A DNA stretch of 64,000 nucleotides from Alphaproteobacteria bacterium (GTDB taxonomy: Bacteria > Pseudomonadota > Alphaproteobacteria > SHVV01). A program made the position numbers and the translations under genes. Numbering within the stretch: position 1 is the stretch's first letter; each line of letters opens with the position of its first letter. The stretch lies in assembly GCA_965261645.1 (NCBI GenBank), contig CBDHDJ010000004.1, forward strand, positions 1,263,362 through 1,327,361, in the 5' to 3' direction. The notes under the pieces are model-generated. The model ran no database searches, was not told the origin of the DNA, and saw only the letters and a program-made list of their open reading frames with translations. Shown here piece after piece: positions 1 through 64,000 of this stretch.

Positions 1-233
1 TCAGCGGACATCATCGGGCCACGCTTCGGCACTCGATCAATGCCCTGAGTACCTGGCCTAGTCCGAGCACGCGGGGTGCGGCCTGGACGTTGTCGCTCCC
101 CTAGCCGCGCGCATCCCCGCTCGGCACGGTCTGCGCTTTATGGCATGATCGCGGGCGCTCGATTTTTTCAGCGGATTTGCGCCAAAGAACGCGACCCGAA
201 ACGGGGGTCTGAACAAAACAGGGAGGGCCGGCC

Positions 234-659
234 ATGGCAGACAAGGCTGTGGCGGAAGAAACTCGCGGTGCCACCGCGACTCAGCCCGCCAGTCCCACTT
301 ACATCGAGAAGGACGGCCTCAAATACGCCGGCACCCACTTGCTTCTCGATTTCTGGGGGGCGCGGAGCCTCGACGACGAGGCCGCGATCCGTGGCGTGCT
401 CGCCGAGGCCGTGCGGGCTATCGGCGCGACCCTCGTCAAAATGGATCTCCACCGCTTCGATTCAGGCGGGGTCTCGGGTGTGGCGATCCTCGCCGAATCC
501 CACATGAGCATCCATACCTGGCCCGAGACCGGCTACGCGGCCGTCGACATCTTCGTGTGCGGCTCGTGCGATGCCTACCGGGCGGTGCCCGTGCTCTGCG
601 ATTTCTTCCAGCCCGAGCGCCATAACGTCTCCGAGCACAAGCGGGGCCTTAGTCCGTGA
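234..659 (+). CDS. speH: S-adenosylmethionine decarboxylase proenzyme, small SpeH-type
   Basis: 141-aa ORF with the ESHMSIHTWPE pyruvoyl-processing motif. It overlaps the downstream speE start by 4 nt. Confidence 0.8.
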   Translation: MADKAVAEETRGATATQPASPTYIEKDGLKYAGTHLLLDFWGARSLDDEAAIRGVLAEAVRAIGATLVKMDLHRFDSGGVSGVAILAESHMSIHTWPETGYAAVDIFVCGSCDAYRAVPVLCDFFQPERHNVSEHKRGLSP

Positions 660-1498
660 CGTGGTTTCACGAGACGCTCCACGGCGCGGCTCAACAGTCT
701 CTCGAAATCGGCCACCTTCTCTATCGCGGTCAAACCGAGTTTCAATCGATCGAAGTTTTCGAGAATGCGGCGCTCGGCCGGGTTCTCGTGCTCGACGGCA
801 TCGTGCAGACCACCGAGCGGGACGAGTACGTCTATCACGAGATGCTTACCCATGTGCCGATCTTGGCCCATGGCGAGGTGTCCGACATCCTGATCATCGG
901 CGGCGGCGACGGTGGCGCGCTGGAAGAGACGCTCAAGCATCCGGTGGCGAGCGTGACGATGGTCGAGATCGACGCAGAGGTCATCGCGATTTGCCGCGAG
1001 CACATGCCGGCCATTTCCGGCCGCGCGTTCGACGACGACCGGACGCAATTGATCGTCGCGGACGGTACGGCGTTCGTGGCCGAGACCGAGCGCCGGTTCG
1101 ACGTCATCATTGTCGATTCCACCGATCCCGTCGATCCCGGCGACGTGCTTTTCCAACGCCCGTTCTACGAGAATTGCAGGCGCTGCCTGAGGGAGCGCGG
1201 CCTCCTGATCACCCAGAACGGGGTGCCTTTCTTTCAGGCCGACGAGGTCGTCAGCTCGGGGCGCGCCTTCAGCGAACTCTTCGCCCATCACGGATTCTAT
1301 GTGGCGCCGGTGCCGAGTTATTACGGGGGCTTCATGGCCTTTGGCTGGGCCAGCCCGGGTCTTGATCTGGTCCGCGTGGAGCGGGCCGAGGTCGCCCGGC
1401 GCTACGCGGCGCTCGGCATTGAGACCCGCTACTACAACCCGGACATCCATGGCGGCGCCTTGGCGCTGCCCAACGATATCCGCGCCCTGCTCGCCTGA
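656..1498 (+). CDS. speE: spermidine synthase
   Basis: 280 aa with a GGGDGG SAM-binding motif and the polyamine aminopropyltransferase fold. It forms an operon with speH. Confidence 0.85.
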   Translation: MTWFHETLHGAAQQSLEIGHLLYRGQTEFQSIEVFENAALGRVLVLDGIVQTTERDEYVYHEMLTHVPILAHGEVSDILIIGGGDGGALEETLKHPVASVTMVEIDAEVIAICREHMPAISGRAFDDDRTQLIVADGTAFVAETERRFDVIIVDSTDPVDPGDVLFQRPFYENCRRCLRERGLLITQNGVPFFQADEVVSSGRAFSELFAHHGFYVAPVPSYYGGFMAFGWASPGLDLVRVERAEVARRYAALGIETRYYNPDIHGGALALPNDIRALLA

Positions 1499-1504
1499 GC
1501 CGCC

Positions 1505-3016
1505 TCAGCCCGCCTCGCCCGCCTTCAAACCGAGCAGCGCCCGCCGCCGGAGCCACAGACTCGGCCGGTAGCGATCGTCGCCGGTGATGTCCTGGAGCTG
1601 GGTCATGATGGTGAGCACGCGGTCCGCCCCCATGTGATCGGCGAGCTCGAGCGGGCCGAAGGGGTAGTTCAGACCGAGCTTCATCGCGGTATCGATGTCG
1701 GCGGGCTCGGCGATGCCGAGCTGGGCCATTTCGCAACCCAGATTGGCCATCATGGCGCACAGGCGCTGGGCGATAAAACCCGGTGAATCGGCGATGCGGG
1801 TGATGGCGGCGCCCGTGCGCGCCAGGCGGGCGGCAAGTTGGTCCCGGACCGCGAGATCGGCGCCCGGTGCCGTCATGACGGTGAGGCGCTTTGCCCCCTC
1901 GCCGCTGAGGTCGATAGCGACAAGACGGCGATGGTCGGCGCCGGTGCGCAACGCGAACGTCGTGCAATCCTCGCCGAGGGGCGCGCCCACGATGGGATCG
2001 CGCCCGTTGTCGGCGTTGGCGATCTCCGCCCCGGCCGCAACCACAAGCGCAGCCAGCGTGTCGTCGGGCTCGGCCAGCGCGACGCGGTGGCAGGGCTCGG
2101 CGCTGATTTTTTCCTCGCCCGTACCGCCGATCTTCTTGCCCTCGGCGTCGTAGTCGTAATGACCCGAGCCCGTCTTGCGGCCGAGCCGGCGCGAGACGAA
2201 CAGGCCTTCGTGCTCAGGCCAGGTCGCGAGCCGGCGGTCCTGAAAGTAACCGTTGTATATCGCCATGCTGGCCGGGAAATTGACGTCCATTCCGGTCAGA
2301 TCCATGAGCTCGAAGGGCCCCAAGCGAAAGCCACAGCAATCGCGCATTACGGCGTCGATTTGGGCCGGGCTCGCCACCCGCTCATGGGCGAGCTTGAGCC
2401 CCTCGGTCGTGTAGGCGCGGCCGCCCAGATTAACGAGAAAACCCGGGCCGTCCTTGACGCGCACCGGTGTCCGGCCCATGCGCCGTCCGAGCGCGCTCAG
2501 CGCCTCCGCGACCGCCGGGTCGGTATCGGGCGCGGCGATGATCTCCACCAGCTTCATCAGCGGCACCGGGTTGAAGAAATGCATGCCCGCGACCCGGCCA
2601 CGGTGCTCGCAGACGGCGGCCATCGCGGCGATGCGAAGAGACGAGGTGTTCGAGACCAAGGGCACATCGGGGCGCACGATCGCCTCGAGGTCGCGAAAGA
2701 GCTGCTGCTTGATGTCGAGGTCTTCGACGATGGCTTCGATGACAATGTCGCAATCCGCGAGATCATCGAGGCCGGCGGCGATACTGAACCGGGCCTTGGC
2801 GGCGGCCGCATCGTCGGCCGTCATCACGTGCTTTTCGACTTGGCGGTCGAGCATGCGGGCGATGAATCCTTGCGCATCCTCAGCGACACCCTGGGTGGCG
2901 TCGTAAACCCGCGTGGTGATGCCGCCCACCACGGCGACCTGCGCGATACCGCGGCCCATGGCGCCGCCGCCGGCGAGTCCGAGGATCAGCCCTTCGCGGT
3001 CCCCATCGAATGGCAT
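1505..3016 (-). CDS. 3-hydroxyacyl-CoA / 3-hydroxybutyryl-CoA dehydrogenase, long form with duplicated C-terminal domain
   Basis: N-terminal Rossmann motif GLAGGGAMGRGIAQV followed by 3HCDH-like C-terminal domains. Start is taken at MPFDGD (3016) rather than the longest ORF start at 3091. Confidence 0.7.
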   Translation of the reverse strand: MPFDGDREGLILGLAGGGAMGRGIAQVAVVGGITTRVYDATQGVAEDAQGFIARMLDRQVEKHVMTADDAAAAKARFSIAAGLDDLADCDIVIEAIVEDLDIKQQLFRDLEAIVRPDVPLVSNTSSLRIAAMAAVCEHRGRVAGMHFFNPVPLMKLVEIIAAPDTDPAVAEALSALGRRMGRTPVRVKDGPGFLVNLGGRAYTTEGLKLAHERVASPAQIDAVMRDCCGFRLGPFELMDLTGMDVNFPASMAIYNGYFQDRRLATWPEHEGLFVSRRLGRKTGSGHYDYDAEGKKIGGTGEEKISAEPCHRVALAEPDDTLAALVVAAGAEIANADNGRDPIVGAPLGEDCTTFALRTGADHRRLVAIDLSGEGAKRLTVMTAPGADLAVRDQLAARLARTGAAITRIADSPGFIAQRLCAMMANLGCEMAQLGIAEPADIDTAMKLGLNYPFGPLELADHMGADRVLTIMTQLQDITGDDRYRPSLWLRRRALLGLKAGEAG

Positions 3017-3043
3017 CGGTCCCTGCTTCCCTACTTTTGCTGC

Positions 3044-3071
3044 CTTGAACGGATTTGGCGAAGCCCTACAT
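3044..3071 (+). promoter_or_regulatory. putative RpoH (sigma-32) heat-shock promoter of hsp20
   Basis: CTTGAA, a 14-nt spacer, then CCCTACAT about 100 nt upstream of the hsp20 ATG. This resembles the CTTG-N17-18-CYTAT heat-shock consensus. Confidence 0.35.
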
Positions 3072-3171
3072 AATAAGGCGTGGTGCCGCAAGGGCCACGC
3101 TGGGTTCGCGGCGGAGCGGGGGCCAAAAGGGCTCGCTCACGCCGTTCTTGCTCGTCAAGAGGAGGTCAGCC

Positions 3172-3639
3172 ATGACGCGGTTATCCGTGTTCAACAGCCC
3201 GTTTTTGCTGGGTTTCGATCAGATCGAACGCACCCTCGACCGGGTGGCCAAAGCGGCGGGCGACAGTTACCCTCCTTACAACATCGAGCAGGTCGGCGCC
3301 AACGATCTGCGCATTACCATCGCAGTGGCGGGCTTCAGCCAAGACCACCTCGCGGTGGCCGTCGAGGACAATCAGCTGATCGTGCGCGGCAAGCAATCGG
3401 AGGGCGATTCCGACCGGGTCTACCTCCACCGCGGCATCGCCGCACGTCAGTTCCAGCGTTCCTTCGTGCTTGCCGACGGCATCGAGGTGGCGAACGCAAA
3501 CCTCGACAATGGCCTGCTGCACATCGATCTCGTGCGGCCGCAGCCGGAGTCGAAAGTGCGCACGATCGAGATCACTAGCGCGGGACCGGGGCACCCGAAG
3601 CCGACGGTCATGACCGTTGCCGGAAGGGGCGAGGAGTGA
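3172..3639 (+). CDS. Hsp20/alpha-crystallin family small heat-shock protein
   Basis: IbpA-like sequence (FDQIERTLDR ... NGLLHIDL). A strong AAGAGGAGG RBS sits before the ATG at 3172. The longer ORF from 3055 is probably a 5' over-extension. Confidence 0.85.
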   Translation: MTRLSVFNSPFLLGFDQIERTLDRVAKAAGDSYPPYNIEQVGANDLRITIAVAGFSQDHLAVAVEDNQLIVRGKQSEGDSDRVYLHRGIAARQFQRSFVLADGIEVANANLDNGLLHIDLVRPQPESKVRTIEITSAGPGHPKPTVMTVAGRGEE

Positions 3640-3887
3640 GCGGCGGCCGGCGCACGGCGGAGGACGTTACGATGATGAGACCAGAGGAGTTGAAACAGCT
3701 GACACCCGAGGCCATGGCTCTTCTCGGCGCCCCCGGTCTCGCCTACATCAAACCGGTCGTGTGGCAGGACCAGCCGGTTTACGCGATTTGCGCAGCCGAT
3801 GGCACACAGATCACCATCGTGAGTACGCGCGAGATGGCCTTCATCGTTGCCCGCCAGCACGACCTCGACCCGGTCAGCGTTCACTAA
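3636..3887 (+). CDS. DUF1150-family small protein, commonly paired with hsp20 in alphaproteobacteria
   Basis: 83-aa ORF with a GTG start overlapping the hsp20 stop. An alternative ATG at 3672 has a GGAGGA RBS. The family assignment is by recall of the conserved hsp20 neighbour. Confidence 0.55.
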   Translation: MSGGRRTAEDVTMMRPEELKQLTPEAMALLGAPGLAYIKPVVWQDQPVYAICAADGTQITIVSTREMAFIVARQHDLDPVSVH

Positions 3888-3928
3888 AGTCAGGCATCGG
3901 AAAGACGGGCTTGTGCCCGCCCCTGCGG

Positions 3929-4393
3929 CTAGGCTGCGTGGGAGGCGGCCGGCTCGGTGAGCAGGGCGTAAAGCGCGTCGGCGCCGTCCGATCCCCGCAA
4001 CTTCTCGCGCATGGCGTCGTCCCGCAACAAGCGCGAGATACGTGATAGCGCTTTGAGGTGTTCGGCGCTCGCCGCCTCCGGCGCGAGCAACAAAAAGACG
4101 AGATCCACGGGCTGATCGTCGATGGCATCGAAACCGACGGGATGTTCGAGCCTCGCGAACACCGCACACAGGTGGTCGATGTCAGGCAGTTTTCCGTGCG
4201 GGATGGCCACACCGTTGCCGATGCCGGTGGTTCCTAGGCGCTCGCGTTCGAGCAGGGTGTCGAAAATCGCGCGCTCGTCGGCACCGGTCATCTCGGCGGC
4301 GCGTTCGGCGAGCTCCTGCAGGAGCTGCTTTTTACTCGTCACCTTGAGATCGGCGATGATCCCATCGGGGTGCAAAAGGTCGCCGATTTCCAT
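3929..4393 (-). CDS. ptsN: PTS IIA-Ntr nitrogen regulatory protein
   Basis: PTS EIIA type-2 fold with a GIGNGVAIPHGK active-site histidine region. It lies downstream of rpoN in the conserved arrangement. Confidence 0.8.
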   Translation of the reverse strand: MEIGDLLHPDGIIADLKVTSKKQLLQELAERAAEMTGADERAIFDTLLERERLGTTGIGNGVAIPHGKLPDIDHLCAVFARLEHPVGFDAIDDQPVDLVFLLLAPEAASAEHLKALSRISRLLRDDAMREKLRGSDGADALYALLTEPAASHAA

Positions 4394-4652
4394 CACCGGG
4401 TCCCTATCAGGCCATAGCGCGCGGCCAACCGACCGAGGGGGCGCCATGGCGCACCGAGGCCGAGCCGTTGTCCGTTTGCCGAAGTTAGCACGTTAGGGGG
4501 GTCCAGACGGTTACCGGGACTTGTGCCGCCGCCACGCGGCCACGCCTCTTCGTATGAAGGGCGGGACCATAGTTTCCGCCCCTTCAGCTGTCAACCATTG
4601 GCCGTAAGGCCCTGAATTGAGGACAAGAATCCGGTCGATTCGTGGGTGGATC

Positions 4653-6245
4653 TCAGCTCGCCCGCGCGAGCTGCCTTTTCCGGCGGCGGCGCTCCACCGA
4701 CGAGGGAATGCGCATCGCTTCGCGATATTTCGCGACCGTGCGCCGCGCGATATCCACGCCCTGGGCGCGCAGCATCTCGACAATCTTGTCGTCGGAGAGC
4801 ACCGCATCGGGCGTTTCCTGATCGATCAGGTCGCGAATGCGGTGGCGCACCGCTTCGGCCGAATGCGAGGCGCCGCCACCTGACGACGGGATGGCCGAGG
4901 TGAAGAAGTACTTCATCGGATAGATGCCGCGCGACGTCGACAAGTACTTGTTCGCGGTCACCCGGCTGACCGTGCTCTCGTGCATGTCGATCGCCTGGGC
5001 GATGTCGCGCAGATTGAGTGGGCGGAGATACTCCACACCGTAGAGCAAGAATGTCTCCTGCTGCACGACCAGTTCCGTCGCCACTTTCAGAATGGTGTTG
5101 GCGCGCTGATCGAGCGACTTCATCAACCAATTGGCCGAGTTCAAATGTTCCGCGATATAGGCCTTGTCCGCTTGGCTCTTCGCCTGGCCGTCGATTCGTG
5201 CGTGATAGCTGCGATTGACGAGGAGCCGGGGCAAGGTGTCGTTGTTCAGCTCGACGAGCCACTGCCCATTGGATGCGCGACGGATGAAGACATCGGGGAC
5301 GATCGGCTGTGCCGTCTCGTTATCAAAGGCGAGGCCCGGCTTGGGGTTGAGCGAGCGGATTTCCGCCAGCATGTCCCGCACGTCCTCGTCATCGACGCCG
5401 CAGGCTGCAACGAGGCCGGCGATGTCGTGATCGGCAACCAGATTGAGATTGTCGAGCAGCTCCCGCATGGCGGGGTCGAGCCGGTCCCGATCGGCGAGCT
5501 GGAGCGCCAGGCATTCCGCCAAGTCGCGCGCGAAGATACCGGGTGGATCGAACTGCTGTAACGCGGCGAGCGTGGTTTCGACCCGCGCCTCGTCGCACCC
5601 TACGCGCTCGGCCACCGACGCGAGATCACTGCTGAGATAGCCCGCGTCGTCAAGGAGATCGATGAGGTTGGTGCCGATCAGCCGGTCGACCGGATCGTCG
5701 ATGCCGACGTTGAGCTGGCCCGTCAGATGCTCCTTCAGGCTGATATCGGCGCTGGCCGTCTGCTCGAGGCTAAAGGTGCTGTCGCCGAAGTCGCGGGCGC
5801 CGCCGCGGCCGCCCGACCAGGCGCCGCCGTAGGTGCTGCTGTAATCGGGCTCACTCGGCGAAGTGCTCCCGGGCGCGTCGTCATCGACGTAGGCGCTGGC
5901 GTAGTCGATATCGAGTGGCCCCTCGCCCTCGGACGGCAGCGTCTCGCTGTCCGAAAGATGAGCGCTCGTGTCGCGAAGCGCGGGATCACCGTCTTCGGCG
6001 GCCTCGCCGCTGGCCGCGGCCTCGCCGTTGGCCGCGATCGGGTCGTCCGCTACACCCGCATCCGCCTCCGTGCTGTCGCGGTCAGGCTCGTCGCGCTCCA
6101 GCAGCGGGTTGGTTTCGAGCTCCTGCTCGACATAGGCCGACAGATCGAGGTTGGACAGCTGCAGGAGTTTGATCGCCTGCTGCAGCAGCGGCGTCATGAC
6201 GAGCATCTGGCTCTGTCGGAGTTCCAATTTGGGGGACTGCGCCAT
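4653..6245 (-). CDS. rpoN: RNA polymerase sigma-54 factor
   Basis: 530 aa with the N-terminal LxLxQxQxL region, an acidic region, and a C-terminal RpoN box (ARRTVAKYRE). Confidence 0.95.
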   Translation of the reverse strand: MAQSPKLELRQSQMLVMTPLLQQAIKLLQLSNLDLSAYVEQELETNPLLERDEPDRDSTEADAGVADDPIAANGEAAASGEAAEDGDPALRDTSAHLSDSETLPSEGEGPLDIDYASAYVDDDAPGSTSPSEPDYSSTYGGAWSGGRGGARDFGDSTFSLEQTASADISLKEHLTGQLNVGIDDPVDRLIGTNLIDLLDDAGYLSSDLASVAERVGCDEARVETTLAALQQFDPPGIFARDLAECLALQLADRDRLDPAMRELLDNLNLVADHDIAGLVAACGVDDEDVRDMLAEIRSLNPKPGLAFDNETAQPIVPDVFIRRASNGQWLVELNNDTLPRLLVNRSYHARIDGQAKSQADKAYIAEHLNSANWLMKSLDQRANTILKVATELVVQQETFLLYGVEYLRPLNLRDIAQAIDMHESTVSRVTANKYLSTSRGIYPMKYFFTSAIPSSGGGASHSAEAVRHRIRDLIDQETPDAVLSDDKIVEMLRAQGVDIARRTVAKYREAMRIPSSVERRRRKRQLARAS

Positions 6246-6256
6246 GGCCTAGCTCG

Positions 6257-7057
6257 TCAGAGGCTGAAACGATCGCCGAGATACACCCGCCTGACATCCT
6301 CGTGCGCCACGATTTCTTCCGGCACGCCTTCCATCAGCACGCGGCCCTCGTGGAGGATGTAGGCCCGATCGATGATATCCAACGTCTCGCGCACGTTGTG
6401 CTCGGTGATGAGGACGCCGATGCCGCGGTCCTTCAAGTGGGAGACGACGTCCCGGATGCCGCCCACCGCGATCGGGTCGATGCCGGCCAAGGGCTCATCG
6501 AGCAGCATGAAGCTCGGGCGGCACGCCAGCGCGCGGGCGATTTCGACGCGGCGGCGTTCGCCGCCGGAGAGACTGAGCACCGGTGTGCGCCGGAGATGGC
6601 TGATCGAAAACTCGGCGAGCAAGTCATCGAGCATGGTCTCGCGCCTGTCGCGTACGGGGTCCACCACCTCGAGCACGGCACGGATGTTGTTTTCCACCGA
6701 TAGGCCACGAAACACCGAGGCTTCCTGCGGCAGGTAGCCGAGGCCGAGCCGGGCGCGCCGGTAGATCGGCAGATCGGTGATATCGTGCCCGTCGAGTGTG
6801 ACAGTTCCGTAGTCCGGCATCAGCAACCCAGTGATCACATAAAAACACGTCGTTTTCCCGGCGCCGTTGGGGCCCAACAACCCAACCGCCTCACCGCGGT
6901 TGACCGAGAGGCTGATATCGCACAGCACCGGCCGTTTGCTGAACCGTTTGCCGATGTTGCGCGCCGCCAAGCCCTCATTCTCAGCAACCTGGCGCGGCGT
7001 GGCGGGGTCCGCCCCTCCAGGCGCGGTTCCGTGTGTTAACTTTTGATCATCAGTCAT
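6257..7057 (-). CDS. lptB: LPS export ABC transporter ATP-binding protein
   Basis: Walker [10 protein letters not shown], the ABC signature LSGGE and a Walker B motif. It sits in the conserved lptC-lptA-lptB-rpoN order. Start is taken at the second Met; the ORF is open to 7117. Confidence 0.9.
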
Positions 7058-7106
7058 TAACAAATCGTTTAGTTGGTGGATTTCGCTGTACCTCTCCGGG
7101 GCGGCG

Positions 7107-7715
7107 CTACTGCGCATTCTGGGTTTTCGGAAAGAATACGCCCTTCACCCGCTCTGTCGATCCTGACGCGGAGGTGCCGGATTCGATGACGCTCTGGCCG
7201 GTTTCGAGATCGATAACCAGGCGTTCGCCACGAATGACATTCTTGCCCCGCGTGAGCACGACCGAGCCGGTCAGCGTAATGACGCCGTCATTGACGTCGT
7301 AGACTCCCTGGTCGCCCTGTGCCGTTTCGCCCGGTGTCGAGAAGAAGACGCGGCCCCGGGCGTCGATCCGCGAGATCGCCGCCTCGACCACGTCCACGCC
7401 TTGGCGGTAGTGCACGACGAGCTCATCGGCCGTGAGGCGCAACTCGCCCTGGATCGCGCGGACCTCGCCGCGGAAGATAGCGGCCTCTTGATCCTGACGA
7501 ACCTCCAGGCTGTTGGCGGTGATCTCGATGGGCAGCGAGCGGTCGTGGGCATCGCCCATCAACGTCTGAGCGCGTGGGTCGGCGAAGCCCAGTGCGATAA
7601 CGGCCACGGCCGTCACGACCACTCTTTTGAGCCAGCAGGGGCCGGATTGGGGCGCAGGGTCCAGCGTCCGCGACCGACCGGCACAGCCAATTCGTTGTGG
7701 TCCGAAGCCGTTCAA
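7107..7715 (-). CDS. lptA: LPS transport periplasmic protein LptA (OstA-like)
   Basis: Signal-like N-terminus plus an OstA/LptA beta-jellyroll region. Located between lptC and lptB. Confidence 0.75.
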
Positions 7716-8389
7716 CTCGCGATCCTCGGATAGACCACGAGGCTGACGTCGCCCTCGAAGATGATCCGCTTGCCCTTGTCGATGAGCCGGAAGCTCGCAG
7801 CGTCGAGGTTGCCGAAGGGACCCTGTCCGTGGACCGGCTCATGGCCAATGGCGTGCCCCTTGGCGAAATCGATCTCCGCGGTGGGGGTGCGAATCTCGAA
7901 ACCCTGGTCGGAGAAGATGCTGACGTGCCCGGCGAGCGCCAGCTTGCGCTGATCGCGTTGGTAGGTGCCGGTATCGGCGATGAGCGTGACCCAAGTGCCA
8001 TCCTCGATCGTGATGTCGGCCTGTAGATCCTTGAGGGCGAAGCGCTCCGGATCCGTCGCGTCGGGCACCACCCGGCCTGCGGTGATCACGAAGGGTTGGT
8101 TGCGGTCGTCCTTGCCGACGTAGCGTACGTTCTCGAGGCCGGGCTCGCCGCTCTCGCCCATCGAAATTTCGGCGAGCGAGATCTGGATGCCTTCGCCGCG
8201 CTGGTAGGGGTCGGGCCACGCGACAATGGTGCCGATGAGCACCGCCGCGCCCAGCGGCAGGGCAAATTTCATGAACCCGACGAAACGGCTGTAACGGGCG
8301 CCGATGTGGGCGATCGCCCCGCGGCCGAGGCGTGCGTCCGCGCGAAATCCTCGGCTTCGAGGGGTATGGTGTTCGTCGGAGCTGGTCAT
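7712..8389 (-). CDS. lptC: LPS export system protein LptC
   Basis: Single N-terminal transmembrane helix (MKFALPLGAAVLIGTIVAW) followed by an LptC-like periplasmic domain. Its start is coupled to the kdsD stop. Confidence 0.7.
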   Translation of the reverse strand: MTSSDEHHTPRSRGFRADARLGRGAIAHIGARYSRFVGFMKFALPLGAAVLIGTIVAWPDPYQRGEGIQISLAEISMGESGEPGLENVRYVGKDDRNQPFVITAGRVVPDATDPERFALKDLQADITIEDGTWVTLIADTGTYQRDQRKLALAGHVSIFSDQGFEIRTPTAEIDFAKGHAIGHEPVHGQGPFGNLDAASFRLIDKGKRIIFEGDVSLVVYPRIAS

Positions 8390-9414
8390 GCTATGCCCGC
8401 GCGCAAGCAATCGTGCATGTGCACGATGCCGGTCGGCTTCTTGCCCTCGGACACGAACAGGACGGTGATTTTGCTATCGTTCATCAAGCCGAGCGCCTCG
8501 GCGGCCAGCGCTTGTGGGCGGATCGTCCGCGGCGCCCGCGACATCACCTCGGACGCAATCTGTTCGAGGAACCTGTCCTTCATGTGGCGGCGCAAATCAC
8601 CGTCGGTGATGATGCCGGCGAGGCGGCCCTGGTCGTCGACGACACCGACGCAGCCTTTGCTCTTCTCGGTCATGACGATGAGCGCCTCGGCCATGACCGT
8701 GCCCTCGCCGACCAGCGGCAGCGCGTCGCCTGTAAGCATGATGTCGGCGACCCTGACAATGGCCGTGCGCCCGAGCCGCCCGCCCGGATGCAGCACCTGG
8801 AAGTCCTCCGCCACAAACTCCTTGCGTTGAAGAAGCGCGATCGCGAGCGCATCGCCGAGCGCCAGCATCGCCGTCGTCGAGGTCGTTGGCGTGAGGCCCA
8901 TGGGGCACGCCTCCGGGCTGGGCGGCAGGACCAACGTCACGTCCGCGGCGTCGGCGAGAAAGCGGCCTGGATTGGCGGGCCCGCCCTGGGGCCCGGTGAT
9001 CGAGATGAGCGGTATGGAAAACCGCTTGGCGTAGGCGACGATGTCGGCCAACTCAGGCGTGTTGCCCGAGTTCGACAGCACCAAGATCACGTCCTCTTTG
9101 GCGATCATACCGAGATCGCCGTGGCTCGCCTCGCCGGGATGCACGTAAAGCGCCGGCGTACCCGTGGAGGCCAGCGTCGCGGCGATCTTGCGGCCGATAT
9201 GACCGCTCTTGCCCATGCCGCTTACGACGACGCGCCCCTGAACCGCGGTGAGGATATCAAGGGCCGTGACGAAGCGATCGCCAAGCGACTCGGCCAGCGC
9301 CTTGAGGGCCTCGGCTTCGAGGGTGAGAACACGCCGCGCAGCGTCGATGTCATCCGACCCCTCGGCGCCCTCGCTCGGCGCCGCGGTCGAAGCCTGTTTG
9401 TTGAACGTTGACAC
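8386..9414 (-). CDS. kdsD: arabinose-5-phosphate isomerase (SIS plus tandem CBS domains)
   Basis: SIS domain GMGKSGHIGRKIAATLASTG, then two CBS domains. Located upstream of the lptCAB genes. Confidence 0.85.
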   Translation of the reverse strand: MSTFNKQASTAAPSEGAEGSDDIDAARRVLTLEAEALKALAESLGDRFVTALDILTAVQGRVVVSGMGKSGHIGRKIAATLASTGTPALYVHPGEASHGDLGMIAKEDVILVLSNSGNTPELADIVAYAKRFSIPLISITGPQGGPANPGRFLADAADVTLVLPPSPEACPMGLTPTTSTTAMLALGDALAIALLQRKEFVAEDFQVLHPGGRLGRTAIVRVADIMLTGDALPLVGEGTVMAEALIVMTEKSKGCVGVVDDQGRLAGIITDGDLRRHMKDRFLEQIASEVMSRAPRTIRPQALAAEALGLMNDSKITVLFVSEGKKPTGIVHMHDCLRAGIA

Positions 9415-9643
9415 TGCCGCCGATCTCCCGAACCGCCTCTAACGCCCTGGTCCCATCGCCGCTTGCCAAGCTACTCCCAACACCGGTGTGTGTCGCCTCG
9501 CCGGCACAGACTTTTCCCCGCCCACTTCCTCGCGGTCGGCGGAGGACTCAGCAGTCAAAAGCGAGGTACGGGGGCATCAGACTCCCCGAGGCCTTCGATC
9601 AGTATGGGCAAATTCCAAAAAATCAATTGTTTGGGGGGTTCTG

Positions 9644-10270
9644 TTAATGCTCGAAGATATCGATATCGGCCCATCCGGCGAGGTCGAGTTCGGCCCGCGA
9701 CGGCAAAAATCTGAAACACGCTGCGGCAACATCGCGCCGCCCCTCGCGCTCGAGCATGTCGTGAAGCCGCTCGTGCAGGCGATGGAGATAGAGCACGTCG
9801 TGGGCGGCGTATTCGATCTGCTCGGGCTTGAGCTCGGCCGCGCCCCAATCCGACGACTGCTGGGTCTTGGACAAATCGATGCCGAGCAATTCCCGGCACA
9901 GGTCCTTGAGACCATGCTTGTCGGTATAGGTGCGCGTAAGCTTGGAGGCGATCTTGGTGCAAAACAGCGGCGTGCAGGTGATGCCGAGATACTGACGGAT
10001 CACCGCCACATCGAAGCGCGCGAAGTGAAAGAGCTTCGTCACCGCCTGATCGCTGAGCAGTGCCTTGAGGTTGGGCGCGTCGTAGTCGATCTCGCCCTCC
10101 GCATCCGGCGCAAAATGGACGACATGGGCGTCACCGTCGCCGGCCGAAAGCTGGATCACGCACAGCCGGTCACGGTGCGGCCTGAGGCCGAGCGTCTCGG
10201 TATCGATCGCCACAAGACGGCCGAACGAGATGCCGGGCGGCAAATCGGATTTGTGCAAGTGATTGGCCAT
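9644..10270 (-). CDS. 3'-5' exonuclease, small RNase D-like
   Basis: DEDD exonuclease motifs (VAIDTETLGL ... YAAHDVLYLHRL). Start is set at MANHLHK because the longer ORF reads through the antisense of tRNA-Leu. Confidence 0.7.
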   Translation of the reverse strand: MANHLHKSDLPPGISFGRLVAIDTETLGLRPHRDRLCVIQLSAGDGDAHVVHFAPDAEGEIDYDAPNLKALLSDQAVTKLFHFARFDVAVIRQYLGITCTPLFCTKIASKLTRTYTDKHGLKDLCRELLGIDLSKTQQSSDWGAAELKPEQIEYAAHDVLYLHRLHERLHDMLEREGRRDVAAACFRFLPSRAELDLAGWADIDIFEH

Positions 10271-10348
10271 AACCCCTACCCCCAAGCCGTTCAGGGCACG
10301 GCCCCGGTCCTGCCTCAGCCGCCCATGGGTCGTCATGCGGAGGGGAAT

Positions 10349-10435
10349 TGGTGCCCAGGAGAAGACTCGAACTTCCACGACCTTGCGGTCACTAGCACCT
10401 GAAGCTAGCGCGTCTGCCAATTCCGCCACCTGGGC
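10349..10435 (-). tRNA. tRNA-Leu(CAG), type II with long variable arm
   Basis: Folded by hand: acceptor GCCCAGG/CCTGGGC, anticodon loop TTCAGGT, T-loop GTTCGAGTC, 3' ACCA encoded. 87 nt. Confidence 0.9.
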
Positions 10436-10646
10436 ACCGCATCCCAGGGAAGGCAGTCGTTAGACCGTCATTCGGGCAATGTCAACCGCCATTCCCGACG
10501 CTCCCCGGTCGTGCGCAGGCGGGGAGCGGCGGCGCTTGAGGACGAGGCTCCCCTTGGCGCGGACGGCGAGCGAAACCCTGCTTGGCCTGATTGGATCGCC
10601 CGCGTTATGATCCGGCTCCTTCAGCGGCGCCAAGGCGATTCCGATT

Positions 10647-11615
10647 GTGGCAGAACGTTTGATTACCGTATTCGGCGGTTCGGGATTCCTCGGCCGCCAC
10701 GTGGTCAAGCACCTCGCGGCCGCGGGTGCGCGTATCCGTGTGGCGGTTCGCGATCCGGTCGCGGCGGAAATTCTCCAGCCGATCGGCGATGTGGGGCAGA
10801 TCGTGCCGGTCCAGGCCAATCTGCGCGATGACGATTCGGTCGCCGCGGTCGTGGCCGGTGCTGATGCCGTGGTGAATGCTGTCGGCATCCTTTATGAAAC
10901 CCGTCGGCAGACCTTCGAGAACGTGCATGTTCGCGGCGCGGCGCGCGCGGCCAAGGCCGCCAAGGCGGCGGCGGTCGAGCGTTTCGTCCACGTCTCGGCG
11001 ATCGGCGCCGATGCGGGTTCGCGCTCGCACTACGCCCGCTCCAAGGCCGGCGGCGAGGCCGCCGTCCTCGAAGCGTTTCCCGAGGCGGCCATCGTTCGTC
11101 CGAGCGTCGTGTTCGGCCCGGAGGACGATTTCTTCAATCGTTTCGCGGCGCTGGCCCGCCTGATGCCGGCGCTTCCCCTCTACGGCCACGGCTTGGCCGA
11201 TGCCGGGGCCACCCGTTTCCAGCCCGTTTATGTCGGCGATGTCGCGGCGGCGATCGTACGCGTGCTCGCCGATCCCGCGACCGGCGGTCGCGTCTACGAG
11301 CTGGGCGGGCCCAAGGTTTACAGCTTCAGGAAGCTGATGGAGCTCGTGCTGAAGGAGACCGGCCGCCGGCGGGCGCTGATGCCGGTGCCCTATGTTGTCG
11401 GCCGGCTACAGGCGAGTATCCTGCAACTCCTGCCGAATCCGCCGCTGACCCGCGACCAACTGCGCCTGCTGGAGCAGGACAACGTGGTGACGCCCGGGGC
11501 GCGGACGTTGGCCGATCTCGATATTAGCCCGGCAAGCGTGGAATCGGTCGTGCCGAGCTATCTGTGCCGCTTCCGCCGCCATGGCGAGCACGCGGACCTC
11601 CGCGCCGAAGGCTAA
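10647..11615 (+). CDS. NAD-dependent epimerase/dehydratase family protein, complex I NDUFA9-like
   Basis: N-terminal VFGGSGFLGRHVV Rossmann motif with NmrA/NDUFA9-like overall similarity. Confidence 0.7.
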   Translation: MAERLITVFGGSGFLGRHVVKHLAAAGARIRVAVRDPVAAEILQPIGDVGQIVPVQANLRDDDSVAAVVAGADAVVNAVGILYETRRQTFENVHVRGAARAAKAAKAAAVERFVHVSAIGADAGSRSHYARSKAGGEAAVLEAFPEAAIVRPSVVFGPEDDFFNRFAALARLMPALPLYGHGLADAGATRFQPVYVGDVAAAIVRVLADPATGGRVYELGGPKVYSFRKLMELVLKETGRRRALMPVPYVVGRLQASILQLLPNPPLTRDQLRLLEQDNVVTPGARTLADLDISPASVESVVPSYLCRFRRHGEHADLRAEG

Positions 11616-12430
11616 GCCAAGCCATAGAACCACATCAGGATCGCCGCGCCGAGGGCGACACGGTAAACGACGAATGGCGTGAAGCGGGCCCGCCTCAGCC
11701 AGCGCATCATGGCGGCAATGGCGATCAATGCGGCGATGAAGGCGAGCCCGGCGGCGATCGCCGCGTCGAGACCGAGCGCCACGTCGCCGGCATCGTAGAC
11801 GCGCCAGCCGCTGGCGGCGGCGGCGGCGATGATCGTCGGCACGCTCATCAGGAGAGCGAACCGGGCGGCCTCGGCACGCTCGAAGCCGAGCATGCGCGCC
11901 GCTGTCATGGTGATGCCGGCGCGGCTCGTGCCCGGAACAAGCGCCAACACCTGGGCCAAGCCGATGAACAGAGCGTTGCCGCCGGTCATGTGTTCGATGC
12001 GCCTGAGGGTCATGCCGAGCCGGTCGGCGAGCAGCAACACGATGCCGAATCCGGCCATCGTCCAACCCACCACCTCGATCCCGCGCAAGCCCGAGAGGGC
12101 GCCGCTCTCGTAGCCATAGCGCAGGAGGACGGCACCGGCGATGACGACCGGAACCGTGGCGATGATGAGGTGGCAGGCAAGCCTCGCGGCCGGTTGGGTG
12201 CGGCCCCGGACGAGGTGCAAAAGGGCCATCAGCATCGCCCACAGATCGCGCCAGAAATAGACGATGACGGCGCCGAGCGTGCCGACATGGACAGCGACGT
12301 CGATGGTGAGGCCCTGGTCGGGCCAGCCAGTCACTAGCGGCACGAGGCGCAGGTGCGCGGACGAACTCACCGGCAGGAATTCGGTTATCCCCTGCATGAG
12401 TGCAATGACGCTGAGTTGCAATAGGGGCAC
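11612..12430 (-). CDS. uppP: undecaprenyl-diphosphate phosphatase
   Basis: BacA/UppP signature GITEFLPVSSSAHL and eight predicted transmembrane segments. Confidence 0.9.
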   Translation of the reverse strand: MPLLQLSVIALMQGITEFLPVSSSAHLRLVPLVTGWPDQGLTIDVAVHVGTLGAVIVYFWRDLWAMLMALLHLVRGRTQPAARLACHLIIATVPVVIAGAVLLRYGYESGALSGLRGIEVVGWTMAGFGIVLLLADRLGMTLRRIEHMTGGNALFIGLAQVLALVPGTSRAGITMTAARMLGFERAEAARFALLMSVPTIIAAAAASGWRVYDAGDVALGLDAAIAAGLAFIAALIAIAAMMRWLRRARFTPFVVYRVALGAAILMWFYGLA

Positions 12431-12569
12431 GGGCCGGTAGCTCGATTTGGGCGGCGGGCGCGATCAGGCCCGCTTATACCATTGCCCCCGATCAATCCCA
12501 AGAATCCAATGGTGAGAACGCCTTAACGGGCTCTGTCGCGGGTCGATGCCTTCGGCTATAGTGGGCGCG

Positions 12570-13238
12570 ATGCGGACCTTGTATCACCTGTGGCTATCAC
12601 CGTTCTGCCGCAAGGTCCGTGTCGTTCTCCACGAAAAGGACCTCGACTTCGACATGAGAGTGGAGAAGGTCTGGGAACGGCGCGAGGCCTTCCTCAAGCT
12701 CAACCCGGCCGGCGAGGTGCCCGTCCTGGTCGAGCCCGACGGCACCGTCCTCAGCGGCAGCGCTGCGATCTGCGAGTTTCTCGATGAGACCTACCCGAAC
12801 GAAGCGATGCTGGGCGCCGATGCGGTCTCGCGCGCCGAAACCCGGCGCCTCATCGCCTGGTTCGACGACAAGTTTCACCGCGAGGTCACGCACTACGTGA
12901 TCGAGGAAAAATTCATGAAGCGCTTCATGGCGATGGGCTCGCCCGATTCCCGGGCGATCCGTGCCGGGCTCGCCAATCTCGGCTATCACCTCGATTACAT
13001 CGCCTATCTCGCGGAGCGGCGCAATTGGCTCGCGGGGGAGAACTTCAGCCTGGCCGACATTGCCGCCGGCGCCCATCTCTCGGCCATCGATTATCTCGGT
13101 GACATGCCGTGGGAGGCCCATCCCGGTGCCAAGGAATGGTATGCGCGCCTGAAATCGCGCCCGAGCTTTCGGCCCCTGCTCGAGGATCACATCCCCGGTT
13201 TGGCCCCGCCCAAGCATTACGCCGATCTCGATTTTTGA
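12570..13238 (+). CDS. glutathione S-transferase
   Basis: GST N-terminal thioredoxin-like motif (LYHLWLSPFCRKVR ... EVPVL) and a C-terminal alpha-helical domain. Confidence 0.8.
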   Translation: MRTLYHLWLSPFCRKVRVVLHEKDLDFDMRVEKVWERREAFLKLNPAGEVPVLVEPDGTVLSGSAAICEFLDETYPNEAMLGADAVSRAETRRLIAWFDDKFHREVTHYVIEEKFMKRFMAMGSPDSRAIRAGLANLGYHLDYIAYLAERRNWLAGENFSLADIAAGAHLSAIDYLGDMPWEAHPGAKEWYARLKSRPSFRPLLEDHIPGLAPPKHYADLDF

Positions 13239-13250
13239 GTTTGACGCCTG

Positions 13251-14438
13251 ATGTCCGCTGCAATGACCGCTGCGCACCACGCCGTTTCGAACTCGGCCGC
13301 TATCCGTGCGCAGATTCGCGCCGAGGCGCTTGCGCTGGGCTTCGATGCCGTGGGCTTTACCGAGCCGGCGGCGACCGGAGAGGCGGGTACGGCGCTTGCC
13401 GAATATCTCAAGCGCGGCTATCACGGTGACATGGGTTGGCTCGCCACGCGGGCGTCCGAGCGCGCGAACCCGGCGGGCCTCTGGGATCAGGCGCGAAGCG
13501 TCATCATGGTGGGGCTCAACTACGGTCCGGCGGACGACCCCCTCGCGGTGCTCGAACGCCGCGACCGGGGCGCGCTTTCGGTCTACGCGCAGGGGGGCGA
13601 TTACCACGATGTGATGAAGCGCCGCTTGAAGGCGCTCGCCCGCTGGCTGGCGGCGACCTACGGGGCTGACGTCAAGGTCTTCGTCGATACCGCGCCGGTG
13701 ATGGAAAAGCCGCTGGCCGCGGCGGCCGGCCTCGGCTGGCAGGGCAAGCACACCAATATGGTGTCGCGCGATTTCGGCTCGTGGCTCTTTCTCGGCGCGG
13801 TGTTCACGACGCTGGTGATCGAACCCGACCGGGCGGAAACCGATCATTGCGGCACCTGCCGGGCCTGTCTCGACGTGTGCCCGACCGCCGCGTTCCCGGC
13901 GCCCTACCAGTTGGATGCGCGGCGTTGCATCTCCTATCTCACCATCGAGCACAAGAGCCATATCGCGCGCGAGTTCCGCGCCGCCATGGGCAACCGGATC
14001 TTCGGCTGCGATGATTGCCTTGCCGTCTGCCCGTGGAACAAGTTCGCCAAGCTGGCGGCGGAGCCCGCCTTTCTGCCCCGCGAGGGCTTGAACGCGCCGG
14101 CCCTGGCCGAGCTTGCCGGCCTCGATGACGAAGCGTTTCGCCGCCGCTTTGCCGGCACCGCGATCAAGCGGACCGGCCGCGACCGCTTCGTGCGCAACGT
14201 GCTCATAGCACTCGGCAACGCCGGTGATGCGGCGATGCGCCCGGTGATCGAGCCCCTGCTCGCCGATCCATCGCCGCTGGTGCGGGCGATGGCGGTGTGG
14301 GCGCTGGGGGAGATTCTCGACAAGGGGGCGTTTGCTGGCCTTAAGCATCGCCATTTGGCGCAGGAATCCGATCCGGAGGTGCAGGGCGAGTGGCGGACGG
14401 CCCGCGGCGGTTCCCCATCGGCGCGCGCTGTCACCTGA
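13251..14438 (+). CDS. queG: epoxyqueuosine reductase
   Basis: Two 4Fe-4S ferredoxin motifs (CGTCRACLDVCP and CDDCLAVCPWN) plus C-terminal HEAT-like repeats. Confidence 0.85.
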   Translation: MSAAMTAAHHAVSNSAAIRAQIRAEALALGFDAVGFTEPAATGEAGTALAEYLKRGYHGDMGWLATRASERANPAGLWDQARSVIMVGLNYGPADDPLAVLERRDRGALSVYAQGGDYHDVMKRRLKALARWLAATYGADVKVFVDTAPVMEKPLAAAAGLGWQGKHTNMVSRDFGSWLFLGAVFTTLVIEPDRAETDHCGTCRACLDVCPTAAFPAPYQLDARRCISYLTIEHKSHIAREFRAAMGNRIFGCDDCLAVCPWNKFAKLAAEPAFLPREGLNAPALAELAGLDDEAFRRRFAGTAIKRTGRDRFVRNVLIALGNAGDAAMRPVIEPLLADPSPLVRAMAVWALGEILDKGAFAGLKHRHLAQESDPEVQGEWRTARGGSPSARAVT

Positions 14439-14440
14439 TC

Positions 14441-15340
14441 ATGCCGCCGAGCGAGAGCCGCCCGTCCCACCGCCTGTTCTGCTTCGGTCTCGGCTACACC
14501 GCGCGGGCGCTTACCGAGCGGCTTAAATCCGAGGGCTGGCGCATCGCCTGCACGAGCCGCAGCTTCGATAAGCTGGTCGCGCTCGGTGAAAAAGGGTTTG
14601 AGGTCTTTGCCTTCGACCGCGAGCACCCGCTGCCTGACGCCGCCGCGGCGCTCGCAGGCACCACGCATCTGCTCCTCTCGATTCCGCCCGATGAGGGCGG
14701 CGAGCCGGTATTCGATGCCCACCGCGACCCTATCGCCGCGCTCGAGGGCCTCGCCTGGGTCGGTTACCTGTCGACCACGGGCGTCTATGGCGATGCTGGC
14801 GGGGCGTGGGTCGATGAAGAGAGCGCGCTCGCGCCATCCAACCCCTGGGGCCACCGCCGCGTCATCGCCGAGGCGGCGTGGTTGAGCTTGGTCCGGCAGG
14901 CGGGCGCGCCGATCCATATCTTCCGCCTCACGGGGATCTATGGTCCGGGGCGCAGCGCCCTCAGCCGGTTGCGCGACGGCAAGGCGCGGCGCATCGCCAA
15001 GCCCGACCACGTCATGTCGCGCATTCATGTCGACGACATCGTCCGGGTCTTGCAAGCGTCGATGGCCCGACCGCACCCCGGTGCCATCTATAACGTCTGC
15101 GACGACGAGCCCGCACCCCAGGCCGACGTGGTGGCGTATGCCGCAGAGATGCTCGATATCGCGCCGCCGCCACTCGAATCCTTCGCGGCGGTGGAGCTCT
15201 CGGCGATGGCGCGGAGCTTCTATCAGGACAGCCGGCGCGTTTCCAACCGCCGCATCAAGGACGAACTCGGGGTGAGTTTGGCCTACCCGAGCTATCGCGA
15301 AGGACTGAACGCCGTTCTCGCCGCCGAGCCGGCCACCTAG
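14441..15340 (+). CDS. SDR-family NAD(P)-dependent epimerase/oxidoreductase
   Basis: Rossmann-type N-terminus FGLGYTARAL and an atypical SDR fold. Start taken at MPPSES. Confidence 0.6.
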   Translation: MPPSESRPSHRLFCFGLGYTARALTERLKSEGWRIACTSRSFDKLVALGEKGFEVFAFDREHPLPDAAAALAGTTHLLLSIPPDEGGEPVFDAHRDPIAALEGLAWVGYLSTTGVYGDAGGAWVDEESALAPSNPWGHRRVIAEAAWLSLVRQAGAPIHIFRLTGIYGPGRSALSRLRDGKARRIAKPDHVMSRIHVDDIVRVLQASMARPHPGAIYNVCDDEPAPQADVVAYAAEMLDIAPPPLESFAAVELSAMARSFYQDSRRVSNRRIKDELGVSLAYPSYREGLNAVLAAEPAT

Positions 15341-16122
15341 CCGCCGGGGCCGATCTCCTCGCACAGCGTGAGCACGGTGCGGCAGATGGCGGCGAGCGGC
15401 CCGGGCTCGGAGAGTCGGTGGTCGCCGTTCTTGATCAACTCGAGCGCGACGTCCGCGCTCGTCAGTGCGCCGGTCAAAGTGAGTGACAGCTCCCATGGCA
15501 CGTCCCGATCATCCAGGCCGTGGATGAGCCGCACGGGACAGCTGAGCTCGATCGGCGCATCGAGCAGAAGATGGCGGCGGCCCTCTTCAATCAGACGATA
15601 GGTGATGGGATAGGGCTCATCGCCATACTCGGACGGCTCGAGGTAGAGCCCGTCGGTCTCGAGGGTCCGTTTGACGGTCGCGTCGTAGCGTTGCCACATC
15701 AGCCGCTCGGTGAAATCGGGCACCGCCGCGATGCCGACCAGACCGGAGATCCGCTTGCGCCGGGCCAGCGCCGCGAGCAGCATGATCCAGCCGCCCATGC
15801 TGGAGCCGACGAGAACCTGCGGGCCCGCCGCCACCTGGTCGAGCACGGCCATGGCATCCTCCGCCCAGCGCCCGATCGTGCCCTCGGTAAAGGCGCCGGA
15901 CGAGGCGCCGTGGCCCCAGTAATCGAAGCGGACATAGGCGCGGCCGGCGTGCCGGCACGCCGCCTCGAGCGCCGACGCCTTGGTGCCCGTCATGTCGGAC
16001 ATGAAGCCGCCGAGGAACATCACGCCGGGTGCGTTTCCCGGCCAAGCGTGGTAAGCGATTGTCGCACCGTCGTCGCGGGTTAAGACGTCGGGCGAGGGAC
16101 CGGGCGGTGCTGCGGCGCTCAT
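15337..16122 (-). CDS. alpha/beta-fold hydrolase
   Basis: Nucleophile elbow GSSMGG, a HGxxxSSG region, and a catalytic His near the C-terminus. Confidence 0.7.
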   Translation of the reverse strand: MSAAAPPGPSPDVLTRDDGATIAYHAWPGNAPGVMFLGGFMSDMTGTKASALEAACRHAGRAYVRFDYWGHGASSGAFTEGTIGRWAEDAMAVLDQVAAGPQVLVGSSMGGWIMLLAALARRKRISGLVGIAAVPDFTERLMWQRYDATVKRTLETDGLYLEPSEYGDEPYPITYRLIEEGRRHLLLDAPIELSCPVRLIHGLDDRDVPWELSLTLTGALTSADVALELIKNGDHRLSEPGPLAAICRTVLTLCEEIGPGG

Positions 16123-16140
16123 GGATGGTGCGACCTAATC

Positions 16141-17340
16141 ATGGAAATCGAATCTCCGTCCAGTGCCGCGGCGCGCGAATCCGATGCCGATCCGCAAGCG
16201 CCGTCCGAGGCGCCTGCGGTCCTGCAGGTCGTGCCCGCCTTGGGGACCGGCGGCGTCGAGCGTGGCACCACCGATATCGCCAGCGCTTTGGTCAAGGCAG
16301 GGTTTCGAGCCTACGTCGCCTCCAGAGGGGGCCGCCTGGTGCACGATCTGGAGCGCGTCGGCGCGACCCACGTGACCCTGCCCGTGCACAGCAAGAACCC
16401 CTTTGTCATGCTGCGCAACATCGATCGCCTGGGCGCGCTCATCATGCGCCACGATATCGCCATCGTCCATGCCCGCTCGCGCGCGCCAGCATGGAGCGCC
16501 TACATCGCCGCGCGGCGCCACGGGCGCGCCTTCGTGACCACCTTTCACGGCACCTACGATACGTCTAACTCATTAAAAAAATGGTATAATTCAGTGATGT
16601 TCCGGGGCACTCTTGTGATCGCCATCTCACGCTTCATCGCCCAACACATCCGCACCACCTACGAGATCAACGCGGCGCGCATCGCCACCGTCCCGCGCGG
16701 CGTGAGCATCGATCTGTTCGATCCGGCGGCCGTCTCGGCGGAGCGGATGGCTCAGCTCGCCGTGGCGTGGCGGCTATCCGACGACGTGCCGATGGTGTTG
16801 ATGCCGGGGCGGCTGACGCGTTGGAAGGGGCAGGCGGTGCTGATCGAAGCGATCGGTCGCCTCGGGCGCCAGGCGGTCCGTTGCGTGATTGTCGGCGACG
16901 ATCAAGGTCGCACCAGATACCGCCACGAGCTCGAGAACCTGGTGCGCCGGCTGGGCCTCGAGGAGACCGTGCGTATCATGGAACATTGCCACGACATGCC
17001 GGCGGCGTACATGCTGGCCGATGTCGTCGTGTCCGCGTCGACCGACCCGGAGGCGTTCGGTCGGGTGGCGGCCGAGGCCCAGGCCATGGGGCGGCCGGTC
17101 GTCGCGACCAACCACGGCGCCGCGCGCGAGACCGTCGTGCCGGGCACCACCGGCTGGCTCGTCCCGCCCGGCAATGTCGCGGCCTTAGCAGAGGCGCTCG
17201 ATTACGCGCTCGGCCTTGGCGAGGCAGAGCGCCAGGATATCGCCGCGGCGGCGCGACGGCATATCGCGGAGAACTACACCGTCGAGAAAATGTGTGAGAC
17301 AACTCTCGATCTCTACCGCGATCTTCTGCCGCGCAGCTGA
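16141..17340 (+). CDS. glycosyltransferase family 1
   Basis: GT-B fold with an [20 protein letters not shown]-type E-x7-E region in the C-terminal domain. Confidence 0.8.
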
Positions 17341-17435
17341 TCGGCCTCGGCGCCTCGCCCTTTCTTGACAGGTGGGCAAATCCCACTAACGTGCGCGGAA
17401 TTCTTGATCCCCGCGCCCAGAGGTCCTCGCCTTCC

Positions 17436-19349
17436 ATGGTGGACATCACGCTTCCCGACGGCAGTCAACGGACCTATGACGATCCGGTGAGCGGGGCCGA
17501 TATTGCCCGGGATATCGGGCCCGGCCTGGCCAAGGCGGCGCTCGCCATACGAGTCGATGGCGAGATCTGGGATCTCGCGCGCGCGATCGCGCAGGACACC
17601 ACCATTGCCATCATCACCGCGCGGGACGAAGAGGCGCTGGCGCTCATGCGCCACGCCGCCGCGCACGTGATGGCGGAGGCCGTCAAGGAGCTCTATCGCG
17701 AAGTGCAGATCACCATCGGCCCGGTCATCGAGAATGGTTTCTATTACGATTTCTCGCGGGCCGAGCCGTTCGTGCCCGAAGATCTCGAGCGCATCGAAGC
17801 GCGCATGCGCGAGATCGTCCGACGCGACGAGACGGTCGTTCGCGAGGTATGGAAACGCGACCGCGCGATCGAGTTCTTCAATCAGGCCGGCGAGCACTAC
17901 AAGGCCGAAATCATCGCCGATCTGTCGCATGACGAAACGATCACGCTCTACCGCCAGGGCGACTTCATCGATCTCTGCCGCGGCCCGCATCTGCCTTCAA
18001 CGGGTAAGCTCGGCCAGGCCTTCAAGCTCACCAAGCTGGCCGGCGCTTATTGGCGCGGCGATTCGAAGAACGAGATGCTGCAACGCATCTACGGCACCGC
18101 GTGGCGCGACGAGAATGAGCTCAACGCCCATCTCGAGCGCATCGCCGAGGCCGAGCGGCGCGACCATCGCCGGATCGGCCGCGAGATGAGCCTCTTCCAT
18201 CAGCAGGAAGAGGCCGCCGGCATGGTGTTCTGGCATGCCAGGGGCTGGACGCTCTATCGCACCATCGAGGAGTACATCCGCCGCCGGCTGGACAAGGCGG
18301 GCTACATCGAGGTGCGCACGCCCGAGCTCATCGACCGCCGCCTGTGGGAGGACTCGGGCCATTGGGAGAAGTTCGGCGAGCTCATGTACACGACCGAGTC
18401 CGAGGACCGTACCTTCGCGCTCAAGCCGATGAACTGCCCGTGCCACGTCCAGATCTTCCGGCAGGGGCTGAAGAGCTACCGCGACCTGCCGCTGCGCATG
18501 GCCGAGTTCGGCTCGTGCCACCGGCGCGAGCCCTCGGGCGCGTTGCACGGGCTTCTGCGGGTGCGCCACTTCACCCAGGACGACGCGCATATCTTCTGCA
18601 CCGAGGATCAGATCATCGGGGAGACCGAGGCGTTCTGCGAGCTTCTGCTCAGCGTCTACCGCGATTTCGGCTTCGATGAGGTGATCGTGAACTTCGCCGA
18701 CCGCCCGCCGGTGCGGGCCGGCGACGATGCGACCTGGGATCGCGCCGAGGCCGCGCTCAAGGAGGCCGTCGAGGCGGTCGGCCTGGAGCACCAGCTCAAC
18801 CCCGGCGAAGGCGCGTTTTACGGCCCCAAGCTCGAGTTCGTGCTGCGCGATGCTATCGGGCGCGAGTGGCAGTGCGGCACCTTCCAGGTCGATTTCGTGC
18901 TGCCCGAGCGGCTCGATGCCTCGTACATCGGCGAGGACGGCGCGCGGCACCGCCCGGTCATGCTGCATCGCGCCATCCTCGGCTCGCTCGAGCGCTTCAT
19001 CGGCATCCTCATCGAGCATTACGCCGGGCACTTCCCGCTGTGGATTGCGCCCGTGCAGGTCATGGTCGCGACGATCACCCAGGACGGCGATGACTTCGCC
19101 AAGACGGTCGCCTCGCGCCTCAGCGCGGCCGGGCTCCGCGTGGCCTCCGATTTGTCGAACGAGAAGATCGGCTACAAGGTTCGCCAGCACTCCCTGGCCA
19201 AGGTGCCGGTGATCATCGCCATTGGCAAGCGTGAGGCCGCCGACGGCACGGTCTCGATCCGCCGTCTCGGCGCGCGCGACCAAGAAAGCCTTGCGCTCGA
19301 TGAGGCAGTGGCTAGACTCGCGAAAGAAGCGGGCCCGGCCGGCTCTTAA
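17436..19349 (+). CDS. thrS: threonine--tRNA ligase
   Basis: TGS domain (ITLPDGSQR), class II aaRS core motifs, and an anticodon-binding domain. 638 aa. Confidence 0.95.
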
Positions 19350-19503
19350 CGGTACCGTAGGAACCCGCACATAGGCTCGTCAGCGCAGGGGGTTGCCCGT
19401 CAGCAAATAAACTGCCTGCTTATTGACCAGTCACGAGCGGAAAGGAGTTTCGTAGATCGCAAGGCGACCCTATACGACAGCGCCGGCTCCCGCGGGGCCG
19501 CGG

Positions 19504-19992
19504 GTGAACGAAATGATCGATGCACCTGCGTTACGTCTCGTCGACGACAAAGGAGAGATGGCGGGCGTCATCAGCATCGAGGAGGCACTGAAATTGGCCG
19601 ATGAGGCCGGCCTTGATCTTGTAGAGGTCGCGCCCAACGCCGATCCTCCCGTGTGCAAGCTGCTCGATTACGGCAAGTACAAATACGAGGCGCAGAAAAA
19701 GGCCAACGTCGCGCGCAAGAAGCAGAAGCTGATCGAGGTCAAGGAAGTCAAGATGCGCCCCGGCATCGACGTGCACGATTACGACACCAAGATGCGCTCG
19801 ATGGTTCGCTTTCTCGGGGAAGGCGACAAGGTCAAGGTCACCGTGCGTTTCCGCGGCCGCGAGATGCTCCATCAAGACCTCGGCATGAAGGTTCTCACGC
19901 GCATCCAGGGCGATCTCGATGAATTGGCAAAGGTCGAGCAGATGCCCAAGATGGAAGGCCGGCTCATGACCATGGTGATCTCGCCGCGCTGA
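19504..19992 (+). CDS. infC: translation initiation factor IF-3
   Basis: IF3 N- and C-domains (RLVDDKGEMAGVISIEEAL ... YKYEAQKK). The true start may be a non-ATG codon upstream. Confidence 0.9.
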   Translation: MNEMIDAPALRLVDDKGEMAGVISIEEALKLADEAGLDLVEVAPNADPPVCKLLDYGKYKYEAQKKANVARKKQKLIEVKEVKMRPGIDVHDYDTKMRSMVRFLGEGDKVKVTVRFRGREMLHQDLGMKVLTRIQGDLDELAKVEQMPKMEGRLMTMVISPR

Positions 19993-20082
19993 TGGGCGCG
20001 GGATCGATCGCGGCGGCCGGGCTTCGCCGGCCCGATTATTTCACTCCTCCCAAACTGGCGTGCTCTGGGCTGGCCCGAGCGT

Positions 20083-20712
20083 TCAGGCCGGCGTGCGCGT
20101 TGCCTCGCGCTTGAGTTCGGCCACGGCCTGGCGTGCGACCCGGAGTGCGCTCACGAACGCGAGCGAAGAGAGCAGAACCCCGACCGCGACATCGGGCCAC
20201 GGCCCCGCGCTCACATAAACACCGCCTGCCGCCGCGATGACCGCGATGTTGCCGAAAGCATCGTTGCGCGTGCATAGCCAGACGGCCCGCCGGTTGGAAT
20301 CGCCGAAGCGGTGGCGGTAGAGCAGGAGCGCGCACGCGAGGTTGGCGGCCAGCGCGAGCATGCCGATGCCGCTCATCACGGCGGCGCTGGGCAGACCAGG
20401 ATGAAGCGCCTGATCGGCCGCCTGGGCGAAGATCCACAGGCCGAACAGCGCCATGGCTGCGGCCTTGAGCAGCGCCGTCGTGGCGCGCCAACGGAGCGGC
20501 AGGCCGAGAACGAACAGCGCCACACCGTAATTTGCCGCATCGCCAAGGAAATCGAGGGAGTCCGCCTGGAGCGATAGCGAGGCCGCACCCAGCCCGGCGC
20601 TCACCTCGATCACGAACATCACGGCGTTGATCGCGAGCGCCGCCCACAGGACGCGCCGGTACGCCGCATCACCGCCGCTCGTAGGGCTGAGCCTGTCGTG
20701 TGCGGCAACCAT
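20083..20712 (-). CDS. cation diffusion facilitator family transporter, short membrane-only form
   Basis: CDF transmembrane-domain motifs (SLQADSLDFLGDAANY). It is translationally coupled to the upstream arsR. Confidence 0.7.
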   Translation of the reverse strand: MVAAHDRLSPTSGGDAAYRRVLWAALAINAVMFVIEVSAGLGAASLSLQADSLDFLGDAANYGVALFVLGLPLRWRATTALLKAAAMALFGLWIFAQAADQALHPGLPSAAVMSGIGMLALAANLACALLLYRHRFGDSNRRAVWLCTRNDAFGNIAVIAAAGGVYVSAGPWPDVAVGVLLSSLAFVSALRVARQAVAELKREATRTPA

Positions 20713-21036
20713 CTAGCTTTCGCTGTTCGCGCCTTCGCGCTCACCGACATGGGCGATCATGTCGGCGACCACGCGGCTGATGTGCTGATCCGCCGCCGAG
20801 TAGAAAACCTGCTTGCCACGACGTTCGGCGCGCAGGATGCGGGCGGCGCGAAGCAGTCGCAGGTGATGGCTGACGAGCGAGGCCGATTGGCCGAGACGGG
20901 TGGCAATCTCACCCACCGAAATCGGCGTTGTGAGACAGGCGAGCACAATGCTGAGACGGCTGGGATCGCCCATCAGGCGGAACATCTCGGCGAGTACCGT
21001 CGCCTCGTCGTCGGTGACGCGGGTCGGGGGGATCAT
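20713..21036 (-). CDS. ArsR/SmtB family metalloregulator
   Basis: Winged helix-turn-helix (VGEIATRLGQSASLVSHHLRLL). An AT-rich operator-like region lies immediately upstream. Confidence 0.8.
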   Translation of the reverse strand: MIPPTRVTDDEATVLAEMFRLMGDPSRLSIVLACLTTPISVGEIATRLGQSASLVSHHLRLLRAARILRAERRGKQVFYSAADQHISRVVADMIAHVGEREGANSES

Positions 21037-21238
21037 GATCTCAATATATGATCAATTGTTCAAATGTTCAAATATATAAATATTCAGGGCGCCGGCATCA
21101 ACTTTGAATCACGGCTGGTCAGCAGGGCGGTCGGGAGGTGTGGGTGCGCTTGCAATCCCCAGGCGCTGTCGCTATAACCCACGCGTTGATCGGTCCGGCC
21201 AATCATGGTCCGGTTCGCCCGATGCTTGAGAAAGTCCC

Positions 21239-21436
21239 ATGCCCAAGCTCAAGTCAAAAAGCGGCGCCAAGAAGCGCTTTTCGTTGACCGCGACCGGCAA
21301 GGTGCGGCGCAATCAAGCGGGCAAGCGGCACGGCATGATCAAGCGCACAAACAAGCAGATTCGCAATCTGCGCGGCACCACCATCGCCTCGCCGCCGGAT
21401 GCGAAGATCATCAAGACGTTCATTCCTTACGCCTAG
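21239..21436 (+). CDS. rpmI: 50S ribosomal protein L35
   Basis: [14 protein letters not shown] signature, 65 aa. Confidence 0.95.
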
Positions 21437-21447
21437 CGAGGATTGCC

Positions 21448-21813
21448 GTGGCGCGCATCAGGCGGGGCGTGACCAAACACGCGCGACATAAAAAGGTTCT
21501 GAGCCGCACGAAAGGCTACCGCGGCCGCGCCCACAGCTCGTTCCGCGTGGCCCTCGGCCGGCTCGAGAAGGGCCTGCAATACGCCTATCGCGACCGCCGC
21601 GCCCGCAAGCGGGATTTTCGGCGCCTATGGATCCAGCGCATCAACGCCGCGGCGCGCGAGAACGGTCTCACCTATGGCCGATTTATGAACGGCCTCAAGC
21701 TGGCTGGCGTCGAGGTCGATCGCAAGATTCTCGCCGACCTCGCCGTCCGGGAGCCTGAGGCCTTCAAGAGCCTGACCAACGATGCGCGCCAGGCGTTGGG
21801 CGAAGCCGTCTGA
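21448..21813 (+). CDS. rplT: 50S ribosomal protein L20
   Basis: GTG start giving the ARIRRGV L20 N-terminus, 12 nt after the rpmI stop. Confidence 0.9.
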
Positions 21814-21892
21814 CAAGGCCCTCGGTCTTGCGATATCGTGCAGGGGGGCGCTGGGTGGCCCCCTTTTTCGTAGCCCGTGGGGCACAGGAACG

Positions 21893-22969
21893 ATGCAGGA
21901 ATTTGACCAGCTGGAACGGAAGCTCCTCCGCGCCATCGCCGCGGCCGGCGATCTCGAGAGTCTCGAGGCGGCGCGCATCGCCGCGCTCGGCCGCAAGGGC
22001 AAGCTCACCCAGTTGATGCGCGGCTTGGGCGAGGTTGCGGGCGAGGAGCGCAAAGAGCGCGCCAGCGCCCTCAACGCGATCAAGGACCGCGTGAGCGCAG
22101 CCATCGAGGACCGCAAGCGCGATCTCGCGGCCGTGGCGCTCGAGGATCGGCTCGGCGAGGAGACCATCGATGTCACGCTGCCGGTCCGGCCGGAGCATGA
22201 AGGGCGCATCCACCCGGTGAGCCAGGTGTTCGACGAAGTCACGGCGATCTTCGCCGATATGGGCTTCGCGGTGGTCGAGGGCCCCGACATCGAGGACGAT
22301 TTCCACAACTTCACCGCCCTCAACATTCCGCCCGAGCATCCGGCGCGCCAGATGATGGACACCTTCTACTTTCCCGCGAACGCGGATGGCGAGCGGCGCC
22401 TGCTCCGCACCCACACCTCGCCGGTGCAGATTCGCACCATGCGGAGCCAGCCGCCGCCGCATCGCATCATCGTGCCGGGCCGCACCTACCGGCGCGATTC
22501 CGATCAAACGCACACGCCCATGTTCCACCAGGTCGAGGGCCTGGTGATCGATGAATCCACTCATCTCGGCCATCTCAAGGGCTGCCTGTTCACCTTTGCG
22601 CGGGCTTTTTTCGCGATCGATGAATTGCGCATGCGCTTCCGGCCGAGCTACTTCCCCTTCACCGAGCCGTCGGCCGAGCTCGATATCGGTTGCGCCTACC
22701 GCGAGGGTGAGATTCGCGTCGGTGAGGGCGAGGACTGGCTGGAGGTCCTGGGTTGCGGCATGGTGCATCCCAACGTGCTCGAGCATTGCGGGCTCGACCC
22801 GAGCGTCTATCAGGGCTTCGCCTTCGGCATGGGGATCGACCGCCTCGCCATGCTAAAATACGGCATGCCCGACCTGCGCGCCTTCTTCGAGAGCGATCTG
22901 CGCTGGCTTCGCCATTACGGCTTCGGGGCGCTCGATGTGCCGACGCTCGCCGGGGGGCTGGCGCGATGA
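21893..22969 (+). CDS. pheS: phenylalanine--tRNA ligase alpha subunit
   Basis: Class II core motifs ([18 protein letters not shown]). Confidence 0.95.
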
Positions 22970-25371
22970 AGTTCACCCTCGGCTGGCTCAAGGCGCATCT
23001 TGACACCACCGCAAGTCTCGATGCGATCACCGACCGGTTGACCAATATCGGCCTCGAGGTCGAGGCGGTGATCGACCGCGGCGGTGATCTTGCCGCGTTC
23101 ACCGTGGGATATGTCGTCGAGGCCGAGCCCCATCCCGACGCCGACAAGCTCAGCCTGTGCCTGGTCGACACCGGCACCGACAACGTCCAGGTGGTGTGCG
23201 GTGCGCCCAATGCGCGGCGCGGCATGAAAGGCGTGTTTGCCGGTCCCGGCACGACAATCCCGGGCACCGGCCTCAAGCTCAAGAAAGCGAAGATCCGCGG
23301 CCAGACCAGCGCCGGCATGCTGTGCTCGGAGATGGAGCTCGGCCTGGGCGAGGATCACGAGGGCATCATCGAGCTGCCCGAGGATGCGCCCATCGGCGAG
23401 CCCGTCACCGCCGTGCTCGGGCTCGATGATCCGGTCATCGACGTTGCGATCACACCCAACCGTCAGGATTGCCTTGGTGTGCGGGGGATCGCCCGCGATC
23501 TCGCCGCGGCCGGTCTCGGCTCGTTGAGCCCGCTGACGATCAACCCGGTGGGCGGCGCGTTCACCAGTCCGATCGATGTCCGCCTCGCCCTCGCGGAAGC
23601 GGCCGCGAGCGCCTGCCCCCTGTTCGTCGGCCGCACCATCCGTGGTGTGGAGAACGGCCCGAGCCCGCCCTGGCTGCGGGACCGCCTGCGCGCCATCAGG
23701 CTGCGCCCGATCTCGGCGCTGGTCGACATGACCAACTTCGTTACCCTGGACCTCGGCCGCCCGCTCCACGTGTTTGACGCCGATACCCTGGCCGGCGGCA
23801 TTCACGTGCGCTTATCGAAGGCCGGCGAAAAGCTCCTCGCCCTCAACGGCAAGGAATACACCCTCGATGACGACATGACCGTGATCGCCGACGACGACGG
23901 CGCGCTCGCGCTCGGCGGCGTGATCGGCGGCGCGCCCTCGGGCTGCACCGAGGCCACCCGCAACCTGTTCATCGAGGCCGCTTTGTTCGCGCCGGCGCGC
24001 ACGGCGATGACCGGGCGCAAGCTCGGCATCGAAAGCGACGCGCGCTATCGTTTTGAGCGCGGTGTCGATTCCGCGTTCGTGTTCGACGGCATGGAAGTGG
24101 GCACCCGGCTCGTCCTCGATATGTGCGGCGGCGAGGCGAGCGAGCTCGTCGTGGCCGGCGCCGAGCCGGCGTGGCAGCGCTCTTTGGTGTTGCGTCCTTC
24201 GCGCGTCCGCCACCTCGGGGGTATCGACCTGCCCGAAGACGAGAGCGCCCGCATCCTCGAGCGGCTGGGCTTCGGCGTCGAGCGGCTCGAGGACAGCTTG
24301 CGCGTCTCCGTGCCATCGTGGCGAAGCGACGTCGAGGGCGAAGCCGATCTCGTCGAGGAGGTGACGCGCATTCACGGCTACGAGCGTGTTCCCGAGGTGC
24401 CGCTCGCCCGCGCGAGCGCCGTGGCGCGCCCCATTCTCTCGCCCGCGCAGCGCCGCCGCGGCGCAGTGCGGCGCGAGCTTGCCGCCCGCGGTCTGGTCGA
24501 GGCCGTGAGCTGGTCTTTCCTCCCCGCCTGGCAGGCCGAGTTGTTTGGCGGTGGTGCCGCCGAACTCCGCCTCGACAATCCGATCAGCGCCGAGCTCGAC
24601 GCCATGCGCCCGAGTCTGCTGGCCAACCTCGCCGCGGCCGCTGCGCGCAATGCGGACCGGGGCTCGCGCGATGCCGCGCTGTTCGAAGTGGGCCCCGTCT
24701 ATGCCGACGACACGCCAGCCGGTCAGGCGATCCACGCCGCGGGCGTGCGCTGCCATAGGGCGGCGCCGCGCCATTGGGCGAGCGGGGCGCGCCCGGTCGA
24801 TGCCTTCGATGCGAAGGCCGATGCGCTTGCCGCACTGGCCGTATGCGCTGTGCCGGGCGACAAGGTGCAGACCGAGGCCGACGCGCCAAGTTGGTATCAC
24901 CCCGGCCGTTCGGGACGCCTCATGTTGGGCCCCAAGGCCGTGCTCGCGAGCTTCGGCGAGCTTCATCCGGCGCTGCTCGCGCGGATGGACATCGCCGGTC
25001 CGGTGGCGGGCTTCGAGGTGTTCCTCGATGCCCTGCCGGACGCCAAAGCCAAGCGCGGCTACACCCGGCCCCGGCTCGAGATCGTCGATCTGCCGACGGT
25101 CGAGCGCGATTTCGCCTTCGTCGTCGATTGGGCCGTGCCCGCGGCGGCGGTGGTGAGCGCCGCGGCCAGCGCCGATCAGCATTTCATCAGGGACGTCCAG
25201 GTCTTCGATCTCTATGCCGGCGAAGGCATCGGCGAGAACCAGAAGTCGATCGCGCTGAGCGTCCGCCTCGAGCCCACCGAGCGCACCCTGACGGAGGCTG
25301 AGATCGAGGCCGTTGCCGATAAGATCGTGGCGGCTGTTACCCAGGCGACGGGCGGGCGCTTGCGCGCCTAG
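22966..25371 (+). CDS. pheT: phenylalanine--tRNA ligase beta subunit
   Basis: 802 aa with tRNA-binding, B3/4, B5 and FDX-ACB domains. ATGA overlap with pheS. Confidence 0.95.
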
Positions 25372-25518
25372 GGTGCGCGGTCGGGAAAAATATCGGCAAT
25401 TCTAGAATCGCCATGTGCGCCAAACGTGACCTGAATTATGTCTAATAATGTCCTCGCTGCGGCGCATTTTCATAAAGTGGCGTTCTTGGGTTGAATTGGG
25501 ACACCGCCCGAACGTGCC

Positions 25519-27330
<1,812 letters not shown>

Positions 27331-27342
27331 ATCGTATCGTCT

Positions 27343-27639
27343 TCAGGGCCGGCGGCGGCGGAAGGACAGCGCGAGGAGCACGATCCCAAGGCCGGCGAAA
27401 ACCAGCCACGCAGGCCATTGCAGGACCGTCGCGATGCCCGGATCCCATAGCGCCGGCCAGATATAGCGCTGGATGACAGCCTGGACGAGGTTGAGGCTTG
27501 TGACATCGAGGCGGAACCAGAGCGCCCCCAATGCCTCGGCCCGGTAGCCGCCCTCGGCGAGCGCGCGGACGAGGTCCGAGCCGAGGACCAAGAGCGCGAG
27601 CGCGATGAAAAGATAGCCGATGATCCGCCCGATGATCAT
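27343..27639 (-). CDS. small membrane protein with two predicted transmembrane helices
   Basis: 98-aa hydrophobic ORF. The longer listed ORF extending to 27969 reads through the antisense of tRNA-Ser and is rejected. Confidence 0.35.
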   Translation of the reverse strand: MIIGRIIGYLFIALALLVLGSDLVRALAEGGYRAEALGALWFRLDVTSLNLVQAVIQRYIWPALWDPGIATVLQWPAWLVFAGLGIVLLALSFRRRRP

Positions 27640-27747
27640 GGGTTTGAATATCCCCGACACCGCCGTGTGCGCGCCCGCGTTATAGCATGATCGCTGCGCG
27701 GTAACGCGCCCGGGTCTATAGTCCGGCTTGATCTTGGGCCGCTGCGT

Positions 27748-27838
27748 GGAGGGGTGGCCGAGTGGTCTAAGGCGCACGCCTGGAGAGCGTGTACACGTCA
27801 CAAGCGTGTCGTGGGTTCGAATCCCACCCCCTCCGCCA
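27748..27838 (+). tRNA. tRNA-Ser(GGA), type II
   Basis: Acceptor GGAGGGG/CCCCTCC, anticodon loop CTGGAGA, long variable arm, T-loop GGTTCGAATCC, 3' GCCA. 91 nt. The island starts at its 3' side. Confidence 0.9.
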
Positions 27839-27956
27839 TCCTGCTTCAGCGGCAGACGCGAAGCACGATGCCCTCCGAAGCCTAGGCGAAGGAGTGTCTC
27901 CCGAAGCTCGTTCGCGGGCAACGGGAGACTGCCAGGTGGTATGTCTATTTCCTCGA

Positions 27957-28769
27957 ATGGTGCTGTCACGGTAACTGGCTGGTGTCAGCTGCGGGTGGCG
28001 AGTAGCTTCCTGTTATGAACAAGATCAGCTACCGCCGACATCGGTTTCCTGCAGAGATAATCCAGCGCGCCGTCTGGCTGTGTTTCCGGTTTCCGCTCAG
28101 TTACCGCGATGTGGAGGATCTGCTCGCTGAACGTGGTGTCGATGTTTCTTACGAGACGATACGGCGCTGGTCTTTAAAGTTTGGGCAGGCCTATGCCCGA
28201 AAACTGAGACAATCACGCCCTCGACCAGACGACCGGTGGCACCTTGATGAGGTGTTTTCCTCCATCAACGGAAAACGGATGTATCTATGGCGGGCGGTGG
28301 ACAGCGAGGGTGAGGTGCTGGATATCCTGGTTCAGTCCCGGAGGAACAAGAAAGCAGCACTCAAGCTGATGCGCAAACTGCTCAAGAAGCAGGGGTATGC
28401 GCCGAATAAGGTGGTGACCGATAAACTGCCATCTTACGGGGCAGCATTGCGTGATCTCAACATGACGGGGAAACACGTTACCGGCGGACGGAGCAACAAT
28501 CGGGCGGAGAATTCGCACCTGCCGGTTCGACAACGAGAACGCAGGATGCAGGGCTTCAAGTCATCAGGATCGGCGCAAAGGTTTCTCTCCACCCACGCCG
28601 CCATCTACAACACCTTCAATGTCCAACGTCATCTGATCACTCGCAAGACAATGCGCCAATTCCGCGGTGACGCGATGAACACGTGGCGGACCGTGACCGC
28701 TGCTGCTTGAGCCGCTCAGTTCAGACGTTCAACTGCGACCTGCCTTCGTTAAGTTGACAGCACCCTACT
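27957..28769 (+). mobile_element. IS6-family insertion sequence (about 0.8 kb)
   Basis: Single transposase ORF bounded by imperfect terminal inverted repeats (GGTGTGCTGTCACGG ... CGTTAAGTTGACAGCACCC). No matching 8-bp target-site duplication was seen. Confidence 0.7.
28015..28710 (+). CDS. IS6-family (IS26-like) DDE transposase
   Basis: 231 aa with an N-terminal HTH (RFPLSYRDVEDLLAERG) and DDE catalytic region (WHLDEVF ... YLWRAVD ... RAENSH). Confidence 0.85.
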   Translation: MNKISYRRHRFPAEIIQRAVWLCFRFPLSYRDVEDLLAERGVDVSYETIRRWSLKFGQAYARKLRQSRPRPDDRWHLDEVFSSINGKRMYLWRAVDSEGEVLDILVQSRRNKKAALKLMRKLLKKQGYAPNKVVTDKLPSYGAALRDLNMTGKHVTGGRSNNRAENSHLPVRQRERRMQGFKSSGSAQRFLSTHAAIYNTFNVQRHLITRKTMRQFRGDAMNTWRTVTAAA

Positions 28770-28969
28770 ATCTGCCGAGCGATCTCGAGGCCAGCGTCGG
28801 CACCTTCGTCGAGCACTACAACCACCGCCGCTACCACGAAAGCCTCGCCAACCTCACCCCCGCCGACGTCTACTTCGGCCGGGACCACGCCATCATCGAG
28901 AGAAGGAGAAAGATCAAAAACCTGACCATCAAAAAACGCCGCTTGGCCCATCACAACCACGCGGCTTAA
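28754..28969 (+). pseudogene. C-terminal remnant of an rve-type (IS3/IS481-like) transposase
   Basis: Only the terminal 71 codons are present (FVEHYNHRRYHESLANLTPADVYFGR). It starts at the IS6 right end, which implies truncation by the IS6. Confidence 0.6.
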
Positions 28970-29201
28970 CATCAACCAGGATGAGCCAGAGCCTCCGTTA
29001 AGAACAAGCCCAGATGTCCCAAATGTTTTGATGACGGACATCTTGGTGGCACAACCCATCGGACTTGCCTTTTGAGCGATTTCGAGCCACGCTCAACTTG
29101 GCTGAAGGGTGCCACATGGGAAATCCCGGTTGATTCAACAAATCGAGGATAGGACCCGCTCTGCTGACGCGATGATCGGCGGAGCGGGCAGGCGGTGAGC
29201 G

Positions 29202-30383
29202 GTGCAACCAGGATCTGCTGCAAAGGCGTTCATCGGCGATGGCGTCGATGCGACGCGGCAACCACTCCGCCGGGCACGTCACCTACCGGGCTACTTCTAC
29301 ACATCGCCTGAAATATTCGCGATGGAGAAGGAAAGGCTTTTCCTTCGGGAATGGCTATGCATGGCCCGATTGGAGGAGATCGAACAGCCCGGCGATTACA
29401 TGACCTTTCGGGTGATGGACGAGCCCGTCATCATCGCCCGTGACGAGGCGGGGCATGTCAACGCGTTCGCCAATGTATGCCGACACCGTGGCGTCGAGGT
29501 CGCGTCTGGGGCCGGCAACCTCAAGGAATTTTCCTGCCCTTATCACGGTTGGACCTACAACCTCGAGGGCCGACTCATCGGTGCACCGTACATGAAGGAG
29601 GCCGAGGGCTTCGATCCAACAGAGTGCCGCCTTCAGCCCCTCAAAACCGATTTTTGGGGCGGGTTCATCTTCGTCAATTTTGATCTGGATGCCGCTCCTC
29701 TCGCCACTGTGATCGATGATTTCGACAGAGATTACGCTCCCTTCCGGCCGGAGGAATGCCGGCTCGCCTTCAAGGTGGAGGTGGAGCTCGACTGCAACTG
29801 GAAATTCGCCATCGAGAATTTCACCGATCAGTATCATGTCGCCGTGATTCACACTGATACGCTCGCGCGTGAGTATCCCTCCGTCGACGAGCTGCCCTTC
29901 AAGCTGCACAAGCGCGGCGGTTTCAGCGGCCATTTCGACGGCGCCCTGCGCAATGCGGCAGGCCAGACCCTGTTCGAGGAGACTGGGTTCGGCAAAATGC
30001 CGTGGATGGCGGACCAGCGCGACAGCATCGCGTGCAACGGTTACATGGCGCCGAACATGCACATCTTCGCGTTCGCCGACACCGTGCACCCGTTCGTCAC
30101 GTGGCCGGTCTCGGTCGATAAGACGATCGGTATCGATTATGTGCTGTTCCCCGAAGAGGTCATCGCCCGACCCGACTTCGATGAGAAGGTCGAAATCTAT
30201 AAGCGGTTCACGACCGACGTCATCGAGGCCGATCGCGACATGGTCCGCTCGCTGCAGCGGGGGATGGATTCGCGGCTCTTTAATCCCGGCCCCATGTCGA
30301 TCGCCGAGGACACCATCCACAACGCCGCCAACTATTACCTCGAAAGCCTCTTCGGCGATTCGAGCGCCCCCGTCACGCCCTGA
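29202..30383 (+). CDS. Rieske non-heme iron oxygenase alpha subunit
   Basis: Rieske motif CRHRG-x16-CPYHGW, and a catalytic-domain mononuclear iron site (HVAVIH ... D). No adjacent beta subunit or reductase. Confidence 0.8.
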   Translation: MQPGSAAKAFIGDGVDATRQPLRRARHLPGYFYTSPEIFAMEKERLFLREWLCMARLEEIEQPGDYMTFRVMDEPVIIARDEAGHVNAFANVCRHRGVEVASGAGNLKEFSCPYHGWTYNLEGRLIGAPYMKEAEGFDPTECRLQPLKTDFWGGFIFVNFDLDAAPLATVIDDFDRDYAPFRPEECRLAFKVEVELDCNWKFAIENFTDQYHVAVIHTDTLAREYPSVDELPFKLHKRGGFSGHFDGALRNAAGQTLFEETGFGKMPWMADQRDSIACNGYMAPNMHIFAFADTVHPFVTWPVSVDKTIGIDYVLFPEEVIARPDFDEKVEIYKRFTTDVIEADRDMVRSLQRGMDSRLFNPGPMSIAEDTIHNAANYYLESLFGDSSAPVTP

Positions 30384-30400
30384 GGTCCCCGCCAGACAAA

Positions 30401-30429
30401 ACAAGCCCCGCACGAGGCGGGGCGCTTGT
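30401..30429 (+). terminator. stem-loop terminator candidate after the Rieske gene
   Basis: ACAAGCCCCGC-ACGAG-GCGGGGCGCTTGT forms an 11-bp stem with one bulge. The U-tract is weak. Confidence 0.35.
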
Positions 30430-30668
30430 CGAAACGCAGAGGCGCTCGAACTACATGACGTCCTTGGGCAGATCCTCGTTGGTGAAATAGGCTTTTAATG
30501 TATGGGTGCGCCGGCGAGGTGGATACGGCGCAACAGACCCAGGCAAGGGGATCCGAACCGATCTGACACTTGCGCGAGATCCTGCAAAGCAGGACACCCT
30601 CGCGTCCATTGCGATGAAGCACGCCATGATGGAAGCATGATGAAACCGTCCACAAAACGTGTCGCGCA

Positions 30669-31886
30669 TTGAACAAGCTGGCCCTGACCAGCGACGCCAT
30701 CGAGGCGCTGGAGCCCGGGGACAAACCCTGGATCGCCTGGGATGATCAACTCACGGGCTTTGGCGTCCGGGTGCATCCCTCCGGGACCAAATCCTTCATC
30801 GTCAACTACCGCGCCGGAGACGGCGGCAGAAAAGCCCCTAACAAGCGCGTCGTTCTCGGCCACCATGGCGAGATATCGCCCGGCCGGGCGCGGCGTCTGG
30901 CGCGGCAGGTCCTGGACGAGGCCACCGCCGACCCGGCGGGCGGGCGCCCCGCGACGCCGGGCATGCCCGTGCTGGAGCAGGCCTTTGAGGCGTACATGGC
31001 GGCCAATCCCCACCGGGCCGAGCGCACCAACGAGATTGACCGTGACAGATTCAAGCGATGTCTCGGCGACTGGCAGATGCGTCCGCTCGATGCTATCACT
31101 CGCCGGGACGTGGAAGGCCCTTTCAACCGCATCACCGGGGATAGCGGCTGGTCGATGGCCAACCAGTCGATATCGCTCCTGCGTTCGATCTATCGCCGAT
31201 CCAGTGTCGATTTCGAGGACTTGCGCAATCCGGTTGATCTGTGGCTCGCCGGCGGCGGCAGGTATCATCGCCCGAGACGGCGCAAGATCTCCGCCCCGGC
31301 CGAGGTGCTGCCGTGCTGGAAGAAGGGCATCGAGTCGACGGTCGGCATGATGGCGGCCCGGGACGCATTGTGGTACGGGCTCTATACCGGCATGCGCCTG
31401 AACGAAGTGCTGCCCCTGCGCTGGGAGCGCGCGGACATGGCGGGGCTAGTCTTCCGGGTTGAGGAGACCAAAACGGGCGAGCCTCTGGAATTGCCCATCA
31501 CCCGGCAGCTGGCGGCCATCCTCGAACGCCGTTGGGCGGCGCGCGAGGCGCTGCCGGGCAGTCTTCGCGACTGGGTGTTTCCGTCCAGCCGGCCCGGCAC
31601 TCTGGGCCATGTCGCGACCCTGATGCCATACTATGCACCGATCGGCAAGGCGGGTGGGGCCAGGTTCTGGTTCCACGCTCTGCGCAACTGCTTCATTACG
31701 GTGGCCGAGCGCGAGCTGATACTGCCGCGGAGCCTGACCAAACGGCTGGTCAACCACGCCCGCTCCAGCGACATCACCGAAGGATACGCTGCCGAGTGGA
31801 CCGTCGGGCAACTCCGTGAACCTGCACAGCGCATTGCGGACCGGATCGAGGCGTTGATGAACGCTCGTGGGGCCGATACGGCCTGA
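30669..31886 (+). CDS. int: tyrosine-type site-specific integrase, P4-like with N-terminal arm-binding domain
   Basis: TTG start. DUF4102-like N-terminus (FGVRVHPSGTKSFIVNYR), then catalytic R...HxxR...Y residues (WFHALRNCFIT ... GY). Lies 2.8 kb from tRNA-Ser. Confidence 0.85.
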   Translation: MNKLALTSDAIEALEPGDKPWIAWDDQLTGFGVRVHPSGTKSFIVNYRAGDGGRKAPNKRVVLGHHGEISPGRARRLARQVLDEATADPAGGRPATPGMPVLEQAFEAYMAANPHRAERTNEIDRDRFKRCLGDWQMRPLDAITRRDVEGPFNRITGDSGWSMANQSISLLRSIYRRSSVDFEDLRNPVDLWLAGGGRYHRPRRRKISAPAEVLPCWKKGIESTVGMMAARDALWYGLYTGMRLNEVLPLRWERADMAGLVFRVEETKTGEPLELPITRQLAAILERRWAAREALPGSLRDWVFPSSRPGTLGHVATLMPYYAPIGKAGGARFWFHALRNCFITVAERELILPRSLTKRLVNHARSSDITEGYAAEWTVGQLREPAQRIADRIEALMNARGADTA

Positions 31887-32004
31887 GCCCGCGCTTCAAT
31901 TGCTCGCCTACCCGTGGGGCGGTCGGGTTCGGTCCATACATATATGTGTGTCCATATATGCCGGAATGGCGACACTCGTCGGGAATCTGGCATCATCATC
32001 GAGA

Positions 32005-33249
32005 TCAGGGGATGATGAGCACCATTCCCGCAAAGATGAGATCTGGGTTGTCGCCGATCAGGAAGCGGTTAGCCTCCGCGATGCGTGGCCAGTAATTGCC
32101 GTTGGCGTAAAAGAACGCGGCGACGGTGGATAGGGAGTCACCCTCCTTAATGGTGTAAATTCCGTGCGCGTTGGTGAGGCGCGCGACATCCCTCTGTGCA
32201 TCCTCCAGCGCGACGCGGATGCGCTCGATCTCGGTGAGCCGTGCCTCATTGAGATGGTTGAGCTTCGCCTTCTCGGTGAGCAGCTTCTCGTACCGCTTGT
32301 TGAGATCGGCCGCCATGGATTGCGCCCTCCCGAGTTCACCGGCAGCAGTGCTCGCAGTTCGCCGCAGGGCAGCGGTGGCGCCGTCGAGTTCATTGAGTCG
32401 AAGGATTAGGCGCCTACGCTCGTTTGCCATCGCCTCAAACTCGGCACGCAAATCGCTTCGCTTGCGTTCGATGGTATCGAACTTCGCCAACAACTCTCGA
32501 TTTTCCTGCTCGATGCGGCTCTTCTCGCTGCGCTCGCGCGTGAACTGCACACTTAACGCTGCCGCCCCATCTCGTTCCTTGGCCAGACTCTTCCGGACAC
32601 GGGCCAGCTCATCTCGCGTGCCATCGCCTGCGTTCTCAAGCTCTATAGCTCGCGTCCGCAACTCCTCGCGCTCAACCGTGACCGCTTCGAGTTTCTCCCG
32701 CATATCATCACGTTCCGCCACCAGTTGATCGACCCTTGAATGCGCCTTTCTCAGCTCAGCCGAGAGACGCGTGTTCTCGGCGCTGCTGATCGAGCGGGCG
32801 GACTGTAACTCAGTGGCGAATCGATCGCGCTCCGCCATCAGTCGGTCCCGCTCTCTTGAGAGTTCTTCATGCGTGGCTCGCAGCGTTCGAAGCCTACCCT
32901 CACGCTGTTTATCCGCCGCACGGCGCTCCGCGAAGGCATTTTCCAGTTCGGCATACTTGGCAATGAGCGCCTCCTCGGCCGCTACCGCAGCAGCGCGGCC
33001 AGCTCGCTCCTGCACGAGTTCGGCTTCAAGTGTTTGCATACGCTCCACGGCTATATCGTGTGTGCGCTGGACTTGTTCGAGCGCGTCTCCCGACGCCTTG
33101 AGCCGCACTTGCAACTCTCCGCTCCGCGTTCGGGCTTGTTCCTCAATTGACGTCTTCTCGCGAGTGACTTCCACAAGGCGCCAGCCCATCACCAGCATCG
33201 CCACTGCCAGCACAACTAGTCCAGCATTCTTCATGCCGGCTGAACCCAT
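32005..33249 (-). CDS. membrane-anchored coiled-coil protein with C-terminal LysM domain
   Basis: N-terminal transmembrane helix, about 330 aa of heptad-rich E/R/A sequence, and a C-terminal LysM (YTIKEGDSLSTVAAFFY ... NPDLIFAGMVLIIP). Confidence 0.7.
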   Translation of the reverse strand: MGSAGMKNAGLVVLAVAMLVMGWRLVEVTREKTSIEEQARTRSGELQVRLKASGDALEQVQRTHDIAVERMQTLEAELVQERAGRAAAVAAEEALIAKYAELENAFAERRAADKQREGRLRTLRATHEELSRERDRLMAERDRFATELQSARSISSAENTRLSAELRKAHSRVDQLVAERDDMREKLEAVTVEREELRTRAIELENAGDGTRDELARVRKSLAKERDGAAALSVQFTRERSEKSRIEQENRELLAKFDTIERKRSDLRAEFEAMANERRRLILRLNELDGATAALRRTASTAAGELGRAQSMAADLNKRYEKLLTEKAKLNHLNEARLTEIERIRVALEDAQRDVARLTNAHGIYTIKEGDSLSTVAAFFYANGNYWPRIAEANRFLIGDNPDLIFAGMVLIIP

Positions 33250-33446
33250 CGTACGTTCCTCAGCTTCTGCCCGACGTCGAATTACGGTGAAATCTTAGGG
33301 AATCAAGCACGGGATTTGAACCGCGCCGGTTTAGCGGAGACCTTTATCTGTCATTTATCTGTTACTTGAGCACGTGTATTTGGCGCCGATCGACGTAACA
33401 ACCTATTGACATCGTCAGAGTCTGACGGGTCAAAGTTCGACGCCAG

Positions 33447-33657
33447 CTAACACTATACCGGCATGCGCAATTGTTTCATCACGATGGCCAAGCACGACCT
33501 GTTGCTGCCGCGGAGCTTGCCCAGGTGGCTAGTCATACACGCCTGGTCCAGCGAAATCACCGACGGGTACGCCGCCGAGTGGACCTTGGGGCAACTCCGT
33601 GAACCTGCGCGGCGAATCGAGGCGTTGATGAACGATAGCGAGTCGGCTACGGCCTGA
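33447..33657 (+). pseudogene. degenerate 3' fragment of a second integrase gene
   Basis: Encodes NCFITMAKHDLLLPRSL...GYAAEWTLGQLREP. This matches the C-terminus of the intact int at about 80% nucleotide identity with the interior missing. Confidence 0.65.
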
Positions 33658-33722
33658 GACAACGCCCCAGTCGCTCGTGAGTCGGACCCGATTTCCTTGG
33701 ACACAGAATTGGCTTAATCGAA

Positions 33723-34154
33723 GTGTCCAAGGAGGACCGGAACATGACCGATAATTTTGATAAGAAAGTTGCTGTTGATGGGCCTGTGGTAAATGCGGGC
33801 GAGCTTGGCTCGTCCCCGTTTTCCCCAGGCCAGGCTTTGCCGGCAGGCCCGCTGGGACTTGGCCAGCGATGGACGGTGGCGCGCAAGCGTGAGGTCGTTC
33901 TGCGGCTTTTGCGTGACGAGCCGGTGCAACTTCTGTCGCGCCAGTTGGGCGTAGAGATCTTCCGGCTCGAGCAGTGGCGTGAGAAAGCGACCGGCGGGAT
34001 CGACGCCTCGCTCAAGCAACGCAAGGGCGATCCGGTGCAGGCGGAACTGGATAGCGCCATGAAGCGGATCGGAGAGTTGACCATGCAGGTGGAACTGCTG
34101 GAGGCCAAGACGGAGACCTTCGGCCCTTTGGGGCGGCGGAGGTCGCGGCGATGA
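33723..34154 (+). CDS. IS3-family transposase OrfA (HTH / leucine zipper)
   Basis: Typical OrfA HTH (REVVLRLLRDEPVQLLSRQLGV) with a coiled-coil tail. Confidence 0.8.
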   Translation: MSKEDRNMTDNFDKKVAVDGPVVNAGELGSSPFSPGQALPAGPLGLGQRWTVARKREVVLRLLRDEPVQLLSRQLGVEIFRLEQWREKATGGIDASLKQRKGDPVQAELDSAMKRIGELTMQVELLEAKTETFGPLGRRRSRR

Positions 34155-34522
34155 GTGCCGCCACCTCGCCCGGCACGGGTCTGGCCTACGGCCTGCGGCG
34201 GGTCTGCGCCGCCTGGGGCATGGCCCGCTCCTCGTTCTACGCCATGACCTCCGGCCAGCACGCTGAGCAGCCGCCGGCAAAGCGTCGGGGACCGAAGCCC
34301 GCGATCTCGGACCAGGCGCTGCTGGTGGCGATCGAAGCCGACCTGGAGGCATCGCCCTGGGAGGGCGAGGGCTACCGCAAGGTCTGGGCTCGGCTTCGGG
34401 TCTGTCGCGACATCCGGGTTGCCCGCAAGCGGGTGCTCCGCCTGATGCGCGAGAACAATCTGCTCTCGCCCCATCGCTGCCGCCGCCGTGGCGGCAATCC
34501 CCATGACGGTGAGATCATCACT
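34151..34522 (+). pseudogene. IS3 orfB 5' portion, interrupted
   Basis: HTH_21-like N-terminus that reads up to HDGEIIT and then runs into the IS110 insertion. Confidence 0.6.
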
Positions 34523-36166
34523 TCCGTAATGGGGCGTTCGCCGTCAAGCACCTTTTTCCCACGAGCGATCACCGCGACACGATCCTTCGTTCGCGAAGCC
34601 TCGGCGCCTGCGGCAAGTTGTATCCTCTCAGGCGTGGTTCAGGAGTTCCCGGGGCCATCACGGCTCCGGCTCAGGGTTGGGCTATTGCAACACCCCTCTG
34701 GTCTTGAGAAGGAACCACGATCCGGATGTGTCCGTCGCCAGGCTCTCGCTTCCGTCCGTGGTCAGCGCAATGGCTGCCAACTTCATGCCTGGTCCAAAAC
34801 GATTCCCGAGTGCCAATCTCAGGCGCGTGCTCGAACGCGATAGAACGGTTCGGCCAACAAGCGATGATACGCGCATCATCGGGAACCGCGTCCCGGCGAG
34901 GGGACACCGGTGGATCGCCCACCTTCAAGCGCGGCTCCTTCCTCCTCTCCTTGCTAACTGCCGATGGGATACAGCCCCGCCTAAGCCGTCTGAAGCGCCA
35001 TCGCCTCTTCGCGCGTGAACCGGAACTCGGTGCCATCCCGCCACATCCGGTGCAACACCACGCCGATGCGCCGGGCCAGGGCGACCGTCGCGCGCTTCTT
35101 GCCCCGGAGCTTCGTCAGACGCTGCGCCCAGGCCTTCAGCCAATTCGGCCCCGTGTGGTTCAGCATCACCGTGGCGGCCTGATAGAGCGCTGCGCGTAGA
35201 CCTGCATCGCCAGCCTTGGTGATCCGGCCGACAATATCCCGTTCGCCGGATTGATCCCGTCCCGGCGTCAGCCCCACCCATGGGCCGACATCCTTCGATC
35301 TCCGGAACCGCTCCGGATCGTCAATCGCGGACGTGAAGGTCAGAGCTATGACATGGCCGACCCCCGGCATGGTCATCAGCAGCCGGCACGCCCGGTCCTG
35401 CCTGGCCAGATTACGGACCAGCTTCTCCAGGCCGGCCAGCTCGCGGCGCAGGTCCGCCCGCGCGCGCAGGATCGGTTCGGCCGCGGCTTCCAGCATCGCG
35501 TTGCCAGCGATCAATTCCCGGACACGGGCCTCGTAGCGACCCTTCGAGATCCGACCGAGCTTCAGGCCGAAGTTGCGCAAGATGCCGCGCAGCGACAGCT
35601 CCATATTGATGAGCGCGTCCTGCACGGACTTGCGCGAGGTCAGCAGCGCTCGCATCTCCTGCGACGACACCGATTTGCAGTGTACCGGCCGGAACCAGCC
35701 CATCTGCAGCAGCCGTGCGATGCCTTCGGCATCCCGGCGATCCGTCTTGATCGGCATCGCCTTCAGCGCACCCTTTAACTGCCGGGTCTCCATCAGCACG
35801 GTTTCGAAGCCGGCGTCAGTCAGCCCCTTGTGCAACCAGTTGGACAGGGGACCGGCTTCGAGGCCGATCGCGGCGATCCCGTGCGGCAGCTCGCGCATGA
35901 ACGCAACCAGCGATTCAGGTGCGCTGGCGACCCGCGCCTCCGTCACGATCTTGCCCTTATCGCCGAGAACGCAGATTGCCGTGCTTGCCAGCGATACATC
36001 CAGCCCGATATAGACATCCATGTCGTTGCCCTTTCCTTTCGAGGAATTGGGGCGCGCCTTTCGGCAAGACCCCGTGAACACGCCGCGCGTCTAAGGGCAA
36101 CGACACCAGAATCTCCGTCATCGCTACAAGCTCCGACGGTGCCGGATAACACCGAGCCCCATTACG
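34523..36166 (-). mobile_element. IS110-family element inserted within IS3 orfB
   Basis: Boundaries were inferred from where the IS3 OrfB reading frame breaks (EIIT) and resumes (ASHAPNLMWGTDG). No terminal inverted repeats, as expected for IS110. Confidence 0.55.
34981..36021 (-). CDS. IS110-family transposase
   Basis: DEDD N-terminal RuvC-like domain (MDVYIGLDVS) and a C-terminal Transposase_20 region (GVGHVIALTFTSAID). Confidence 0.85.
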   Translation of the reverse strand: MDVYIGLDVSLASTAICVLGDKGKIVTEARVASAPESLVAFMRELPHGIAAIGLEAGPLSNWLHKGLTDAGFETVLMETRQLKGALKAMPIKTDRRDAEGIARLLQMGWFRPVHCKSVSSQEMRALLTSRKSVQDALINMELSLRGILRNFGLKLGRISKGRYEARVRELIAGNAMLEAAAEPILRARADLRRELAGLEKLVRNLARQDRACRLLMTMPGVGHVIALTFTSAIDDPERFRRSKDVGPWVGLTPGRDQSGERDIVGRITKAGDAGLRAALYQAATVMLNHTGPNWLKAWAQRLTKLRGKKRATVALARRIGVVLHRMWRDGTEFRFTREEAMALQTA

Positions 36167-36706
36167 GCATCTCATGCCCCGAACCTCATGTGGGGCACCG
36201 ATGGCGTTCGGGTGTTCACGGTGGACGACGGCTGGGGCTGGATCTTCACCGCCGTCGAGCATTGGAACGCCGAGTGTGTCGGCTGGCATGTCTGCAAGCG
36301 CGGCGACCGCTTCGCCGCCCTGCAGCCGATCTCCATGGGGCTTGCCGGGCTGTATGGCTCGACCGCGGCCGGCGCGGCTCGGGGGCTGGCCTTGCGGATG
36401 GATCACGGCTCCCAGTATCTGTCGGACCACTTCACCAACCAGATCAAGTTCTGGGGCATCCAGCCGTCCTACGCCTTCCTCGCCGAGCCCCAGACCAACG
36501 GCGTCGCCGAGCGGTTCAATCGCACGCTGAAGGAACAGATCATCCATGGTCGCATCTACCGCAACATCGCGGAGCTGCGGGACGCCGTCCGCGACTTCGT
36601 CGAACTCTACAATGCCCAGTGGATCGTCGAAAAGAACGGCTACATGAGCCCCGCTCAAGCTCGTCAGGCGTGGCACGCCGCGATCTCAATCAGGCCCGCC
36701 GCGTGA
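36167..36706 (+). pseudogene. IS3 orfB 3' portion (rve integrase core)
   Basis: DDE core WGTDGVRVFTVDDGW ... DHGSQY ... AERFNRTLK. It continues the frame of the 5' portion. Confidence 0.7.
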
Positions 36707-36754
36707 GACAAACTTGTGTCCAAGGAACCGGGTGCGCTACAAAATTGCGTAAAG

Positions 36755-36799
36755 CAACCATCGACAATTTACCGAGATTCCGGAGTGAATCCAGCTAAC
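36755..36799 (+). repeat. about 35-45 bp imperfect direct repeat, copy 1, upstream of the M23 peptidase gene
   Basis: CAACCATCGACAATTTACCGAGATTCCGGAGT has about 27/33 identity to copy 2 at 38237-38280. Confidence 0.45.
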
Positions 36800-36866
36800 T
36801 TGACAAAGCCGTCGTGCGCTACACTCGGCAACCCGCACGGATTTACGAGAGAACACCGCAAAACCA

Positions 36867-38225
36867 ATGCCACCACCACTCGTTGATCGCAAGTACTGGC
36901 TTGCCGCCGCCTTTCTCGTCGCGCTCGGCACGGCGGCGCTCGCTGGCTATTACGGCCTGCGCACCCCGGCGACGCCGAAAGCGATCAACAATTTTGAGCC
37001 TCCGCACAACCCAACAGCCGAAGTCCACCACTTGGCGGGCCCGGAAGGCGAGCATAAACCGGTGCCGGTCATGCCGGTCACCCGCATTGTCGTGGCCGAG
37101 CGCGGTGACAATTTGATGGGTGTGCTGGTAGGCGCCGGCATAGAGCGGCGTAACGCGCACGCGGCGATTATGTCGCTGAAGGGTGTCTACAACCCGCGCC
37201 GCGACCTCCATATCGGCGATCGGATCGAACTGACGTTTGCCGCGGATGAGGCAGGATCTGCTGGGCCAGTGGCGGACGCATTTCCACCGCTTGCGCTTAC
37301 CATGCTCCGCCTGCCGCTGGCCTGGGACCGCGATGTCGAAGCACGCCGCAACGGCGACGACGGTAACTTCCACGCGACCGAGCGCATTAGGCCACTGAAG
37401 CGCCGGCTGGCGCGAGCTGACGGGACTATCACGGCAAGTTTATTTGTCGACGGCACTGCCGCCGGCATCCCGCCGCGAGTATTGGCCGAGCTGATCTGGC
37501 ACTACAGTTTCGACGTTGATTTACAGCGCGAACTCCGGGTCGGCGATGAGTTTGCCGTGATGTACGAGCGCTTCGTCGATCCTACTGATGCCGTGGTGCA
37601 CAACGGCGCGATCGAGTACGCCCGCCTCGTGCTGCGCGGCAAGGCGCTGCCGCTTTACCGCTACCGGACAACCGCCGGCACACTCGGCTGGTTCAACGCG
37701 ATGGGGGCGAGCATCAGGAAGAGGGTGATGAAGATGCCGATTGACGTCGCGCGGCTGTCATCGCGCTTTGGCAACCGCGTGCACCCGATCCTCGGCTTCA
37801 CCCGATTGCATACCGGTGTTGATTTTGCGGCACCGCGAGGGACACCGGTTTACGCCGCAGGCGATGGCCGTATTGTAGCGCTCGGCCGTAAGGGGGACTA
37901 CGGTAACTATATCCTCATCCACCACAATAGCATCTACCAAACCGCCTACGGCCATCTCAAGGGCTATGCCCACGGGCTCAAGCGTGGTAGCCGCGTCCGC
38001 CAGGGTCAGGTGATCGGCTATGTTGGCTCCACCGGGCTCTCGACCGGACCGCACCTGCACTACGAGATCCATCGGAATGGGCGCCCGATCAATCCGCTTC
38101 GCCTCAAGCTGCCATCCCGCGAACAGCTCACGGACACAGAGTTAGTGCGCTTTCAAGCCCACCGCATGGAGCTCGAACGCCAGTACCACACACTCGCTGC
38201 TTCGGCCCACTTTGCCGCCAAGTGA
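36867..38225 (+). CDS. OapA/LysM-like plus M23 family metallopeptidase (MepM/YebA-like murein endopeptidase)
   Basis: N-terminal transmembrane helix, an OapA-like region, and a C-terminal M23 domain with HTGVDFAAPRGTP ... HLHYEI zinc ligands. Confidence 0.8.
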   Translation: MPPPLVDRKYWLAAAFLVALGTAALAGYYGLRTPATPKAINNFEPPHNPTAEVHHLAGPEGEHKPVPVMPVTRIVVAERGDNLMGVLVGAGIERRNAHAAIMSLKGVYNPRRDLHIGDRIELTFAADEAGSAGPVADAFPPLALTMLRLPLAWDRDVEARRNGDDGNFHATERIRPLKRRLARADGTITASLFVDGTAAGIPPRVLAELIWHYSFDVDLQRELRVGDEFAVMYERFVDPTDAVVHNGAIEYARLVLRGKALPLYRYRTTAGTLGWFNAMGASIRKRVMKMPIDVARLSSRFGNRVHPILGFTRLHTGVDFAAPRGTPVYAAGDGRIVALGRKGDYGNYILIHHNSIYQTAYGHLKGYAHGLKRGSRVRQGQVIGYVGSTGLSTGPHLHYEIHRNGRPINPLRLKLPSREQLTDTELVRFQAHRMELERQYHTLAASAHFAAK

Positions 38226-38236
38226 ATGGCTTATGG

Positions 38237-38280
38237 CAGCCATCGACCATTTACCGAATTTTCGGAGTTAACCGGTTAAC
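38237..38280 (+). repeat. direct repeat copy 2, abutting the IS5 left inverted repeat
   Basis: CAGCCATCGACCATTTACCGAATTTTCGGAGTT. See copy 1. Confidence 0.45.
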
Positions 38281-39369
38281 GGCTTTGGTGCATGGACCTG
38301 AGGATTAGTATATCTGGCTCCGCTTCCGTCTTTGAGAGTTTGTCATGCCCTTCAAGTTCCACGCATCGCGTCGCCACCATATCCCCAGAGCCAAGTACCG
38401 GGTCATGAACTGGCCGGATTATGACCGTGGTTTGGTTCGGCGCGGCGACATTCGTTTCTGGATTGATGAGAGCGCCCTGGAGCAATGGGACGCAGCCAAG
38501 CGGCGAACTCCTGGTGGCCAGCGGCGGTTTTCAGAGTTGGCGATTTCCACGACACTGATGCTGGGGGTGGTCTTCAGACTGCCGCTGCGCCAGACGGAAG
38601 GCTTTGTGCGTTCCCTCGTGGACTTGATGGGGTGCGATCTGCCGGTGCCGGATCACACCACGCTGTCGCGGCGGCGGCGAACGGTGGATGTCGTTGTGGA
38701 AACCAGCACGAACAAGCGGTCTACGGATATCGTGCTGGATTCCACGGGCCTGAAATTCTTTGGCGCTGGCGAGTGGGCTCGCGCCAAGCACGGTGAAACG
38801 CGGCGCTCGTGGCGCAAGCTGCATATCTCGGTTGACCCGGCCAGCAGCGAGATCCGGACGCATGAACTGACCGGTGACGACACGGCCGATGCGACGATGG
38901 CGGGACCGCTGGTCGCCGGTTCCAGTGGGGTGATCCGGCGCGTGTTTGCCGACGGCGCCTATGACGGGGAGCCCGTGACAAAAGCGATCCGAGAAGCTCG
39001 GCCACCGAATTCACCACCTGAAATCATCATCCCGCCACGCGCCACATCCATTCCTCCCCCGGACACGCCTCATGGCGGATCGGAACGGGAGCACCATGCG
39101 GCGGAGATCGCCTCGAAGGGAAGGATGAACTGGCAGAAACGACAGGGCTACGGATTGAGAGCGCTTGGCGAAACAGCCATGGCTCGCGTCAAGAGGCTCA
39201 ACGGCGGCAAGCTCACCGCTCGCACATTCCAATCCCAACAAACCGAAATCGCCATGCAGATCGACGCACTCAATCGCTCTATCCGTGCGGCGAAACCAAA
39301 CACAATCAGGATCCGCTAACCAACCGGGGAATGGGCGATCACACCACCGCGGCTCCATGCACCAAAGCC
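38281..39369 (+). mobile_element. IS5-family insertion sequence (1089 bp)
   Basis: Perfect 16-bp terminal inverted repeats GGCTTTGGTGCATGGA / TCCATGCACCAAAGCC. No obvious target-site duplication. Confidence 0.8.
38345..39319 (+). CDS. IS5-family DDE transposase
   Basis: 324 aa, DDE_Tnp_1-like (VLDSTGLKFFGAGEW ... VFADGAYDG). Confidence 0.85.
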   Translation: MPFKFHASRRHHIPRAKYRVMNWPDYDRGLVRRGDIRFWIDESALEQWDAAKRRTPGGQRRFSELAISTTLMLGVVFRLPLRQTEGFVRSLVDLMGCDLPVPDHTTLSRRRRTVDVVVETSTNKRSTDIVLDSTGLKFFGAGEWARAKHGETRRSWRKLHISVDPASSEIRTHELTGDDTADATMAGPLVAGSSGVIRRVFADGAYDGEPVTKAIREARPPNSPPEIIIPPRATSIPPPDTPHGGSEREHHAAEIASKGRMNWQKRQGYGLRALGETAMARVKRLNGGKLTARTFQSQQTEIAMQIDALNRSIRAAKPNTIRIR

Positions 39370-39652
39370 TGTCGTAGGCAAAGAACGTCAGCACGAAGTT
39401 CATCCACGCTCCCAAAAGGGGTGCCAGAAACCACCACGGCATCGGTAATTTCAGCACGGGGTCCCACGTGTAGACGCCGAACACGCCGATGATCGCGCCC
39501 AGCGTCGTGTACCAGAGCAATATTCCCCAGCGCAGCAGGCTTTCATCGCCGACCGGATAGACCGTGAGGTAGATAAACCCCGCAAGGCCGAACAGGGCGC
39601 CGAGCGTTTTGCCGACGGCGATGCGGGTGTTCAAAGAGGGATTGCCGAACAT
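39370..39652 (-). pseudogene. membrane-protein gene, 3'-truncated by the IS5 insertion
   Basis: 94 codons of a multi-transmembrane protein (MFGNPSLNTRIAVGKTLGALFGLAGFIYL...) run directly into the IS5 right inverted repeat. Confidence 0.4.
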
Positions 39653-39820
39653 TTGAACCTCCAGGGTTATTGGAGTTGCCGGTCAGGCCGGAGTATCCGC
39701 AATCGGCCGCAATCGATTGACCTAAATCGACTTGATGTTGCGTTCGGTGCAAGAGGCGATGGCCGGCGGTGTGGGCTACGGGAGGCAATAGCCCACACCT
39801 GGAGGGCCAGCGCATGCCGC

Positions 39821-40306
39821 CTAATTGGCGTTGTTACGCTTTTGCTGCCCCCGGCGGTGGTGCCATCGGTCACTCATCGACAGCCCGCCGTCGTCGTTGC
39901 GGTCCAGCCGCTCGACGATGTTGGCCAACGGCCTGTCGTACTCCGCGCGCGAGATAACAGCGTTGCCGTCCGTATCCAGCATTTGGAAGGCACGCACGGT
40001 CAGCGGACGCGTGGTTTCATGCCAGACGCCGGCGAATTCATTGAGGCTGAGGTTGCCGTCGCTGTCGCCATCGTGGGCCGCATGACGGTCGTTGCGCACC
40101 TTGTCGATCTCCGCTTGGCTGAGCTTGCCGTCACCGTCGGTGTCGATGGACTCGATTATTTCCATCGCCATGAGGCCGAACTGTCCTTTGGCGAAGAAAC
40201 CCATGCCGCCATGACCGCGTTCCGCGTAGCTCGCGCCCGCGAGTGCGATACCGCCGATAGCCGCGGCGATGCCTATTCCGATCAGCGCCTTCGTTCTCGT
40301 TCTCAT
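39821..40306 (-). CDS. secreted EF-hand calcium-binding protein
   Basis: Signal peptide MRTRTKALIGIGIAAAIGGIALAGASYA, then four DxDxDG loops (DTDGDGKLS, DGDSDGNLS, DTDGNAVIS, DRNDDGGLS). Confidence 0.7.
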   Translation of the reverse strand: MRTRTKALIGIGIAAAIGGIALAGASYAERGHGGMGFFAKGQFGLMAMEIIESIDTDGDGKLSQAEIDKVRNDRHAAHDGDSDGNLSLNEFAGVWHETTRPLTVRAFQMLDTDGNAVISRAEYDRPLANIVERLDRNDDGGLSMSDRWHHRRGQQKRNNAN

Positions 40307-40670
40307 GGATATGCTCCTGCGTCGAATGTCTATGACCCAAATATAGGCAGCGTTTGCCGCAAAACTATGTGCATCCGCGCACTTTGTGTTGCGCGAGTTG
40401 GACGATCGGGGAACTGGCAAACTTTGTTACGCTCTTTGCCTGCGTTTGAGCGAGGCTCTCGTTAGCCGTTGGCTACTGAAGCGTCACCGTCGTTCCCGTG
40501 GCCGATGGCCGATGATCACCGGGATATCCGCGAGCCCTTGGCGCGCTACCTGAAGAAGCATGACGAGCTGCGCGTCACCATGGCGGACAGCAGCGCGTTC
40601 GCGCGGCGGATAGATGCAGCGCAACGATGGGTTTCTGCCCGCCGCAGTTTCAATCCCGGAACGGTTCTCC

Positions 40671-41990
40671 TCATTGTGGCGGAATGCCGGATTTAGCGGC
40701 TTCGGCGTGCGGCGTGACCGGTCCAGTGTTCGCCGCCGCCAGGTCCCGCCAGCGGGTGGTGTACCGCGGGGACAGGTGCTCCTGGCGCATCCGCCACTCC
40801 GCAGTGCTGGCCGCGAGACCGAGGCCGATCGAGCCCCGCCCGAACCGCCCGTTGATCCGATCCATCGCCTGCATCAAGCGGCCGTTCTCCAACGGTCTGT
40901 CCTGGAACAGCGATCCAACCGCATCAGCGGCCGGCGACAGGTCAAGGAGCATCACGCCGGCCTTGCGGTAGGCAAAGCCCTCGCGCCAAAGGCGCTCGAG
41001 GATTCGCAACGCCGCCGCGACGATAACGCGGTTGTCGGCGGTTGGCGCCGGGAACGCTGCCGATGCGGCGGTCGTGTATTGTGGGGCGGCGGTATCGAAC
41101 CTGTCGGTCGCGATGGACACCTGCAGATTGCCGCAGACTTGATCGGCCTGACGGATCTTCTCCGCCGTCCTTTCCGCGAAGGATACGATGGCGTCGCGAA
41201 CCTGCTCCCTATCGCTAATGGCCCGGCTGAAGCTTCGCGAACAGCAGGTGGTCTGTTTGGCGGCGGGCTGTGTCTCCAATTCATGACAGGCGATGCCGCG
41301 CAGCTCGTGCACCGTCCTGAGCCCAGTCACTCCCATGCGCTGGCGCACCCAGCCATCGGGCGCATCGCGCAGGTCCAGCGCGGTCCCGATACCGCGCCCG
41401 GCCAGCATCCTCGACCAGCGGCCGCCGATGCCCCAGACATTGCCCGCGGCCGTCCTGGAGAGCGCCGGGCCGACCCAGGCGGGGTTGCCCGACAGGTCAA
41501 GAACCCCTCCCGTCCGTGGCGCGCTTTTCGCGATCCTGTTGGCGATCTTGGCCAGGGTCTTGGTCGGGCCGATCCCGATCGATACCGGGATGCCGGTCCA
41601 GCGGCGGACCCGGGTGCGAAGATTGCGGCACCACCGGGTCAGGTCGGGAACCGCCAGGCGGTCGAGATCGAGGAAGCTCTCGTCGATACTGTAGACCTCG
41701 ATGCGCGGCGCTTCGGCGGCCAGAATGCTCATCACCCGTTCCGACAGGTCGCCATAGAGCGCGTAGTTCGAGGACAGCACCGTGACATCGTGGCGTTCGA
41801 CGAGGCGCTTCGCCTGGAACAGCGGGACGCCCATGGCGATGCCGAGTGCCTTGGCCTCCTGGGAGCGGGCGACGATGCAACCATCGTTGTTGGACAGCAC
41901 GACGATGGGGCGGCCGGCGAGCGAAGGTTGGAACACCCGCTCGCACGAGGCATAGAAGTTGTTGCAATCGACCAGGCCGATCGTCGTCAT
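40671..41990 (-). CDS. umuC: Y-family translesion DNA polymerase V catalytic subunit
   Basis: N-terminal IMS domain [17 protein letters not shown] ... SIDESFLDL. Sits downstream of umuD. Confidence 0.85.
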
Positions 41991-41994
41991 GGAC

Positions 41995-42444
41995 CTAACG
42001 CGCGCAGTGCCGGCGGATGCTGTGGGTAACGACACCCCAGGCCTCGCAACCGGCATCGTCGAGGGCGATATCGGGAAAAGCCGGATTCTCGGCGTAGAGG
42101 ATCAGGGCGCCATTGCTCTTTCTCAGGCGTTTGACCGTCAGTTCGCCATGCAGGACGGCGATGACGATATCGTCGGCCTGGGGCGCGATGGCGCGGTCGA
42201 CAACGAGAAGGTCGCCGTCGAAAATTCCGGCATCGCGCATGGATTCGCCCTGCGCGCGGATGAAAAAGGTCGCGGCCGGGCGGCGGATCAGATGCAGATT
42301 GAGATCAAGCTTGCCCTCGATATGGTCGTCGGCGGGGCTTGGAAAACCGGCGGGTACCCTGGAGCCGTAAAGTGGCAGGGCGAGTTCGGTGGGCTGATCG
42401 GTGAAACGATGCAAGGAGGCGGCCCTCAGTGTTGACACGAACAT
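41995..42444 (-). CDS. umuD: LexA-like S24 peptidase, pol V accessory subunit
   Basis: GFPSPADD ... cleavage-site region and Ser/Lys dyad (GESMRDAG ... TVKRL). The exact start is uncertain: the LexA box overlaps the Met at 42444. Confidence 0.8.
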
Positions 42445-42453
42445 AACATGAAC
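42439..42453 (-). promoter_or_regulatory. alphaproteobacterial-type LexA (SOS) box
   Basis: GAACATAACATGAAC, a perfect GAAC-N7-GAAC direct-repeat operator, positioned at the umuD start. Confidence 0.6.
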
Positions 42454-42674
42454 AAACAACACTGGTTGTCAAGATCGTGCGGCGTGTTGAGTGCTGTCCC
42501 GATCCGAACATTCCTTCCGCCAGGGACCCATCGGCCGTTTGCCGTTCGCTCGAGAGCCTCCAGATTAGAGTCTGGCACTCAAAATGACGTCTCTCGCCGC
42601 GTTCGATGCCGTGAGGACGCGCCATTGCCCATGAGGTCGAGGAGAGAGGGCGCCGGTCCAGCCAACCGCGCGGC

Positions 42675-45600
42675 TTACTGCAGGCGCATTCTCAGGCTCT
42701 TGGACTTCTTGCGGGTCTGGCGTTTCTTCTCCTCGTGCTTCTCGTCCTTTTTGAACTCGCGCTCGCGATAGTCGTCGAACGCCTTCTGTGCCGCTATGCG
42801 CTCGTCCCCCGTTGCGTTGTACGCGGCCGATTGAAGCCGGCGGAACTCATGGGCCTTGCTTTGGGCTTCGCGCCTGCGCTCTTCGTCCGTTTGCGGCGAG
42901 GAGGGCTGTTGTCGGGTCTCTTCATGTATGTCGCGGGCGTGGCGGCGGTCTTCCCCGGGCGTGGTGTAGTGTTTGGACTCGCGCTCGCGATAGTCGTCGA
43001 ACGCCTTCCGTGCTGCTATGCGCTCGTCCCCCGATGCGTGGTAGGCGGCCGACTGAAGCCGGCGGAATTCATGGGCCTTGCTTTGGGCTCCGCGCGCGCT
43101 CTCTTGGGGCGTTGGTGCCGGGGAAGAGCGCTCCTGGGTTTCTGTTACGGCGTTCTCGCGGATGGCGGCGCTGTCCCGCCGGATCGCCTCGCGAAGGTCC
43201 GAGAGCGCCCATTTCAGGCGTGTATCGCCGATCAGGATGTGATCGAGATGCACACCGTAGGCCTCCTTGTCCGAGAGAATGGCCTCACCCGCCGCCGCCA
43301 GGCGGTCCGCTTCCTGCCTCCAATCCGGATGATCCGGTACCTCGGCGGTCGGAATATCGAGGCTCTCCGCCGCGCTTTGAAGGGCGGCGTAATTGCCCAT
43401 GTGCCGTTCGGCCGCGTCAAGATAGTCCACGACGAAATTGCGCGCCGAGAAATCCCGTTGATGATTTTCGAGCGCCCGGATCATGGGTGCCCGTGTCTCG
43501 GCGGCGATATCCCGGTTATCCGCGAGCGCCTGCATGCGCGGCATCATGTCCGCATACCCCTTGGCGTAGAATATAGGCTCCCCGGTTTGTTGGACCCTTT
43601 CGATCACGCTGTTCCAATCCCGCCGCAAGGCTTCGTAGGGTTCCAGCCAGTCCGGCTTTGCGGTTTCCGCGTCTGTTGCGGGCGCCCCCGCATCGGCCGT
43701 CGTCGCGGCAGGACTGCGGGATGGCGCTGTCGTCGCGGTCCGCTCCACCGTTTCGGCACGCCCGTCCAGCGCAGCATGATCGTCCTCCAAAGGCAACTCG
43801 CCTTGCCGCAACTCCGGCCCAGGTTGCTGTTCCGGAGCCTGTTCAGCCTCCCGTCTGATCCGATGCACGTAGCGCATCGTGGCCGCGCGCCGGTGGCGTT
43901 GCGCCCGTGTATGGAGTTCCTCGAAGGCGTCGAGATCCTTGCGACCGATACCGCCGCGTTCTGCCAGCAGGGAGGCGAAGTCGTCCGGCCGGGCGCGGAA
44001 GGCTTCGGCCTGTTTAAGCAGTGCCGAGTGACGGGTGAGCGTCTCCTGGTAAGCAGGCCCAAGTGCCACGGTATCGCCTTGCGTGCGGGTGCGCTCGCGC
44101 AGATCGTCGTATGCCGCTAGAACCTCTTGGTGACCAGCGGCGAAGGTGGAGACCGCCTGGGCATGGCGCCAGCCGAAGGCGGTGCGCCGGACATCCCGCG
44201 CGATGCGAGCCAGCGCATTGTCGTTCGCCACCGGACGGGCTTCCAGCGGCTCCCCCCGGGTTTCTCGAATTGACCGGGAATTGTTCTCCCGGACATTCTC
44301 TCGGCTATCTTGCCATATGCCATCGGCCATGTAGTCGAGCGCCGCCTCCTTGGGCTGCGACCGTGACCAGCGTTCGGCCAGCCAGGCCCGGACCTCGGTG
44401 TCCGTCACCGCAACTTCCCGGTCGTTGTCCGCTCGCCTGTCGGCGATATCGAGAACGAGCGGTGCCCGGTTAACGTAGATGTCGAGCCTCTCGCGATGGC
44501 GTGTCGCCGCGGGATAGATGGTTTCACGCGCGGGCCTTGCATCGGCCAGCAGGAACGTCCGGTCCACGGTCAACCCCTGGGCCGAGGTGATTGTGAGCGC
44601 ATAGCCATGATCGAGACGGATATTGCCGTACCAGTCGCGGATTTCGTCGTGGTGGAACGATACGGTCCGTCCATCCTCGGTGCGAGCCGATATCAGGACA
44701 CTCGGCTCCGTACCGGCCTCGCCTCTTTGAACCTTGAAGTCGTCGACCGTGATCACGGTGCCGTTGAACAGCTGCTTCTCCCAGTGGGTGGCGCCGATAC
44801 GCAGCCGGTCGCCGCGCGCGATCTCCAGCGGCGAGGTTGTTCGCTCGTCTTCCGTTCCCCGGCTTACGATTACCGTTACCCGGTCCGTATCGGGCTGTTC
44901 CCCATCCGTTAGCGCGGCGAAACGACGCTCCCGCATCAGATGCGACAGTGCCCGCACTTCGGCTCGTGTGCGCGCCAGCACCACGCTAGACTTTCCGGGG
45001 TTCGCCCGCTGGTAGCGGTCCCAGTCATCAACCAGACCGGTCAACGTCTTTTCTTCGTCGTACCCGATATGGAACCGATCCCTTGCGTGGTGAGCCGCTA
45101 TGGCCGATGCCGCGTTGCCATCGCGCAGCGCTTCCGACGCTGCCACCTGCCACGGTGTGAATACAGCCTTATCCACCATCTCATCGTATTCAGTAAGAAT
45201 GCGGGTGCGTTCCTGCCCTCCCATCATCCCCGTGCGGAACCGCGCAGCCTCTGGATTCTCGCCATGAACATGGACCAGAATATCTTCTAGGTCGGCCTTC
45301 TGGCGGCGGATTCGGTCAACCCTCACGCTGCCAACAGCGTCGCGCACTAACCTCAACCCCGGTCCCGCCTCAACGGGTTGTTGCTGTTGCGTGTCGCCCG
45401 CGAAGACGATTTTCGCCCCATGACGTTCTGAGAGTTGGAGAATGTGATGCGCCTGGCGGGTCGACAGCATCCCCGCCTCGTCGACGATGATGGTGGTGTC
45501 TCCATCGATCTCGATACCGCCACGCGCGGCGAGGCGCAGCAGCTTGTCGACGCAGAACGGCCGCGCATCGACATCGTTACCCAGCGCTACGGCGGTGCGC

Positions 45601-47096
45601 CAAGCCACAGCTGTGGCGATGATGTTGTTCCCGTGTTCGCGGTAAAGATCAGCGATGGGTCGCAGCGTCGTGGTCTTGCCCGAGCCTGCCGCTGCCTCGA
45701 TGATGGCGACCCGGCCGCCGGATGAGGTGACCGTCCTTATTGCCGTGATCTGTTCTTCGCTCAACGGATAACCCGCCGCCAGAAGCCCCGCCACCTTTGC
45801 CTCGATGGCCTGGGCGGACAGGGAATGTCCCGTACCTGCGGCCATTCCTGCCGCCATGTCACGGACTTCAAGCTCCATTTGGAGGTTGTGACGTGTTGAA
45901 TAGAGCCTGGTATGCATCATGTCAGCCCGGCCTTCGGCCGACCGTGGCGGCCGGGTCAGGCGCACGACCTCCGGGCTCAGAAGAACACGCTCTATGCTTG
46001 TCGCGACCGCATCGCGGTTCAGGAGTCCGGCGGTGGCATTGCCGACCCGCTCGACGATATCCGGCAGTCGGAAGACTGCTTCCTCGCGTGTAAGGCGGTA
46101 CGGTAGATCTTCCAGAATCGCGGTTAAGTCTCGGATCTGTTGCAGTGTAATATCCTCAACTTTGCCCAATAGCGAGACGATCAGCGCCTCGCGTTCTATA
46201 AAGCCGTCCGCTTCGCCACGCCAGCGCGCGTGCCGGATCTCCGGGTCATTGTCGGGAGATTTGCCGGCCCGTGTGATCTTGTTCGCCGCCGCTGCACGCG
46301 GCGCGTTGCCCTCGACCGCAAAGCCCATCTCCCTGGCGGCGTCGATTATCGCCGCCCGGCGCTTTGACCAGTGTCCCATCAGATCTTCGGGCATGCCTGC
46401 GACCCGCGTGAACTCTCCATCCTTGCCGTACTGTTCCATGCGGATGCCGAGACGCTCTTGCAGACTCCATGCCATGGCATTGCGGTAGACTGCCCCCGCC
46501 GCCTTCATCCAGTTGTAGACCGGGTGTTGATGCAAAGCCCGGTACTTGCCGTCCTGGTGTGTCCGGGCGGCATTGAAGATCACGCAGTGGGTATGAAGCT
46601 GCGGGTCGTTGTCCCGGCTGGTTCCATGCTGGAACATAGCGGCCGTGATATCGGCCGGCAGCACCTCTATATCGCCATCCCGATTACGGATGCGGGTATA
46701 GGCGCAATGGCGCAGCACCGTTTCTTCCAGTGCTATACGCGCGGCATCGTTATGCGCCTGCTCGATCTCCGAACGCAGACCGGGGTCGGCGACCGCCCAC
46801 AAGGCGGAGACGCTTTTGTCGGCGGAGAAGGTCATGTCGAGACCCGCCGAACGGCGCTCGCTGCCGGCATTCTGTGTGAGTTTAGCTCCGGTCTTAGGTG
46901 CGAAGCCGTTGTACAGCCGGTGGAAGTCACTGCTATCGATCTTGCCGCCATCGGCCAGACCGAACAGGCCCTTCGGATTGAACCAGACGCCATCCGGTTC
47001 TTCTCCCGCTGTGTAGTATTCGTTGGGATGACGGAAGGAGCGTTGGCTCTCCAGGTAGTAGGCAGCTGACGCGGCCTGGGCGAGAGTCGCTACCAT
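42675..47096 (-). CDS. traA: conjugative relaxase-helicase, MobF/TrwC-TraI type with extended C-terminal tail
   Basis: N-terminal relaxase His-triad region (HGTSRDNDPQLHTHCVIFN), a central AAA_30/UvrD-like helicase (Walker A IIEAAAGSGKTTTL), and a long charged C-terminal tail with an internal duplication. Confidence 0.85.
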   Translation of the reverse strand: MVATLAQAASAAYYLESQRSFRHPNEYYTAGEEPDGVWFNPKGLFGLADGGKIDSSDFHRLYNGFAPKTGAKLTQNAGSERRSAGLDMTFSADKSVSALWAVADPGLRSEIEQAHNDAARIALEETVLRHCAYTRIRNRDGDIEVLPADITAAMFQHGTSRDNDPQLHTHCVIFNAARTHQDGKYRALHQHPVYNWMKAAGAVYRNAMAWSLQERLGIRMEQYGKDGEFTRVAGMPEDLMGHWSKRRAAIIDAAREMGFAVEGNAPRAAAANKITRAGKSPDNDPEIRHARWRGEADGFIEREALIVSLLGKVEDITLQQIRDLTAILEDLPYRLTREEAVFRLPDIVERVGNATAGLLNRDAVATSIERVLLSPEVVRLTRPPRSAEGRADMMHTRLYSTRHNLQMELEVRDMAAGMAAGTGHSLSAQAIEAKVAGLLAAGYPLSEEQITAIRTVTSSGGRVAIIEAAAGSGKTTTLRPIADLYREHGNNIIATAVAWRTAVALGNDVDARPFCVDKLLRLAARGGIEIDGDTTIIVDEAGMLSTRQAHHILQLSERHGAKIVFAGDTQQQQPVEAGPGLRLVRDAVGSVRVDRIRRQKADLEDILVHVHGENPEAARFRTGMMGGQERTRILTEYDEMVDKAVFTPWQVAASEALRDGNAASAIAAHHARDRFHIGYDEEKTLTGLVDDWDRYQRANPGKSSVVLARTRAEVRALSHLMRERRFAALTDGEQPDTDRVTVIVSRGTEDERTTSPLEIARGDRLRIGATHWEKQLFNGTVITVDDFKVQRGEAGTEPSVLISARTEDGRTVSFHHDEIRDWYGNIRLDHGYALTITSAQGLTVDRTFLLADARPARETIYPAATRHRERLDIYVNRAPLVLDIADRRADNDREVAVTDTEVRAWLAERWSRSQPKEAALDYMADGIWQDSRENVRENNSRSIRETRGEPLEARPVANDNALARIARDVRRTAFGWRHAQAVSTFAAGHQEVLAAYDDLRERTRTQGDTVALGPAYQETLTRHSALLKQAEAFRARPDDFASLLAERGGIGRKDLDAFEELHTRAQRHRRAATMRYVHRIRREAEQAPEQQPGPELRQGELPLEDDHAALDGRAETVERTATTAPSRSPAATTADAGAPATDAETAKPDWLEPYEALRRDWNSVIERVQQTGEPIFYAKGYADMMPRMQALADNRDIAAETRAPMIRALENHQRDFSARNFVVDYLDAAERHMGNYAALQSAAESLDIPTAEVPDHPDWRQEADRLAAAGEAILSDKEAYGVHLDHILIGDTRLKWALSDLREAIRRDSAAIRENAVTETQERSSPAPTPQESARGAQSKAHEFRRLQSAAYHASGDERIAARKAFDDYRERESKHYTTPGEDRRHARDIHEETRQQPSSPQTDEERRREAQSKAHEFRRLQSAAYNATGDERIAAQKAFDDYREREFKKDEKHEEKKRQTRKKSKSLRMRLQ
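42752..43115 (+). repeat. two roughly 125-bp near-identical direct repeats (period 221 bp) inside the 3' end of traA
   Basis: TTGAACTCGCGCTCGCGATAGTCGTCGAACGCC... recurs at 42973. It encodes a duplicated approximately 42-aa AQSKAHEFRRLQSAAY..DDYRERE module. Confidence 0.6.
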
Positions 47097-47497
47097 GGTG
47101 CTCGCTCCGTGGCGGCGCTGTTGGTGAGATATATAACCTGGTCCAGGCGCTGCCCGATTTCGACCGTGATAATTCTCATGGTTCCAGTCCCGGAAATTCC
47201 TACGCTTTACAACAGGTTACGGAAATACCCGGACGATTTTGTACAACATGGCAGGGTTTTATGAACTCATTGAAATCTAAGCACATAAAGGTGCAGAGGT
47301 GTGCGTAGTTTTACATACCCTCTGATGTTTCGCGAGAGGATATAGACTGCATAATCGGAGATCAAGGGGAATTTGGCCCTGCCTTGGTACGTGGCGGCAC
47401 ACTTGAAATGGCCGTTCGAATGGCGGAATTGACCGGCTGTCGGGCCAATGGCAGAATCCGGGCTTGCTCGCGGATTCTGGAAACAGCGGGGAGATGG
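47097..47497 (+). other. candidate oriT / divergent promoter region between traA and a small accessory gene
   Basis: Locally low GC. Direct repeats CGGAAAT(T/A)CC and T(T)ACAACA(G/T)GG are present, along with a GTGCGTA word reminiscent of MobF nic regions. No nic site is proven. Confidence 0.3.
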
Positions 47498-47803
47498 ACG
47501 ATGCCGGCGAAACGCTTCAACGAAGCGGATATCGACTTCGATGCTTTAGACGGCGAGTTGGCGAAATTTGAGCCACCGAAGCTGAGCCTGACGGATGTAC
47601 TGGACTGTTTGCGGAAGCGGCTGGTCAAGCAACAGGCGAAGGGGGTGACGGTGGCTCAAATGCATGAGGTGTTGAAATCGAGCGGCATCGACATCACGGA
47701 ACGCAGTCTGCGGACGGTTCTGGACAAGGGCGTATTGCCGGGACGGAAGGTTGCCGAGGCCGCTAGGTCCATGGTGTCGGAAGAAGGCAGTGATCCGTTC
47801 TGA
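47498..47803 (+). CDS. small hypothetical protein divergent from traA, possibly a relaxosome accessory protein
   Basis: 101-aa ORF starting at MPAKRFNEADIDF with helical, charged character. Its position mirrors accessory-protein genes of MobF systems. Confidence 0.35.
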   Translation, partial: TMPAKRFNEADIDFDALDGELAKFEPPKLSLTDVLDCLRKRLVKQQAKGVTVAQMHEVLKSSGIDITERSLRTVLDKGVLPGRKVAEAARSMVSEEGSDPF

Positions 47804-48145
47804 GCCGAACGACGGCGTATATAGGTTCGCGAAGCAGCGAAGCGGCGTTCGAAGAACGGCGGTCCGTCGTGGCGGTTGTCGGGATGCGGATAATGAAGTT
47901 GCAGTGGGGGATGGTTGGGAGGTGGCGCGGCGCTTCAGCGCCCGCATCCGGCGATGGCGCGAAGCGGCCGATCCGATAGGCGGCGATGCATCGTTCGAAG
48001 AACGAGGAGCCGCCAGCGAGCGTAAGCTCGCACAATTGGCGGTGGCGCGAAGCGCCCCGCCATGGGCCGTGACTTTATGCACACGGCATAAAAAAGGGGC
48101 CGACCTCCGCTGTGTGATGGCGGGGGCCGACCCTGAAGGGTGCCG

Positions 48146-49075
48146 TTATGCGGCGGCGAGAAGGACGGGGATTCCGACCTTGCGTGCCTTGTCGATCATG
48201 TTATTCGTGATGCCGGAGCCGGGGAAGGCGACGAGGCCTTTCGGCAGGAAGTTGAGCAGGACGTCGTTACGCCGGAAGGGCGCGGCTTTGCCGTCCCGGT
48301 CCCAGTTCGGCTTGCAGACGACCTGGTGAACGCCGTTCTTCTCGGCCCAGCTTGCCGCGATTTTCTCCGCACCGGGTCCACCGCCGTGTAGCAGGACCAT
48401 ATCGTCGTACTTGAGCTTGATGCTGTCCAGGGAGTGCCAGATGGCGGTGACGTCGTCAAAGTCCTTGCCGCCGGTGAAGGCGACCAGGGTGCCCTCGGGC
48501 AGATGTGCAGAGGTCTCACGGTCCTTGCGGGCGCGGAGGTAGTCGCGGGCGTCGATGGCGGCGGAAGTTAGTTTGCCGGTCTGGCTGCTGTGCGACCCGT
48601 TGCGCGGACGCCAGGTATCGCCGGTCTCGGTGCGGTATCCCTCTGCGGCGAGGTCGCGCATGGCCTCGAAGGCATCGCGGCGATTACCGAGGTTCTGGAC
48701 CCGATCGGTGAGGCGTTCGAGTTCGCAGGACTTGATCTCGGAGCCGTCCTGCTCGCGCTGGAGGTCTTTCATTTCGGGCGCGATCTTGTCGATGCCGCGG
48801 TCGAGGCGCTGGACCTGGGCGTGCAGTGCATTGACGAAGCCCCAGAGGAGGCTCTCGCGTTCGTCGGAGAGCTGCGTGCCGTCCGGTGCGACCACACCGG
48901 CCAGGATGTGGATCGCTTCCTCGATTCCGGAAAGTGCTTCGTCCTCGTTCCAGATATCCCGGTTGTCGAACTCGTCGGGACCAGGGGTCGCGCCGAACAG
49001 GGCAGCCTGTTCGCAAGCCATTGCGGTCGGAGATGACGTTTCGGTTCTGATGAAGTTCTGCATGAGTCTCTCCAT
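48146..49075 (-). CDS. DUF2493 (SLOG superfamily) domain protein with an unknown N-terminal domain
   Basis: C-terminal roughly 110 aa (LVAFTGGKDFDD ... LLHGGGPGAEK ... VAFPGSGITNNM) look like a DUF2493/SLOG Rossmannoid domain. The N-terminal roughly 200 aa were not recognised. Confidence 0.55.
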   Translation of the reverse strand: MERLMQNFIRTETSSPTAMACEQAALFGATPGPDEFDNRDIWNEDEALSGIEEAIHILAGVVAPDGTQLSDERESLLWGFVNALHAQVQRLDRGIDKIAPEMKDLQREQDGSEIKSCELERLTDRVQNLGNRRDAFEAMRDLAAEGYRTETGDTWRPRNGSHSSQTGKLTSAAIDARDYLRARKDRETSAHLPEGTLVAFTGGKDFDDVTAIWHSLDSIKLKYDDMVLLHGGGPGAEKIAASWAEKNGVHQVVCKPNWDRDGKAAPFRRNDVLLNFLPKGLVAFPGSGITNNMIDKARKVGIPVLLAAA

Positions 49076-49351
49076 TGCTATGTTGCTATCCTCCGAGGCG
49101 GGCTGCCCCGTCGTGATGATTCTTTGGATCACGCGCTCGCAGCGGAGCCACGATGGCCGGAATGCCTGCGCCGGAGTAATGCGCGAGTGGTGCGGGCGCA
49201 GGGAGCGGAGCGAGCGAGCCACGGTCGCGTATTCCACCGGCGCTAGCCGCGCAGCGGCGTGGCATTACGAGCTATCGCCGCAACGGAGCGTAAGCGGAGT
49301 GGAGGACCCCGCAGGGGTTGGCACAGCGAGAACGTGTGGGACAATGAGGCA

Positions 49352-50389
49352 TCATGACGGGCTAATTATTCTCCCACTCCCACGCCTCTCTTCCACCGTT
49401 TCCCCGGACTCGGTGCTTACAATAAGGGGCGCGATTCGAGCCGCGAGAGTTTCTTCTCCGAAGGCAATGAGATCGTCATTAAAATCGGAGTGTTCGGGAA
49501 CGATCACGATTGAGGGAATGCTGCGTTCCACGCAACGGCGCTGAAGATGATTTGCGGCGTGCCCGCCTTCCATGTCTTTATCGCGGGCGATGATCAACAG
49601 CGCGAGGTCTTGGGGCGGTTCGAAGGCGCCGAGACTGCCCGCTGATAGAGCCGCCGCGGCATGAATGCCGGGGACGGCGGTGACCAGCGATAGAGCGGTT
49701 TCGATGCCCTCGCCGGCAAGCAGGATCGCGCCGGAGGCGGATCCGCCGAAGCGCACGGCCCGGCCGTAGACGCGCCCAAGCGCTTTGCGAGGGCGGGCGA
49801 GGTTGGCTTTCTCGGGTAGATTGGGATCGAGCCAGGTGCGTTGCACGCCCTCGATGGCGCCATCATCGCCGGTGACGGCGGCGACAAGTGCCGGGAGGCG
49901 GTGGATGCCGTCATCGCCGCGATGGATGAGATCGGGATGAAACCGCAAGGCCGGGAAGCGGCAATGGCCGATGGCGCGGGCGTGCAGGTAGGCTTCCGCA
50001 TGGGTGCCATCGATGGGCCGGCAACGCCGCCAAAGGCGGCGCGCCGCTTCTACACGGTCATAGCTACAGGGGTGATCGCCGCCATTGGCGGGAGTGGACG
50101 GTGGCAGGGCGAGGAACGCGAGGGCCTCCTCCATGGCGTGCCGCAGCGATGCTCCGCCGGTGTGCAGACGGATGAGATCGAGCAGATCGCCATGCTCGTT
50201 GGTCGCGGCGTCGGTCCATTTTCCGGGTATGCCTGGAGGCGCCAGACGCACAAAGAGGGAGCGACCCTTACGGCCGCTTGTGTCGCCGATGGTCCAGTAT
50301 CTGCCCTGCCTGCGTCCGCGGGGAAGGTAGCAGCGGCAGACATCTTCTGCCCGTGTGCTTAACGCAGCGGCAATTTCAGTGGCGTTCAT
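49352..50389 (-). CDS. Toprim-domain protein, conjugative-element primase-like
   Basis: Toprim acidic motifs (ILLAGEGIETALS ... LLIIARDKDMEGG) are preceded by a Cys/His-containing N-terminal domain. Confidence 0.6.
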   Translation of the reverse strand: MNATEIAAALSTRAEDVCRCYLPRGRRQGRYWTIGDTSGRKGRSLFVRLAPPGIPGKWTDAATNEHGDLLDLIRLHTGGASLRHAMEEALAFLALPPSTPANGGDHPCSYDRVEAARRLWRRCRPIDGTHAEAYLHARAIGHCRFPALRFHPDLIHRGDDGIHRLPALVAAVTGDDGAIEGVQRTWLDPNLPEKANLARPRKALGRVYGRAVRFGGSASGAILLAGEGIETALSLVTAVPGIHAAAALSAGSLGAFEPPQDLALLIIARDKDMEGGHAANHLQRRCVERSIPSIVIVPEHSDFNDDLIAFGEETLAARIAPLIVSTESGETVEERRGSGRIISPS

Positions 50390-50602
50390 GGGGCGTGATC
50401 CCTTAGGGGAGCGATGGCGCGAAACGGTTGCATGGGAACCTCTCGTGCTTGTTGCGGGACGCCCCCTTCAGGCCCGCCTCTGCCACTTGGAGGTGTGGGG
50501 CGGACGCGCGGAGCGCGAAGCGCGAAGCCTCATCATGCCGGACTGTCCGTATGGGAGCCCTTGTGGCGCCGGGCTCGGATGCGCGGGAGGGAGGAAGCCC
50601 GA

Positions 50603-51046
50603 TTAGAACGGAATTTCGCTATCAACCACCGTCGCAGCGGTTTCGGCGGAAGGCACGGTCTTGTCGTTCATCGCCGGTGCGCCGTTACCGTTCGGCTTAT
50701 CCAAGAACTGGACCCTGCCGCCGGGAACCAGAAGGATCTCGGTCGAGAACCGGTCGCTGTCCTCGCCGTCCTTGCGCCACTTGCGGGTCTGCAGCTTGCC
50801 CGAGACGTAAACCAGGCGGCCCTTCTTCGCGTGCTTCTCCATCATCTCCACCAGGCCGTCCTGGAAGGTGACGATGCGGTGCCACTCGGTGCGGTCCACC
50901 TTGTCCCCTGAGTTTTTGTCGAGGTAACTTTCATCGGTCGCGATCGAGACGTTGGCGACGCGGCCGCCGTTGGTGAGGTGGCTGATGGTGGCGTCGGCGC
51001 CGAGGCGTCCGATGAGTTGCGCGTTATTCAATCCGAACATGATCAA
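50603..51046 (-). CDS. ssb: single-stranded DNA-binding protein
   Basis: OB-fold N-terminus (LIGRLGAD ... EWHRIVTF) and an acidic C-terminal tip DSEIPF. Confidence 0.85.
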   Translation of the reverse strand: MIMFGLNNAQLIGRLGADATISHLTNGGRVANVSIATDESYLDKNSGDKVDRTEWHRIVTFQDGLVEMMEKHAKKGRLVYVSGKLQTRKWRKDGEDSDRFSTEILLVPGGRVQFLDKPNGNGAPAMNDKTVPSAETAATVVDSEIPF

Positions 51047-51146
51047 TCTCCTATGATCCGGGTTATGACATCGGGTTAGCGAACGGGGTCAGGCCTCTCT
51101 CGACCCTTCCCCCTTCACACTTCTCTAAGCCCCCCTTTTCCTCTAT

Positions 51147-51338
51147 TCAGCCGTCCGCCCCGGTGTAGGTTCGGGAGCCGAGAACTTCGCGGATCGCGTG
51201 GCCCGGCATTCCGAACGCGGCCAGCAGCGCGCCCGCGTCGGGAAGCGGTGCGGTGAAGTCTGGATCGGAATCGCCTGTGCTGCCGGGATTGAAAAGGGTG
51301 TCGTTGGAGTCGGTTGAGCTATGAATGTGATCGAACAT
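51147..51338 (-). CDS. small acidic hypothetical protein
   Basis: 63-aa ORF co-directional with the backbone operon. No recognisable domain. Confidence 0.25.
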   Translation of the reverse strand: MFDHIHSSTDSNDTLFNPGSTGDSDPDFTAPLPDAGALLAAFGMPGHAIREVLGSRTYTGADG

Positions 51339-51528
51339 TTTGCATCTCCGCTTGGTAGGGGTGAGACGCAGCCCGGAGGGAACTCTCTCTTCGCCTTGGG
51401 CGCGTCGCCCTTCTCTTTGCCTTCCTCAAACTCTCTTGCACGTTGGTCGAGGCAGGCCGGAGAGTTCGGTGGCATCGCACGACGGCAACCGGTGGCACGA
51501 TTGTGCGTGGCAACCGCCGCGCGGCTTG

Positions 51529-51843
51529 TCAAAGGACCGCGTCGTTGGCATCCATGATGGCGATGACGGCGTCGTCGAGGCTGCCCCTCGCGCTCATCAA
51601 GGTGTGTTCCAGATGGAGAAGCCGGTGGCGGAGCCCGGCGCGGTCGTCGCATGACGGGTTGCCGGGCAGGCGCATGATGGCGTTCCGCAGCTCGGCGAAG
51701 CGTTCCGCCATATCCTTCATGTGAGTTGCGGCTTCGCGTGCGCCGGTCCGGGCTTCCGGCAGGAACCCGCCAGGATCGGGCCGGGCGCTGGGCATGGTTT
51801 GGAACTCGCCGGTATCGCGGGGCTCTGTGAGGGTGTCGAACAT
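51529..51843 (-). CDS. hypothetical protein
   Basis: 104-aa ORF in operon orientation. No recognisable domain. Confidence 0.3.
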   Translation of the reverse strand: MFDTLTEPRDTGEFQTMPSARPDPGGFLPEARTGAREAATHMKDMAERFAELRNAIMRLPGNPSCDDRAGLRHRLLHLEHTLMSARGSLDDAVIAIMDANDAVL

Positions 51844-51958
51844 CGGGTTCCTCCGTGCATTGCAAGACAGAATGGCGGCGATGGCAGGAGAATTGCCTCC
51901 CGTGCACCGCCTGGATCACCCCTGCCGTGCTGCCCTCGGCCTCTACATCTTGTTGGGT

Positions 51959-52231
51959 TCAATGGGTGGCTTCATCGCGAGTGGCGGACATGGCGCGGGC
52001 AGCGATGGCGGACCAGGCATCTCGATCAAGGCCGATGCGGGCGTTGAGTCGGTCGCAGATTCGCAAGGCATCGTCGAGGCAGAGCGCCACCAGCGCCGTG
52101 GGGACGTAGCCCGGCATCGAATCGAACACGATTCGTATCTGCTGCGGCATGTTGTCGAAGTCATAAGCGGGACAAAACGCGTAGACGGGATCGTCGGGCA
52201 GCGTATGGGATGTCATGGCGATATCTTCCAT
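51959..52231 (-). CDS. hypothetical protein
   Basis: 90-aa acidic ORF immediately downstream of the methylase-helicase gene. Confidence 0.3.
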   Translation of the reverse strand: MEDIAMTSHTLPDDPVYAFCPAYDFDNMPQQIRIVFDSMPGYVPTALVALCLDDALRICDRLNARIGLDRDAWSAIAARAMSATRDEATH

Positions 52232-52354
52232 ATGGCGGGTTGGACTGTTCGTGCCCGCGGGCGGCGCAAAGGCGCAATTTCCCGGAAGCGCGCGTAGCGG
52301 GCGACAGCAAGCGTTCGGACGCCCCGCGCCGGATACCGGGCGGGACGTGCGGAT

Positions 52355-55300
52355 TTACGCTGGGGTCGCAGCCGCGAGCGGCCAGCGTTCGAGGATGCGG
52401 CCGAGGTCGATGTATTCGGGCACGAACACACGGGTCCGCCACGAGACGATCTCGGTGGCGCACCCCATGCGCTTGAGTGCCGCGAGATCGTTGTCGGCCG
52501 GTCCCTCGATCTCGACGCGGCCAGCGCCCATCAGGCGCCGCCTTGCGAGGCGCCAGCCGTTGGCGAGATCGAAGGACGCACCGCGGATCAGGATCGCCTC
52601 GTGCATCTCGGCCGAACTCATGACCGGTCCGCCGGCCAGTCCGAAGGCGTCGCGAAAGGCGTGCGCCTGCTCGGGCGTCAGAACCCGGCCGAGCAGGCTT
52701 TCCCCGGCATCGGTCGCAAGCCGGCGCACCCGCATGTTCTCGCCCGGCAGGCGGTCCCATATGGGGAGCAGTAGGCCGGTGACCAGCCACAGGCGGGATT
52801 CGGTGTGGCTGGGCAGCCCTTCGATCTCCGCATCCCACAAACTGCGCCAGCGATCTTCGCCTGCATCCTCCCAGTTCGAGGCGGCAAGTTCCTCCGCGGC
52901 CATGGGCTCGCGGGCGGCGGGACGGACCAGGCGGACCCGGGCTTCGACCCCGCCGTCCTCGAACATCCGCGAGGGCGCGGGCAGAACAACGGCTGCACGC
53001 TTCGAGCGGGTGTTGATGACGGGCCGCCCGTCGCGCCAGGCGAGGGCATCGTCCGCCTGGAGCGGCACGAGCCGGTCGCGGCGGACGATCTCGACAAGTT
53101 CGGTGGTGGCGCCCGAGGCTTCATGAACGTGAACCGCCTCGCGCGAGGAGATGCAGAGCGAGTCGGCCCGGATGGTCTCGACACCCTGCTCGTGGGTCCC
53201 GGCCTCGATGGCCTGTTCGATATTGGCCTCGATGCGGGTTTCCAGCTCGGCGAACAGTTCGTTCTGCTCGGCGATGGGCAGGGCCAACAGGCGGTTGAGG
53301 AACCGGGGCATCGGCGGCAGGTCTTCCTTGAGCGAGCCTTCCCAGATCAGCTTCAACCCGGTGGCGTCCTCGAAGCGGTCCATGGACCAGCCCGCAATGT
53401 TGCCGCGCCACAGCGCGATGTAGAACTGGCGCAGCGCCACCTTGGCGTAGGGGCTCTCCAGATTGTCGCTGGCCCGGAACAGGGTGGCGTCGCCGCCGCC
53501 CATGGCGGTCTGCGAATCGCGCTGTCCCCGGGTGATGGCGCCGAGGCTGTCGAGACGCCGGGCGATGGTGGCGATGAAGCAGCGCTCGCCCTTCACATCC
53601 GTGGTGACCGGGCGGAACAGAGGGGCCGAGGCCTGGTGCGTTCGATGGGTGCGGCCCAGGCCCTGGATTGCTTGGTCGGCCCGCCAGCCCGGCTCCAGCA
53701 GGTAATGGATACGCCGCGCAGTGTTGCCGCAGCCGAGATCGGCGTGATAGCTGCGCCCGGTGCCGCCGGCCATGGAGAAGACGAGGATGCGTTTACCGCC
53801 CGCCATGAAGGCGGCGGTCTCGGCGAGGTTGGCCGAGGCCGGGCGGTTGCGTAGCGCCAGGCGCTCGCCGGACGTATCGGCGATACGCAAGATCCGGCGC
53901 GAGCGGCCGGTGACCTCGGCGACGGCCTCGTCGCCGAAGCGGTGGAGGATCTGGTCGAGCGCCGCCTGTACCGGCGGCAACGCCGCGAGCTTCTCGATCA
54001 ACGCGTCTCGCGCAGCGACTGCTTCCTGGCACAAGACCGGGTTGCCCTCGGCGTCGGTCACGGGCCGCGACATGAGATTGCCCTCGTCGTCGGTGAAGGG
54101 TTCCTGCAATTGCACCGGGAAGGCGTGGGCCAGATATTCCAGGCACGCCTCCCTCGGCGTCAGGTCGACGGAGATGTCGTCCCATTCCGAGACGGGGATC
54201 TCGGCGATGCGCCGGTCCAGCAAAGCCTCGCCGGTGGAGACCAGCTGGATGACGCAGGCATGGCCGGCCTCGAGATCGCTCTCCACGGACCGGATCAGCG
54301 AGGGGCATTTCATGGCGGTCAGGAGATGGCCGAAGAAGCGCTGCTTCGCCCCCTCGAAAGCCGACAGCGCGGCGGACTTGGCGTTCTTGTTCAGGGTGGC
54401 ATCGCCTTCCATGATGCCGGTGGCTTTCAGGGCGTCTTCTATATTGCGGTGGATCACCTTGAAGGCCCCGGCATAGGCGTCGTAGATGCGCCGCTGTTCC
54501 GCAGTCAGGGGATGTTCGAGCAGCTCGACCTCGACTCCGTCATAGCTGAGTGCGCGGGCCTGATAGAGCCCGAGGGCCTTCAGATCGCGGGCAACCACCT
54601 CCATCGCCGCGACCCCGCCGGCCTCCATGGCGGTGACGAAATCGGTACGCTGTTCGAAGGGCGTCTCGCCCCCTGAACCCGCGCCGCCCCACAGGCCGAG
54701 GCGCCGCGCATAGGCCAAACCGGGCACCGTGGTGGCCCCGGTGGCGGAGACATACAGGATACGGGCATCGGGCAAGGCGTTCTGCAAACGCAATCCGGCG
54801 CGTCCCTGCTGCGAGGGGGCCGTATCGCCGCGCGATCCCTTGGACCCTGCGGCGTTGGCCATGGCGTGCGCCTCGTCGAACACGATGACGCCGCCAAAGG
54901 CATGGCGGGAGTCTTCATCCATACGATCCGCAAGCCAGCCCACGATCTGTTCGAGGCGCGAGGACTTTTCCTGGCGGGCGGGCGAGCGCAAGGTTGCATA
55001 GGTGGTGAACAGGATTCCGGACTCTTGTGGAATATCGGTCCCCTGGCGGAACTTGCCCAACGGGATGATGTCGGCCTCGCTGCCGCCGATCGCGGCCCAG
55101 TCGCGGCGCGCGTCCTCGAGAAGCTTGTCGGAGGCGGACAGCCACAGCGCCCGGCGGCGGCCGCGCAGCCAGTGGTCGAGGATAATGGCGGCGACCTGGC
55201 GGCCCTTGCCGCAACCGGTGCCGTCGCCCAGCATCCAGCCGCGCCGGAAACGCACTGGCGCGGACAGGGCTTCACCGTCGCCGGCCGCATCCGCGCCGGG

Positions 55301-56971
55301 TTCAAGACCGGCGCTTACGGCTTCTCCCTTATCTGCTTTATTGGCGGTCTCCGGGACGCTATCGCAGTCATCGCTGTTGTCATCGTCATCGTCCGCGACG
55401 CGTGCGACGGTCTCCCAGCCCTCGCCAATGCGGTAGAGCGCGGAAAGATGGCGGCCGTGGGCCTGACCGGCGAGGATGACGCTTTCGAGCTGGGCGTCGG
55501 ACAGTAGTTCGTCCGTCACGATACGCACGGGCAGCATCGGGCGGTAGGCCGGCACGGGATGGGGCACCGCCGCCATGGCGGCGGATTGCACCAGCGGCGT
55601 CGGATGTTCGCAGGCGCCGGGAATGCGCGCGGTCCGGGGACACCACGGCTCGTAGACGCCGGCATGGGTGGTCTCCGGTTCGTCTGCAGTGCCTTGCCCG
55701 TTTGCGGATGGGGTTTCGTAGTCGAGTTCGGCCACCGGCCCCCAATCACGGACTTGCGGGGCTGCGGGTTTGGTGTTGGGCGCGGTGGCCGCTGTGCGCT
55801 TTCGTGGGGCCGGCCGTGCGGCGGCATGGCCGAACACATCGCCGGCCGGAACAAGCGCAGCGGCTATTGGCACGACCGCCTGCCGTTGCGGCACATTGGC
55901 GGCGATGGCTGCAAGCAACCCGGCGGCGGTGGGGACGGATGCCCGTGCGTCGATCGGGACGCCCTGGGCATTGGCGGGATCACGGTCGATTACGGTCAGC
56001 CGGGTATCGAAGGTCGTGCCGCGCCGTGCGTAGGCGCGCCCGTCGATGGCGATGGAAAAGACGGTGCGCGGCGGTGGATCGAGGCGCTCAAAAGCGCGGC
56101 TCCAGGCGGCATCGCCTGGGATGCAGCCGGCCGACGTGATCGCCACCAGCCGCCCGCCCGTCGGAAGCATGGAGAAGGCGGAACGGAGGTGACGCAAATC
56201 CGCATCATGGCGGATGCGCTGGACCCCGGGGCTTGCCGAAAACGGCGGGTTCATCAACACCACTGTGGGATGCAGGCTCGGGAGATAATCGGCGATGGAC
56301 TCCGCGTTGTGACGGGTGACCGGCGCGTGCTCGAACAATCCGGCAAGCAACCCGACGCGGACGGCGGCGATCTCGTTCAGGTGCAGGGGATTCCCCGAAC
56401 GCGTGTCATCGGCGTGCTTGCCGAGAGCGCATTCGGCCATGACGGCGAGCATGCCGGTGCCGGCCGAGGGCTCCAGCACGATGTCGCCGGGCCGGATGGC
56501 AGCGGCTTGCAGCGCGGCGTAGGCGAGCGGCAAGGGGGTGGAGAACTGCTGCGGGGCAAGCTGTTCCTCCGACCGCCTTGTCTGGGACGGCTCCAGCGCC
56601 GCCAGGGTCTCCAGCATGGCGAGCATGGCGGCGGCCGATCCAGGTCCGGCGCCCGCCTCGCGGCGCATGAGACGGCCGTAACGCTGGATGAACAGCACCA
56701 TTGCGGCCTCGGCCGCTTCGTAGGCGTCCTTCCAGACCCAGGCTCCTTGCGTGTCATTGGCGCCGAAGGCCGCGCTCATGGCTTCGCGCAGGGCCTTTGC
56801 ATCGAGCGCGCGGCCCGCCTCCAGGCTGGGAAGCAGAGCGGTTGCGGCGGCCAGCAACGCGGCCGGCTTGGAGAGGACGCCCGGGGTATCGGCAATAGCT
56901 GGGGATGCGGGAAGGGGCTGGACGGCGGGCGGACGCGCGGGCGCGTTCGCCGCCGGTTGGGCGTCGAGCAT
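52355..56971 (-). CDS. N6-adenine methyltransferase fused to SNF2/strawberry-notch-like helicase (1538 aa)
   Basis: Methyltransferase motif I VLEPSAGTGMLAV and motif IV VVLMNPPF. P-loop GDGTGCGKGRQVA with DEAH-like VIVFDEAHAM. C-terminal GRTHRTHQ ... ARRLDSLGAITRG typical of strawberry-notch Helicase_C_4. Confidence 0.8.
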   Translation of the reverse strand: MLDAQPAANAPARPPAVQPLPASPAIADTPGVLSKPAALLAAATALLPSLEAGRALDAKALREAMSAAFGANDTQGAWVWKDAYEAAEAAMVLFIQRYGRLMRREAGAGPGSAAAMLAMLETLAALEPSQTRRSEEQLAPQQFSTPLPLAYAALQAAAIRPGDIVLEPSAGTGMLAVMAECALGKHADDTRSGNPLHLNEIAAVRVGLLAGLFEHAPVTRHNAESIADYLPSLHPTVVLMNPPFSASPGVQRIRHDADLRHLRSAFSMLPTGGRLVAITSAGCIPGDAAWSRAFERLDPPPRTVFSIAIDGRAYARRGTTFDTRLTVIDRDPANAQGVPIDARASVPTAAGLLAAIAANVPQRQAVVPIAAALVPAGDVFGHAAARPAPRKRTAATAPNTKPAAPQVRDWGPVAELDYETPSANGQGTADEPETTHAGVYEPWCPRTARIPGACEHPTPLVQSAAMAAVPHPVPAYRPMLPVRIVTDELLSDAQLESVILAGQAHGRHLSALYRIGEGWETVARVADDDDDNSDDCDSVPETANKADKGEAVSAGLEPGADAAGDGEALSAPVRFRRGWMLGDGTGCGKGRQVAAIILDHWLRGRRRALWLSASDKLLEDARRDWAAIGGSEADIIPLGKFRQGTDIPQESGILFTTYATLRSPARQEKSSRLEQIVGWLADRMDEDSRHAFGGVIVFDEAHAMANAAGSKGSRGDTAPSQQGRAGLRLQNALPDARILYVSATGATTVPGLAYARRLGLWGGAGSGGETPFEQRTDFVTAMEAGGVAAMEVVARDLKALGLYQARALSYDGVEVELLEHPLTAEQRRIYDAYAGAFKVIHRNIEDALKATGIMEGDATLNKNAKSAALSAFEGAKQRFFGHLLTAMKCPSLIRSVESDLEAGHACVIQLVSTGEALLDRRIAEIPVSEWDDISVDLTPREACLEYLAHAFPVQLQEPFTDDEGNLMSRPVTDAEGNPVLCQEAVAARDALIEKLAALPPVQAALDQILHRFGDEAVAEVTGRSRRILRIADTSGERLALRNRPASANLAETAAFMAGGKRILVFSMAGGTGRSYHADLGCGNTARRIHYLLEPGWRADQAIQGLGRTHRTHQASAPLFRPVTTDVKGERCFIATIARRLDSLGAITRGQRDSQTAMGGGDATLFRASDNLESPYAKVALRQFYIALWRGNIAGWSMDRFEDATGLKLIWEGSLKEDLPPMPRFLNRLLALPIAEQNELFAELETRIEANIEQAIEAGTHEQGVETIRADSLCISSREAVHVHEASGATTELVEIVRRDRLVPLQADDALAWRDGRPVINTRSKRAAVVLPAPSRMFEDGGVEARVRLVRPAAREPMAAEELAASNWEDAGEDRWRSLWDAEIEGLPSHTESRLWLVTGLLLPIWDRLPGENMRVRRLATDAGESLLGRVLTPEQAHAFRDAFGLAGGPVMSSAEMHEAILIRGASFDLANGWRLARRRLMGAGRVEIEGPADNDLAALKRMGCATEIVSWRTRVFVPEYIDLGRILERWPLAAATPA

Positions 56972-57217
56972 GAATTGTCTCCCAATTAGAATGGTCGGGC
57001 CGGAGCTGTGGCCGGGGCCTTACAGCTCCGGCGAAGGGCCGGGTGGTGCCGAAAGCCGGTGTCCTCGCTCTCCCGGCCCCGGTTCACCCGGTCCGGGCGC
57101 AACCCGCCTCCTTGCGGACGGGGGCACGGATATGGAGGATTATGCGGGCGCGGTCCGCGGTATCAGGCCGGCACGATGCCGATGCGCTTGCCCCGGGGTT
57201 GGCGGACAGGAACCTGG

Positions 57218-57697
57218 ATGAACCGAACTCTCGTCATCTTCGTTGCATTGTCCGTGTTCTTCTCTATCGGTCCTCTCGCCGATGAAATCCCTTCCGGATT
57301 CGACCCGGGCAGTTCCAAAGCCAAGGGATTGATCCTCACGTTCGAAGACTGGCCGCCGGATAGTGTGGACACGGACCCTCTTCTCCAAAAGCTTCATTCC
57401 GCCGGGCTCAAGGCGGCGCGCAAACTGCCGCGGTTCAGGGTTTGGGTGTTCGAATGGGATGAATGGCAGGAGGGCCGCAGGGCCGAAAACCTGTGTATTG
57501 AACTGCTGCTGGACGATCGAACCTCTTCCCTGTTGGAGAGCTGTGAACCGGATTACTTGCTGCATCCCGCCCGGCCCGCGGCCGGCGGCAACCAGCCGCG
57601 GTGTCATGCCGGTCCGATGTCGATGCGCTCGCCCCAGGGCTCGCGGTTCCTTGTCCCCGGCGGCGACGGCCCCCAGTTGCAAAAAATCACGGGATAG
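57218..57697 (+). CDS. secreted hypothetical protein
   Basis: Clear signal peptide MNRTLVIFVALSVFFSIGPLA. Its 3' end overlaps the convergent vWA gene by about 94 nt, so the C-terminal extent is doubtful. Confidence 0.3.
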   Translation: MNRTLVIFVALSVFFSIGPLADEIPSGFDPGSSKAKGLILTFEDWPPDSVDTDPLLQKLHSAGLKAARKLPRFRVWVFEWDEWQEGRRAENLCIELLLDDRTSSLLESCEPDYLLHPARPAAGGNQPRCHAGPMSMRSPQGSRFLVPGGDGPQLQKITG

Positions 57698-58962
57698 CCG
57701 GGCTTGGTCTCGGGGTAGCTGTCGCATTCCATGTCGGTGAGGTAGAGGCAACAGCTTGGACGCACCCCATGCTCATGGAGCCATGCGAAGCCTGGCCGAA
57801 AATCGGTCCCGCCCCGTCCCTTGATCGTGATGCTGTCCGGTAGTTCCCCGGCGGGATACTGGGCTGCGTCCTGCAGCACCGCGTCGACCTGAAGGACATA
57901 GATGCTGTCCGGTTGCAGTTCGGCGGAGATCTCGCGAATCTCGGCCCAGAACAGGGTCAACGTCTCGCCCGGCAGCGAGCCGGAGGTGTCGATGATGATG
58001 GCGATGGCATCGGTACCCTCCGAATGCCTCGAGGGCAGATAGAGGCCGCTGTCGATGAAACGGCGGTTGGGGACACTCCAGCTATAATCGCGGCGCGCGG
58101 CATCGGTCATGTAGCGGCGCAACAGCGACCGCCAGTAGAGGATGCTCCGATGCGCTTGCCGGATCGTCTCCTCGACTGCGCCCGGCGCGTTGCCTTGCGC
58201 TCGGGCGAGGCTCGCGGCCTGGTGCATGGCCTCGTCCCAGGCCTGCTCCTCGGCGGGTGTGTTCAGAGGCGATTCGTCGGACTGGCCGGTGGCGTCGTCG
58301 CGGCGCTCGTCCGCGTCCATGACTTCGCCGGTGCCGCAAGGGTCGTGGCTGGCGGGCATTTGCCCGGATGGTTTCGAGTCCGCGCTGCCGCTGCCCGGTC
58401 CCGGTTCGTCCTGCTCTTGCGGATTGCGGTCATCGGTTGGATCGGACGGAGCGCTTTGGTCTTCGTCGCCATCACCGCATTGGGGGCCGGCAGCGCTGCC
58501 ACTGTCATCCACATCGCTGGATGAACAGGCATCGCCCGGATCCTCTGAATCGGCGGACGGTTCCGGAAGCCGGTCGTAGGCCTGCTCGGCGCTGATGCCG
58601 TCCCAGGCTTCGGCCTCGGGCGGCAGTGCAAAGCCCGCGTCCCGCAGCAGTCCGTGGCTGACCAGCTGAGAGGCACGTTGCCAGCGCTCGGGGTCGCGGC
58701 CGCGCCGCCGGGTGTGATGCTTCAACGCGCAGGCCAGGACCACGCGCGCGAGCGCGGTCTTGATGTGATCGGCATCCGTGTCCGCCACCCACCCGGGCGC
58801 GTAGCGGATATCCTTGCCGTCGCTGGCCAGGGTCTCACGGGTTGCGTCGGCGCGGATCGGAAGGCGCAATGCCAGGCTGCCGAAGAAGGGCTGGTCGCGC
58901 AACAGCGCGGTCACGCAGTCGCTGACGCGACGGGCGGATTCCGAGTGGGCAGGGGCGGCCAT
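57604..58962 (-). CDS. vWA-like domain protein with N-terminal putative metallopeptidase domain (DUF2201-type)
   Basis: N-terminal DQPFFGSLALRL region, a long acidic low-complexity linker, and a C-terminal vWA-like MIDAS motif (AIIIDTSGS ... TD). Its start overlaps the stop of the upstream gene. Confidence 0.7.
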   Translation of the reverse strand: MAAPAHSESARRVSDCVTALLRDQPFFGSLALRLPIRADATRETLASDGKDIRYAPGWVADTDADHIKTALARVVLACALKHHTRRRGRDPERWQRASQLVSHGLLRDAGFALPPEAEAWDGISAEQAYDRLPEPSADSEDPGDACSSSDVDDSGSAAGPQCGDGDEDQSAPSDPTDDRNPQEQDEPGPGSGSADSKPSGQMPASHDPCGTGEVMDADERRDDATGQSDESPLNTPAEEQAWDEAMHQAASLARAQGNAPGAVEETIRQAHRSILYWRSLLRRYMTDAARRDYSWSVPNRRFIDSGLYLPSRHSEGTDAIAIIIDTSGSLPGETLTLFWAEIREISAELQPDSIYVLQVDAVLQDAAQYPAGELPDSITIKGRGGTDFRPGFAWLHEHGVRPSCCLYLTDMECDSYPETKPGYPVIFCNWGPSPPGTRNREPWGERIDIGPA

Positions 58963-59858
58963 CAGGCTGCCTCCCTGTCCGTGGCGGCGGGCGCGAAGTA
59001 GCCCGCGAATTGCGCCGTGAGCGCATCGGCGTCGCGCTTGACCTGCCGGCGGAGGTTGGGATCGAAGCGCCCCGACGGGCGCAGGGCGTCCGGCTCGATG
59101 CCGGCGAACTTGTCCTTCACCTCCCGGCACAGCATGGCGAGATCGTCGTCGGCGAAGATGTTGAGCCGGGGCACCACATCCACCAGCTCCCTGATGTTCT
59201 CGATCAGGCTGTCCCGGAACACGAACGGTTTGCCGTTCTCGTCCGCGCGCAAGCGTTCGCCGACACGCTCGACCGCCTCGCCGAGGCGCCGGTAGAGATC
59301 GCGCTGCGCATCGTTGAGGCGGGTCCGGACCTGTTGCTCTATATCCCGCTTGACGCGCTCGGTCTCGCCCTGGGCCAGATCGGCCATGAAGTGGCGCGCG
59401 TCGGGGACCGGGACGATGCGGTAGCGAATGGCGAACTTGCCATGAAGCGCCTCCGTGCCGGGATAGTCCTCCAGGCGGAACAGCCGGCCGAGGTCGAGGC
59501 GGGCCTGGTCGACGTAATCGTCGTAGTCCTCGATGAAGCGGGCGCGCTCGCGCACCACGCGCTCGACCAACGAGTCCAGCGCCGCGGTGTAGCGGTCGTA
59601 GTTGGCGACGGTGAGCAGGCGGCCGCCCTGGTCGTCCCACGGCAGAGTGTTGGCATAGTGACTGGTCCTTGCATTGCTCATGGTCGCGGCCAGCGCGGCG
59701 AAGGCCTGCTTGGGCAGGAGGCGTTTGTTGTAGCGCCCGGCGTTGGTGTCGGCATCGTGATGGATGGCGACCTGTTGGCTGGCCTGGCGGTCGTAGAGCC
59801 TGCCGGACCAGGAGTTGATCCGCAGGCTGACGAGCATGGCATCATGGGTGAGATTCAT
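58962..59858 (-). CDS. conserved hypothetical protein between the MoxR and vWA genes
   Basis: 299-aa ORF (MNLTHDAMLVSLRINSWSG...) translationally coupled to the vWA gene. No domain recognised. Confidence 0.5.
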   Translation of the reverse strand: MNLTHDAMLVSLRINSWSGRLYDRQASQQVAIHHDADTNAGRYNKRLLPKQAFAALAATMSNARTSHYANTLPWDDQGGRLLTVANYDRYTAALDSLVERVVRERARFIEDYDDYVDQARLDLGRLFRLEDYPGTEALHGKFAIRYRIVPVPDARHFMADLAQGETERVKRDIEQQVRTRLNDAQRDLYRRLGEAVERVGERLRADENGKPFVFRDSLIENIRELVDVVPRLNIFADDDLAMLCREVKDKFAGIEPDALRPSGRFDPNLRRQVKRDADALTAQFAGYFAPAATDREAA

Positions 59859-59881
59859 GGCGTGGGTCTCCCGGGGTGGTG

Positions 59882-60907
59882 TCAGCGGGTTTTGGTAGCG
59901 GCCCACTGGATAAAGGCCTGGGTATGCTGGAGCGCGGGCTCGCGGCGGATGCAGGAACCGACGAGGAACTCGCCGACCTCGCGCCGGAGGCGCGTGGCAT
60001 AGGTGACGATGGCGCCGAGATTGATGTCGTCGGCCATCCTGTAGAGCGAACCGCAGAGCGCGATCAGCGCACTGGCGTTGCCGGGGACCACGGCGCCCTC
60101 GGGATCGTCGATGACGGTGCGGGGATGGGGCAGTTCGTGCCAGACCTTCAGGAACGCCGAGAACTCGACCGCCGCGGCCTCGCCGACGGTGCCCCGGAAC
60201 AGGGCCCGCTCGGCGACCGGATCGAGGCCACCCCGGCGGTGCACGATGTTCGAGACCATTTCCCAGGTCCTCGGACACGGGAAAGCTTTCTCCGTTGATT
60301 GGGGGTTGAAGGCATGCAGCAACTCGGGCCGCATCGACACGAAGAAAAGCACCTCTGGAGCGATTCCATTCCCCGCGCCCCAGGCGCACCAGTCCGTCGC
60401 ATCGACCCGGATCTCCAGATGGACGAAACGCGAGGCCAGCGGCGTCGGCATCCGGTGGACGACGCCGCGGTCGCCCTCACGGTTGCCGCAGGCGATCAGC
60501 GCGGCGCCCTCGGGGAGTTCATACTCGCCGCATTTGCGGTCGAGCACGAGCTGGTACAGGGCCGCCTGCACCATCGGCAGGGCCGAGGGCAGTTCCTCCA
60601 GATTGATCAACCAGCTTCCGTCCGCATCCGACGGCGGCAGGAAAGCAGGCGGCGCCCAGCGGGTGCGGTCGGCGCTGTCGCGCCACGGGATGCCGCGCAG
60701 ATCGACCGGGTCCAACAGCAGGGCGCGGACATCGACATACTCACGGCCGGCTTGCGCCGCGACCTGTTGGGCGATCTGACTCTTAGCGCACCCTGGAGCT
60801 CCCCAAACCACGCAGGGCTGCCGGGCCTCGACCAGCAGCGCCAGTGTGCTGGCGAGTTCGCTCGGGCGCAGCGAGTAATCGGCGGAGATGGTATCGGGCT
60901 CGGTCAT
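59882..60907 (-). CDS. MoxR-like AAA+ ATPase (AAA_5)
   Basis: Walker A GAPGCAKSQIA, Walker B LINLEEL, sensor and arginine-finger regions. MoxR/RavA-like size of 341 aa. Confidence 0.85.
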   Translation of the reverse strand: MTEPDTISADYSLRPSELASTLALLVEARQPCVVWGAPGCAKSQIAQQVAAQAGREYVDVRALLLDPVDLRGIPWRDSADRTRWAPPAFLPPSDADGSWLINLEELPSALPMVQAALYQLVLDRKCGEYELPEGAALIACGNREGDRGVVHRMPTPLASRFVHLEIRVDATDWCAWGAGNGIAPEVLFFVSMRPELLHAFNPQSTEKAFPCPRTWEMVSNIVHRRGGLDPVAERALFRGTVGEAAAVEFSAFLKVWHELPHPRTVIDDPEGAVVPGNASALIALCGSLYRMADDINLGAIVTYATRLRREVGEFLVGSCIRREPALQHTQAFIQWAATKTR

Positions 60908-61083
60908 GGCATGCTCCAGGCTGGCAGGTGGGATGAATGAGTTGCGGCGCGGACGGCTCCCTCGGACGGCCCGCCCTTTGCCCCGGCCCTGGCTTCGACA
61001 CCGGCTCTCGCCGGCCTGTGGCTTGGCACATGTCCGGGCAGGGTTCGTGGAGCGCGGCCGGGAAGCGGTCGCGGCGCCGCCGT

Positions 61084-61584
61084 TCAGGATTGCCGGCGGT
61101 GGAACGCCGTCCTGCCGCTCACGGTTCCCGTCCCCCGCGGCCGGTTCGCCGGCTTTGCCGAACCTGCGGCGTCCGCGGGCTTGCCGGCGAGGATGCGGGC
61201 AGCGGCTTCGAGTTCAGATCCCGATTCGACGATACGACCGGCGGCGCGCGCGGCCTCGGCGTAAATGGACAGGGAATGGTTGGCGGTAAAATGAATATCG
61301 CGCTCGATGCCGAGCCCGAAGGGTCCCCGGTATTCGGTCAATTCGAGCAAACCGATTGACCCCAATTCGGGTGTGCCGAAGCCCAAATCAGCCAGGCCGA
61401 ATCCACATTCGTCAGGGTATTCGGGATCGATCTCCGACAGCAGCAAGGTGCCGGTCCCGCCAGCATTGAACCACTTGACCACGGGCTCGTGGTCGGGCCC
61501 CCTTCGGGTCCCATTTGCAAGCAGCTTGGTGCGCTGTGCTTCGGTGAGCAGTTTCATGGAATGGTCCTCTCGAATATCGGTCAT
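61084..61584 (-). CDS. DUF2958-family protein, common on ICEs and plasmids
   Basis: MKLLTEAQRTKLLANG ... PVVKWFNAGG ... TWLLSEIDPEYPD ... GLADLGFGTPELGSI. Start taken at the second Met. The family name is by recall. Confidence 0.6.
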   Translation of the reverse strand: MTDIREDHSMKLLTEAQRTKLLANGTRRGPDHEPVVKWFNAGGTGTLLLSEIDPEYPDECGFGLADLGFGTPELGSIGLLELTEYRGPFGLGIERDIHFTANHSLSIYAEAARAAGRIVESGSELEAAARILAGKPADAAGSAKPANRPRGTGTVSGRTAFHRRQS

Positions 61585-61688
61585 CGGGATGCACCCGCGC
61601 CCCGGCCCGGTGTCGGCGGGCCGAAAGCCGGCCCCGGCCCGGAGTGGCGCGAAGCAGGCGGTTTGCGATGGATGAATGCCGTCGGCGA

Positions 61689-62183
61689 TCAGCCGGCCGG
61701 CGGCGGTCCGGTGTCGCCGGGATCCAGAATGAGCACGCATGCACGGCCGCCGCTGACGGCCACATCCGGAGCGCCATCGGCTCTGCGGGCGACGGTGACG
61801 AGAGGCTTGTTGCCCGGCGGGGCCGGCGGATCGGTGACTTCCGTCGTGACGGTGCCGGCGTGTTCGACGAAACGAATAAGGACGGTGCCGCCCGCGACCT
61901 CAATGCCGCCGGGCGGGCGGAGGCCGGTCAGTGTGACTACTGGCGGCTCGCCGTTCTGGGTGAAACGGTCCGGAACGGGGATCGCGGTGTCGCCCCAGGG
62001 GTCGGCGTCCTCACCCTCGGCAATGGCATCGACAAATGTTGGGCCGCAATCGTCGGAGGGTTTCCAGTGGGGATCGTCGCCGGCTAACTCGATGGCCTTT
62101 TCCAGCGCCGCGTCGAGGGTATCGGCTTCGAGCGTTACAGTGTTGTGGTAGTGGGATGAGTAGCCGCAACAGACGGTATAGTG
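61689..62183 (-). CDS. hypothetical protein
   Basis: 165-aa ORF starting at MTHYTV. The upstream part of the listed ORF is Arg-rich junk. Confidence 0.4.
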   Translation of the reverse strand, partial: HYTVCCGYSSHYHNTVTLEADTLDAALEKAIELAGDDPHWKPSDDCGPTFVDAIAEGEDADPWGDTAIPVPDRFTQNGEPPVVTLTGLRPPGGIEVAGGTVLIRFVEHAGTVTTEVTDPPAPPGNKPLVTVARRADGAPDVAVSGGRACVLILDPGDTGPPPAG

Positions 62184-62185
62184 AG

Positions 62186-63355
62186 TCATTGCGCCGTCTC
62201 CCGGTCGCCGGCATCGGTTGTGGGTTCCGTGCAAACGGGTCCGATATCGACGCTGACCTTGCCGCCGCACACCACGATGGTGACCGTGCGGCCGCGCGGC
62301 ATGAGCCAGAAGATTTCCCGCCATACCGCATCCGCGATGGTGCGCTGGCGGGCTTCCTCGACCGAGCACAACAGCTTGAGCGACATATGCAGGGCGTCTT
62401 CCTCGAAGCGGGTGAGTTGTGTTTCCCAAGAGTCCGCATCCGCGTCGTCGCTGGGGCTGAAGAACGCGGCGCGCAGCAATCGGGCGAGTTCCTCGGGCGC
62501 GATGCCGCTGTCCGCCGTCACCAGGGGCAGCGCGTCATGGATCGATGACCAGGCCTCGCCCGCGAAGGCGAGATCGGCGGGAACGGCGATGGTGTCGCAT
62601 TTGTGGAAGCAATGGCGCGGTGATTTAGGCGGATGCAGAACATTCAGGTGCATCACGATGTCCTCGGGCCGTTCCGGCTCTTCGCCGTTCTCCCGGTTGG
62701 TGAAGTAATCCAGAGAACGAACGGCGCCATCCACGGTCACAAGGGTCTCGATGCCGGTGACGCGCGCGAGCGTGTCGTACCAGGGATAACCCTCGAAACG
62801 TGGCTCGGGGGCGAACAGCCGGAGCGTGCGTTCCGATCCGTCCTGGAGCCCGGCAAGGCCGAGGGCGCGATGAAGCGCCCGGGCCTCGGGCGGCTCGGGG
62901 TCGGCCTGCATCACCAGCGCGCCGATGCCTACGCCTGCGAAAACGGACCGCTCGTCCCAATAGTCCGTGTCGGCGATGGCGGGACGCCAGGGACGCAGTT
63001 CGGCGGGCGGCTCGGGCATCTCGATCCCCGCCTCTTTCGCCTGGTGCCAGTCGGTCCAGGCAACGCGCGGAGCCGGATCGGCCTGCGCCATGGCGCGGTA
63101 GACGGCAAGCCGCGCGGCCTCGCGCATCTCTTCCAGAAACGAGGTCTCTACCGCTTCCTTTCTCGCGGGCAGGACCAGCTCCAGATCGGGGCAGGAGTCG
63201 ATGTCGGCGCGCGCCGACCAGACGCCGCCTTCCACGGCGTCGATCTGTGGCAGGCGCACCGGCAGGGTCAGGCCATGAAAGTTGACGTCGGGGACGCGGT
63301 AGCCCGCATGGCTGTCCTTAAAAACGCCGAAGACGAGGCCCTTCCATGGTTCCAC
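62186..63355 (-). CDS. hypothetical protein, partner of the GHKL-ATPase ORF
   Basis: 389-aa ORF with a GTG start. It overlaps the 3' end of the GHKL ORF by 88 nt in another frame. This may be a separate gene or the continuation of a frameshifted single gene. Confidence 0.45.
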   Translation of the reverse strand: MEPWKGLVFGVFKDSHAGYRVPDVNFHGLTLPVRLPQIDAVEGGVWSARADIDSCPDLELVLPARKEAVETSFLEEMREAARLAVYRAMAQADPAPRVAWTDWHQAKEAGIEMPEPPAELRPWRPAIADTDYWDERSVFAGVGIGALVMQADPEPPEARALHRALGLAGLQDGSERTLRLFAPEPRFEGYPWYDTLARVTGIETLVTVDGAVRSLDYFTNRENGEEPERPEDIVMHLNVLHPPKSPRHCFHKCDTIAVPADLAFAGEAWSSIHDALPLVTADSGIAPEELARLLRAAFFSPSDDADADSWETQLTRFEEDALHMSLKLLCSVEEARQRTIADAVWREIFWLMPRGRTVTIVVCGGKVSVDIGPVCTEPTTDAGDRETAQ

Positions 63356-63975
63356 ATGGAGCGCGCCGTCGAGAAAGGCGCGCCGCTCGACAACCTCGCC
63401 GTCGATGGTACCGGCAGGGGATAGTGGCGAGCAGCGGTCTGCAGGAAAGCGCGCACCGCGTGGGGCGCTTCGGACGCGTCGAAGGTAACCGAGGTTCCAT
63501 GGGGCCAGGGGGCGCTGTCGTCCGGGACGACATGGGCCCCATCGCGGCCAAGAAAGTGAGCGGGCTCCAGAACCAGGCGGTAGCCGGGGCTTGGATCCCC
63601 GCCGGGGACGCGCCAGCGCAACGTGCAGCGCCGGCGCGAGAGGGCGAGAAGCCCGAACCCGGCGGGATCTTCCGCCTCGGCGATGCCGTCCTTCCAGACG
63701 CTCTCGCCGAAGGTCAGCAGGACGGCGGGATCGGCGATTCCCACGCCGTCGTCGGTGATAGTGACGCGGGTGGTATCTCCGTCCTGCTCGATGGTCGCGG
63801 CAACGCGGTTGGCGCCGCCACGGCGTGAGTTTTGCAGCGTCTCGGTGAAAATATCGGCAAGGCCAGCCGAAAACAGCCGTGTCACCTTGTCGATGGCGCT
63901 GTCGCCGACCCGGGCGTGGATCGTGGCGGAACTATTGCCGGCCTCGGCCGTAACGGCATTCTGTGCGGTAGACAT
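63268..63975 (-). CDS. GHKL-type (histidine kinase/HSP90/MORC-like) ATPase domain protein
   Basis: N-box ETLQNSRRGGA, G1 box DDGVGI and G2 box AGFGLL. An AGGAGA RBS lies 6 nt upstream of the ATG at 63975. The C-terminal 100 aa are of uncertain authenticity. Confidence 0.55.
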   Translation of the reverse strand: MSTAQNAVTAEAGNSSATIHARVGDSAIDKVTRLFSAGLADIFTETLQNSRRGGANRVAATIEQDGDTTRVTITDDGVGIADPAVLLTFGESVWKDGIAEAEDPAGFGLLALSRRRCTLRWRVPGGDPSPGYRLVLEPAHFLGRDGAHVVPDDSAPWPHGTSVTFDASEAPHAVRAFLQTAARHYPLPVPSTARLSSGAPFSTARSMWNHGRASSSAFLRTAMRATASPTSTFMA

Positions 63976-64000
63976 GCAGGTTCTCCTGGTTGTCGATGCG

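Follow-up and report, generated by a model that had tools for sequence, protein, structure and literature searches.

The region at positions 62186–63975 (minus strand) of the window, the whole 64-kb stretch of DNA (64,000 nucleotides) analysed here, very probably holds one gene, not two, for a GHKL ATPase of the GHL class. The reading frame of this gene is broken after codon 188. The overlapping ORFs described in the first-pass annotation are present in the sequence: a 235-aa ORF (ORF A; 63268–63975, minus strand) with the Bergerat-fold motifs, and a 389-aa ORF (62186–63355, minus strand), which share 88 nt. In the frame of ORF A the homology ends at residue 189, and the homologous sequence, TIDGEVVERRAFLDG…, lies in frame 0. 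The parts of the gene are as follows.

62186–63975, minus strand: the whole interrupted gene, 1,790 nt (1,791 minus 1), coding for a 596-aa ATPase of the GHKL/GHL class
63983–63987, minus strand: Shine-Dalgarno sequence AGGAG, 7 nt 5' of the ATG at 63975, as read from the sequence
63410–63975, minus strand: N-terminal in-frame part, codons 1–188 and 2 nt of codon 189, with the Bergerat-fold ATP-binding domain
63409–63410, minus strand: deletion site of 1 nt, where the third base of codon V189 is absent
63268–63408, minus strand: out-of-frame end of ORF A, a nonsense sequence of 46 aa (PSTARLSSGAPF…), with the stop codon at 63268–63270
62186–63409, minus strand: C-terminal part, codons 190–596 and the stop codon, with the transducer/middle domain and two further domains

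The start MSTAQNAV… is common to the window copy and its relatives. As one base is missing in codon 189, translation from this true start would end early, giving 188 native residues followed by the 46-residue nonsense tail, and the remaining 407 codons have no ribosome-binding site of their own. The 389-aa ORF sits inside the C-terminal part and starts at a GTG (63355) that lacks a Shine-Dalgarno sequence. The early stop and the 407 codons devoid of a ribosome-binding site mean that this copy has either been inactivated by a very recent deletion or been mis-assembled by one base. The domain order of the intact protein is a Bergerat-fold ATP-binding domain (residues ~36–190), a transducer/middle domain (~190–340), and then two domains of no recognised family.

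Homologues across the junction

The joined sequence found 1,442 homologue matches. Two of the proteins, P0004 and P0006 (596 aa each), are 90–91% identical to the joined translation at 100% coverage, and the 596-aa homologues are continuous over the junction (…RHYPLPVTIDGEVVERRAFLDG…; …RHYPLPVTIDGEVVERRAFLDGALHVEPWKGLVFGVF…). A single intact ORF of 596–598 aa is found at 12 of the 12 close loci (L002–L013), and the loci at about 50–56% identity likewise have a single ORF in all cases examined; homologues are single ORFs of 560–600 aa. At a threshold of E<1e-30 the family comprises 814 clusters at the 50% identity level, nearly all with members of 550–600 aa and with one matched stretch. The first-pass annotation had named homologues with a single uninterrupted ORF of an unrelated family as one outcome that would speak against it. 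The single uninterrupted ORF is indeed what the homologues have, but the family is GHKL and not an unrelated one.

In blastn comparisons with five loci (L001, L002, L006, L007, and L009), CCGGT|ACCATC of the window stands against CCGGT(C/G)ACCATC of the relatives. The extra base (the 21-nt form, GGTNACC) is present in every fetched locus that matches the junction pattern, and apart from the gap at 63409/63410 the nucleotide alignments contain no uncompensated indel, either in the gene or in 6.4 kb. A search of JGI metagenomes for either junction allele returned three matches, all with the extra base, although at least one of them is probably an unrelated gene. The deletion allele (GGTACC) was found in no other record searched, and megablast of the region against PLSDB plasmids did not find near-identical DNA. 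In the single-ORF frame, dN/dS is 0.16–0.28 both before and after the shift. With homologues that are single ORFs across the junction, and a predicted fold that is continuous there (below), the frameshifted single protein considered in the first-pass annotation is the reading that stands.

The gene belongs to a widespread, uncharacterised family on conjugative elements. Its members carry no more specific label than "ATP-binding protein", there is no dedicated Pfam or NCBIfam model for the family, and literature searches found no paper specific to it.

ATP-binding motifs and fold

The protein is a member of the GHKL group with intact ATP-binding motifs. Motifs I–IV, namely the N-box with its E/N for Mg-ATP, DxGxG, the GxxGxG-like G2 box, and GT, occur in the canonical order, are 95–100% conserved among 126 family members (the set in which conservation was counted), and are present in the window copy.

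63829–63843, minus strand: motif I (N-box), E45-T-L-Q48-N49, followed by R51 and R52; E45, Q48, and N49 conserved at 99%, R51/R52 at 100%
63739–63753, minus strand: motif II (G1 box), D75-D-G77-V-G79; D75 99%, G77 100%, G79 98%
63652–63663, minus strand: motif III (G2 box), A105-G106-F-G108; A105 98%, G106 99%, G108 100%
63493–63498, minus strand: motif IV, G160-T161; G160 97%, T161 95%
63155–63169, minus strand: conserved loop of the transducer domain, P270-A-R272-K273-E274; P270 and R272 99% in set A2, K273 at least 90% in set A1

The Pfam domain HATPase_c lies over residues 38–111. By itself the window ORF reaches 25 bits, short of the 26.4 cut-off, and 52 of the 59 members in the set used for the Pfam scan match the domain, with the best E=4e-8. 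The family profile matched MutL (E=2e-7, MutL residues 27–126) and MORC2 (7e-5) in the PDB. A direct hhalign comparison with MutL gave a probability of 97.3% over family residues 39–164, a stretch that includes motifs I–IV, and aligned motif IV to the 'GT' of MutL; in the MutL query, residues 27–126 were the part verified against the PDB profile match. The GHKL assignment of the first-pass annotation is borne out by the conserved motifs and these profile matches. The ATP-binding domain has the Bergerat alpha/beta sandwich fold, and a second (transducer/middle) domain follows directly in the same polypeptide, which places the protein in the GHL class, that of Gyrase B, Hsp90, and MutL. By analogy with K307 of MutL and R380 of Hsp90, R272/K273 in the invariant LPARKE loop is a candidate gamma-phosphate-contacting residue. 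No alignment placed the LPARKE loop onto the HPAKHEV loop/K307 of MutL or R380 of Hsp90; neither hmmsearch (E≤10) nor hhalign reached into the transducer domain.

The AlphaFold model of P0004, built with 126 diverse sequences, has a pLDDT of 91.3 (about 98 over the junction) and a pTM of 0.87; 59 fairly similar sequences gave a pLDDT of 61.6, and that model was not used. The model is one continuous protein whose fold is unbroken at the junction. Its first ~340 residues match the ATPase and middle/transducer modules of TRAP1/Hsp90, MutL, and MORC2, and therefore the "partner ORF" starts inside this combined module. The C-terminal ~250 residues matched no known family in the PDB profile search or the Pfam scan.

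The family differs from each of these well-known relatives. MutL (LN40/MLH1-PMS) has a C-terminal dimerisation/endonuclease domain that is absent here: MutL_C was not found in Pfam scans of the 59 members, no Pfam MutL match rose above threshold, NCBIfam MutL models score 15–18 bits on the ATPase against cut-offs of 180–750, and its C-terminal 250 residues are unrelated to MutL. Moreover, MutL belongs to mismatch repair, whereas the ATPase family is encoded on conjugative elements. The Hsp90 family (TRAP1, GRP94, HtpG) is 9–13% identical to the ATPase, with TM-scores of only about 0.4 and high rmsd, and thus the domain arrangement of the ATPase differs from that of Hsp90. The Pfam HSP90 model matches none of the 59 members and HtpG reaches only E=0.03–0.2 in the PDB profile search, and nothing points to a chaperone function. 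MORC and paraMORC proteins have extra domains (coiled-coil insert, CW) that the ATPase lacks, as well as a linkage to restriction-modification or defence that it does not share: PADLOC gave no match for P0004, and P0067 got no further than E=0.01, with a type II REase model.

Origin of the missing base

Apart from the junction, the window copy appears normal. It keeps 49 of 50 family-conserved columns and has 9 private substitutions, compared with 5–43 in intact relatives, and its start codon, Shine-Dalgarno sequence, and downstream coupled gene are intact. With no other decay in the copy, either the deletion happened very recently or the assembly is at fault here.

An assembly or sequencing error, with the organism itself holding an intact 596-aa gene, has in our estimate an even chance. 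It agrees with the normal conserved columns, private substitutions, and dN/dS of the copy. The relatives come mostly from long-read metagenome assemblies, and single-base frame breaks are common in the operon: at locus L001, with a coverage of 4.6x, there are two different indels, the small 166-aa ORF downstream is truncated in about 8 of 30 loci, and many database proteins are of aberrant length. However, long-read indels usually fall in homopolymers, and GGT|ACC is not one. Relative to four references, 6.4 kb of the operon shows no further indel that breaks the frame, nor do seven housekeeping genes judged by domain continuity; the assembly is therefore not error-ridden in general.

That the deletion is real and recent, and the gene a newly formed pseudogene on an element copy that is decaying or redundant, has a chance slightly below even. 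The island carries three different IS transposases, and related genomes hold up to 6–7 copies of the module, many of them truncated or disrupted, so that single copies are often lost, and at little cost. The deletion site also lies in sequence that is not error-prone. On the other hand, neither additional lesions nor a signal of relaxed selection was found, and the deletion allele, seen in this record alone among those searched, lacks independent confirmation.

A programmed −1 ribosomal frameshift or transcriptional slippage, by which both a 235-aa and a 596-aa form would be made, is extremely improbable. In formal terms a −1 shift would be required to pass from ORF A into ORF B, and no stop codon interrupts frame B anywhere in the overlap. 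Nevertheless, every relative with a match at the site has the extra base and reads through the junction in frame, frame breaks of other assemblies occur at different places, CCC CTG CCG GTA CCA contains neither an X XXY YYZ heptamer nor a homopolymer, and the shift point would fall inside a region that is confidently folded in the model. Since the site is not slippery and the position of the shift is not conserved, the programmed event that the first-pass annotation had mentioned is rejected.

The same must be said of a pair of separate genes, in which a small GHKL ATPase and a partner of 389 aa would make up a conflict module of restriction-like or anti-phage type; to this reading we assign a negligible probability. 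GHKL/MORC ATPases with partners reportedly occur in defence systems (Iyer et al. 2008, cited in PMC5512222), and the library of viral structures gave as its top matches (E about 1e-10) GHKL proteins of the phage rIIA type, protectors against Rex exclusion, which, like the ATPase, are encoded by mobile elements. This likeness, however, is at the level of fold only (TM about 0.33), with no PHROG rIIA match, and rIIA proteins are longer and membrane-associated, unlike the ATPase. The split is the normal state in no homologue, and the 389-aa ORF begins partway through the GHL transducer region, without a ribosome-binding site; it represents the transducer/middle and C-terminal domains of the same ATPase. 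The proposed defence context also fails, as no PADLOC family was matched and the neighbours on the conjugative element are conjugation and DNA-processing genes.

Conjugative element and proposed role

The gene is located on an integrative conjugative element. A tRNA-Ser (27748–27838) lies beside the island, which encodes a tyrosine integrase, a TrwC relaxase, SSB, a DUF7146-Toprim protein, a UmuC-like protein, and a Strawberry-notch helicase. No type IV secretion genes were seen inside the 64-kb window, and the search for an oriT-like inverted repeat in 47050–48200 yielded only a 10-nt palindrome. A 298-aa ORF (58962–59858) had no Pfam match, and a DUF3150-like identity was not upheld.

Neither P0004 nor any of four window ORFs (235, 389, 341, and 166 aa) had an exact match in the contig collection, and the context upstream of the ATPase is taken from relatives. 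The conserved order is ParB-like protein, ATPase, 166-aa protein, DUF2958, and Strawberry-notch helicase. ParB is directly upstream of the ATPase in almost all related loci, and the helicase is 1–5 kb downstream in nearly all of them. Beyond the edge of the window, a ParB_N protein of about 790–870 aa would be expected, with its end about 90 nt upstream of the ATPase. The downstream members in the window are the following.

61689–62189, minus strand: 166-aa ORF that overlaps the stop codon of the ATPase with its ATG (ATGA) and has its own Shine-Dalgarno sequence, GGGAGA
61084–61584, minus strand: DUF2958 gene (Pfam PF11171, E=6e-33), in the same position in relatives
52355–56971, minus strand: Strawberry-notch-type helicase gene (Pfam AAA_34 and Helicase_C_4)

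In more than 20 loci, with identities as low as 46%, both the ATGA overlap and the 166-aa protein are conserved. The 166-aa ORF is a real, conserved, translationally coupled partner gene of the ATPase. Its product had no Pfam, PDB, or PHROG match, the PDB sequence search giving chance-level results only, and NCBIfam, PADLOC, and PHROGs provided no significant family for either it or the ATPase.

More distant members of the family are encoded on MOBF conjugative plasmids of sphingomonads. WP_011950458.1, an 'ATP-binding protein' (Sphingobium xenophagum pSH2 and a plasmid of Rhizorhabdus wittichii RW1), is 34% identical over 94–96% of the length. These homologues are single intact ORFs of about 550 aa, surrounded by small genes of the establishment type (DUF736) and with a PRTRC cassette that contains ParB nearby. 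They differ in having two hypothetical genes directly upstream instead of ParB, and the 166-aa partner was not seen. This loss of ParB adjacency at 34% identity counts against a functional reading of the neighbourhood.

We tentatively propose, by analogy with other GHL proteins, that the intact protein may dimerise via its N-terminal domains on ATP binding and work as a clamp or remodeller driven by ATP. It would act on the DNA or nucleoprotein complex of the element itself, while the element is being established or maintained following transfer. The choice of substrate is suggested by the setting of the gene, which has a fixed position after a large ParB-like protein and is surrounded by SSB, Toprim, UmuC-like, and helicase genes next to the TrwC relaxase. 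A further proposal, which we regard as rather unlikely, is that the block of ParB-like protein, GHL ATPase, 166-aa protein, DUF2958, and Strawberry-notch helicase constitutes an uncharacterised functional system on conjugative elements of alpha- and betaproteobacteria, where the ATP-driven GHL clamp would cooperate with a ParB-type DNA clamp to establish, protect, or silence the incoming element. If true, this would be a role for GHKL proteins not described for conjugation, possibly one in anti-defence given a position resembling that of a leading region, and the window copy would be a natural knock-out of the ParB/GHL ATPase system.

The apparent pair of an ATPase and its unknown partner is an annotation artefact of one absent base, and its recognition removes a false lead. 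The region belongs in the annotation as one disrupted CDS, or in corrected form if reads show an error. The ATPase family is of more interest than this broken copy, with at least 814 clusters, an Hsp90/MutL-like fold, and a nearly fixed place behind ParB. Together with the 166-aa partner, the ATPase is an obvious candidate for the study of element establishment.

Two reading frames of one gene

At the edge of the window, two ORFs overlapping by 88 nt are present, as the first-pass annotation had reported:

63268-63975 (-), ORF A, 235 aa
7 nt before the ATG of ORF A (-), Shine-Dalgarno sequence AGGAG
62186-63355 (-), ORF B, 389 aa

The GHKL motifs quoted in that annotation (ETLQNSRRGGA, DDGVGI and AGFGLL) were all found in ORF A. 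Pfam HATPase_c matched ORF A alone with 25 bits, slightly below the 26.4-bit cut-off, HATPase_c_3 and HATPase_c_2 matched it more weakly, and ORF B had no Pfam match. Three-frame translation showed that ORF A runs to …AARHYPLPV and thereafter encodes low-complexity nonsense, and that ORF B's frame is already open well before its GTG, reading …TIDGEVVERRAFLDGALHVEPWKG… there. Splicing of ORF A to ORF B at this point gives a 596-aa protein (62186-63975 (-)).

With the joined protein as query, 1,442 matches were obtained. The closest homologues, P0004 (a cluster of 522 sequences) and P0006, are 596 aa long, 90–91% identical over 100% of the query, and run …RHYPLPVTIDGEVVERRAFLDGALHVEPWKGLVFGVF… unbroken through the junction. 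An intact ORF of 596–598 aa occurs in all twelve close loci (L002-L013, alphaproteobacterial MAGs), and the examined loci of around 50–56% identity carry single ORFs of about 555–590 aa. At E<1e-30, an exhaustive profile search gave 814 cluster representatives; almost all are 550–600 aa long and match end to end in one stretch. The homologues being single ORFs, ORF A and ORF B are therefore one gene, in line with the frameshifted single protein that had been offered as one alternative. The other, a two-gene conflict module, is rejected on the same comparison and on the lack of a significant PADLOC match; its supposed 389-aa partner consists of the transducer domain and two C-terminal domains of the ATPase itself.

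Nucleotide alignment with five related loci placed a 1-nt gap between 63410 and 63409, where the window has CCGGT-ACCATC and the relatives have CCGGT[C/G]ACCATC. It is the sole uncompensated indel within the ATPase gene, and the sole frame-breaking indel common to all four genomic references over 6.4 kb of the operon. The missing base turns GGTNACC (GGTCACC or GGTGACC in the relatives) into the perfect palindrome GGTACC at 63407-63412, which is probably a coincidence. The product predicted for the window copy is the ATP-binding domain (188 residues) followed by 46 nonsense residues, and the 407 codons after the shift lack a ribosome-binding site. The overlapping pair reflects a one-base frameshift in one gene of a large GHKL ATPase family carried by ICEs and plasmids.

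Origin of the missing base

The window copy is otherwise pristine. It holds 49 of the 50 family columns conserved at 90% or more, the single exception being common to intact P0004, and it has 9 private substitutions versus 5–43 in intact close relatives. Pairwise dN/dS against eleven intact loci, calculated in the single-ORF frame, was 0.16–0.28 on either side of the shift. The lesion must therefore be very recent, if it is genuine at all.

We give an even chance to an assembly or sequencing error, as the relatives are mainly long-read assemblies and single-base breaks are frequent in this operon, although the GGT/ACC site is no homopolymer and no other broken gene was seen among those checked in the window. 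The same two observations speak for a real deletion, as do the three IS elements of the island and the multiple, often decayed module copies of related genomes; against it stand the retained conserved columns and the low dN/dS on both sides, and we consider it slightly less than an even prospect. If the deletion is real, the ATPase gene of the window copy is inactive. Programmed frameshifting, also raised in the first-pass annotation, is rejected: every fetched relative matching the site has the extra base and reads in frame, L001, the frameshifted relative that was inspected (long-read contig, 4.6x), has its breaks at two other places, and the sequence at the shift, CCC CTG CCG GTA CCA, contains no slippery heptamer and no homopolymer. 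In the JGI metagenome collection, no copy of the deletion allele turned up.

A GHL-class ATPase family

Across an alignment of 126 family sequences (mean column identity 27%), motif I (E45, Q48, N49, R51, R52), motif II (D75-x-G77-x-G79), motif III (A105-G106-x-G108) and motif IV (G160-T161) are 95–100% conserved. The family profile matched E. coli MutL (E=2e-7) and MORC2 (7e-5) in the PDB, and hhalign with the MutL N-terminus gave 97.3% probability and E=2e-11 across motifs I–IV, with an approximate MutL sequence of which residues 27–126 were verified. Among 59 members, Pfam detected HATPase_c in 52 and HATPase_c_3 in 42, and the C-terminal ~400 residues had no Pfam match in any. The AlphaFold model of P0004, built on a diverse alignment, is of high confidence and continuous (pLDDT 91.3, pTM 0.87), with pLDDT about 98 for residues 180–230, which span the frameshift point. 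Foldseek matched it in the PDB to TRAP1/Hsp90 N+M fragments (E=2e-10, 460–500 aligned columns), to MutL LN40 (E=1e-9, TMt 0.54–0.57, about 340 columns) and to MORC2. Taken together, the profile matches, the model and the N+M matches identify a GHL-class GHKL ATPase, in which an ATP-binding domain precedes a transducer/middle domain; the seam between the two is where the frameshift sits. In MutL, GyrB and Hsp90, a basic residue touches the ATP gamma-phosphate. This residue may be supplied by the LPARKE loop, which is fully conserved (P270, R272, K273), but the candidate is a lead only, since no alignment tool paired it with the known residue.

The family is neither MutL proper (equivalog models scored 15–18 bits versus cut-offs of 180–750, and the MutL_C domain is absent in Pfam) nor Hsp90 proper (the HSP90 domain is likewise absent), and the lack of a significant PADLOC match also excludes a defence-type MORC. 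Phage rIIA-type GHKL proteins were the best matches in a viral structure library, but the likeness does not go beyond the fold (TM about 0.33), and the PHROG rIIA families gave no match.

Homologues of 34% identity occur on plasmids of cultured sphingomonads, Roseomonas, Agrobacterium and others, 23 of 82 being typed as conjugative, and are annotated as "ATP-binding protein" or "hypothetical protein". In Sphingobium pSH2, the homologue adjoins a PRTRC (ParB/ThiF) cassette and DUF736 genes. A literature search on the family found no paper. Among aberrant database versions (P0001, P0003, P0035, P0053, P0061), one has an internal duplication (702 aa) and others are fusions to the upstream ParB or the downstream DUF2958 gene (up to 931 aa); most likely they result from indels or mis-assembly in metagenome contigs, and show that this high-GC operon is error-prone in public assemblies.

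Conserved neighbours, island and proposed role

The relatives have a ParB_N protein of about 790–870 aa that stops about 90 nt before the ATPase. By tblastn, nearly all loci of at least 50% identity have ParB upstream and a Strawberry-notch helicase 1–5 kb downstream. The 166-aa ORF (61689-62189 (-)) has its own GGGAGA, and its ATG and the ATPase stop codon overlap in the sequence ATGA; about two thirds of loci (>20) retain both this overlap and the protein, at identities as low as 46%. The 166-aa protein, with about 30 invariant residues and no match in Pfam, PDB or PHROG, is a genuine conserved, translationally coupled partner of the ATPase. Alphaproteobacterial MAGs carry the ParB–ATPase–small ORF–DUF2958 module several times per genome, with about 90% identity between the copies (among L002-L016 and L037-L041, 6–7 places in CBDCMV010000003.1 and three in OZ253470.1). 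The ATPase is truncated or frameshifted in L014-L016 and L037-L041, and the small ORF in about 8 of 30 loci.

The housekeeping genes at 1-27.7 kb (LptA, LptC, SIS-CBS protein, QueG, PheS, PheT) all have continuous domains. The NAD-dependent epimerase ORF at 14345-15340 (+) covers just the C-terminal half of Pfam Epimerase (profile positions 111–240); divergence of its N-terminal half or damage to the gene could account for this. The island that follows is an integrative conjugative element (ICE), with no type IV secretion genes seen within the 64-kb window:

27748-27838, tRNA-Ser(GGA), start of the island
28015, IS240-type DDE transposase, between tRNA and relaxase
29202-30383, Rieske ring-hydroxylating oxygenase
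30669-31886, tyrosine integrase
34981, IS110-family transposase
38345, DDE_Tnp_1 transposase
within 27748-42056, between tRNA-Ser and relaxase, UmuC-like polymerase
42675-47096, TrwC relaxase
beyond the relaxase gap, YspA/SLOG protein, DUF7146-Toprim, SSB
52355-56971, Strawberry-notch helicase
57604-60907 (-), DUF2201_N/DUF2201 metallopeptidase/VWA, 298-aa ORF (no family match), P-loop protein (weak AAA_5)
closest to the window edge, DUF2958, 166-aa ORF, then ATPase

LysM and M23 peptidase proteins also lie within 27748-42056. The three-gene cassette at 57604-60907 is downstream of DUF2958 in the window, whereas it is upstream of ParB in L018, L026-L031 and L042, and so behaves as a movable unit.

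The TrwC relaxase and YspA/SLOG genes are separated by a gene-free stretch of about 1 kb (47097-48145), a candidate oriT region, and the ATPase block is co-oriented towards it. Anti-defence and establishment genes cluster in leading regions (PMC11541004). The orientation is compatible with a leading-region-like position, an oriT not having been located in this stretch, where the search gave just a 10-nt palindrome at 47236-47249.

The analysis thus establishes one gene whose ATP-binding motifs are intact and kept by purifying selection, with a GHL N+M fold, on an ICE and in a fixed ParB–ATPase–small ORF order. By analogy with other GHL ATPases, we tentatively suggest that the intact protein would, driven by ATP binding, dimerise at its N-terminus and pass through a clamp-like conformational cycle, and that it might act on the DNA or nucleoprotein complexes of the element, possibly with the ParB-like and coupled 166-aa proteins, during establishment or maintenance. 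The evidence here shows no new mechanism. The window ATPase adds one broken member to a large, uncharacterised GHKL family, which, together with its 166-aa partner, is a reasonable target for experiments.
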